Positions 1 to 64,000 of a stretch of 64,000 bases of DNA are shown here, one piece after another. Within the stretch, counting starts at the first letter, position 1, and every line of letters starts with the position of its first letter. Position numbers and translations under genes: made by a program. Origin of the DNA: Eledone cirrhosa (lineage: Eukaryota). The notes under the pieces were generated by a model. That model searched no databases, had not been told where the DNA came from, and was given only the letters and a program-made list of their open reading frames with translations. The stretch covers positions 264,058,001 to 264,122,000 of the forward strand of contig OZ024743.1 in the NCBI GenBank assembly GCA_964016885.1. Reading direction: 5' to 3'.

Positions 1-600
1 TTGTTCGGTCTTCCACTTAAGTCTATCTTAGCAGGAACATGAGCAGTAATTTACTTGTCTGATTAATCGACCTTATGGTTTTGCAATTCTGGCAGAGTCT
101 TAAGCTGCCCTTCTCAAGAATGGTTATTTCAACGATTAGATCCAATATTTTGGCAATAGTTTCATCTACCAAATTTTCAGACAAGCAACTTTCTCTCATA
201 ATGTGCTTTGTTTCACCGTATTTATGAAATCTGTTTGGTTGTTGTTAAGTGCTCAGGATGTTACTTCATTCTGCGCATCTTCGATATTCTCCTCGTGTAT
301 TGGAGCATCTGCAATCTCTCATTAACTGATGTTACGATTGCCTAAGGTGTTGTTTATATAAATGAATTGTTTATTCCTGAATAAGACGTCGCAGTACTCA
401 AAATTATTCTGATAACAGCGGCCAATTTCTATTCCAAATTTTAAGTTATTAAACTGTATTCTTGTCAATTTCTTGGTTTCCTTAACTTTCCTTCCGATAT
501 TGTTTGTTATTCACAGAACTGAATTGTTTCTAGGCTTAATGATCTAGGAATGCTGTCTTCGACATGTAGATCATGAGTTTTTTTATTCTTTTCCATAAGA
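1..600 (-). pseudogene. Decayed RTE-clade LINE reverse transcriptase fragment (runs off window start)
   Basis: Minus strand of ~20-135 translates to ITILEKGSLRLCQNCKTIRSINQTSKLLL, a degenerate 'IPKKG..L..C.NYRTISL' RT entry motif. Stops are present and the upstream boundary is approximate. Confidence 0.6.
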
Positions 601-757
601 CTTCTAGAGCTGACCTATGAAATGCTTCCTTGATGTTTTCATCGACTGAACACTTTCAAGACGGTGCCCCAGCGTGACCGCAGTCACATGATAGAGATCA
701 ATGAAATAATGATAATAATATGTGTCCACACACAAACCCTCATGTATATATATATAT

Positions 758-762
<5 letters not shown>

Positions 763-827
<65 letters not shown>

Positions 828-877
828 GCGTGCGCGTGTGTGTGCGCGTGTGTGTGCGCGTGTGTGCGTGTGTGTGT
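763..877. repeat. (TG)n/(CG) microsatellite
   Basis: Direct reading; source of the spurious CV/HT ORFs. Confidence 0.95.
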
Positions 878-2195
878 ATGCATAAGTCTGTGTGGAATGA
901 AGTAACAACTATTGCAGAAATATTTCAGGCCAGTAAGCAAGTCAGAGACATTTGATACGAAAGAAAACCTACGAGTGCGCAAATTCTGCAGCTGACACAG
1001 AAAATAAATGGTACCACTGTTTTCTTTTCCTTTTTCTATGTGATTTTTTTCTTCTTCTTAACTTCGCTTAACTGTGGTTACCATTCTGTCTCTCCAACAG
1101 AGTTCAGGCAGTTTCTATTAGCTGTCATTTGATACGTCACTACAGCCTATTTAAAGCTAACATCCTTCTCTTCAAATATTCGGATTTCATACATTAGTAT
1201 AATATGGTTTATAGTGTTAGGAGTGTTAGAACGTTAATTTTTTTTTTTGTACATATAGTTTTATAAGGTTAGGAGTGTTAGTTAGAACATTCAGTTTTAT
1301 TTCAGTGCGTTATTTTACTAATGTGGACCACCTGACTCGAAATCAACTGGATTCCTTATTGGTAAACTTACAGCAATATCACCATACATCCCTATATATA
1401 GAAGATACAATAAGTACAACCAGTATGAGGGAGATATCTAAGATGACATTGCCTTTTGGAATTTTCGGAGTTGTACTCAATCTGAGATCATATATCGAAA
1501 ATCAAACATTTATGTCATTGAAAAATCATTATAGCCATTAATATGCAAACACACATAGAAACCCTCACCACACTCATAGCCAAGTTGTCATTTTCACTTT
1601 TCATATATTTTGTGGCATGTTAAATTTTTCTACGCATTACTGCAAACTGTTGCCTGACACAATTGCATCATATCTCCTTCCAAACTGTTATATAACGATA
1701 ATTAGTACGTTGACCATCTACTTGCTTAACTAATGCAGGAGTTATGTTTTATCTTTAATGGTGGCGTGGTCCTGGGGGAAAGAGAAAGCGGGAGGTAATC
1801 TTAGACAAAAATCCTACCTCAAATATTTGCAACAGTTTATGCTCTAATGAAAGAGATTCAAGGGCCATGTAGTAATAGTAGTGGTCACGTTAAACTAGGT
1901 GACGGATTAAGTCTACAAACTAAGTACAGTAACCATTCTTCTGACAACGTTCCACATCTTCTATACACAATCATACACACCCGTGTATATATATATAACG
2001 AAGGAGGTGTGGTAAGGAACCAGATGGACCATAACGTACCCGAGTATTCAATACTTAGGGTAGTATAGTGGGTAATAGGAAAATGCTTCACCCCGACGGC
2101 AGAGCTGAAGCCGTTTCGACGGCTATATCTGGACTAAATTAGAATTTTTAGCGTGTTAAATACATAGCCGAACTTTTTAAGGGGTAATTCCTTAT

Positions 2196-4226
2196 ATGGT
2201 AAGATTCCCAGTTCCACCGAGAAAACTTTACCTTCGGATGCGCATGCAAAAAATCGACCTGTTTGCGAAAAGACTGAGATGGAGAACATTTTTCTACGAT
2301 AGTTACCGCGACAACCAGGACTTTGACACCAAGGAGAGATTCGGATTCAATATGTACACATCTCCCCCACCGAACCCTATGCTCTCACCCTTCAAGAACG
2401 ACCTCTTCCACCTGGTCAACGGTATAAAATTCAAACCCAGACACAACCAATTCCTACAACAACTCCGTAGCAAAATAACGGAGTATGAAAGCACCAACGA
2501 CATCCTAGTGCATTCGGACAAAACTGGAAACCTCTATTTCGTCAACCCTGACAGATACCACACACTGATCAGGAGGAGCCTGAACTCCATCTACAAAAAG
2601 GCTAACCATTCAATAATCGATGACATAAATCTAGATGGACAACAAATTACCTCCAGCCTCGGGGTCGCCGACCGCACTGAACCCCTCGATCCACGGACTC
2701 CCTACTTCACCCTAAAGGACCAAAAATCCGACTTCGACCGCAAGTCATCCTTCAGGCTAATAAACCCGACGAAGTCGGACATAGGGAGAATATGTAAAAA
2801 GATCCTAGACCGCGTTATACCAAAAGTTAAGCAAAATGCGAGACTTAGCCTTTGGGTCTAGTTCGACATAGAGAGTTACTACGCCTCTATTACCTTACCG
2901 CTCCTTACGGCCGCTTTGGACTTTGCCAAAATACGCACACCAATAAACGACCAGGAAAGAAACATCCTTCTCCACGCCAGGAAGACAGTCCTCCTTTTCG
3001 ATAACTCCAAGTGGATAAAGATAACTCCCGACTCCCCCTTCGACGTAAGTATGGGCGCGACCGACTCGGCCGAGGTGACCGATTTTATAGGATTGTTCCT
3101 ACTATATAAACACACCGAAATGTTTCCTGCATTCGACGTTGAATTGTACCGAGACGATGGGCTCCTTACCCTCAAAGGGTACAACCCCAGCAGTACGGGC
3201 CGTGTCCGTAAGCAATTAATCAACTTCTTCTGGGACTGGGGATTTATAATCACCCTACAAACGTCCCTAACACAAGTCAATTTCCTAGACGTTACCCTCA
3301 ACCTCGAAAATGATCTGTACTACCCATACAGGAAACCAAACAACAACCTGCACTACATCCACCGCTGCTCTAACCATCCTAGAAACATCACCAAGAACCT
3401 GGTTAAAAATACCTACCTCCGCATATCTCGTTTTTCCGCTAATGAGCAGATATTCGATGAACATGCGCCTCATTACAATCAGGCCCTCTACCGAAGCGGC
3501 TTTCGGGAGGAAATCTCCTTTTATTCAGCTTCCCTTAGCGGAACCAGCAAGCGACGTCGCCGCTCACGCCACGTAACGTGGTTCAATCCTCCCCATAATG
3601 CCGAGGTGGCAACACCTATCGGGAAAATCTTATTTAGTCTCTTCGAAAAACACTTCCCACCGCAACACCGCTACCACAACATAATCAACAAAAACACTAT
3701 CAAACAGCGCCACACCCAACCTCTCACAAAACATCGCCGCCTCAAACAACAAGAAACTCAACTCATATGGAAGAAACAATGTAGACATTAGTGGAGAGCC
3801 GACCAGGAGGTGTAACTGCCCTGATAGATCTAGATGCCCCCTCAACAACAGATGCCGAGAACGTAACGTGATCTACCAATGCAACATGAGGACGGAAACC
3901 TCCAACAAAGCCTATATAGGATTAATCGCTTGTGACTTTAAGACCCCGCTCTACTAACACCGACATACGTTCCGAAACTCGGCCCGGCGACATGCCACTA
4001 CACTTTCGGGTCACATCTGGGACCTCCATGATATTAACATAACATACAATCTTAATTGGAGCTTACTGTCCAGGGCTAACTCCTACACGTCCGTGTAACT
4101 TATGCTCGGAGGAAACAATACAGATGTTGTTTACGAAGGACCAACTCCTAAACAAAAAAGACGAACTGGTGACTGCATGTAAATACCGATTGCATAGGAC
4201 TTACCTCGCCCTCAAACCCCCTCATG
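2196..4226 (+). pseudogene. PLE polyprotein: reverse transcriptase plus GIY-YIG endonuclease, disrupted
   Basis: Motifs KRLRWRTFF, SDKTGNLY, FTLKD, RLINPTKSDIG, FDVSMGA, YRDDG, NFLDVTL, WFNPP, then CNC..RCPL and VIYQC..KAYIG. Several stops and frameshifts. Confidence 0.92.
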
Positions 4227-4877
4227 ACCCGGGTGGGTAGACAATGGCTGCAGCATCCTCCTTTTCCCAGCTTGCCGAACAAGATAGGGGAAACCCCAGT
4301 TAACATAGGTGGATGTACTTCTTTTCTTTTCCTTTTACTTTTCTTCTTCCCTTTATCTCTTCCTATCACTTCCTTCCACCCCCTATCTCTTCCTTTTCCT
4401 TTTTCCTCTTACGCCTACCCCGAGGCAGTCCATCGGGATTTTGTAGTCTCAGTAACCCGACCCCAGTAAATTATATATATCATTTGCCGAAAACGCAATA
4501 CCAACTAAGTATAGCAGCTGCTTTAGACTCTAGAGATTTTTTTTATTACTTTTTACTTTCCAATTTTATTATTTTTATATATTTTTTAATTTATTTATTA
4601 TCTTCTAATCTCAATTTATTAACCTATTCTATAATGTCCCCCATCTATTTTTTAACAGAATCCTTTTTCGCCTGCTTCCTATCTAGCCTACACACTCCTT
4701 AGAATTTGCTGTATAGAATTAACTTTCAACGCTTGACCGGCTCCACCCACTCTCTCATTGTTCTACAGGCAAGTTCAGCTAACGCCACATCCCACCCACT
4801 CCCATGAAAGATTTAATTGTGTTTACAAGAAATGTTGACCAATCCTTTTGATAACTACAATCTGCCCATATAAGGAA

Positions 4878-4977
4878 TTAACCCTTGAAGAGTTCGGTTA
4901 TTTATTTACCACGCTAAAATTTCTAATTTAGTCCAGAAATAGCCGTCGAAACGGCTTGAACTCTGCCGTCGGGTTGA
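4878..4977 (+). ncRNA. Type I hammerhead ribozyme in PLE pLTR (U3 core variant)
   Basis: TTAACCC-TTGAAGA-long stem II (CGGTTATTT/AAATAGCCG)-GAAA-CGGC(ttgaactct)GCCG-TC^GGGTTGA. A more decayed antisense copy lies in the left arm at ~2087-2187. Confidence 0.75.
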
Positions 4978-4981
4978 AACA

Positions 4982-5035
<54 letters not shown>

Positions 5036-5060
5036 AACACACACACACATATATTTATAT

Positions 5061-5211
5061 ATAACAAAGGAATTGTGGTAAGGAACAAGATAGACCATAA
5101 CGCACCAGAGTACTCAATACTTAGGGTGTAGAGTGGGAAATAGGAAAACGTATGACAGAAATAAACGTTGAAAGGGCTTGAGCTCTGCCGTCGGGGTCAT
5201 ACTTTTTCCTA
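5061..5211. mobile_element. Miniature inverted remnant of the same PLE family (pLTR ends only)
   Basis: 5061-5150 resembles 1996-2085, and 5170-5211 resembles the HHR 3' half at 4948-4987. Flanked by (TA)n. Confidence 0.8.
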
Positions 5212-5223
5212 TATATATATATA

Positions 5224-5715
5224 GGATAAAAGAGAAAACACAGGTAAGCATTAGAAAAGGATTTTATCCAGGTATTTACGACCGTTTCATTGGTAAGTGC
5301 AACCTTATATGGCTATACTGCAAATAGCAGCCACTCAATAATAATTGTTGTTCACGTCCAAATTTTCAAAATAGTGAATAAGTTACTCTTAAAGAGTTCT
5401 TAATATATAGAAAAATATTTTTTTAAAATTGTATTTACTAGTATAGGGAGAGAGAAAAAGGAAATAGAAAGTGGATTGACAAACGGAGTAGTATAGAGAG
5501 AGAGGAATGAGTAGAAGAATTAGGAAGTAGAGTGACGACAAACTGAGATGGAGGGAGGGGTAGAGGTGGAAGGATTCCTCGATGAGTTTTGATTCGTACG
5601 AACAATTTTCTGCTCCCCTAACTATATACAAATATATTACACAGAGAGAAGTGTGTTACACAGTGAGATGTGTGTAAAGAATTATTACATGTGAGAATAC
5701 TCTAATTCCGATGCT
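5224..5715 (-). mobile_element. Antisense PLE pLTR fragment with HHR-like motif (5273-5373)
   Basis: Minus strand reads TATT-TTGAAAA-~75 nt-GAAA-CGGTCG-TA^AATA. Bounded by (TA)n; right limit uncertain. Confidence 0.5.
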
Positions 5716-5730
5716 TGTATATATATATAT

Positions 5731-7380
5731 AATTCAAGAAAAAAGAGTGACATGGTTCGCTATACAATAAGGGCTTTATTCACATTGCTGACAATTGTTT
5801 CTTCGATCTGTGCATATACCATCTTTTTTTTAAAAAGATCGTATGTGTACAGACATTCAATGAAAAACCGTGCACTGGTAAATTCTACAACCCTCGCCAA
5901 TAATATCTGGCAACTTAAGGACAACAACCTTGATTACAATATTAGCTGGTCGAAATTGGTGGCCGCTAAGTCCTATAGCAGTGGTATGTCCCATTGCGGA
6001 CTCTACAACCTTGAATTGCTGCATATCTTAAGGAGGGATAAAATGCTACTCAACAGCAAAATAGAAAGGTCAATTTTCTGCAGACATAGGATTGCTATTA
6101 AATTCGCGAGATTTAAACCACCGTAATTCGAACCAACATCACTTCGGATTTAAGATTTGACATCCGCATTCCCATACAGCCCACTACAGAACATAACCTT
6201 CTATAAACTCCTTCTAGCCTCCCTAATTCTATACCACTGGGATATGTCTACAACTATCTCATCAGCCCATAAATCAATCCCATCTTTGCTGTTGTTCACT
6301 CCTTAGGACCAAACAATTATATCTCACATTAGCACTCATGATCTATAACAGATGAACTTAATTCTAAGTACATTATCTTATTACTCCTACACTCCTTTAA
6401 ATCTCACTTTCCTCTTATTATTATTATGAACATCTCAATGTATCCCTAATATTATTCATCATGTTCTCTATAACTACCATGCATATTTTACTATTTTATT
6501 ACCTGTATTGTCTCTACTATTGTTGCTATTATTATTGTTTATTTATACACGATTGGTTATTGATGTTGTGAAAACTAAACCCCCATGATTCGAACTAACA
6601 ATCCCTACTTTTATTATAGGCTACTTAAATAACGAATCTACAACTCCACTTAACACCACATAAAAACTATCATTATCACGAAAATCTTTATCTGTCAGAC
6701 AATAAGGAAATCCCCGGTTTATTGCCAGCACACCTACAGCAAAGCACACACCTCAAATCATGACCCCAAGTACATTTTAGTTGTCACTGCTATATCTCCG
6801 CCACCTTAACACTATATCTAACGTACCCTATAGCAGTTCTCACATGTCAATTTCATACATCTGTATAATATCAGTTCGTTTAACATGCTAAATTCATCAT
6901 TATACTCTATTTCTTACTTATATTGATGTTATTATTTTAACTATTCACTATCTAGTTATTTTATTTTATTATTGATATTATTGTCCTGGTTTAATACCAC
7001 TCCTATATAAAAGCCATGCCTTGTGTATATTCTTCCCTTTCGCGTGCTTCGATGAAAACAACTGGTTATAAACAAAGTATTGGAGATCGATTGATGCAAA
7101 ATCAGGCGAGTAGCGAACTCTAGACCTACCAGATCGAAGAAACAATTGTCAGCAATGTGAATAAAGCCCTTATTGTATAGCGAACCATGTCACTCTTTTT
7201 TCTTGAATTGTTATTACTCCAAGTATAAATTACTTAGAAATCACCGCGAACTCGCAGAACACTATGGAAACGTCTTGTTGAGTCAAACTAAGTCACACGT
7301 TAATACTATCCACTCCACAGAGTACTCTAACTGGACTACATCTAAGTGGACTGCCTATAACGATAACCTGTTATCCTGTA
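5731..7380 (+). mobile_element. 5'-truncated PLE (GIY-YIG C-terminus) with inverted pLTR and 3' tail
   Basis: 5731-5810 is the reverse complement of 7130-7209. ORF part RHSMKNRALVNSTTLANNIWQLK..ISWS..LLNSKIE..CRHR is a PLE endonuclease end. HHR-like motif at 7045-7154 (TGCT-TCGATGA..GAAA-CAATTG-TC^AGCA). Confidence 0.85.
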
Positions 7381-7396
7381 TATATATATATATATT

Positions 7397-7852
7397 AGTA
7401 AAAAGGAAAAGAAAATGCTGACAAATTTTTCCCAGTGAAAAATAGTTTAATTAGGAATAAGTATAAATTAGTAATAAGTATTAGTTAGTATTCAGTTTTA
7501 GTTTTAAGTTTTTACCGGTTGCGCATTTTTTATGCTTTTCAAAAATAATTTTGAGATAGAGTGCTCGTGATTTTTGCTCTAATCTGATCAGTTTTGGAAA
7601 TTCTTCCTGTTTTATGTGAAAAAAGTGGCTTGGGTGGTATTAAGATTTGGTTGGTTGTTGAATGTCACGTAAATAAGCACTATTTCGCGCCAATTCTTGT
7701 TGCAAAAATTCTTGTAGTCAAAACAATTTTGATTGGTCGGTAGAAGTCACGGGAAAGTTTCAATTGATTTTAGCGTGAGCTGGTTTCGCGCCAACTGTAG
7801 GTGTGTCGAAGAGTGTCCTTTTCCGCTTGATTGAGTTGCAGTCATGAGAGAT

Positions 7853-7856
<4 letters not shown>
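7397..7856 (-). mobile_element. PLE pLTR-like fragment with variant HHR motif (7510-7545)
   Basis: 7397-7590 is homologous to 35163-35348. Flanked by (TA)n. Confidence 0.6.
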
Positions 7857-7888
<32 letters not shown>

Positions 7889-8022
7889 TGGAATTATGGA
7901 ATAGGTCTTTGACGACGGCTAGATACTACAGTAGAATTTTAAGGATCAGGAATATGTACTGCTGCTTCAACTAGTACATATATGCGATCTATGTAGGTTG
8001 GTAGACAGATAGATAGATAGAT

Positions 8023-8080
<58 letters not shown>

Positions 8081-8289
8081 TGATTAGAATAATATCTGTA
8101 GTGTGACACTATAGTGATTATTCCTATATCCCGGTATTTAATTATTGGTGACTCTATATTGATATAGAATCGATCTAAAACTTGTCAGAATTTTATTTTA
8201 GTTCTGTACCATTTCTTCTCTTGCTTATTGTGTATCTCTTTCTCTCTCACTACCTCTCTGCCATTTCGCTCTCACTTCATTTCAATCTC

Positions 8290-8326
8290 TCCCTCACCCC
8301 TCTTTCTCTCTGTCTCTCTTTCTCTC

Positions 8327-8394
<68 letters not shown>

Positions 8395-8405
8395 TCTCTC
8401 TCTCT
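8290..8405. repeat. (CT)n microsatellite; (GA)n also at ~8028-8076
   Basis: Direct reading. Confidence 0.9.
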
Positions 8406-11183
8406 ACCTCACACACACGCTGACGTTTTTCCTCTTTCTCGCTCATTCAGCTTCTTTCGTAATATCATAACACTGACTATTTCTATTGCTCCACTCACAA
8501 GAGCCTAACCCTCCTATATAAGATCACTTGAGGATTGTAGAATTTCCAAATCCTTGCTCTTATAGTTATTGTTGTTACTACCGCTACTATATTGACTGCT
8601 TCTGTTTTTATTATCATTTATGAAATTGCATCAAATACATCTGGGGATCATTTCTTATAACTTGAAACTTTCACGATGAAATTTTGGATTGATTAGCAAA
8701 AATAGGATTACTGCATAGTAAAGTTTCCATAACATGGGATATATCCTTCAGTAATTTGACAAGCTAAACTAAGCTATCGGCTAATTAATTATAAACGAGT
8801 CCAGTTGTTGAGTCATTTATTATGAAGGTTGAATGTCAAAAGTCATAAAGCGACAGAATAACATAGCTGTACAATCTGACCCTTTACCTTCTCAGTACAC
8901 ATATAGTTGAACGAATTTTAAGACAAAAACCCCTTTTAGGGTCATTAAGCTTCTTTGCAGACATCGTTTTAGATTAATCAATCAATTTTAGCAAGTAGAG
9001 AGACAAGACGTAGTTGTCATAACGACTGCGGGTAGTGTACATTTTCAGTCAGAGTATCTTATACTCATTTTGATGAGGCTGCTGCTACATAAATTACCTA
9101 GTCAAACGCTTGAATATCAAAAAGCTGAAATTAAATTCAGTCATATCTGCACTAACAAGAACATTCCACGCAGGACTGGAAAATACTTCCAACCAATGTA
9201 ATGCAGACGTTCTTAAAAGAAAACAGTAACAAATGTAATCACCAATAACTAAAGAGAACTGACGAGTACTTGAGAAGTATTTAAAATGTAAAATATTGAT
9301 CAGTTTCATAAAAAAATAAAAAAGTATATTTTCTGTGAAATTTTCTAAAAAGTCGTTTTTCCAGACAACTCTGTCCATGCAGTTTCCCAGTTACACAATG
9401 AAATGAAAAGCATTTTATGAATTATCAGCGAATAATCTGACATAGTGTGCAATTTAATCAGTGTTCGATGGAGTATTTATTACACAATTGTTTATTATAG
9501 TTTTCCCGGCTGCAAAGCGTTATGTTCAGAGAGTATGAATTCTCTGCAGTATGTTGTCAAGTACAATATATGTCCTTGAAAAAATTTGTCAATGTCAAAT
9601 TTTTATACGATAGTTTGAAGAAAGCATTCATACATTTATGCAACTGATTTCTCAAGACTATAACAATTTATGGTGTCTAGATACCAGCAAAAGAATCATT
9701 GTTAATTATTAATCAGTCTGATCTCGGGGAAAGTTTTTTCAACGGAAACAACGCCACAATCAGACAACCAGAATTCCACATTTTGTCGAGAATTTTATAT
9801 ATTTAGATCAAGCTGTTTAATATGTTAGCGAATGGAAAAAAAACAATGGTATATATGGCGGCTCACAAGAATCCATTTAGGAATATTTCCTGTAATGTCT
9901 GTGTGAATTTACAGAACTGTGCAAATTCAGCAAACTAGTAGAAAAAGATAGATCATCAAACGAAATGTTTCGTGGTATTTATTCTGAATTCTTGCGTTCC
10001 GAGTTTAAATCCTATTAAGTTTAACTTTGCCTTTCATCCTTTCTAGAGGTGTGATATGCGGAATCTTTACAGTGTCTTACATTGTCTTTAAGGTACCAAC
10101 CAATTGCTTTATAAGGTGAAATTAGTTTCATGGAGAGTGAAATATTTGACGAAATGTTGATAAAGGCGATAACACTACGCAGTAAAATAAACTTCAGTAA
10201 TCTCCGTAATGTGGACCGTTAATGGAGATAAACATTAGTTACTATCAGAAGCACATATGGATAAAACATTAGTTACTATGGTAGGGAAAATGCTCCAAGA
10301 CTATATGATGTGGTTTGAGGCAGATATGACTGTTATTTCTAGTAGGTTGAAAGAGTATAAAAATTCACTTGTTGGTTACTAGGAGGCTGCTGTTCATTCT
10401 ACCGCTGCCGTATTTTCTTACAGTTGTTAATACATGTCACTCAGTCCCAGTTGAGTAGAATGAAGCAGAAATATGCCGATGAACATGGATCAACTTACAC
10501 CCTAACATTCCTCAAGTCTCCAAGACGAACCAGACGCCAACTTTCTCGTGGACGAAATTTCTGCGAGTGTTTAAACTTTATTTTTTTTATATTTTGTATT
10601 TTGGTTTCAGTTTTACGACAGACATCCCATTTCCACGCACCGTCTGAAAGAATATATGGCAGTCACAGATGTTTATATATACATACGCACATATATACAT
10701 ACTTTCCCAAACGCACACGCACACTTTTATATGTATATACATACATACAAACATGGATGCATACATATATACATACGTACAAACATAATACATACATAAA
10801 TACAAACAAACATACCGACATACATATCAATAAAAAGATAGAAAATATTTCTTTTCGTATTTTTTCTTCTATCTACATAAGAGTGTGCGCATGTGTGTGT
10901 GTGTGTATGTGTGTATGTGTGTGAGTGTGTGTGTTTGTATGTGTGCCTGTGTGTGCAAGAAAGTGAGAGAGGCAGAGAAGTGAGAAAAAGCGAGAAGACC
11001 GAAAGAAAAGCTTCTGTGTACTGTGAATAAAAAAAATTAAGAAATACACACGTTCCAGCACAAAACTATATTGCGTGTGAAAAGAGATTGCTATGTGAGT
11101 GAGTGCGCCTGTACATGTGTTAATGTGTATATGTCTGTGTATGTATGTGTATTTATGTGTACATGTGTGTGTGCTTGTGGTTG

Positions 11184-11262
<79 letters not shown>

Positions 11263-11580
11263 TGAATGAAATAAAGAGTGGCTGATGTTTAGCTTTTTGT
11301 TAAAGTAAACTAGTTCTGGAATTGAGTGATAATATTTCGACTTTGAGGAATAAGATAAAAATACGTATATACGCACGCACGTGTCTCTGTGTGTATAGTT
11401 GCGATTGGGTGCATGTATGTGTCACATAAATAAAACAGGGACAAGAAGGAGAATGTAAATAGGGAATTGGGAAGTAAGAGAAATTGAGAAATATAGACGT
11501 AAGAAGGATATATATATAAATTTCGAAAGATATGTATTTTTAATTCGTATTTAGTTAATTAATGCATGTATTTATATAAT

Positions 11581-11766
11581 ATAATTGTTTCTACTTTTGG
11601 CATAAGGCCACCAATTAACCCAGTGCATTACTGGTACTTTATTTTATCGAATCTGTAAGGATGAAAGGCAAAGTTAACCTCGGTGGATTTGAACTCAGAA
11701 CGTAACGGGCCATAGCTCTATCTGCAAATCATGGTGTCTGACGCTCTACCGATACTGCCAAACCCT
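11581..11766 (-). mobile_element. tRNA-derived SINE (Meta/MESC-like central domain)
   Basis: A-box TGGCAGTATCGG, B-box GAGTTCAAATCC, core GCCTTTCATCCTT..GATAAAATAAAGTACCAG, 3' end GTAGAAACAATTAT. Confidence 0.88.
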
Positions 11767-12470
11767 TATATAATGTAATGCGAAAAGAATGCAATGCGAA
11801 ATACAGCGGTATTACGTTTTCGAAAGAAAGTGAATATCTGCGAAAATACATAATTGCTTCATTTTGTCAGATAATAGCCGGGTTATTTATCAATCATCAG
11901 CACATCAATATGGTTTCAAACGCTGGTGGACACATATATCCCTCTCTCAGTGTCCATTGTTTATTATCGAATAACAAACAAAAACAATTAGATCAGAAAT
12001 TAATGATAGGAGTTTCCCCTAGAGTTTTCTTGCTAAAGATTACCTACAAAATAATAGGAGGAAAAGAAAGATTTTGGAGTCTTCCTTTTCCTTATGATTT
12101 TATTACCTACCCTGACACACACACCGGATATTTCTATGCTTCAATATATATATATATATATATATATGAAAACAGGGAGAAAGAGACGATTATTAGGAAG
12201 AAAAAAAAATATATATGTGTCTGATGGTAGCTAAGATGTTTCCATAGGCGGTATGCTGTTTGAGCACTCTATGCTCTTACAGAGCAGAGTATGATACAAT
12301 AGAAAACGAAAAATCAGTGATGGCATCTGAACTCAATTTATTGTGTGTTACAAATGTTTCACCGGCGGACAGCTCAAGACGCGATCATTGTGTGGATCGG
12401 TCTGATTCTGGACCCGCAGGTTCGACGGACACGTCTAATGATTTCGGAGCATATTTTTCGTTTTCTATTC

Positions 12471-12510
<40 letters not shown>

Positions 12511-13244
12511 AAGAGCGGTTTTCTTATACGTTTTTCATATACTAAGTAGTTTGCCAACCAACAGCAGCTATCTCCACATGTGGTGATTTATAGTGCGTGA
12601 CAGATAAACCACATTTTTCTCCCTGCAGTACATACATATAAATACATACACAATAAATACATGCATATTTGCAAATATTGTTTCTAATAAAACATCTGTG
12701 AAACAACGATACACCAGACCAACTATAATTATACGAGAAGGAGCAAAATGTCTTCATATATATATAGAGCGAAAAATATCACAATTCAGCAAATAGGATA
12801 CCTTGATTATGACGTTAGAGTTAAAAACGTAATTATTGCCGGACATATATTAACAACCTCGGCGCCAGTCTTCAAAATAGAGTTTCACAAAACCAGAATT
12901 GTTGAAATTCCGTGGTTTTTAGGATGAGTGCATTAGTTGTTCAAACAAAGGAAGAAACTAATCGTGAATGTAACGTGATAGTGGTTGTGTAAAATCTACA
13001 CATGTGTACATGAGTGACATTATACAGTTGCAGCCAGAATGTTAAAATCTTGTCAAAATGAAAATTGCGAACCTTATTATGTTCGAAAGTTTGTAACAAC
13101 AACGACCATAAAAACAACTACAATAACAGCAACAGAAAACATACCCACATATGTTCACCAGGTCTGAAGACGGAGGAGCAGAAATCTTATTTTCATCACT
13201 TTCGTCTCTCTCTCCCGCTCCCCATCTCTCAGAACTATGAGCAA

Positions 13245-15860
13245 ATGTAGTCCCACGCGCTGGCCGCCTCACGGCCCCGGCGGACAGAATAGAGAAGGCG
13301 TTCCCCCGGAGGATGATGGCGGTATGTGCTGGAAGAGCCATTCCATCTCGCGAGGCTCACACCTGCGGTTAGCCAGATCAGCGCCAATGGTGGTGAGTAG
13401 GGAGGTAGCCCTAGGGCCAAGGACCCCAAAAGTCTCCACTGCTAGGGGCTCGACTGCAAACCTGTAGGCGAACGACTGATACTAGGAGAGTTTACCCTAC
13501 TCAGCCCGAAATGTACATTTAATGTGATTCTTGGGTAAATGCTTAGTGATATAAGGTGTGACAAGTCTGGGACTTTGTATTAAAGATACCATCCCTATTT
13601 GCCACCATCATTGGGTGTCTTGAAATGAAAATTCACTGATATTCTGCCCACAGGGAATCGAAACAGCGATCTTAAGATCTTAAGATGGTGGATGAAATGA
13701 ATAGTGATAGTGGAAAACCTATGAATCTAAGTTTTGTAGACAGAAAAAAATTAAATTTAAAAGAAACGGCAGCTATGAGAAACAGGGTCGTACCAAAACT
13801 TGAGGCGAAGAAGCTTCACTAATGAAACAACATCCCAAAAGCAGCCGCAAATGTTGTGAAAACATTGTTTGGTAGCAAACCCAGGGAAAACAGACGAGAA
13901 AAGACAGGACCTTGGTGGAAGAAGCGGTTGACTGGTCAAATAAAGGAAATAGGTAAGGACATCAGAAAACTTGAGTCTTTATTAAACGGGACATTATAAA
14001 AAATTGATACTAAAGATAGATTGACAAGAAAATATAACACAGAGGGAAAATGGCTAAATGTTATAATAGAGGAGTTAAAACAACCTGCAGTAGCCAAAAC
14101 TTCAAAATTAAAAGGCGTGAGAGCAGAGTTTGCCATTATAGGCACATCCGCATGTTTCACAACAACTAGATGTTATGTGAACAGCTTGAGGGGAAAGAAA
14201 GACGCAACGATGCTATCTCTAAGGCTAAACAGACCAAATTATTTTGGTGAGGGATATAGGAGCGGGATGTTTGGCATAACAGTCGTCCAGAGAGGATTGA
14301 GACTATTAAAAAGAGGCTAATGAATAAACCCCCAGACCCGGATGGTGTGCAAAGATATTGGTCTTAAAATATAACGGCTCTCCACCCGATGCTGACGGCC
14401 ATGTTCAATGAATGCTTGGTGTCGGTTGAATTACCGCAGTGGTTGACAAAAGATACCGCAGTTCTAATAATGAAAGACCAAGCCAAGGGAGATGATGTTA
14501 TCAACTATAGATCTATTACATGTCTGTTTTTCATGTGGAAATTGTTAACAAGAATTATGTCTGAGAGAATATGCAGCCACTTCGACATATAGCCAGAGGA
14601 ACAGAAAGGATACCGAAAGAATACCGAAAGAAGTCCTGCAATACAAAACACCAGTAACTTATTGACAAGATCATAATAGAGAACTGGGAAAAGAGGCATA
14701 TTTGTCTTTCCAGGCTGTTGATAGATTATTAGAAGGCATTCAATATGGTTCCTGATTCTTGAATAACCAAGTGTCTGGAAATCTTCAAGGTGGCGGACAA
14801 CATCAGACTGCTATTAAGTATTATCATGAAGACCTAGAAGATAACATCAGGAGGAGAATTCTTGGGAGGAGTGAAAATCAAGAGAGGTATCTTCCAAGGG
14901 AGTCTGCCGCCTTTATTGTTTGCTCTTTACCCTCATACTCTTTTCCCCCGTATTGCAAAGAGTGAAGGCTGGATACGAACTAGGAAGCAGAGAGCTTAAC
15001 ATCAGTCACCTCCTCTTCATATATAACCCAAAACTCTTCGAGAAGAATGAGAAGGAGCTGGAAGTACTTGTTAACACTGTTTGTACTTTCAGCAATGATA
15101 TATATATGGAATTTTTTGCTTTGATAAATGGGGAGTCCTAATGATAAAGAGAGGTAAATTGAAGAAACTGGGTACCAACGGGTGAGATAATGAACGGGAT
15201 CGACACAGAAAAGGGATATAGGTATTTGGGTGTTCTGGAAGCAGTTAACTCCAAGGACAATAAAATGAAGGAAATGATAAAATCTGAATGCATAGAGTAA
15301 GGAACATAGTATCAACATCTGACTAGTAGAAATGCCATAAGTGTAGTAAATTCCCGAATTGTGTCTATTATTAGGTATAGTGTGGGAATTCTTAACCGGA
15401 ATGTAAACGATAAAAAAGATCTGGATAGAAAGAGAAGGCAATTAATGACTACATACAGTATATTTCATAAGAAGGGTGAATTTGATAGACTTTACTTAAA
15501 GTTTATTTGAAAATGGAAGCACACTTATCAGCGTGGAGACTCTGTTCATATGGAGAAGAGCTGTTTACACAAAGATGTGCCTGAGAGTAAGGCTGAATTA
15601 AAGGAGGAGACAATAGATTAGGGTATGTCCGCGAAGGAAGTAAAATATCAATGAAAAGTCCTTCATCTTTTTGAAAAAACAGAATTCTGAGATCCACAGG
15701 CACGGGACTGGTTAAAGAAAAGGGACCTTAAGAAAGCTACAGTGAGAATGCTATAGGATACACAGGATCAAACCCTTAAAACGAAAAGAAATAAAAACAT
15801 CATATTGACAAGGTGGGGGTTAGCTCAGTCTGTGGAGAGAGAGAGAAAGAAACCTGTGGC
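13245..15860 (+). mobile_element. Decayed R4/Dong-like non-LTR retrotransposon
   Basis: Fragments PDPDGVQRYW, VLIMKD..NYRSITCL..MWKLLT, RGIFQG..PLLF, ISHLLF(IYN=MDD)PKLF, GYRYLGVLE, GWLKKGDLKKAT..QDQ. GC-rich putative 5' UTR. Many frameshifts. Confidence 0.75.
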
Positions 15861-15867
15861 TTACATT

Positions 15868-17455
15868 GATTCCTCAAACACTACTTCCAGTGGGTCCTGT
15901 CAGAAGCAACTGTCTTCAACTGATCCGCTTGCATCCTCAAGCGAGACCAGCCTGGCCCATGGATGTTGTCCAACCATCTTGCTCGGGATCTACCCCATGG
16001 TCTCCTGTCGGTTGGGTTTGCCCGTAAAATCTGTCCAGATATTTTTCCTGAGACATTCTAACTACTTGCCCATAATATTGGGACTGTGTCCTCTCAATGA
16101 TGGTTCTACCTGGAATGACACACTGATCTCCGAGCTATGCATTCTATCGAGTAACGTTACTCCAAAGACCCTTCGGAGGAACCGCTTTTCAGCCGCTTGT
16201 ATTCGCTATCGTATTCGTTCGGACGCTAGGTAAGGGTGGCACGAGTACCGAATTGAAAATAGCGAGTTTGGCTTTTACACCTACCTCCCTTCATCTTATT
16301 ACGGAATGCTGAAGCTGGCGCATTACTGCACTACCTTTTGCAATTCTTGCACTTAATTCAGTATCTTCCCTTCCATCAGTCGTGAAAACGGTCCCGAGAT
16401 ACTTGGATATTTCTACTTGCTTCGGCGTAACTCCAGTCACACGAAAGGTGCAATGCGCAGGCTTCTTTGAGAGGACGAATTTCGCAGTTTTTGCAGCATT
16501 GATCTTCATTCCAGCCATGCAGCACTCGGCATGAAACCTATCAAGTGCCAGTCGGAGGTCACCTTCTGTCAAGCTATGTAACACCATGTCGTCTGCAAAT
16601 TCCAGTCGACTGATTTTACACCTGCCAGTCATGATGCCACTTCCACCAGGCTGCGCCTGTCAATCCTGTTCATCTAAATAATGAATAGGAGAGGTGACAG
16701 TACACACTCTTGGTAGAGACCGACACCCACACCTAATGGTTTCAATTTTGGACAATTTATCCGAACACAACTACTCAGTCATTTGTATAGAGACGTCAGG
16801 GCAGCAAGAAGCTGACCATCGATCCCATACACCTGCAAAACCTTCAACAGAAGAAAGGGTTCATATGCATTTTCAAGGTTGACAAAACGAGAATATACCA
16901 CTTTGCAAATTTCACAATTTCTCGAAGACCTGCTGCAGTGTGAATATTTAGTCGGATGTGCTGCGTCCGGGGCGAAACCTTCACTCTTTTTCAACTGTCT
17001 TGGACTCGACAATCTCTCTGCATCTCTTTGCCAGATATTTAGCATAGATTTTATCGGGGAGTCTTAGCAAGGATATCCCACTGCAATTGGAACAATGTCT
17101 TTTGTCTCCCTTTTTTGAAAATTGAGATTATCACTCCCAATTGCCATTGCTTAGGTGCCCTTCAAGAGATTCCGGCCACCCGGCATATACGAGTCAACCA
17201 GCGAATACCTTCTCTATTTCTTGCCACACTTGAGTTCTTTAACTGCTGTTTTGACCTCAGCCTCTGATAGATTAGTCACCGCTTCCAGGTGCACCTTATG
17301 TTCATCCGAAAAGGCTTTTGTGATTGGGTTTAGTAAATCAGCAAAGTATTCTCCCGACCTCACGAGAATGCACATCTCTGATGAAAGGGTAACACCAGAC
17401 GCGTTCTTGATAGCAGGTGTCGAAGTAGGTGGATGTTCTCCCAGAACATTTGATG
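15868..17455 (-). mobile_element. Decayed RTE-clade LINE RT region
   Basis: Motifs FKKGDKRHCSNCSGISL, FVNLENAY, LEFADDMVL, GMKINAAKT, KYLGTVFT.DG..DTELSARIAKG. Confidence 0.85.
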
Positions 17456-17551
17456 ATCTGAAGTTTTATCAAATACCACAAGTTAATTTCCCCGGCGCTG
17501 TTCCGATTATAATATACACTGTCTGTCGAAGCCCTTATTTATTTATATAAT

Positions 17552-17735
17552 ATAATTGTTTCTACATTTGGAACAAGGTCAGCAATTATTCCAATGTAAT
17601 ACTGGTACCTTATTTTATCGACCTCGTAAAGATGAAAGGCAAAGTTAACCTCGGCGGGATTTGAACTCAGATCATAAAGGGCCGTAACTCTATGCTGCAA
17701 ACCATGGTCTCTCACGCTCTCCTGATACTGTCAAC
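17552..17735 (-). mobile_element. tRNA-derived SINE
   Basis: Homologous to 11581-11766 and 52655-52843. Confidence 0.88.
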
Positions 17736-17817
17736 TAAAATTAATGAAAGAAGTGAGCAAATACAAGTAATCATGCTTAAAGAAGGCACCAAATGTTTTA
17801 TTTATAAATAGGATACT

Positions 17818-18750
17818 GGCACCACCAACTGCAACACTACCACTACTACTACTACCACCACCACCAACAACACAACTACTACCACTGCCACCACCGGCAA
17901 CAGTGACACTACCACTAATACCATCACCACCAGCACCAACAGAACTACTACTACAACTAATACCATTACCACTACTACCAATAATATCATCACCAATACC
18001 CCCTCCACTACCACCACCACTACCACCAGCACCACTACCACCATCACCACTACCACGACTATCACTACCACCACCGCTACAACCAACACCACTACCACGA
18101 CAACTACTGTCACTAATATAATCACCACTACCAGCACCATTACCACCAGCACCACTACCATCATCACCACTTCCACTAACACAACCACCGGCACCTCTAA
18201 CACCATCACCACTACCACTACTACCACTACCACTAATACCATCATCCCGACCACCACCAGCACCACTACCACCATCACCACTACCACCACCACTACCACC
18301 AGCACCACTACCACTACCATCACCACCACTACCGTTACAACCAACACCCATACCACCATAACAACTACCACGACTACCACTGCCAGTAATACCATCACCA
18401 CTACCACCACCGCTACCACCAGTACCACTACACCATCACCACTACCACTAGCACCACGACCACTATCACCACTACCATGACTACCACTACCACTAATACC
18501 ATCACCACTACCACCACCACTACCACCAGCACCACTATCACCATCACCTCTACCACTACCACCACCGCTACCACTTGCACCACTACTAACACTGCTACCA
18601 CCAGCACCAATACCACCATCACCACGACCACACCACTACCACCAGCACCACTACCACCATCACCACTACCACCATTATCACCACCGCTACTACCACCACG
18701 ACTACCACCATCACCACTATCACTACTACCACTACCAATACCAGTAACCG
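17818..18750. repeat. Degenerate (ACC/ACT)n trinucleotide repeat, ~930 bp
   Basis: Direct reading; yields poly-G/V/T/P ORFs in several frames. Confidence 0.92.
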
Positions 18751-18919
18751 ACTGAAATCAATCGTAGTTCACTTTGCCATTAACTTAACCTCTGAAAATA
18801 TCGAAGTTAAAACCTTGTGTTTATGCTATGATTATAATTATAGTATAAACACAAGGTTTATAAACGCTATTGTTATATAAATAATTATTTATATGACAAT
18901 TACAGCAATTTCATTAGCA

Positions 18920-19107
18920 ATAATTGTCTCTACTTTTGGCACAAGGCCAGCAATTACTCAGTACATTACTGGTACATTATTTTATCGACCCCATGAGGAT
19001 GAAAGGCAAAGTTAACCTCGGCGGGATTTGAACTGAGTCCGTAAAGCGACGTAACTCTATGTTGGAAAGCATGGCGTCCCACACTCTTACCGATACTGCA
19101 AATCCAC
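18920..19107 (-). mobile_element. tRNA-derived SINE
   Basis: Same family; first of a head-to-tail cluster. Confidence 0.88.
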
Positions 19108-19112
19108 TAACA

Positions 19113-19296
19113 ATAATTGTTTCTACTTTAGGCACAAGGCCAGCAATTACCCAGTGAATTACTGGTACATTATTTTATCGACCCCGTAAGGATGGAAGGC
19201 AAAGTCAACCTCGGCGGGATTTGAACTCAGATCGTAAAGGGACGTAACTATGCTGGAAAGCATGGCGTCCGACCCTCTACCGATACTGCCAATCCA
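19113..19296 (-). mobile_element. tRNA-derived SINE
   Basis: Close to the reverse complement of 52660-52843. Confidence 0.9.
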
Positions 19297-19508
19297 AATA
19301 ATAATGATGAAGATTAAGATGAGGATGATAGTGATGTTGCTGAGGACAATGATGACGGTGATGACAATTATGATTTCTAGTATAGGCACAAGGCCAGTAA
19401 TTTGGAGGAGGGAAATGTCGATTAAATCGATTCCAGTGCGTTACTGGTGATGACAATTATAATGATGATGATATGAGGATAATAACAATGACGCAAATGT
19501 TGTTGATG

Positions 19509-19696
19509 ATAATTGTTTCTACTTTTGGCACAGGGCCAGCAATTAACCAGTGCATTACTGGTACTTTATTTTATCCACCCCGTAAGGATGAAAGGCAAAG
19601 TTAACTTCGGTGGGATTTGAACTCAAAATGGCAAGGGCCGTAACTCTATGCGTCAAAGCATGGCGTCCGACCCTCTACCGACACTGCCGATCCACC
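19509..19696 (-). mobile_element. tRNA-derived SINE
   Basis: Same family, embedded in (GAT/AAT)n. A 3' fragment of a longer subfamily lies at ~19372-19448. Confidence 0.88.
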
Positions 19697-20475
19697 AATA
19701 TAATAATAATGATGAATGGGATGGCGACGATGATGATGAAATTGTCTGATGTCGTTTCTGAAGTAAAGTCAGGTCATTCTTCGAGCGCTATGTGTAAAAT
19801 CACAGATTGAAGTTCAGAAAGTGAACTATGTTGAATATATCTCTTGTAGGTGGTGATAATTATGACGATGATGATGAATATGATGTTGATTATGATGTTG
19901 TTGGTGAGAATGATGGTAATCAGGAGAAAATCATAGTGAAGAGATGAATGCTGACCAGTAGTAAGACAGATTTGGAGGTTGTGAAATATGTTTAAGAGGC
20001 AGAGTAAGCCAGACATTGTAATTACGTCTGAAAGGTAACAAGTAGAGCATACAATTAGAGATTTACTTTCTGTACTCAACGACATGAATGATGTTATCTA
20101 GTAATGTCATTACCACAACGATAACATATATAATCATAAATGGAGTCAAAATTTCACAAACTTTTAAAATGTATTAAGACATTTTCTTATTGCATTGATA
20201 AGAACAGTTATATGTAGATATGAACAATCTTACTGCCTACCTATCAACTAAGTACTTATCCATTTTTAAACACTGTTTTGAAATGCACGTACCTATATCC
20301 GACATCAGTGTTCGTACTACCGGTGCCGGAAATACAAACATTGTTGTCGAATCGAGATGTCTTGTAAGTGTATGTTGTTGGTCATATGATCGTGTGAGAT
20401 GTGATTATACACACACTCAGACACACATACATACACATACTTACACATGCTTACACAGAGACACACACTCATATA

Positions 20476-20572
<97 letters not shown>

Positions 20573-21751
20573 TATATTTATATTGGTATAAACATATATA
20601 TATATTTGCATGCACACTCACAAATACACACACACATATATATATTTATATATGGATGTATGTGTATGTATAGATACATTTGTGTGTGTGCATGTATATA
20701 CATATTTGTGTGTATGCGTGTAGGTACGTAGGTGTGTGTTTGTGAGTGTGTACTAAATGTTTACAATATGGATTATAATCTTTAACACTTATAATCTTTA
20801 ACACCTACAGTTACAATTCTAACATCTCTTACTATCAGGACTCTTAATATTGATAAACATTCACATTCCCAGCTGAACCCAAATCTGGTTAAATTCTTCA
20901 CTAGCAACTGCAATACTACCGCAAAATGAGTGTTAATAGATGACCTGTTTACATCACTGCCACTAAGGTCAGTTAGGTTACCTAGACAAAAACACCCCTA
21001 TATTGAAAGTATATACAGTTATTATAGCTGGTTGTAAAAAAACAAACCTTGCAGACAGACCTGTTTGACGGACAACTGACCTCAGAAATTCAATAGACTT
21101 GGTACTGAAATGTTAAGATAGTATCTGACCAATGAGAGGAAAGTATATTTTTCGGATGCTTGAATTCACTCATTCTAATTCATATGCCACCAGTTGTTTG
21201 AGAAAACAGCACGACACCTCGGAACTACTGGCATATCAAAGGACCGAAAGAAAGGACTTAAACTTTGTTCCATCGTTATGTTTTTCTGTTTTTTTCTGTT
21301 CAACTTCTAGCTGCCTGATAACGTCATAGCTGTTGAATAATGGTTATCATATGTATTGCACCAAATATGAATAAACGAAGTTAATTTTAACCTGTTGACT
21401 TACGCTTCTTGTTTATATATATATATATACATTACAGAAGCTGAAATCAAGATAATAGCCAATAAAATTCAAAGGGCACTTAATCATGTATCGCACATAA
21501 CAATTATGTTAATAATTAGGAGCCATTATTAACAGAAACAAATCTAAATACAACAAATATTGTGAACAATGAAATGCAGTATAAAACTCTCGCTGACGAA
21601 AGCATGAAATTGTCAAAGGAATAATAGAAAACATAATCACATTTTAAAGTTTAATATAGAAATGACATTAATATACATATTCTTACAAAACAATCAGAAA
21701 TAAATAAAATATTTAATGTATTATAAAATGTGTTGAAAAACAATATATATA

Positions 21752-22030
21752 TAGTTATGTAATAAACAACATACGATAATTATTTCATTTACCAGTGGTT
21801 TCTTGAAGGCAGTTGATGTGTCTGTCTTCAGCCGTCAGAATGAATAAATAAAAAAAAAAAATGTTTTTTTTATTCATTGTGACAGCTGAAGACAGACACA
21901 TCATCTACCTTCAAGAAACCAGTGGTAAATGAAATAATTATCTTATGTTGTTTATTACATAACTAATAAACTCTGTAGCCTACATAGAGCACTCTTTTTT
22001 CCTGTACCTTTCCGACGGAAATACTTCATT
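21752..22030. mobile_element. Palindromic PLE-type mini-insertion with an HHR-like motif in each arm
   Basis: 21752-~21855 is inverted to ~21865-21965. Left arm (minus) reads TTCATT-CTGACGG-stem II-GAAA-CCACTGG-TA^AATGAA. The right arm has a ~65-nt extension. Confidence 0.7.
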
Positions 22031-22162
<132 letters not shown>

Positions 22163-22382
22163 TATTTATATATATATATATATAAATATATATACATATG
22201 GCATATGTTTTTGTCCTTGGTATGACATTAAACTGTATCCAGTGGCAACGCTCAAGTTCGGGAGTTCAGGAGCTGTGGGGAATGTGGAGTTACCACTTAG
22301 GGATAGTGGATGATGGATCAGCTATCTCTGAGACATATATATATATATATACACACACAGATAGACACAAATATATATATAT

Positions 22383-22596
22383 TTGAAGACTAAAATCCAA
22401 AGAGAGCTCGATAAGGACAAATATATATCAAATATATAAGAACCGTAGAACAAATATTTATTAAAATAACAGATTAAAGTTTAAGTAAAGAATCGCTGCT
22501 TTCATCCTTAACGGGATCTTCTGAAACAGAAGATCCCGTTAAGGGTGAAAGCATCGATTCATTGCTTAAACTTTAATCTGTTATTTTAATAAATAT
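22383..22596. mobile_element. Palindromic mini-insertion centred on a truncated HHR-like core
   Basis: 22454-22523 is inverted to 22527-22596 with spacer AAA. The arm reads CAGAAGA-TCCC-GTTAA-GGGT-GAAA-GCATC. The left arm has a ~70-nt extension. Confidence 0.6.
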
Positions 22597-23419
22597 ATAT
22601 ATATATAAATTAATAAAATAATGAATAAACAAAGAAACAGTTCCTTATATAAAACAAATTCATCATTTTACGATCGTTTCTAGGATATATATGTGTTAGA
22701 GTTGGTATGCATATTCTATAGATTTATGTACAATATTGATACAAACTATCATAGGGAATATACATACCTACATATATATGCTCTCTTCAGAAATAATGAT
22801 ATTTGTTTATTGAAAAAAACAAAGATTCAATACAATAGGTCTGTTTGGGAACAGGTTTTGAATTGACCAATAGAGAGATAGTGAGGGTCAGGATAGTAAT
22901 ATAGTAGTAGAAGAACCTTAAATTATGGGTAGAGGAAGGTAGATTTCAGTTTTGGATGGAAAAGAATATTATGAATGAAGGATTATTTTAGGGAAGAAAT
23001 AGGTCTTATGCTGACCTCAGAAATAATTTTATTTTTTCAATGAATAAAACCAACAAAGATCTAATATATTCTGTCTGTTTGGTAAGAGGTTTAGAATTAA
23101 CCAATAGAAAGTTAATAATTGGCCAAATGGTAAAATAGTAGTAATTGAAGCTTATTTTAGGGGTGAAAATAGGTCAGGTGGTCAGTAAAAGGTTGCTGTT
23201 ATAAAATAGTAATGCCAATACAAATATCTAAGGTGACTAAAGTTTTAAGATAAGAATGTTAGTGAAAAAAATACATCTATGAAAAGAATATAAATTAATT
23301 TAATTGATGGGTATATTTATATTGATAAAATTATACTAATACATATAGATATGATAAATAAGAGTTAGATGCAGTTGAAAAGTGCTGTTAAAGTTGAGGG
23401 GAAATTAAAAGAATGTAAA

Positions 23420-23450
<31 letters not shown>

Positions 23451-23479
23451 CTCATACATATATATATATATACATATAT

Positions 23480-23544
<65 letters not shown>

Positions 23545-23852
23545 CACTTATATATATACATATATATACATATATATATACACTTATATATATATACATA
23601 TATATACATATATATACACATACACACACACACATAAACACATACATATATATACATGTACATATATATACACACATATATATATATATATATACATATA
23701 TACATAGATATATACATGCATATATACATACATACACATACATATACACTTATATATACATATAATTATTGGGGGGGGGGTATTAAATTTATTAGTGAGA
23801 AATAGTAAATATATAGTGTGAGTGGCATTTAGGTGTGTAAGTTTCATTTGGT

Positions 23853-24993
23853 AGAATTTCTAACCTTTCGTCTAACCAAGATGTATTTGATAAAAATGTG
23901 ACCTTTTATAACGAAGCTCTAGCTAGAAGTGGCCACAAAAATAGATTAGTATATATACCTTCTACCAATAACACTACAAACATACCACCTAATATTACCA
24001 ACAAACACCAAATGAAACATACACACCTAAATGCCACTCACACTATACCCCAAAACACCAACATAAAACCAAATTTCTCTAACTCTTCTAATATACAGTA
24101 TAGTAACTCTCAAAAAACTACTCATCCTACAACTCTAATAAATGTTAATAATAAAACTCCTAATAAACAAGCTAAAACACCTAAATCAATAAATCTAACT
24201 AAAAATATGTGTGGTGAGGTCATTAACAATAATTCTCTTAATAAACATCAGGATGTGTCCTATAAAAACAATAAACAAAATCGAAACCGTAATAGACGAG
24301 TTACTTGGTACAATGCTACATTTAATTTACAAATTAAGGATAATATACCTAAAAAATTATTTAATATCCTAAAGAAAAACTTCCCGCCAAACCACAAATA
24401 CCATCAAATCTTAAATAGATCAACGGTTAAATTCTCCTACTCAACAACCAAAAACATAAAACAAAATATAAGTGCCTATAATGCATATAAATGTAAAAGA
24501 ACCATGAGTATACCACCAGTACATCAAACTAACCATAATATCTCCTCAGATACAGGATTCACGAAAAGTTGTAACTGTAAAAACAAGGCAAACTGTTCAT
24601 TAAAAGGAAATTGACTTGTTAATAACAGTATATAAATGTAAAGTTAACACTAAGGACTCAATTTATTCATATATAGGAGCTACCTCTAACAAATTTAAGG
24701 TAAGATTTAATACCCACAAACATAGCTTTAAAAATGCCGCACTAGCTAATACAACATCTCTAGCTGAAATAATAAATAGTTATAGAAAGAGGAATATAGA
24801 ATATGACCTGACCTGGAGTGTGCTCAAAAGGGCCACCCCTTATCAAAATAGTAGAAATGAATGTAGATTATGTTCCCAAGAACTTTTTGAAATAATGAAA
24901 TCTAAGGATATCCTATTAAATAAGCGACAGGAATTAATAATATCGTGTAATCATAAACTGAGAAAAACCTTTAAATATTATAAACCTAATTAA
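23853..24993 (+). pseudogene. PLE RT thumb, Asn-rich linker and GIY-YIG endonuclease (frameshift near 24614)
   Basis: RISNLSSN..FYNEALARSG, RRVTWYN, NFPPNHKYHQILNRSTVKFSYS, SCNCKNKANCSLKGN, VYKC..SYIGAT..FKVRFNTHKHSF, CRLC..E..LLNKRQE..CNH. Confidence 0.92.
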
Positions 24994-25560
24994 TATACAC
25001 TTTAGAAATTAATTTATAAATTATTTTTAATTTAGTTAACCTATAATTAATATTCTACTACTGATAAACTACATAATTCTGCTTTAAAAATTATAAACCT
25101 AATTAATATACACTTTTGAAATTAATATATAAACTATTTTTAATTTAGTTAACCTATAATTAATATTCTACTACTGATGAACTACATAATTTTACTTTCC
25201 TTCTTACAAATATCATTTCCTAAAACTGATACCATTAAGTAAACATATATAATGCTTTAACTTCAGGTTATGACTCTATGTTCCTTGAAAACTATATATA
25301 TTTACTATTTCTCACTAATAAATTTAATCCCCCCCCCCAATAATTATATGTATATATAAGTGTATATGTATGTGTATGTATGTATATATGCATGTATATA
25401 TCTATGTATATATGTATGTATATATATATATATATATATATGTGTGTATATATATGTACATGTATATATATGAATGTGTTTATGTGTTTGTGTGTATGTG
25501 TATATATGTGTATATATATGTATATATATGTATATATATATAAGTGTATATATATGTATA

Positions 25561-25623
<63 letters not shown>

Positions 25624-26299
25624 ATGTGTATATATATGTATATATATGTATGAGTATATATATATATATATATATTATTTTTACATTCTTTTAATTTCCC
25701 CTCAACTTTAACAGCACTTTTCAACTGCATCTAACTCTTATTTATCATATCTATATGTATTAGTATAATTTTATCAATATAAATATACCCATCAATTAAA
25801 TTAATTTATATTCTTTTCATAGATGTATTTTTTTCACTAACATTCTTATCTTAAAACTTTAGTCACCTTAGATATTTGTATTGGCATTACTATTTTATAA
25901 CAGCAACCTTTTACTGACCACCTGACCTATTTTCACCCCTAAAATAAGCTTCAATTACTACTATTTTACCATTTGGCCAATTATTAACTTTCTATTGGTT
26001 AATTCTAACCCTCTTACCAAACAGACAGAATATATTAGATCTTTGTTGGTTTTATTCATTGAAAAAATAAAATTATTTCTGAGGTCAGCATAAGACCTAT
26101 TTCTTCCCTAAAATAATCCTTCATTCATAATATTCTTTTCCATCCAAAACTGAAATCTACCTTCCTCTACCCATAATTTAAGGTTCTTCTACTACTATAT
26201 TACTATCCTGACCCTCACTATCTCTCTATTGGTCAATTCAAAACCTGTTCCCAAACAGACCTATTGTATTGAATCTTTGTTTTTTTCAATAAACAAATA

Positions 26300-26441
26300 T
26301 CATTATTTCTGAAGAGAGCATATATATGTGTAGGTATGTATATTCCCTATGATAGTTTGTATCAATATTGTACATAAATCTATAGAATATGCATACCAAC
26401 TCTAACACATATATATCCTAGAAACGATCGTAAAATGATGA
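26300..26441 (+). ncRNA. Type I hammerhead ribozyme with 105-nt stem II region
   Basis: TCATTATTT-CTGAAGA-[105 nt]-GAAA-CGATCG-TA^AAATGATGA. Antisense copy at 22660-22799. Confidence 0.8.
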
Positions 26442-26625
26442 ATTTTTTATATAAGGAACTGTTTCTTTGTTTATTCATTATTTTATTAATTTATCTTGAC
26501 TCTGTTTTCCGTTTATTTTTCACCGAAAGTAGTTTTTGAATGCATCTTCTCTTTTCATGATATCCGGATTACATTGAGTTCTTTATACGGATTGGACACT
26601 ACCGTAAACTTTTGGTAGATTTATC

Positions 26626-26664
<39 letters not shown>

Positions 26665-28177
26665 GCAGACATATACGCATAGATGTGCTCACATAAACAC
26701 TATGCATTTTTATCTCAGCTTTATGGGTGCAATAAATTCAGAATCATACATACATTAATATATGTATATATATATTATATAGCAATCCCTATCCCCAGTT
26801 CACGTCCACTTTCCCTGCTAGTAAGTATTAAATGGATCGTCTCAGACCAACCCAGTACCTAATCTGGACTTCTTCGACAGTTTCGGCGTCGCATCATACA
26901 TCTCCTTTTTTTACAGAGTTCGCAGTGAAATTTATTGTATATTTATTATACATAAACCTACTTCATATGCTTTTACATATGGCTCTATTCTTAATCATGC
27001 TGTGATAGTGTTACTGCTATTTACTTTATCTCCATAGTTTCAGTAAATTTCTTGCTGCGTTGTAGGTTTCAGTGGTAAAATACATTTTCTCTGTAAATAT
27101 ATATACGTTTTATTTTTACCCTGTTTAACTGCATTGTGTTTCATGAGCTACATATCTATATTTACTGACACTACAAGAAGATCAACATAACGTTTATGAT
27201 AGCATTCGGTGAGGGAATGTCCGATGTCTATATAAATCTTTACATTTATATTAAAATAGTTATGACAAAAAAAAATAACCTTATTAGTTTCTGTGATACT
27301 TTTTCCAATTAACGGTCAAGTCGAATTAAGTTCTTTTTCGGAGATAGAGACTTAAGATGTTTCAAATTGTGAATCAGATATAATATGTTTTGATGTGTGT
27401 AATATGGTGTATTTTAGTCAGCTATTTCTATTAGTTCAACCAATCTATTTGTAATGCTATGATCGGTTTTTGTTTCGATATTAGGCTTTAAGCATTTTCA
27501 CGTCGATGACTTTGATAATTCGCTTGAGAGACTTGAGGACATACAACAAATTCGATCAAATGATGGAGTGTTTCAAAGCTATTTAGCGTCTTTTAATTGA
27601 AATAGATAAAATAAATGACTTTACTTTCACCTATTGGTAAGATTGACTCCAGTGAACATATTGTTCTCTTTCTTTATAAGTAACATTACAATACAATAGG
27701 AAAGTCATATCGCCATCTGCAATTTCTTCGGGAGAAAACTAATTAGCTTCTCAAACCGATCAGTTGACTTGACAAACTATATTTTGTGTATAGCTATAAT
27801 TTTATTAAATTTGTTGCAAGACGAAATAAGTGTTGAGTTTACTTATAAGATTTTAATAATACATTCACATTATGAAACTTATTACAAGCATGTGGCCAAA
27901 ATATTTGTTGAGTGGGCACAATAGTACTTTTTAATCATTCTGTTCATGTTTTCATAGCACCTATGTACCTTAACACCAACCATGTACTACGATTTATTTA
28001 AAAGGGATTTGTATCAAGCTAGATGAATTTGCAAGTTCCTTGCTCAATTCATCTCAATTTTGGGGGAGGAAGGGGGCGTTGTTAAGAGTAATACTGTATC
28101 CTATACCAACCCAGCTAACTCGATTTTGAATGAGTGAAAGAAAGAAAGAGAGAGGGAGAGAGAAATATATATATATA

Positions 28178-28572
<395 letters not shown>

Positions 28573-28591
28573 CATGTATATATATATATGA

Positions 28592-28730
<139 letters not shown>

Positions 28731-29563
28731 GATTTCATCGACATCAGAGAGATGAAGGACACATTTAACAATAGTGGAATTTGAACTGAGAATGTAAAGA
28801 GCTCGAAGGGCTCATTTGCCCCACACCACGACGATTCTGCCACAACCTCGACAATTGCCTGATAATTATTATAAACCATCGAGACAGCCTCAACGATCGC
28901 TTGATCTATAAATTTTATCAGCTAAATTTCACTCTTTTTTTTTGTATATTAAAGGTTACCATATATCAAATATTTTCAGCCATTCAATGTTGTAGGTCAC
29001 CTGACAGAATGAACATGAAGAAAGGGATGATGAAGAGAAAGGGGAGTTTGATTGTTGTAGGCCTAAATATGATGAATGAACTGACAATTTTGATAAGAAT
29101 ATGACATGGAATGGAAATGCACAACAATATAATCATTTATTTTACAGATGCTTTTATATAAATCCTGCGGGAAAGGATTATTTCTCCTTATAAATTTGAT
29201 ATTACATATGAGTATTAATAATTTCTTCTCGAACCATATTTGTATTACGAGTTTATACCTTGTGAGAGAAAAAAAGAGGAAGATATCAAATTGCATTTCC
29301 CAAATACATCTATCACTAATTGTTTGCCACTTGACAGTTGTTTATATTATAAAAATATAAATAGAAAGTATTATGAAACTGTGTTTTAGTAATAAAGGGA
29401 AGAAGCACGACACATATTGTTGCAATGTACAATAATTTCAGTTCTTATTTCGTGGTTCTTTGCTTTATTGCTAAAACATACTTTAAAATATACCCACAAC
29501 TATATCTATATATATATATATATACTAAGAGTGAGAAATGAAATTTCGTTTCATTCTTTTCCA

Positions 29564-29622
<59 letters not shown>

Positions 29623-29629
<7 letters not shown>

Positions 29630-30597
29630 CAAATAACGAAACGAAATTAAATTTCGTTTCGTTTGTAACTCACTTTTGTATGACTGACGCTTAAACAATT
29701 AAGTTAAAGATGTACATCCATATATGTATACTGAAATACTAGTATGTATATGAATACACACACGTATACATATGTAGATGTACCAAGTTTTTTCACTGGT
29801 CACTTTACTGTGAGTGGCCAGCTATTCTGTATGTAAACACACAGACAAACCGGTTTTTAGAGTCATACTGGTTTTTGAGGAAACACCTTTCCTCTATTCT
29901 CCAGAAAGCCAGACAAGGAATATTGAACTAGTTTCGTTGTTGTTACAACTCATCAGCAATATTTACCTATCTTCCGGCCTCTCTAGAGAATCGTAAAAGC
30001 ACATATCGTTATATGCTTTTTCTATGAAAATTAGTAGTGGGCAGACTAATTTGCATAGAGTGTGAGTAAGTACCGGTTCAACGGAGACGATAAAAACAAA
30101 TAACGAAACGAAATTAAATTTCGTTTCGTTTGTAACTCACTTTTGTATGACTGACGCTTAAACAATTAAGTTAAAGATGTACATCCATATATGTATACTG
30201 AAATACTAGTATGTATATGAATACACACACGTATACATATGTAGATGTACCAAGTTTTTTCACTGGTCACTTTACTGTGAGTGGCCAGCTATTCTGTATG
30301 TAAACACACAGACAAACCGGTTTTTAGAGTCATACTGGTTTTTGAGGAAACACCTTTCCTCTATTCTCCAGAAAGCCAGACAAGGAATATTGAACTAGTT
30401 TCGTTGTTGTTACAACTCATCAGCAATATTTACCTATCTTCCGGCCTCTCTAGAGAATCGTAAAAGCACATATCGTTATATGCTTTTTCTATGAAAATTA
30501 GTAGTGGGCAGACTAATTTGCATAGAGTGTGAGTAAGTACCGGTTCAACGGAGACGATAAAAACAAATAACGAAACGAAATTAAATTTCGTTTCGTT
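29623..30597 (-). mobile_element. 467-bp HHR-containing tandem repeat (retrozyme-like), ~2.1 units, antisense arm
   Basis: Exact 467-bp period (29623, 30090, 30557). HHRs at 29919-29963 and 30386-30430. Confidence 0.9.
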
Positions 30598-30663
30598 GAA
30601 ATTTAATTTCGTTTCGTTATTTGTTTTTATCGTCTCCGTTGAACCGGTACTTACTCACACTCT

Positions 30664-30671
30664 ATGCAAAT
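30664..30671 (+). promoter_or_regulatory. Octamer ATGCAAAT, present once per unit in both arrays (e.g. also 39874-39881)
   Basis: Exact octamer in shared context TATGCAAATTAGkCTGC, ~110-125 nt upstream of the HHR cleavage site. Function is inferred only. Confidence 0.5.
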
Positions 30672-30756
30672 TAGTCTGCCCACTACTAATTTTCATAGAA
30701 AAAGCATATAACGATATGTGCTTTTACGATTCTCTAGAGAGGCCGGAAGATAGGTA

Positions 30757-30801
30757 AATATTGCTGATGAGTTGTAACAACAACGAAACTAGTTCAATAT
30801 T
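30757..30801 (+). ncRNA. Type I hammerhead ribozyme, representative of the 467-bp unit
   Basis: AATATTG-CTGATGA-GTTGT(aaca)ACAAC-GAAA-CTAG-TT^CAATATT. Canonical core, palindromic stem III ACTAGT, GUU triplet. Confidence 0.9.
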
Positions 30802-32568
30802 CCTTGTCTGGCTTTCTGGAGAATAGAGGAAAGGTGTTTCCTCAAAAACCAGTATGACTCTAAAAACCGGTTTGTCTGTGTGTTTACATACAGAATAGCT
30901 GGCCACTCACAGTAAAGTGACCAGTGAAAAAACTTGGTACATCTACATATGTATACGTGTGTGTATTCATATACATACTAGTATTTCAGTATACATATAT
31001 GGATGTACATCTTTAACTTAATTGTTTAAGCGTCAGTCATACAAAAGTGAGTTACAAACGAAACAAAATTTAATTTCGTTTCGTTATTTGTTTTTATCGT
31101 CTCCGTTGAACCGGTACTTACTCACACTCTATGCAAATTAGTCTGCCCACTACTAATTTTCATAGAAAAAGCATATAACGATATGTGCTTTTACGATTCT
31201 CTAGAGAGGCCGGAAGATAGGTAAATATTGCTGATGAGTTGTAACAACAACGAAACTAGTTCAATATTCCTTGTCTGGCTTTCTGGAGAATAGAGGAAAG
31301 GTGTTTCCTCAAAAACCAGTATGACTCTAAAAACCGGTTTGTCTGTGTGTTTACATACAGAATAGCTGGCCACTCACAGTAAAGTGACCAGTGAAAAAAC
31401 TTGGTACATCTACATATGTATACGTGTGTGTATTCATATACATACTAGTATTTCAGTATACATATATGGATGTACATCTTTAACTTAATTGTTTAAGCGT
31501 CAGTCATACAAAAGTGAGTTACAAACGAAACGAAATTTAATTTCGTTTCGTTATTTGTTTTTATCGTCTCCGTTGAACCGGTACTTACTCACACTCTATG
31601 CAAATTAGTCTGCCCACTACTAATTTTCATAGAAAAAGCATATAACGATATGTGCTTTTACGATTCTCTAGAGAGGCCGGAAGATAGGTAAATATTGCTG
31701 ATGAGTTGTAACAACAACGAAACTAGTTCAATATTCCTTGTCTGGCTTTCTGGAGAATAGAGGAAAGGTGTTTCCTCAAAAACCAGTATGACTCTAAAAA
31801 CCGGTTTGTCTGTGTGTTTACATACAGAATAGCTGGCCACTCACAGTAAAGTGACCAGTGAAAAAACTTGGTACATCTACATATGTATACGTGTGTGTAT
31901 TCATATACATACTAGTATTTCAGTATACATATATGGATGTACATCTTTAACTTAATTGTTTAAGCGTCAGTCATACAAAAGTGAGTTACAAACGAAACGA
32001 AATTTAATTTCGTTTCGTTATTTGTTTTTATCGTCTCCGTTGAACCGGTACTTACTCACACTCTATGCAAATTAGTCTGCCCACTACTAATTTTCATAGA
32101 AAAAGCATATAACGATATGTGCTTTTACGATTCTCTAGAGAGGCCGGAAGATAGGTAAATATTGCTGATGAGTTGTAACAACAACGAAACTAGTTCAATA
32201 TTCCTTGTCTGGCTTTCTGGAGAATAGAGGAAAGGTGTTTCCTCAAAAACCAGTATGACTCTAAAAACCGGTTTGTCTGTGTGTTTACATACAGAATAGC
32301 TGGCCACTCACAGTAAAGTGACCAGTGAAAAAACTTGGTACATCTACATATGTATACGTGTGTGTATTCATATACATACTAGTATTTCAGTATACATATA
32401 TGGATGTACATCTTTAACTTAATTATATATATATATATAAGTGGAAAAGAATGAAACGAAATTTCATTTCTCACTCTTAGTACGGCTGATACTTAAATGT
32501 AAGTATGTATGTATACATATATGTATACAGACGTACAGTAGTATGTATATATATATACATATATATAC

Positions 32569-32996
<428 letters not shown>

Positions 32997-33282
32997 TTTA
33001 CCTATCTATATCTATATATATATATATGGATAGAGGAAAAATAAAGAAGGAGAAAGAGAGGATGAGGGAAAGCTGTTGTATGAGGGTTTCACTCTAGAAA
33101 ATATATCAGGAAAGATTTGCGTAGGTAGTAACTGTCAAAATAGTACGTAAATGCCTATATAATTATGTAATTATAACCATCACCTGTGAAATTGTTTGCA
33201 CTTTATATCACAACATAAACTGGTTATAGATACGTACCACACACCATATACATACACAAACAAACACACACGCACACACACA

Positions 33283-33380
<98 letters not shown>

Positions 33381-33412
33381 CATATATATGCATATATATA
33401 TATATGTGTGTG

Positions 33413-33462
<50 letters not shown>

Positions 33463-33500
33463 ATATTAACAAATGGAAACTATATTTATAAAACCATATT

Positions 33501-33566
33501 TATTTTATTATACATATTTCAAGGGCTACCAAGGCATATTATGGGGCGCTTTCATCAGATAAAATA
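33501..33566 (-). ncRNA. Type I hammerhead ribozyme in (TA)n-flanked insert ~33461-33835
   Basis: TATTTTAT-CTGATGA-AAGCGCCCCA..TGGTAGCCCTT-GAAA-TATGTA-TA^ATAAAATA. Confidence 0.75.
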
Positions 33567-33900
33567 CAATACATATTTGTTTTATAAATAAATATTGACA
33601 TACCCTGAAAAAATTCAACCTTAACGGTTGGATCTTCCTGAATAGTGGAGATATTACATTTATTGAGGGTGATAGAAAGTTATGATTGAGTATGCAAATG
33701 AGTGACCGAAAGGTTGAAAATATAACGGTTTATTTAAATTAAACTGTTGGAAGAAGGTGATACTATTGAGTGCTTTATATCAGTTATAAACATTTTTTAG
33801 CTTGTTGAATCGACCAAAATTAAATAACCTCTGCATATATATATATATATATTAATCAAAATATTAATAAATGAATACATTCACATAATCAAAATATATG

Positions 33901-33962
33901 TTTTATTGTATATATTTCGGAGGTACTGTGTTGTTTTTTTAGTACGTCCACATCAGATAAAA
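33901..33962 (-). ncRNA. Degenerate hammerhead motif
   Basis: TTTTAT-CTGATGT-GGACGTACT..AGTACCTCC-GAAA-TATATA-CA^ATAAAA. Two core substitutions. Confidence 0.55.
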
Positions 33963-34076
33963 TACATAAATTGATGTATGACATACCTCAACTGTGCTGA
34001 TGGTTCAATTCCAGTCTTGGCAGACTGGCAGTCTTGCCGGGACTGGAATTGAACCATCACCATACATACGTATACA

Positions 34077-34178
<102 letters not shown>

Positions 34179-34186
34179 CGTATACA

Positions 34187-35893
<1,707 letters not shown>

Positions 35894-35904
35894 ATATATG
35901 TATA

Positions 35905-37297
<1,393 letters not shown>

Positions 37298-37317
37298 TAG
37301 TACCTACTGATATATTG

Positions 37318-37469
37318 ATGCTTTCCAGCGTAGTGACGTCCCTTTACGATCTGAGTTCAAATCTCGCCGAGGTTAACTTTGCCTTTCATCCTTACAGGGT
37401 CGATAAAATAAAGTACCAGTAATGCACTGGGTAATTGCTGGCCTTGTGCCAATAGTAGAAACAATTATT
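37318..37469 (+). mobile_element. 5'-truncated tRNA-derived SINE
   Basis: B-box, core and GTAGAAACAATTAT end are present. Confidence 0.88.
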
Positions 37470-39140
37470 AAATCGTTTAGTCTAATCTCTTACATTTTAC
37501 TGCTGTCAGGTCATCATTCACGTGTGTATGTATGGATGGATGTATGTATATGTATGTATGTAAGTATGTATGCATGCATGTATGTATGTATATGTATGTA
37601 CGTATAAATATATGTATATATCAGATTGCTTTCAGTAATATGGCTGCTTGAGATAAAACGAATTTCAAACACCCCTCCCAGCTAATATTAGGTAATTATC
37701 ACAAGATATTAGAACGCCTGATATTGTAAAGTACATTGTCTTAAACAAAAATTGCGAAACTAAAAGAGAAAAGTAAAATGTAAATGAAGACATGAAACAC
37801 TAAAAAATACTCTTTTATCTTTTGCTCTTACGTAAATAAAAGTAATTTTAAAATTCTTTTATTAGGTGGCGCATTTCAATAACTGAATGCGTCACTTTTA
37901 GGTTACAGCTTTCCTTGTTTTAAATGTTTTTTTTAAACTTTATATTTTGTTTTTAGCTGGCGAATTGGCAGAGTTGATAAACGATCGGATAGAAACTTTG
38001 GTTTGTGTTCCATTTATCTGGCCTATGAGTTGAAACGACTTTAAAGTCAAATTCTTCGAGGTCGATAAATAAAGTAGTATTCACGTACTGATGTTGATTT
38101 TCTTTTCACCTTCCTTCCTCTGACTCTCTCTCTCTCTCTCTCTTCTTATCCTCTCTCCTATTTTCCTATCCCATCTTTCCTTTCTCCCTATCTGATCTCT
38201 CCCTCTCTTCATCTCCCCACCCTCCTCACCTCTCCATGTCCCATCACCCACTCTCATCTCCTTCCCCATCTCTCCTTCTCGCCTCTCCCTCTACCTTACC
38301 CCATTCTTCTCTCCCTCTCCCATCTCTCTCTTTCTCTCTCTCATTTGGATACGCTGCGATGAGATAATTACTTCGACCATTACTCCAAAAATGTAAACAA
38401 AATTGTGCAATGCCCTAACAAATTCTTCTCAACTTGAATCTGATATAGTTTTGGCACCATCCAAAGACGAACCTATCTGGAGTGAAGAACTGCTTTGCCG
38501 GAAATTTATTTCGTCAATATCGCAGTAAATATACATATATGGAATTTCATTTATAATAGTTTGTTTTTATTTTGATGAGAGAGGATTTTTACTGTTTAGA
38601 CATAAAAACAACACACGTTATTTCACCTGAACTTTATTGTAAAGCGATAAGGTATGTTTACGTCGTCTTAATATATGAATTAATTATCTTAAATTTGTTT
38701 GCCGGAACGAAACCTCGGTATGAGTACGAATTTGTAGGTAAAATTATGTTATATTTTAAAATGTTTTTTTTTACTTGCAATGCTTTCTTTTATTATACTG
38801 TAAAGTTTTGCACCAAAATATCATTTTTGAAGAAATGAAAGTCAGTGATAAGAAAGTCTGGAGAGCTGGACAGCAGAAACGAAACTCCCCACAAGCGAGT
38901 GTGTCTACCCTTAGAAGTTAAGTGTTTAGTCTATATATATAGTATTGGAGCTATTTACGGTCTAAAATGACTGAAATAATTTTATTCTGGTCTATTATTC
39001 TCTCTCTCTATATATATATAATATATATAATATAATATATATAATATAATATATATAATATATACCTATATGAACCTACAGTAACTCCGCGTTATATATA
39101 TATATATATATATACACATATATATATACATATAAACACA

Positions 39141-39220
<80 letters not shown>

Positions 39221-39589
39221 ATAAAGAAGAAAAATAAAAGATGGTTAAAAGAGTTACATATATTTTATTATGATCATTTCCAATACAAAATCATCCTGGG
39301 ACAAAAATTGTGATCTCATCAGATTAAATAAGGTAACATGATATGAGGCATAATAGCACTTGTTTACAGGAAAGTGCTAAGTCTACATATGCACTTTCCT
39401 GTAAACAAGTGCTATTATGCCTCATATCATGTTACCTTATTTTATCTGATGAGAACACAATTTTTGTCCCAGGATGATTTTGTATTGGAAATGAGCATAA
39501 AATATATGGAACTCTTTTAACCATCTTTTAATTTCTTCTTTATCGTATATAATCCAGTTCTACCAACTGTTGAGTGCTACTTATCTGAT
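39221..39589. mobile_element. Palindromic PLE-type mini-insertion with an HHR in both arms
   Basis: 39221-39377 is inverted to 39391-39543. Minus-strand HHR at 39261-39330 reads TATTTAAT-CTGATGA..GAAA-TGATCA-TA^ATAAAATA. A plus copy at 39438-39504 is damaged. Confidence 0.8.
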
Positions 39590-39598
39590 AAATGCATA

Positions 39599-39679
39599 GT
39601 TTACAAACGAACAAAGCGACGTTAGCGCCGCTAAACTGATACGTGCATATATGTATGTGTACCTGTATGCATATGTATA

Positions 39680-39714
<35 letters not shown>

Positions 39715-40155
39715 GTGCATGCTACTGTACGTCTGTATACATATATGTATGTACGTATACATGCATACTTACATTTAAGTAAGTGCCATACTAAGAGTGA
39801 GAAATGAAATTTCGTTTTCATTTTGTTTCAATTTATCGTTTTCGGTATGCCTAACCGATTTAACTCACTCAATATGCAAATTAGGCTGCTCAGCCGTTAA
39901 TTTTCATAAGGAAAGTATATACTTTCGAACGTTCAACTATCTGGCAGATGGGTAAACGGTGCTGATGATAGCTAACAAGCTTGAAACTAGTACATCGTTC
40001 CTGTGTCAGTGTTGAGCAAAAAGGTGACGTGGTTGCCTTAACACCGTATGGCATAAATTCAGGCTGTTCAGTTTGTTTACAAACGAACAAAGCGACGTTA
40101 GCGCCGCTAAACTGATACGTGCATATATGTATGTGTACCTGTATGCATATGTATA

Positions 40156-40188
<33 letters not shown>

Positions 40189-40629
40189 GTGCATGCTACT
40201 GTACGTCTGTATACATATATGTATGTACGTATACATGCATACTTACATTTAAGTAAGTGCCATACTAAGAGTGAGAAATGAAATTTCGTTTTCATTTTGT
40301 TTCAATTTATCGTTTTCGGTATGCCTAACCGATTTAACTCACTCAATATGCAAATTAGGCTGCTCAGCCGTTAATTTTCATAAGGAAAGTATATACTTTC
40401 GAACGTTCAACTATCTGGCAGATGGGTAAACGGTGCTGATGATAGCTAACAAGCTTGAAACTAGTACATCGTTCCTGTGTCAGTGTTGAGCAAAAAGGTG
40501 ACGTGGTTGCCTTAACACCGTATGGCATAAATTCAGGCTGTTCAGTTTGTTTACAAACGAACAAAGCGACGTTAGCGCCGCTAAACTGATACGTGCATAT
40601 ATGTATGTGTACCTGTATCCATATGTATA

Positions 40630-40673
<44 letters not shown>

Positions 40674-41111
40674 CATGCTACTGTACGTCTGTATACATAT
40701 ATGTATGTACGTATACATGCATACTTACATTTAAGTAAGTGCCATACTAAGAGTGAGAAATGAAATTTCGTTTTCATTTTGTTTCAATTTATCGTTTTCG
40801 GTATGCCTAACCGATTTAACTCACTCAATATGCAAATTAGGCTGCTCAGCCGTTAATTTTCATAAGGAAAGTATATACTTTCGAACGTTCAACTATCTGG
40901 CAGATGGGTAAACGGTGCTGATGATAGCTAACAAGCTTGAAACTAGTACATCGTTCCTGTGTCAGTGTTGAGCAAAAAGGTGACGTGGTTGCCTTAACAC
41001 CGTATGGCATAAATTCAGGCTGTTCAGTTTGTTTACAAACGAACAAAGCGACGTTAGCGCCGCTAAACTGATACGTGCATATATGTATGTGTACCTGTAT
41101 GCATATGTATA

Positions 41112-41144
<33 letters not shown>

Positions 41145-41585
41145 GTGCATGCTACTGTACGTCTGTATACATATATGTATGTACGTATACATGCATACTT
41201 ACATTTAAGTAAGTGCCATACTAAGAGTGAGAAATGAAATTTCGTTTTCATTTTGTTTCAATTTATCGTTTTCGGTATGCCTAACCGATTTAACTCACTC
41301 AATATGCAAATTAGGCTGCTCAGCCGTTAATTTTCATAAGGAAAGTATATACTTTCGAACGTTCAACTATCTGGCAGATGGGTAAACGGTGCTGATGATA
41401 GCTAACAAGCTTGAAACTAGTACATCGTTCCTGTGTCAGTGTTGAGCAAAAAGGTGACGTGGTTGCCTTAACACCGTATGGCATAAATTCAGGCTGTTCA
41501 GTTTGTTTACAAACGAACAAAGCGACGTTAGCGCCGCTAAACTGATACGTGCATATATGTATGTGTACCTGTATGCATATGTATA

Positions 41586-41618
<33 letters not shown>

Positions 41619-42059
41619 GTGCATGCTACTGTACGTCTGTATACATATATGTATGTACGTATACATGCATACTTACATTTAAGTAAGTGCCATACTAAGA
41701 GTGAGAAATGAAATTTCGTTTTCATTTTGTTTCAATTTATCGTTTTCGGTATGCCTAACCGATTTAACTCACTCAATATGCAAATTAGGCTGCTCAGCCG
41801 TTAATTTTCATAAGGAAAGTATATACTTTCGAACGTTCAACTATCTGGCAGATGGGTAAACGGTGCTGATGATAGCTAACAAGCTTGAAACTAGTACATC
41901 GTTCCTGTGTCAGTGTTGAGCAAAAAGGTGACGTGGTTGCCTTAACACCGTATGGCATAAATTCAGGCTGTTCAGTTTGTTTACAAACGAACAAAGCGAC
42001 GTTAGCGCCGCTAAACTGATACGTGCATATATGTATGTGTACCTGTATGCATATGTATA

Positions 42060-42094
<35 letters not shown>

Positions 42095-42215
42095 GTGCAT
42101 GCTACTGTACGTCTGTATACATATATGTATGTACGTATACATGCATACTTACATTTAAGTAAGTGCCATACTAAGAGTGAGAAATGAAATTTCGTTTTCA
42201 TTTTGTTTCAATTTA
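39599..42215 (+). mobile_element. ~474-bp HHR-containing tandem repeat (retrozyme-like), ~5.5 units
   Basis: HHRs start at 39955, 40429, 40911, 41385 and 41859 (spacing 474/482/474/474). Units differ mainly in internal (TA)n length. Confidence 0.9.
39955..39999 (+). ncRNA. Type I hammerhead ribozyme, representative of the 474-bp unit
   Basis: AACGGTG-CTGATGA-T-AGCT(aaca)AGCT-T-GAAA-CTAG-TA^CATCGTT, GUA triplet. Confidence 0.87.
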
Positions 42216-43102
42216 TATATATATATATATACATAAATCAACGCAGAAACACAGATCCACGCATTCACACACGAGCGCAAAAACATATACTTATGTATGT
42301 TTAAGTTTCATATTTTTTCATTAAATATCCCTCAAATATTCATATTAGTTCTTTATGTTTGGATGGGTACACGAGCGTTTCTAAATCCATATGTATGTAT
42401 TAACATTTTAAACCTCCATAGCTCCGTCCTTAGAAGAAGAATGATTGTTAAAATGGCATATTGATTGTTTGTTTGCAATAGATCGTGGAATTTCTATTAA
42501 AATCTTGCTGAGTTAAATTTATTAAAATGTTAAACCCTAAGTAATACCCTGTTTGCTGTATCCATATGTAAGATAGACTTATGTAATGCCCATTTGTGCT
42601 TAATATGTTTCTCAAGGCATTGCGCAAAAGGTTATAGTATAATACATCCCCCTAAGGTGCCGCATATTGTGTATTGCATAAAGAGTTTATCTAGCATTTG
42701 CATGTTTATCGTAAATTTGGTAGAACAGCAAGTGAAATATCACCCTTTGCAAGCCATCACACGCATTTGCATGTAATGAGTTGCATTTGCTTTTGCAGTT
42801 CCTTTGATTCAGTTCTTTGTGAATGTTTATGCTCCAGGATAAAATACTGGCTATGTATTTGAAGTTGTCAATAATATGGAATCTTCATTTCACCAGTATA
42901 ATGGTATACCTTTAAAGGTTTAGATTAAATGTTTAATACATCGGTTTTCTTTCTTGAATTACTCTGTGCTGGCAATATACTTACGACTAATACTGCAATT
43001 TACTGCACATACTGGACAGCAAATTATGCTATCTAGCTAAAATAATTGTTCATTTGTTAAATTAGAAGCATTAAAAAAATAATTAAAAAAATAATAATAA
43101 TA

Positions 43103-46100
43103 ATTTCTTTATTAGCCACACAGGTCTCACATTAAGGAAACATTAAAGACGATACAGGATGATACACTCTGGGTTTTTCTTTGTGTAAAATAAAATTTAT
43201 AAAAGAGAGTAAGAAATTAAACGTTTAAAACAAACATAACAACTTCACCAAAGTTGAGGATATTCTAGAGGTCAATCGTGTAAAAATCCCACAAAATCCC
43301 CGGTCACCCTGTCCGCTAGGGCAAAGTGTCCTCTCCCAGTCTTTCTACTCCAATCTACAGGCGTATGCTGGAGGCAGGCTCATACGGACCATGCTCACCA
43401 CTCTCACCCAGCGTTGATGTTGTTCACTCTCACCACAGATCAGATGTCGTTGTGCATGGCAGTGATCCACCCTCTGAAGACGGGCCCAAAGCAATCAGGA
43501 TCGCCGCCAGATAACGATGTTATATCCTATTGGAAGCTTTCGACTGATCTAAATTGATCAAGGCCGCACCTGAGCCAGGTTCGTTAGCTACCCTCTCCAT
43601 GATGTATCGCATCAAGTGAAGGTTGTGGTAGATGGATTTGTCTGGAATGGCGCATGAGTGCGTCTCTCCTACTGGACCATCGACGACAAGCGCCAACAAA
43701 TTTGTTAGCACGTTGACCAAAATCTTGAACTCTGCGTTTAGCAGATTAATGGGCCTGAAATTATCAATGTTGTCCCTCTCTTCGGGTCTTTTCTCAGCAG
43801 CGCTACCGCTCCTCGGCTCACAGAGCTGGGAATTCTCCCGTTCTGCTGCCAGTTGCAGTAGACGTCCACCAAGAGGTCACCTAACAAGTCTGGCATGTGT
43901 ACGTAAAGCTTGTAGAGCAGACCATCCGAACCAGGCGATTTACCCATCGTGCAGTCAGTCATTGCCTCCCGTATTTCAGCGGCTGTTATCGGCTTTTCGC
44001 ATCACTCCACCACAGTGGCCGAGAGCCGCGGCAGACCGCCAACGTAGGCTCTAAAGTTCATACTGCGATCGAACCCACTGCTGTCCCCGAACAGCTGAGC
44101 GAAGTGCCGCTGAAAAGCCGAATAACATGCGCCCGTCGTGGTCCTCCAAAAACTGGATCATGGCTTTGTTGCCACGACGCGTTTCCGCCATCGGGCCCAT
44201 CTAACGGCTTTCGTCCCCTCGTGTGCCAGAGAAGGTGCCCTAGCTCTGACAACGCAACCTTCGTGAAGGGCCAATCTTGCCGCAAGCACGTCGGTTGCGA
44301 TGACTTTACTAAGCGCCTCTCCTAGTTTTCTAACTAGTTCTTCTACTCTTTTACTCTATTGCTGACACCTTTGTAAACCTAATGGATTCTATTCTAATCG
44401 CCCTTATCAGGGCGAACCACCATTTGTTGTTGACGACTACCCCGTCAACGCCCTCTTAACTAGTTCGTTAATTCGGTCTCTATAGGCTTTGCGCGTTGTC
44501 AGCGAGGCGTTTAGCTTCCAGTAGCCGGGTGCCTGTCAAATGAAGCCTAAGTCAACCATACAGATCACGAATGCATGGTCCTTGTAGTCGACTATTTGAG
44601 TTGTGGATAACCTAAGCTAGAACTATCTACTTCCTTACAAAATTCTCTATGTAGATGATCCCATGCGGTTTGTCCATGTCCACATTGGCACATTCGGGAA
44701 ATCGAGTAGCATACCTTTCAGACAGTTGGAAACATCTGAGCAGGTTTGCGAGGTTTTACACCCTCCTCCCGCTAATCCCACACAATCCCAGCGTGCATCC
44801 AAGATCCCGTTCCAACCGCCCACTAACATTAAAGAACGGGACGTTCCTATGAAGGTCTCCAGTCGCCTGAAGAAATCAGGCCATCCTCCTCCTGTCGGAG
44901 CATAAAGAGCCACTAGCCTAAAAATATAGCCTTCATTGCTGGTCACGACCAACACCACCGACTTACCCTGTGGGTCCTGGAAGATGGTCAGTATCACAAG
45001 ATCCAGGCCTCTCCGAAACAACACAGTGACTCCGCCTCCCGATCCTGGCCGGCTTGGAGATGCGTACACATGCGTACACAATTGTTTATTGTTCAAGTTT
45101 AATGCTGTGTAGTGTTTCGGTTTGTTTATTTTGTGTTGCGTTTGCGTTTGTTGTGGGTTTGATTCTGTTTCGCTTGTTGGTGTTTTTTGTAATGTTGGTG
45201 ATGGTGGTGTTGGTGTTTGTGGCGATGGGGCTGGTGATGCTGATATGGGGGGGGGGTGCTGGTGGTGTAGCTGTCTTGACTTTCTTGTTTTTTGTTTGTT
45301 TCGCCCTCTATTCTTTGGAGGGCGAAGGAAGAGAGTTCTTTCTTTCTGGTTTCTTTTTTTACAGATACAGTTTTCCACCCTTCTCCACGTCACAATCCGC
45401 CTCTAGATGTGAGAGTACGAGAAGTGGAAGTTCATTCACAGGCATTGGTGTTAGTTATAGTGTGGTGTTTGGTTGTGACACTAGTGCTACTTCTGGCGTG
45501 GTGGGTGGTGGTGGTGGTGATAGTCTTGCAATCGTTGCTGCTACAGTTGCTGATGCCGTTGCTGCATCTGTTTTTGCTGGTTCAGCCAGTGGGGCAGACA
45601 GGAGTGGTGGCCTTAATTTTTTAGCAATCCCCTGAGAGCAGAAGGCCTTTAGATGGGTTCCATCACCACAAACAACAGACCTTAGCCTTCTACCTTCAAC
45701 GATTACGGAGAGGTGGCTGCCGTCTTCGAGGTCTATCACCTCTGGAAATTCCTGGTTGCTTTTCTGATCCGTCTGGATCAGGAGCGCCATTCCAGAATCG
45801 GACCAGTTCTCCTGTTTTATTTTTATAACTTGGATGACCTTTGTGTTGTCCTCGATGTCGGCGAGGACGGCAGCCATCAGCCAGGGAATTTCAATGACCG
45901 GTGGTTCCTGGTTCACTTTTACCCTCACGAGCCTTTGTCCGCAGTTACCTGGGACTAGTGTGAGCTCGTCGCTTTTTAGTGGAGCCATGAAGTGCGCTCT
46001 GGCTTCCTGTGGGGTTTGGAAAAACACATCGACGGTCCCATATCTTCGTCCACGTATGATGTGGGTTTTCTGAGCCCACACAAGTCCCATACCCTTTTGG

Positions 46101-46907
46101 ATCTGGGACTTGGATGCTTACTCCCCTCGGCTTGTCTTCGAGTACGGTATGATACTGTACATATCCTCCGATGTTGCATGGTGTTTGATGGAGGAGTGAG
46201 GCTGACCCTGTAGCCATTTTTCTTCAGCATTCGCCTGGCCGCATTCAGTTGTTCCTGGCTTACCTCAATCGTTTCATTCTTGTTTGTCGCTTTCGCAAAA
46301 TACATATTTGGTTTTACACCGGTGTTTGTGGTGTTGTTGTTATTCTCATTGTTGCTGCTGTTGGTGTTGGTGGTGTTGTTGTTATTGTTGTTCTTGCTAT
46401 TATTATTTTTTGTTTCAGTTGTTGCTGCGGTGCTGATGCTGGTGGTGGAGGTGTTATCTGTGGTGTTGGCCGCACCTACCGTCGTTGTGGTTAAGGTGGT
46501 GGCATTCAGCGTGGTAATGATTGGCAGAGCAGGAAAGTCCGCTATGTTTTCACCAGATGAATTTTCGTCGCTACTGTTGCTGCTGCTAATTCTGTTCTTA
46601 CTGCCGTTGTTATTGTTTGCAGGATTTGGGCTGTTCCACTCTATGGACAGCCCGCCATTCTGTTTAGCGGACGTAATATTTTTGTCCACCATCTTAAGTT
46701 TCGTAGAAAATTGAGGGTTGTGTTTCAAAAACAAACACAGATTTGGCCCATAAGGGCTTGAAGTGGTGCTAAACGAGCCAGCTCACAGGGATACTGGCTT
46801 ACTTTGCTTCAAATGGCTATAAAAATTTCAATGCAAAAGGATGGATAACATTGAAAATAGAACAAACTTACAGGAGTGAAGGGAACCATGTCTTGAAAGA
46901 CTGAACC
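43103..46907 (-). mobile_element. Tx1/L1-clade LINE copy A (ORF1 plus internally deleted ORF2)
   Basis: ORF1 fragments at 46734-45455 with a degenerate zinc knuckle (SVVCGDGTHLKAFC). APE motifs GGVTVLF, LVALYAPT, VGGWN, WTWTN. RT motifs KSPGSDGL and INLDQSKA. AATAAA precedes (ATT)n at the 3' end. Confidence 0.88.
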
Positions 46908-46943
46908 ATAATAATAATAACAATAACAATAATAATAATAATG

Positions 46944-49900
46944 CTTTCTTTATTAACCACAAGGGTTTACATAAAGTAGACATTAAGGACAGTACAGAAC
47001 AATACAGGACGGTACAAATGGGCATTTCTGCGTGTAAAACAAACAAAAAAGAGGATGTAACAAAAAATAACAGTGAAAAATTCACCAATAGGGGGGAGAC
47101 TTCCGAGGGACATTTGTGGAGAAAGCCCATTAAAAGGCCACAGTGACCCTGACCACCAGGGCAAATGCCCTCTCCCAGTTTTCCACCTTTAATTTACAGA
47201 CACATACTCAGAGTAGGCCCATTCACTCGGGCCATACTTGCTTCTCTCACCCATCTTTCAACAAAATGCTGGGAAGAGAGCACCTCCCCCTCTACCCTGA
47301 TTTTCCTTTTCAAATGAAATTTGTAAAAGTTAATCAGGGCATCACTGAAGAGGTAAGTGCTCGTCTTCAGCCCTTTCAGACGCGTCCACCATACTATCTC
47401 TTTCGCCATGGCCACCAGACAGATAAAAATTGCCTGCCTTTCCCGGCTAAAGGAAGAGGCGGGGGGGGGGGGCAATCCTCACGATGGACTCAGGTGTTCG
47501 ACATAAACCCACAAGTCAGCAATGCTCGGACACTGGACGAGTGCGTGCAGGACGGTTACGTCGCCCTGCGCGCATCTCGGACATTCCTGGCTGACGGCAC
47601 CTGCATCCCTGTAGAGTTTATCCCGAACTGGCAAAGCTCCTGGGTAGCACTGCCAGGCCAGGGATTTCTGGAAGTTATCTATAGGCCCCGGCCCGAAAGT
47701 TCTTCCAAAGAGATTGGCTAGTTGATTTCCGTCGACGCCTAGAGTTTCTCCAAGTATGTCGTCGCTCTTCCTCTCCACTAATCCTCTATAGAACGCCAAG
47801 GTGGAGTTTCCACCGATTACATTGCCTGATTGGTCGAGGGCTGTGAGCGCCTGAAGACATTCCAGTCTCCAAGCGCTCCCTCTCGGTCTTCGCTTGATCC
47901 AGGACTGCAGCTCCGTCAGGGAGACGAGCTGGGGAAAGACGCGTCTAGCAAACGGCGACCACACCTGATCACCGTCGAGGAAGATGTGGAGATGTCGTAG
48001 CCTGAGCGCGTGTCTGTACACCATCAGCCACGGCATGCCCAGCCCTCCACGTAGCGGGTGTTGACAGCAGATGGATCGCCTGACCATCGGAGCGCGTCCT
48101 TTCCACAAAAAGCGAAAGAGCAAACGCTCCATCGCAGTCAGGCGGGGCTTAGGACAAGGTACGACGGTCAGGCGGTAGTAGATGACGGACGCGATGTACG
48201 CGTTAGCCACCTCCGCTCGACCTTTCAGGGATAGTTTCTTCTCCGCACATTTCTGGGTGAGAGAAGCCATCCTGCTCGTCACCTCGTCCCAGTTTTTGTC
48301 CGTCTGGAGGTCCGGGCCGAATCAGACCCCTAGCAATTTAACCGGTCCGTCCGTCCAGCGCCCGACGACGCTGTTGGACGGCATGGACCTGCCTCTCCAG
48401 GTGCCGAGCTGCAGGCCCACTGACTTTTCCTGGTTGATCATTGCTCCTGTCACCGCTTCTTATTCTCCTAGTGTAGTGCCAATCGCCTCGATGTGTTTGG
48501 CGTTCGACACCACTACGGTTACATCGTCCGCATATGCTGATACGGATCTTCCGCATCCTAGTTCGCGCGGGATCCCCCTCAACGTCTCCAGTTTGTGCAG
48601 TAATGGCTCGAGAGGCAATACGTACAAGAGGGACGAGAGGGGACATCCTTGGCGAACCGAGCGCATGATGTTGAACGATTCCGAAAGGTCACCGTTCACT
48701 CTCACCACAGAGCAGATGTGGCTGTGCATGCCAGCGATCCAGCCTCTGAAGACGGGCCCAAAGCGAGCCGCCCACAGGACTGCCGCTATGCAACGATGGT
48801 CGACCCTATCGAAAGCTTGCGACTGATCTAAATTGATCAAGGACCCGCCCGTGCCAGGTTCCCTAGCTACCCTCTCTACGATGTATCGCATGAGGTGGAA
48901 GTTGTCGTGGATGGATCTGTCGGGAATGGCGCATGTCTGCGCCTCTCCCACCAGACCACCCCCGGCAAGCGCCAACCTCTTTGCTAGAACCTTGACCAAA
49001 ATCTTGAACTCTGTATTCAGCAGAGTTATTGGCCTGAAATTATCTATGTTATCCCCCTCATTCGGATCTTTTCTCAGCAGCGTCACAGCTCCTGGGCTCA
49101 CAGAGCTGGGAAATCTCCCGTTTTGTTGCCAGTTGCAGTAGACGTCCGCTAAGAGGCCTCCGAACAAGTCTGGCATATGTACGTAAAGTTCATAGGGCAG
49201 ACCATCCAAAACCAGGCGATTTACCCCTTGTGCAGCCAGTCTTTGCCTCTCGTATTTCCGCGGCTGTTATCGGCTTTTAGCAACACCCCGCTTGAGTGGC
49301 CGAGAGCCGCGGCAGTCCGTGGAGGTAGACACTAAAGTCCATCCCTCGATCCGGCCCACCGCTGGCCCCGAACAGCTGAGCGAATTGTCGTTGAAAAGCT
49401 TGACACATTTGACCGGGATCGAGTAGCATGCGCCCTTCGTGGTCCACCAAAGACCGGATCGTGGCTTTGTTTCCATGACGCGCTCCGCCACTCGGACCCA
49501 TTGAACGGCTTTCGTCACCTCGTGTCTGAGAGCACGCACCCTAGCTCTGACAACGCAGCCTTCGTGCTTTGAATTGAAGAATTGGTCAAGGGCCAATTTC
49601 GCCGCAAGTACGTCGGTCGCGATGCCTTTGCTAAGCGCCTCGTCTAGTTTTCTAACTATTTCTCCCTCTGCTCTATTTTTCTCTATTGCTAAAGCCTTAC
49701 TAAACCAAATGGATTCTATTCTAATCGCTCTTTTCAGAGTAAACCACCACTTGTTGTTGACGATGGCCCCCATCAACGCCCGCTTAACTAGTTCGCTAAT
49801 CCGGTCTCTGTAGGCATTAACGCTAGTAAGGACGCGTTTAGCTTCCAGTAGCCGTGTCCTCGTCTATGAAGCCTATCTAAGTCAAGCACACAGATCACGA

Positions 49901-51883
49901 ATTTTTGGTCCGTGTAGCTGACTATCTTGAATTGTGGACAGCCTATGCTAGACCTATCTATTTCCCTACAAAATACTCTATCTAGATATGATCTGGATGA
50001 CCCGATACGATTTGTCCAAGTCGACATTGGCACATTCGGGAAATCCAATCGTTACCTCTCACACAGTTCAAAACGCCTGAGCAGGTTGGTGAGGTTCTTG
50101 CACCCTCCTTCCCTATCCGCTAATCCCACACAGTCTCCGCGTGCATCTAAGTTCCAGTCGCCCACTAACACTAAAGAGCGGGACGTTCCAAGAAAGGTCT
50201 CCAGACGCCGGTAGAAATCAGGCCGCCCTGCTCCTGTCGGGGCATAGACGGCCACTAGCCTGAAAGCTTGCCCGTCTCCGCTGGTCACGTCCAGCACCAC
50301 CAAATTACATTCTGTGTCCAGGAATATGGCCCGTATGGCGAGATCCAAACCTCTCCGAAAAAGCACAGCAACTCCTCCCCGATCCCTGACGGCTGGGAGA
50401 TGCGGACACATCGTAGCCGCCGAAGATCGGTGTGAAGGCCCGTGCTTCGGAGATTCTGGTCTCGCTGATGGCCGCTACATGTATGTTTAATGACCTAAGG
50501 TCGTTGAGCATGTGGCCTTGCTTCCATGTCGACCCCAAGCCACGCGCATTTATCTGCCTATTCTGAGTGAGGTCATGTTGAAATGGAGTGGAAAAGATAG
50601 GAAAGAAGAATGGTTTCTCCATCCTTTTCACTGCTTGTGGCCTCCTCCAGAAGGATGTCCTTATAAATCCTCCTGGAGTGTGCTTGTCGGAAGTCTCCGA
50701 TATCTTTGGGGAATTTTTTTTTTAGCGTCGTGTACGTTTTCGTGTGATGCGAGTGATTTTTATGTGTGGAGGTGGTGTGATCTTTTGGGTTGTTGTGTAG
50801 TCTTTTTCTGTGATGCTGGTGTTGGATGTAGTGTAATAATTTGTTGTTGTTCAAATTTAATGCTGTGTAGTGTGTATCGTTTTGGTTGTTTTGTTTTGTT
50901 TGCGTTTGTTGTGAGTTTGTTTCTGTTTCTCTTTTTGGTGACTTTTGTGGTGTTGGTGATGGTGGTGTTGGGGTTAATGATGGTGATGGTGTTGGTGTTT
51001 GTGGTGATGGGGTTGGTGATGCTGGTGTGGATGGTGGCATAGCTGTCCTAACTTTTTTGTTTGATAGTTTATTTGTTTCCCTCTTTATTTTGCTTTTGGA
51101 GGGGGAAATAAGAAGATTTTTTTTGGGGGGGTTTCTTTTTCTTTTTTTCCCTTTTCCTGATACCGTTTCCCACTCCTCGTCGTAACAATCTGTCTCCAGT
51201 TGCGATAGGTCGGGGAGTGGAAAATCCCTGTACCCATCTTTCTTTACCATTTTTTTGGCTTCTTCTAATTGCTCCTGAGTTACCTGGAATGCTTCGCACT
51301 TTTTTGCTACTCTGGCAAAAGACAGGGTGGTTTTCTTATTCTCATTGTTGCTGTTGTTGTTATCGTTATTTTTGTTATTGTTAATTTTAGTTTAAGTAGT
51401 TCTGGTGGTGGCGTCAGTGGTGTTCTGTGTGGAAGAGTTCATTCTGGGTAAATTCATTTCGATATCACGAGATAATTTATTTTTTCCTTTTGTTTCTGTT
51501 GTCGCTGTGATGGGGGGTGCTTCAACACCTGCAGTCATTGGTAATGGCGGGAAATGAATGTCTGCCTGAGACAAATTTAAAATATGGCTACTGCTTATAT
51601 TTTTAGTGTTGGCAAACGTAATAATATTTACAATGATGGTGTCGGTGTGAGGTGTTAGTTTGTGAGGAAGGTGTGACACTGAGTCGTCCATGATTTTTTC
51701 AAAGAAAAATTTTTGTTTGAAAATTATAAAAGTTTAAATTGTGAGTGTCCTTTTCAGAAAACAATGTATGTGCATTTATATACAGTTAACAATAAACATT
51801 TTCCATAAATGGCTATTTTAAACAACTGAAAATAACCAACCTTTGCGGAGCTCACGATAATACGATTTACTACGTAGGTCGCC
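46944..51883 (-). mobile_element. Tx1/L1-clade LINE copy B (frameshifted near-complete ORF2, reduced ORF1)
   Basis: INARGL..ISETR, VAVYAPT, LVGDWN, YLDRVF, GYWKLNASLL, NFRPITLLN, VRQGCPLS, AYADDVT, GGLGMP, and C-terminal CPRC..LHALVQC. Confidence 0.93.
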
Positions 51884-51907
51884 AATAATAATAATAATAA
51901 TAATGAT

Positions 51908-52075
51908 GTTTCTACATTTGGCACAATGCCAGCAATTACCCCAGTGCATTACTGCTGCATTATTTTATCCATGGCAAAGTTAACCTCGGCGGGTTTTTGA
52001 ACTCAGAACGTAAAGGCCATAACTCATTGCTGCAAATCATGGTGTGTGGCGCTCTACTAGTACTGTCAAACCACC
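51908..52075 (-). mobile_element. tRNA-derived SINE with internal deletion and (ATT)n tail
   Basis: Family A/B boxes and 3' end are present. Confidence 0.85.
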
Positions 52076-52654
52076 ACCCAAAAGTAATTATATTAAACAT
52101 GCTATATACGTAACATGTAGTATAGTATTAGATTAATGGTATCTTTTTAGCCAAACAAGAGAAAAGACACATGTTAACATTGTCGTTTCTAGAATTGCCG
52201 TCTAACCAGTAGCGTGAATAAATAACAATAATGCTCCTTGTGTCCTTCCCTTTCCCAAATACAGTTGTGTGTGATTGAAAGAGGAGTGTGGGAGAGAGCG
52301 ACAGAGTATAATTTGGCTGTTATTTCTAGCAGGAAACATTCGTTGCATTTAATGCGGCATTTTGCCTATTTTCCCTATTCGTGGTTCTTTGTTTTCGTCT
52401 AATACGAAAGAATCTAAATTTAGTAAGTTGGTAATCGCTGCGAGTACTGATACCTATTTCACCGGCAATTAACCAGCTTCTATCTGTAAGTAATTATCAA
52501 TGATTTGCTTCTCACATTTGAGAGTTCATTAAAGAAATAAAGATCTTTATCGGATTGACTCAGATGTAATGAAAATTGAAAATAATGAATGACTTTTACA
52601 TCCGCTATCGACAATGGAAAATAAAAAAATAAATTCATTATTTATTATCTTAAA

Positions 52655-52843
52655 GGGCGGTGTATTGGCAGTATCGGTAGAGGGTCGGGCGCCATGCTTT
52701 CCAGCATAGTTACGTCCCTTTACGATCTGAGTTCAAATCCCGCCGAGGTTGACTTTGCCTTTCATCCTTACGGGGTCGATAAAATAAAGTACCAGTAATA
52801 CACTGGGTAATTGCTGGCCTTGTGCCTAAAGTAGAAACAATTA
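52655..52843 (+). mobile_element. Full-length young tRNA-derived SINE with target-site duplication
   Basis: Intact A/B boxes. ATTATTTATTATCTTAAA is repeated at 52637-52654 and 52840-52857. Confidence 0.93.
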
Positions 52844-53792
52844 TTTATTATCTTAAATTACCTACCTCCTTTTGGTGATAAACAAATAAAATCTCCTACA
52901 GAGAAAACATTCTCAGTAATGAACTATACATTTATTTCTGCCACTGTTAAACAACAACCTTTTAAAGAACTGTTGTACATCTATTACAGTGAAGGGACAG
53001 CTATCATCTATTTCGTATTACAACTATCTACAGAAAGCCATGTCTACAGGGGTTTGAAATGCAATCCTAAGGAACCAACTGTAGCTGGCATTCTGTTTGG
53101 GATGCCGAGGCAAGTTAATTATAAAGACTGTTAACTATAAAGAAACGTTACGGCTGTTCATATAAAGTACAGTATAGATAGATCGGAGAGAAACGTAATG
53201 TTCTGATTTCAAATTTCACAGAGGTTATTATTATCCCAGATCCAATCTGGGTCTTTATAATGCGTATTCTTTTCTGATTTTTGTTTAGTTCTAGATATAT
53301 TTTGATGTAGTAGATATATAAGGACATTCCAGCCACGAACACAGCAAATTCATTTTCATAGATCCTATATTTAAGATTCTATTGAATATATTGTATTCTT
53401 TCTCTTTTAACGTAAAAGGACTTTGACTAGATACTACATTCCATTTTGTCCGTATGTGGTTTAGCGATTCTGCCAATCCATCGAATCTTTTACATATTTC
53501 TTGAAAACCTATTTTACCAGCATCATAAAGTCAGCATAAGCCGGGAGCCATCATAGAAAGCAATTTATGTGCATTAGATCGTATTGCAGTTTGTTACACA
53601 TAAAATAACCTTATTAAGTTTATTTTCAAATATACATTGCAATCTGATCAGCAATTGTGTCGTTAATCACTGCATTGCTGATAGTGACATTACCATGAGA
53701 ATATCTGTAACATCGGATAGAAGAAATATCGCAAGGGACCTCGTTTGCCGAGCTCCATCATTATTTTTTTTACCTATGTCTTAGTTGTTCGT

Positions 53793-54082
53793 GGAGGCAC
53801 GTGGCCTAGTAGCAAGGGTGTTGGACTTAGGATCATAATATCATGGGTACGATTCCTGGGTTGCGTGTTATGTTCTTGAGCAAAACACTTCATTCCACGT
53901 TGCTCCAGTATATTTAGCTGAAAATGAGTACTAGCAATAGCTGTGGGTTTAACCCTGCGATGGACTGGCGTCCTGTCCAGCGGCGTGTCTTGTGCTCTCA
54001 GTCGCTTCACACTATGAAACTGGGATAAGCACCGGCCTTATGAGCCTTCTAGATTAAGAAAGACTTTAGACTTTTTAGACTA
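53793..54082 (+). mobile_element. Second tRNA-SINE family with CORE-like and V-domain-like segments
   Basis: GTGGCCTAGTAG A-box, GGTACGATTCC B-box, TTCTTGAGCAAAACACTT, CCCTGCGATGGACTGGCGTCCTGTCCAG, and an (AGACTTT)n tail. Confidence 0.75.
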
Positions 54083-54534
54083 AGTTCTTCACGAAACCAT
54101 GTGGTTTCAAAATTACACCACTCTACCAGCCCTCATACTTATTGTTGTTTATTTGTTCTGATTTACCATATATGTAATGAAAGTGATAAAGCCCTGGCTA
54201 TAATGTATGTTTTTATGATTATATGTAAATATACCCTTCATTTATAACGGCGTTTAGTTGCTATTTGAACTAGGAGGTTGTGCGACAACATGGGGAATCT
54301 TGTTGCTCACTCTTGCTTTATTTAAACAGATGGGCGTTGTGGTTTTAGAGAACTTTGATGCTCTACTAGTAGGTCGAGTAACAATGTAGAAACATCCCAC
54401 CTCCCTGAGATGAGTAAAGATTTACTTATATTGGTGTGATTTAAAGGAATTTGGCTGCGACCACATAGACATTTGTCATTAGTTTGCAGTGACTGGTTAA
54501 GTAAGGCATTTGTGACTGCAAGTGTATTCCTTAT

Positions 54535-54632
54535 TTTAACTTTGCCTTTCCTCCTTACGGGGTCGATAAAATAAAGTACCAGTAAAGTACTGGGTAACTG
54601 CTGGCCTTGTGCCCAAAGTAGAAACAATTATT
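54535..54632 (+). mobile_element. SINE 3' half
   Basis: Core plus GTAGAAACAATTAT. Confidence 0.85.
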
Positions 54633-56933
54633 TTAACTACATTAGTTGAATGATAATGTCAGCATCGGGGCTTCTGCTGTTTTTGTTGTTAGTGGATTGT
54701 TTATTATAAGCAGCCATCAAATATGTTGTTGTGATTGTATTATTTTCTTGGCTCTGATTGAATAGATTTATAATCAGTTATTCCATTTATGATAATATTG
54801 CCTTTTGCAAACTTTGTACCAAGAACAGCACTATCCAATTTGCCTTTCCTTCTTAAGACGGCAGGATGGTATTAGTGTAGTGTTGTGCTGTTATATCAAG
54901 CATACTCAGCAACCACGTAGAGGCCGCCTTCATTAGCTCGAAGAATATATACATAATCCTTGAGTGTGAGAAATTTTTCAGTTGCCAACTCATTACCTCA
55001 ATAAACTAAAGTGTTAGAAATTCAATATCACCCTTCTTTCAAATTGTGTTACACGATAGGATATGCTGTACAGCTTCTGTGAGAGAAAGAAAATACCTCC
55101 ATATTTTATGTAATACTTTCGTCGACATTTGACCTTAATGTATAATCATAACTTACCGAGGAATATTTATCTTTGCTCTATAATAGTTTTGTATCATATT
55201 TATAATAGAACGTGTATCATATTTCTCTTTTCTCTGCCAATCACATAACTCCATGTGTAAACAGTTATTCCTTATACAAAAATTGTACTATCAAGAATTT
55301 TTTGGATGTTAATCAGGGCTCCTGTGTAGATCAAACACAACAAAACACTCTTCGCAGTTGAGCAAACGAATTCATTATCCCCAGCTGCGTTGCTCTTATC
55401 CATCAAATTTATGGAGCAATCAACTCAGCATGTCTCTTTTGACACATGAATAAATCTCTGTTATGAATGACGCGGTATGTTGAAATCAAAATATTAATCT
55501 TTTGACAAACTACAGGATTCTTACAAGTGGTGCTTACCAACAGCATTTGTAGCATTAGGTGCATGAGAGCCAAATCATTCGGTTTTTCTCTGGATAATAT
55601 GCTAATTCATTTACCCATATATATTGAACTTATTCTCCAGTTAGAATTTATTGTCAATCTCAGAATGGCATAACGAACTACCCGCAGAGTAATATGAATT
55701 TATGACTCTCTATCTCCTCTAGCTACGCACCAGATTCTGAAATATTGCAAAGAAGAAAAACTTCCCGGGTTTTCATTTCTTTTGCAAAATGAAAAGTCAC
55801 TTCTAGGAGCTCGGTGAGATGTTCTAAAATGATTTTAATTCCTGGTTGGAAATACTTCATTATACGTTACAAATTTGGACAGTTTAATTTTCAGTAGAAT
55901 ATTAGTCAACTACTGAAATATTAGTCAAATCTGTTTCAAACCACGTGCTATCATCGTTTAAAAAACGAATGACATATTGGATAATTTCACGAATATATAG
56001 CGTTTGCAAAAAACGACAATGTGGATATGAATGGAAAACCATTATTTACCGGTCTGCTAAACTGAGTTTGTCTTGGGTCTTTTTCTTCCTCTCCCCGAGA
56101 AAGTGCACGGGGTTGCTGAGAACAGAGAAAGACAAGACATAGAGAACATAATTCAAATAGAGAAAATATAACATTTGATGCTGCTTCTGACTTTTGAAAA
56201 TTATATTGGTCACGAAAGCAAGAAGACGGAAAGGAATTTCACAAGTGAGATGTGCGAGACAAGAATGCTGAATGCAGAATGTGCGATTGCATTTAGGATT
56301 TAGGAAGTTCAACTGCAAATGGTTTGGACCTCGCTGTCAATCTGGTTCTCGGTTTGAACTCGTGAATACGAGGCAACAACGAGGATAGCTCTTCATGATA
56401 ACAATTATAATTTTATTATAATTTCAACTTGGGCAATTATTCTTCCATGGTTGATGTATAAAATACTAATTCAAGGCAGTGTACTGGCAGATTCATTAGA
56501 GTGTAAGGACTGTAGTATTTTTTACGACTCTTTGTTGTCTGCGATCAATTCCCACGTGATAGACTTAATCCTTCACCCAGTTTGAAGCAAAAACGGGTTG
56601 TTTGTTACCTTTAGAATCAACATATTTGCAAGCATTCGGGGCAAGATTCCAGATTGAGGATGCCACCTGTCTCCTCCCCCATCCTACTCGAAGATCATGA
56701 AAATTGTCATAGGCATTATGCCTATTACTGTCTAAGTGATTGCAAACACAGGATGGTCACACACGTAGAGTAATAGACTAGATTGTAAGATAACTCTGCC
56801 CCAATATACCTCACCACAATTCTTCACTACATTCCACACTATATTCAAACCTATATGCCCTATTACATCCCACCATTGCTCGGTGAATATCTGACCAAGA
56901 TCACAAAGTGAAGTATAAGAACTATGCTGATTA

Positions 56934-58032
56934 TCTGTATATATATAAAATTAAGTATTTGTGTGTGTGTGTATTACCTATAGGGGCCTACATCTTACGA
57001 CCGTTTTGCATGAAACTTTACAGGCTCATAGATTAGTCATCGAGGAGTGTTTTCTATATATCAGCTTATCGTTCTTTTATTCCGGGGTCATTCTGTAGAT
57101 AAAAATAAGATTTTGGGCTCTAGCTCCCACATTTTGCCACCGATTTCGTTCAAATTTTAAAGCAAAATAGAATTTATCATTGCACATCCTGTAATCGCTT
57201 TATATTTTGCATTTGTTCTTCAGGGACGGCGTGGCAGCCGCTTAAATATTCAAAACTACCACGTTTAGACTCTAGCTCCCACATTAATCGACCTATTTTG
57301 TTCAAATTTTACACTACGCTAGATCTGATTATTTTACATCTTGGATATTTTGTTCAGGAACGGCGTGGCAGCCGCTTAAATATTCGAAAATACCCCCTTT
57401 TCGCTCAAATTTTGGCCTTCTTGCTACTAGCTCCCACATTTTTCAACCGATTTCGTTCAAATTCGAAACTTCGGCACCACCTCACACATAAATCAATTTA
57501 TTTGGTTCAACTTTTATACTACGATAGAACCTATTATTGCTCATCTTATAGTAGCTTTACACTTTGCATTTTTTGTTCAGCGACGGCGACCTATCATTAT
57601 CTCCGACATTTTTCAACCAATTTCGTTCAAATTCGAAACTTTGGCTCCACCTCACACATAAATCAATTTATTTGGTTCAACTTTTATACTACGATAGAAC
57701 CTATCACTGCACATCTTATAGATGGTCAAAGGCAAAACGATGGCCACTGACGTCGTCTGAGCTTTTAGTTATGTATTTGAGAATGTATCGGTTTCCAATC
57801 AAGTAGCGTGAGGAAATTTGGCTTAGTGTTAAAGGTCATTACCTCCCTCCCCCAGCATTCCCCTTCGTCAGTCACCCGCGTTTCTCAGTGATAGAGGTCA
57901 TCACCACACTACCACGCATGGCCTGTGTGTGGCCATAGATAAGTCATCGAGAAACAGTCGCTAAGATCAACACCTTTTCATCAAAGTAGATATTATTTTA
58001 ACTACCCAGGCAAAGCTGGGTACTGCTGCTAG
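56934..58032 (+). mobile_element. Non-autonomous Helitron
   Basis: A|TCTGTATATATATAAAA 5' end. Subterminal hairpin TACCCAG-GCAAAG-CTGGGTA (58003-58022) then CTAG|T. Internal degenerate tandem repeats at 57110-57720. Confidence 0.82.
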
Positions 58033-58043
58033 TTTATTATAAA

Positions 58044-58235
58044 GCGGTGGATTGGCAGTATAGGTAGAAGATCCGATGCCATAATTTGCAGCATAGAGTT
58101 TCGTCCTTTTACGGCCTGTGATCAGATCCCGCCGAGGTTAATTTTGCCTTTCATCTTTACAGGTTCGATAAAATAAAGTACCAGTAACGCACTGGGATAA
58201 TTGCTGGCCTTGTGCCTAAAGTAGAAACAATTATT
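58044..58235 (+). mobile_element. tRNA-derived SINE
   Basis: Full-length family member. Confidence 0.88.
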
Positions 58236-59191
58236 TATTGGTGATTAGACCCTAGTCTAACCGAATAAAAAAGACTCGTGACCAAAGGGAGATCAGCTAT
58301 AACCATTCTTTTTTTCTGGGTATGTGGGCCTAAATAATTTAAGATGTTCTTTCTTTAATATACCGGGGTGTGATTCAAGAAGAAATTGGCTGCTATTCTT
58401 AGTTGGAATATGAGGATGGATTTCACAAACATGATTGACATGGAGGGAGACTTCATTAATCTACCCTAGATCCGGGTGAGGAAGACCCAGGTCTATACAA
58501 GAAATAAAATAGAAGCTACATAAATCGTAACAACTACACCGGGCTTGTAAATAGATATGACTATTCTTTAGTGTTCAGATTTATAAACGGTGCAGAAATC
58601 TGGACATATACGCAGACACATGGGCACATATGAAGACATATGGACACATAGAAGCTAATATACATTCAGTGTGTGGTCTTAAAGATTCAGGAATGAAAAG
58701 TGATTTCATTGTTTTCCGGAAATGTTCCACCTACTTCATCTACTCTCGGCTTCAGCAGCAATTAGACCATCTGATGGCAATTTGTTGTGATTTATTTATT
58801 TATTTGAGATTTATTTTGTTTATTTATGTGTTTGTTTATATAATGTCCACTCTTCTTCCTATTCCTGCCATTGTTATTTCTGTTGCTGTTATTTCAGATG
58901 TTTGTAAATGTTTTAAAGAAATTGAAAATAGGATTTGTTTAGTTACAAGTGACTTTGCGTAAAGTCTTCGGTTAGGCATAAACAAATTAAACTCGCCACC
59001 TCCAGCCCAGTATCTTTCGCGTCCACCGGCTTTTCATTCTAATTTCGGTAAAGGAGTGAATATGATGGCACTAATATAAAGTGTTTTCTCTTCTTCATAT
59101 ATTTAATAGCAAGCGTGAAAACGAAAGTGATATATAACGAGAAATATCTATCAATCCCTCTCTCTCTCTATATATATATATCTATTTCTAT

Positions 59192-59291
<100 letters not shown>

Positions 59292-59482
59292 GTGTGTGCA
59301 CAGACACAAATGGAAAGAAAGAAATAAAATGTGACACGCGGGAAGTAATAGCACTAGATATAGAGGTAAAAAGAAATCGAGAGAGGTGATGACAAGCTAT
59401 TTCATATATACATATATAGAGTATGTGTATAGCAAAGTATGTTGAACGCGTGTGAGTATGTAAGTACTACTATATACTTTTT

Positions 59483-59672
59483 GTGGATTGGCAGTATCGG
59501 TAGAGGGTCGGACGCCATGCTTTGCAGCAAAGAGTTACGGCCCTTTATGGTCTGAATTCAAATCCCGCCGAGGTTAACTTTGCCTTTCATCCTTACGGGC
59601 TTCGATACAATAAAGTACCAGTAATACACTAGGATAATTGCTGGCCTTGCACTAAAAGTAGAAACAATTATT
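59483..59672 (+). mobile_element. tRNA-derived SINE
   Basis: Near full-length family member. Confidence 0.88.
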
Positions 59673-59954
59673 TTATTTCTTCTAAACATGTGTATGTGTG
59701 CGTGTGAGATTGCTACAGTGAAACAACATTTCATACTAGACACTGGAATTGATGCGGCGAGAGAATAGTAGAGAAAGATAGAGTGAGTGAAAGAGATGGG
59801 GGAGAGAATGATACATAGAGAGGGATGGTGGAGAATATCTTTGCCCTCAAGTATTTCTGTAAGAGTCTCTACCTCACTCATCAATACAAAGAAATGAAAG
59901 CTATCCTCCATTGTCTATGAAACTACACAGCTTCTCAATAGGACTTCATTCCTA

Positions 59955-60465
59955 CGTCATAACGACCATCAATATCATATTCATCATCAACAACATCATC
60001 CTCCTCATCCGATCCTCACAATTTCCTTCTCTACCACCAGCAACACCACCACCATCAACACCACATCCTGCTCACCATCATCATCATCCCCGTCGCCGTC
60101 ACCTTCACCATCACCACTACCGGCATCATCATCGTTTATATCCTCATCAGCATTGCTAATATCATCATAACATAACAATTATCACCATCCCTACCACCCT
60201 CATCCCCAACCTCACACTGGTATGATCAAAATCGTCATTAGAGTTGTCACCCAAGTAATAACAGAAACTAGAATAATCATCTCTGGAGTCATCTTCATCA
60301 CCATCATGAAAACTTTCAATATCATCATCATCATCATCATCATCACTATATAATGCAAAGATGGCAACAGTTACCATCAAAATGATTACCATAACAAGTC
60401 TCACTACTACCCTCAACATATAACTGTCATCTTCGTTGTCATAATCACCATTTTCATCAGCCTCA
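59955..60465. repeat. Degenerate (CAT/CAC)n low-complexity tract
   Basis: Direct reading. Confidence 0.8.
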
Positions 60466-60503
60466 CAATCCCCACATTTACGGAAATATTACATTGCCCT
60501 TAA

Positions 60504-60690
60504 GGGCAGTAGCTTTAGAGTGTCAGAGTTTTTAGAGCGTCATACCAATGATTTGCAGTATTTATTTAGGCTCTTTACGTTCCGAATTCAAATCTTGTCG
60601 AAGTCTACTTTTCAATTCATTCTTCTGACGTCGATAAAATAAATACTAGTCAATCTTGTGCTCGATTTAATCAACTTTGCCTTCCCCCAC
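60504..60690 (+). mobile_element. Old diverged tRNA-SINE; similar relics at ~9930-10043, 28738-28845, 37955-38080, 56473-56580 and 62070-62200
   Basis: Degenerate TTTACGTTCCGAATTCAAATC..GTCGATAAAATAAATAC. Confidence 0.65.
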
Positions 60691-60957
60691 TAAAATTACA
60701 TTGATCTTGCCAGCACTACTTCCAATGATGTTGCCTCACATACATGGCACCTACTACAACACCACACAAAGCCACTACTGTCATCATCATTATCACCATA
60801 AATGCCTCCACTGTCGCTAATAGGAACACACAAATCTTCAACATTAATACCAAAATTCGGCACCAAAGCAATCTCTATTTATTCTATCAATCAGCATCCA
60901 AATCTCCTGAAGGCATAGTATCATCTAAGAAATAACACTTATAATAAGCATCTAGCT

Positions 60958-61030
60958 CATGCATGGGCAACTTTTTTTGAGAAGCAGGCCGCATGAGATA
61001 TGGCTCATCATGAGGCGGGCCGCAAGCGCT
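60958..61030 (+). mobile_element. Possible hAT/Charlie-like terminus
   Basis: CATGCATGGGCAAC followed by GC(A/G)GGCCGC repeats. No partner end was found. Confidence 0.3.
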
Positions 61031-63467
61031 AATTTACATTGGTGCCCACATTAAAAAAGGGCAGTAACTCAGGTTGTTTTGATTGGTTTCTTCAGATTTC
61101 GTACACGTTTTCCTCGATCGTAAAAATAATTCTCCGTTGTTTGGAAATCGATGGATGGTTGCGGATGGAAAGCCTTTGATCAAGGCTGACATGGAGCTGA
61201 ACAGCAACAACATCAGTACCAAGGTATGTCAAAGAAAGAGCTTTAAATAAGAGGTGAATTAAATCAAATTTTACCTTTTTTTTCTAAAAAAGAAAAGGCT
61301 GATTGAGCAATAGTCATTTAGAAAAACATGACATAGTAAATGCCGCAAGGCATTGGAACACAGGTGTATTTATTCAAACATTGGGTTAAAAATATCAGTG
61401 AAAATAATCAGTACCAAAAGCATCCTCTCCATTACCACCGCCACAAACAACACCGCAACCACCAGCTCCTCTACAACTCCCTCAGCCATCACTACCACCA
61501 CCACTTCAAGCTTGAAACACAATATGATTACAACGACGACGACCAGTAAACATTACTGGTAACAATATCACGACTTTCACATAAAAGTACTTAAGAGAAA
61601 AAAAGAGAGAGGGGGAGACCGAGAGAGAGATGGAGAGAGAGGGGGAGTGAGAAAGTGAGAGAAATATTGAGAGATAGCTAGATATATATAGAGAGAAATA
61701 GAGATAGGAGTGAGATCAACAGATAAAGACGGGAGAGTCATAGAGAGAGAAAGAGAAAGAGAAAGAGAAAGAAAAAGAGACAGACTGACGAAACGAGAGA
61801 TAAGAACATAGAGCTAATGACCAGAAGATGTATTTCAAGATTGTTTTCTGAAATATTCATGATCACACTTGTTTTCATTTTTACGTTTTTCCTTTATTTT
61901 CTTATATATATATATATATTTCTTGGTGGGGGGGGGGGCTTCTCTCTTCTTTTCTTCTTGAATGTGTTGCACCACCATCGGTTCCAAAGATCGGTGCAAA
62001 GATCAGGAACAACGTCCATAAGAAATCTACAAATTTGTCATAGTTTACAAATCATTAAAAAGAAAATAGCGGCAAATTGGCAGAGCCATTTGTGGTATTG
62101 GTCCCGGCTCGCTGCACTCTGAGTTCAAAACCCGTGGATGTCAACTATGCCTTTCTTCCTTTCAATGTCGATAAATAGATTGCAAGTCCAATGCTGACGT
62201 CAATCTTTCCTCTGTATCTCTTTCTCCTTTCCCTTCTATCTCCCTCACACCTTCTCTCCAGACATGGAGAAGAGATGAGCCTCACTAGGTTTTAAAACTG
62301 CCCAAGAAACGATGTATATCACTACGGCATCCTATGACTCCAGCAGGTGTTACGAGTTAACGGTAGAGTTTTTATCATAAATATTATATCGTTGTCAAAT
62401 TGCAGGGAACATGGGCAAACGATTAAAACAACCCAGGGCATTAACTGGGACATCAACAAACCATGAATAGATGAGTATCAAAACCGTTTTTGACTAGATT
62501 TAAACTATAAGAAAACAATGCGAAGTAATGCACCATCGAATGAGTATTACAGAATGCGTTATAAATGCCTCTAGCAATATTAAATTATCAATATTGCTGC
62601 AGATGTAGGATAATGAATGATATAATCTGGACAAAAGAGCATCGGAAAGATAAATAGACATTATTTAATTACATTACTGTATGCTCGGAGTACAATTCCC
62701 GCCGGAGGAAATATAACTTTTTATTACGGTGTCAATAGAATGAGGTCTACTTTGGGATCAATTCAATAACTTAGTCAGACAAAATAAATCTTTTTCTGTG
62801 CTTCCGAGACTGACGAGAGCAAGCGGTAAAGTTATCCTCGAATGGTAGGCCTGAACCGAATACTTTATATTAGAGTTTTGAGTTTAAACCACGAAAAAAG
62901 ATACGGGCTGACACAGTTTCCGTTAAGGAAATGTTTGTAAAATATTTTCTTGACCTAAATCTACGATAGAAGACACTTTTCCAATGTTCTATCTAGTGAA
63001 ATAGAACCCACAACCTCATCGTTGTGAACCAACCTTCTTTGCCACACTGCCAAACATAGAAATAAATATTTCTAACATAGTTACTCATCTTGCTAGACAT
63101 CCCTGACCAGTCAACTCTCCCCGTCCAACGGGGAGATTTTCATAGCCTTTCGCGGGGGCGAGAGATGTCTTCCCTTGTGAAAATGGGTATAGCTTTCATT
63201 ACCTAAAATCTCTCCATTGTGCCTCATTTCTCCACGGCTGGGGGCACGTTTTTATGGTACTCTCAGTTTGGGTTTTAAGAGTCTGGCAGGTCTGAAAGCC
63301 ACGGGATTGTGAAGCCAATTTCTTTATTACACAGTCTTGTTTGAAATAGAATGAAGAATTATATTCACATTATAAGAAAAACAAGATAAACGTGTTCTGG
63401 CTGGTGTGTATTTAACACGAAATGATGTGAAGCTAAACAGCACCAAGGGCGTCATTAAAAATGGGAA

Positions 63468-63650
63468 CGAATGAAGAAGGGCCCACTTGGTCATTCGACT
63501 TGCTAGAAATAGCAGCCAAATCTCCTGCATGTAACATCTTGTTATCTTATGAAAAAGGATACATTGAATAATATCGTTGGAGATACACAATATAATGAAA
63601 GGAAATAAAAGACACGATGATTTTGGCTTGAATGCCTTTGACCATCAGTA
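63468..63650 (+). repeat. Unclassified interspersed repeat
   Basis: CTAGAAATAGCAGCCAAAT motif. Reverse-orientation relatives at ~10315-10350, 52312-52333, 54255-54280 and 58370-58402. Confidence 0.55.
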
Positions 63651-63794
63651 GTTTAGTACGATCATCACTGAAATAGAACAAAACAGCAAATGAAAATAAC
63701 AATGTGAGCTCTTAGCTTCATCAAAATTTAGCAGATAATTTAGATTATGCATTTCTGGATATAATAATAACAATAATAATATGAATAGTTTTAG

Positions 63795-64000
63795 ATTCAG
63801 ACATAAAGCCAACAGATTTGGAAGGATGGGGAAGTCAATTAAGTCGATCCCAGTTACTGGTACTTTATTTTATCGGCCGCACTCAGAAGGATGAAAGGCA
63901 AAGCCGATCTCGGTGGGATTTGATCTCAAAACGTTAATAAACGGAACACATATCGCAAGGTATTTTGTTCGACGCTCTGATGACTCTGATAAGTCACTTT
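63795..64000 (-). mobile_element. tRNA-derived SINE (longer, older subfamily)
   Basis: CTGGTACTTTATTTTATCG..GGATGAAAGGCAAAG..CTCGGTGGGATTTGA. Confidence 0.8.

Follow-up and report, generated by a model that had tools for sequence, protein, structure and literature searches.

The window, a 64,000-nt stretch of Eledone cirrhosa contig OZ024743.1, contains a tandem array of 474-bp units whose full copies carry a hammerhead motif (family 2), together with a related head-to-head array and a solo copy (family 1) and two copies assigned to Penelope-like elements (PLEs) (Table 1). Positions within a unit are given relative to its predicted ribozyme cut. TRF returned a period of 474, 5.5 copies and 98% matches for the family-2 array, whose units begin at 39599, 40075, 40549, 41031, 41505 and 41979. 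The internal TA counts, from the first unit to the last, are 13, 12, 16, 12, 12 and 13, and when these tracts are collapsed the sole difference along the whole array is one substitution, a G>C in unit 3. An earlier sequence-only reading had described about 5.5 head-to-tail hammerhead units of 474 bp, nearly identical apart from a varying internal (TA)n and very recent in origin; the 5.52 units, their single substitution with TA counts of 12-16 and their near-complete homogeneity bear this out. Some details needed adjustment: the start at 39599 stands, but the last base is 42216 and not 42215; and the array does start mid-unit, at cut+83, and does run into (TA)n, but this terminal tract is not the internal one. 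The latter identification was ruled out because the last internal tract ends 121 nt earlier, at 42093.

The family-2 unit has a GC content of about 0.36 and is repeated in a plain head-to-tail layout without an LTR-type arrangement. It contains only two stop-to-stop frames (137-139 aa), both on the minus strand and running through the TA tract, and the ORF list of the array contained no frame for a reverse transcriptase (RT) with GIY-YIG, indicating that this is not an autonomous PLE. The predicted fold of the unit has a z of -9.35, and as a circle it reaches -157 kcal/mol in the sense strand vs -119 kcal/mol in the antisense strand; the sense strand folds more stably in both families. The array is very probably a young, non-coding 474-bp repeat with one type I hammerhead per full unit, that is, an animal non-LTR retrozyme.

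Table 1. Features of the 64,000-nt window, in order of position.
Feature	Position	Strand	Remarks
PLE copy 1, broken	2080..4985	+	RWR, DKT, CxCX5C; inverted 5' copy of its own 3' end; (TA)n after
SINE copies	11566-11774, 17537-17747, 18901-19336, 19496-19738, 37320-37470
PLE copy 2, 5'-truncated	23769..25340	+	CxCX5C linker, GIY-YIG-like stretch, short inverted 5' copy; TA-rich repeats around
Family-2-like fragment (2b)	29524..29568	+	ends at site 1 into (TA)n
Family-1 head-to-head array (467-bp unit)	29623..32424	.	minus arm 2.09 units, plus arm 3.91 units
Family-2-like fragment (2b)	32437..32560	-	stops at site 1 (family-2 position 318 by alignment), (TA)n beyond
Solo family-1 copy	34338..34748	+	94.7% to family-1 array; short inverted piece, then sense part
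Left neighbour, older head-to-head palindromic element	39221..39541	.	arms 92.7% alike; hammerhead-like core
Left-neighbour one-sided extension	to 39598	.	57 nt; abuts array 5' end
Retrozyme array (family 2)	39599..42216	+	5.52 head-to-tail units of 474-482 bp; cut+83 to cut+318
Internal (TA)13, unit 1	39688..39713	+	tip of long predicted hairpin
Hammerhead 1, type I	39955..39999	+	predicted cut after 39992, GUA triplet
Internal TA tracts, units 2-3	40164-40187 (12); 40638-40669 (16)	+
Hammerhead 2	40429..40473	+	predicted cut after 40466
Hammerhead 3	40911..40955	+	predicted cut after 40948
Internal TA tracts, units 4-6	41120-41143 (12); 41594-41617 (12); 42068-42093 (13)	+
Hammerhead 4	41385..41429	+	predicted cut after 41422
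Hammerhead 5	41859..41903	+	predicted cut after 41896
3'-terminal domain (site 1), likely reverse-transcription start	42175..42216	+	GAGUGAG, hairpin AAAUGAAA/UUUCAUUU, U-rich linker ending UUUAU
Terminal (TA)9, likely target site	42214..42231	.	first three bases (TAT) common to element end
SINE copies	51893-52079, 52641-52854, 54536-54643, 58033-58239, 59480-59681

One family-2 unit recruited 4768 contigs of sequencing run X1, which is perhaps from another species, indicating a multi-copy family. Six contigs (depth 5-19) were found in run X7 and none in X4, and no raw reads were recovered from X23, of which about 1/100 was sampled. The run search listed 20 runs from 15 studies that match part of the stretch, and words of the unit (39770-40110) occur under 16 organism labels with shares of 0.33-0.85; no RNA run is among those listed. 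X1, X7 and X4 are three of these 20 runs, and X23 is a raw-read run belonging to the same study as another of them. Relatives, diet or cross-contamination are possible sources of this spread over labels, which was not used as evidence of horizontal transfer; runs beyond X1 gave 0, 0 and 6 records. Exact-pattern scans found no match in metagenome contigs, viral contigs or prokaryote genomes.

Five hammerhead cores of the form CTGATGA-TAGCT AACA AGCTT-GAAA-CTAG-TA^ were located in the array (39962, 40436, 40918, 41392 and 41866). The hammerhead that had been assigned to each unit is therefore present in the five full units, giving five cores and not six. Each consists of a CUGAUGA core, a U·U-based stem II with an AACA loop, GAAA and a palindromic ACUAGU helix III, and in all five stem I is 7 bp long and open at both ends, which makes them type I. 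The pattern CTGANGAN{10,20}GAAACTAGT matched 12 times in the window (five in the family-2 array and seven in the sister family) against a maximum of 0 in 100 shuffles, the 12 matches being repeat copies of two unit types and not independent events. No Rfam match was obtained in the window at the gathering score. At the E-value level, the sister-family cores matched Hammerhead_HH9 with 37.7-38.6 bits, below the cut-off of 52, and no family-2 core was among the 150 of 323 matches listed. Relaxed Rfam matches to miRNAs were rejected, as they track TA-rich hairpins and all lie far under the gathering score.

Helix III forms a single base pair in a monomer and six pairs between adjacent units. In constrained folds of two cores the double hammerhead was better by 4.2 kcal/mol in family 2 and by 10.3 kcal/mol in the sister family, and in family 2 the two active folds were 11 and 15 kcal/mol less stable than the predicted minimum-energy fold. 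A short palindromic helix III with dimeric cleavage has been described as the usual condition in animal type I hammerheads (PMC4209133).

In all five family-2 cores, U stands at both 10.1 and 11.1 at the base of stem II, where the canonical G10.1-C11.1 pair is absent; the sister family keeps a G-C. The family-2 hammerhead joins two weak points, this U·U and a one-pair helix III, and this combination speaks against activity. The sequence-only reading had supposed that the U·U may reduce activity. It looks like a family trait: among the variants listed for the 4768 X1 contigs, a tally that includes only contigs at least 88% alike, none reached 5% at 39960-40015, and in axolotl HHR_Amex2, which has the same U·U, 22% of the monomer is cleaved in one hour and a larger share of the dimer (PMC7229834). 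On these two grounds the U·U as decay of this copy was rejected. A related subfamily in X1, with a hammerhead C at position 7, an altered loop 2 and the U at 10.1 kept, was observed in 27 contigs (loose ends at 39947, among those listed).

The 467-bp unit of family 1, located 10 kb upstream, is identical to family 2 in 307 of 434 aligned columns (70.7% end to end), with an alignment score of 326 vs a shuffle maximum of 145. The array had been presented as a second hammerhead family of about 474 bp; the two are sisters and not independent. In the single pairwise alignment of these two sequences, with the TA-rich hairpin excluded (29/148 and 54/156 pairs) and unaligned pairs left unscored, 10 of the 99 pairs scored had changed on both sides from family 1 to family 2 against a null of 3.8 ± 1.8 (P ~0.001), and 23 were broken against 37.2 ± 3.9 (P ~0.0005); the reciprocal test gave 10 vs 4.0 two-sided changes and 28 vs 39.9 broken pairs. 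Stems I and II both carry compensatory changes, and the loops GGUAAA and UAACAA, which may make loop 1-loop 2 tertiary contacts, were kept in both families while the adjoining stems changed. We interpret these patterns as selection acting on the retrozyme RNA.

The ends of the copies were compared at base level. The family-2 array stops at cut+318, directly after the conserved hairpin of the terminal domain (site 1), and (TA)9 follows; in full units the GAGUGAG of this domain pairs with a downstream CUCACUC. The same stop, between TTTAT and CG, was found in the family-2 array, in the minus arm of the family-1 array and in the solo family-1 copy, and family-1 position 303 aligns to family-2 position 318. 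Site 1 is likely the start of reverse transcription, and the terminal (TA)9 likely the target site. Five of the seven TA-abutting ends of this superfamily in the window fall on the site-1 homologous base, and the other two (cut+229 and about cut+234) lie on the inverted arms of two separate family-1 insertions. With the two 2b ends treated as one, the probability that three further ends coincide by chance is ~3e-6 if any position is allowed (±3 nt) and rises to ~2e-4 if only TAT/ATA sites are; the seven ends represent a single window and three or four events. The sequence-only reading had expected array ends that are not random, and those of related copies in the window lie away from the cut site and do recur at the homologous base.

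Both family-1 insertions show an inverted 5' arm and a tail of about 70 nt on one end only, an arrangement that is not seen in the family-2 array. The minus arm of the family-1 array ends at site 1 (cut+303) and its plus arm at cut+229; over 2801 nt the array departs from the reference unit only once. The sense part of the solo copy continues past the cut site as far as cut+303, where (TA)n follows, and the copy's inverted piece ends near cut+234, with a 15-nt match that 1 of 7969 control windows equalled. Together, the arms of the family-1 array amount to exactly six 467-nt units (975 + 1 + 1826 = 2802 nt), and their junction lies inside the site-1 hairpin; the six-unit total may be chance, or a clue to the joining of two cDNAs.

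At its 5' end the family-2 array starts at cut+83, at a junction without an inverted arm or a TA tract. No target duplication was found there, the flank scoring no better than shuffles with a longest shared word of 7 nt, and on this comparison both an inverted family arm and a target duplication were rejected for this end. The array abuts the extension of an older palindromic element, whose TA tail, in our reconstruction, was possibly the target of the array.

Inverted 5' copies and one-sided tails are features of PLEs (PMC8557442; PMC3846280), for which microsatellite targets are also described (PMC8557442), and the purified protein of an anole PLE introduces nicks into both strands of AT-rich DNA and initiates at two internal positions, which delimit a tail (PMC11167929). 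The fixed internal start, the (TA)n target, the inverted 5' arm and the one-sided tail are Penelope-like insertion signatures, and we consider PLE-primed insertion at a fixed site to be likely. The sequence-only reading did not include this signature.

Two PLE copies are present in the window, an assignment based on motifs and on an Atlas lead (HTH_animal 26-28%, RVT_1 42% of members). Pfam gave no family for five of six window frames, the sole match being an unrelated LINE RT, and at a looser cut-off none of three frames had a family. Hydra-clade PLEs are characterized by RWK, DKT and CxCX5C motifs, canonical hammerheads and (TA)n insertion, and Naiad and Neptune PLEs likewise prefer microsatellites (PMC8557442). 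The first copy could serve as a lead to the source family of the mobilising enzyme; within the 64-kb window, no homology was found between the retrozyme unit and the PLE ends. Directly after the endonuclease frame of the second copy there is a 113-bp tandem duplication (24969-25198), each copy of which contains CTGATRA and, at a distance, GAAATTAAT, without amounting to a clean hammerhead. Head-to-head palindromes with arms 81-93% alike lie beside TA repeats at 21764-21953, 22458-22592, 32669-32956 and 39221-39543. Each of these four has a hammerhead-like core, the one at 32816 (-) passing a relaxed hammerhead scan, and they are probably 5'-truncated PLE terminal repeats.

Other repeats were also observed. 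Inverted pairs with 92-100% identity span TA tracts at 22607-23421 / 25678-26492, 35978-36609 / 36618-37249, 35314-35345 / 35816-35847 and 29525-29565 / 32440-32480, one of which also duplicates several neighbouring microsatellites; such pairs could arise if both strands of a single TA tract were nicked. Two related LINE-like copies, 78% alike, occupy the minus strand (43422-45076 / 48694-50415), with an RVT_1 match at 48463-49266. A SINE of ~190 bp, which we take to resemble an octopus SINE, has about a dozen copies, two of them in tandem at 18918-19296.

The length of the array constrains the template. Copying from cut+318 on a cut linear monomer would give at most 318 nt, so that the 2618 nt of the array call for something else: a circular template, a multimer left uncut, recurrent template jumps or expansion at a later stage. 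Our main reading is a single PLE insertion event at a fixed internal site with rolling-circle copying of a circular RNA, to which, as a whole, we assign a probability of roughly 0.5; the circular RNA is in our view the likeliest template, at even odds. Each of the five full units has A at cut-139 and G at cut+24, and in the summed depth of X1, perhaps another species or population, these alleles reach only ~0.8% and ~0.06%, respectively. If X1 is the same species, sharing such rare alleles points to one founding unit; if it is not, their rarity in X1 may mean no more than that this genome has them fixed. The TA lengths do not bear on the choice, since microsatellites slip at a rate far above that of base substitution. 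The earlier claim that the tracts slipped during reverse transcription is therefore not supported, as slippage after insertion gives the same pattern. Circles are the main documented product of animal retrozymes, and multi-unit cDNA made from circles is a published model (PMC7229834).

It is possible, with a likelihood clearly below that of the circle, that the same fixed-site PLE priming acted on a linear multimer that had not been cut, a transcript of a young and homogeneous donor array, with a ribozyme that is slow or incidental. This route, absent from the sequence-only reading, would fit all the end data equally well, and the weak ribozyme architecture (the U·U and the one-pair helix III) speaks for it, as do several precedents: the anole PLE, the subject of the only in vitro PLE study, does not need hammerhead cleavage and uses unprocessed RNA as its main template (PMC11167929), axolotl tissues hold multimeric as well as circular RNA (PMC7229834), and eight of nine Xenopus retrozyme dimers were uncleaved in vitro (bioRxiv 10.64898/2026.07.22.740005). 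Against this, a donor of at least six units must already have shared the two X1-rare alleles, which moves the origin of homogeneity one step back, and the compensatory changes in stems I and II, with both loops conserved, are as expected under selection for cleavage.

Local expansion is an unlikely origin: a PLE-type partial tandem of 1.5 units, later expanded by unequal crossover or slippage, predicts the same ends and the same shared alleles, and the first and last units do share n = 13. Expansion of this kind was proposed by Li et al. for retrozymes from pLTRs (bioRxiv 10.64898/2026.07.22.740005). However, even 1.5 units require a template that continues across the cut site, and the opposite arms of the sister array, at 2.09 and 3.91 units with their single difference, make later expansion hard, as they would need two separate expansions straight after insertion. 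Near-identical repeats and dinucleotide tracts are error-prone in assemblies, and unit number and TA lengths were read from assembly sequence alone, but assembly or read errors on a real, shorter repeat are a very improbable explanation of the unit number or of the TA-length differences, given that unit 3 differs by both a substitution and its tract length, that the array is sharply bounded on both sides and has its 3' end in common with related copies, and that the family is abundant in X1, an independent or source run.

Under the main reading, insertion of a circular template by a PLE, RNA transcribed from the array would be cleaved at GUA, chiefly in the double-hammerhead form, which is favoured because ACUAGU leaves one base pair in a monomer. 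The monomers would be ligated into circles, as has been demonstrated for retrozymes from coral, mussel and axolotl. An RT/GIY-YIG protein of a PLE, perhaps one of the Hydra clade, would bind the hairpin domain and prime at UUUAU on a TA nick, circle the template 5.5 times, halt at cut+83 and join the other end without a recognisable target duplication; the TA tracts would slip during or after insertion. A more specific and more tentative proposal is that the site-1 structured domain, a hairpin within a junction closed by GUGAG/CUCAC that was kept in both families, is the start signal of a Hydra-clade Penelope RT, and that this enzyme, by rolling-circle copying, brings the circular RNA into TA microsatellites from one or both nicked strands. 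If true, this would identify the enzyme that mobilises an animal retrozyme, the site at which it primes and the form of RNA that it copies.

Family 2 resembles the animal non-LTR retrozymes in being a non-coding tandem with a type I hammerhead per unit and a GC content below 50%, and in its highly self-paired predicted circle and short palindromic helix III (PMC7229834). The basal U·U of its stem II also occurs in axolotl HHR_Amex2 (PMC7229834). The unit of 474 nt is slightly above the 150-450 quoted in that study, and within the range of 51-972 given by Li et al. (bioRxiv 10.64898/2026.07.22.740005). It differs from the animal non-LTR retrozymes in its variable internal (TA)n and in having no target duplication.

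The retrozymes of Li, Clavereau & Pollet 2026 are likewise tandem hammerhead units that co-occur with PLEs (bioRxiv 10.64898/2026.07.22.740005). That work relies on co-occurrence and on homology to pLTRs, for the most part in vertebrates, and its main text presents no insertion-junction analysis, whereas the evidence for family 2 comes from junctions, no pLTR homology having been found within the window. The (TA)n or AT-rich target and an internal start adjacent to a stem-loop are shared with Hydra-clade PLEs (PMC8557442) and the anole PAc (PMC11167929). Two starts bounding a one-sided tail and a tandem arrangement are known from EN+ PLEs, whose head-to-head inverted 5' arm is matched by sister family 1 (PMC8557442; PMC11167929). 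In contrast to the EN+ PLEs, family 2 has no ORF, and the tail seen in family 1 is about 70 nt vs 30-40 (PMC8557442; PMC11167929). The family-2 end also shares TAT with its target, whereas PAc starts without homology to the cut DNA (PMC11167929).

A literature search, with most subscription papers and two supplements outside its reach, listed no description of a retrozyme from a cephalopod and none of the junctions at which retrozymes insert. For the re-entry of animal retrozymes into the genome, PLEs have so far only been suggested as helpers and circles as the template, and according to a 2020 review metazoan retrozymes have no conserved motif pointing to a mobiliser (PMC7761336). The class of animal retrozymes is already described, and the base-level ends are the new point: unlike metazoan retrozymes as reviewed, family 2 has a readable fixed internal 3' end and (TA)n target. 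The copies described here give base-level junctions that point to PLE-type one-site priming and to a candidate PLE clade, and they bear on the question of whether concatemers in a genome can arise by reverse transcription of circular RNA.
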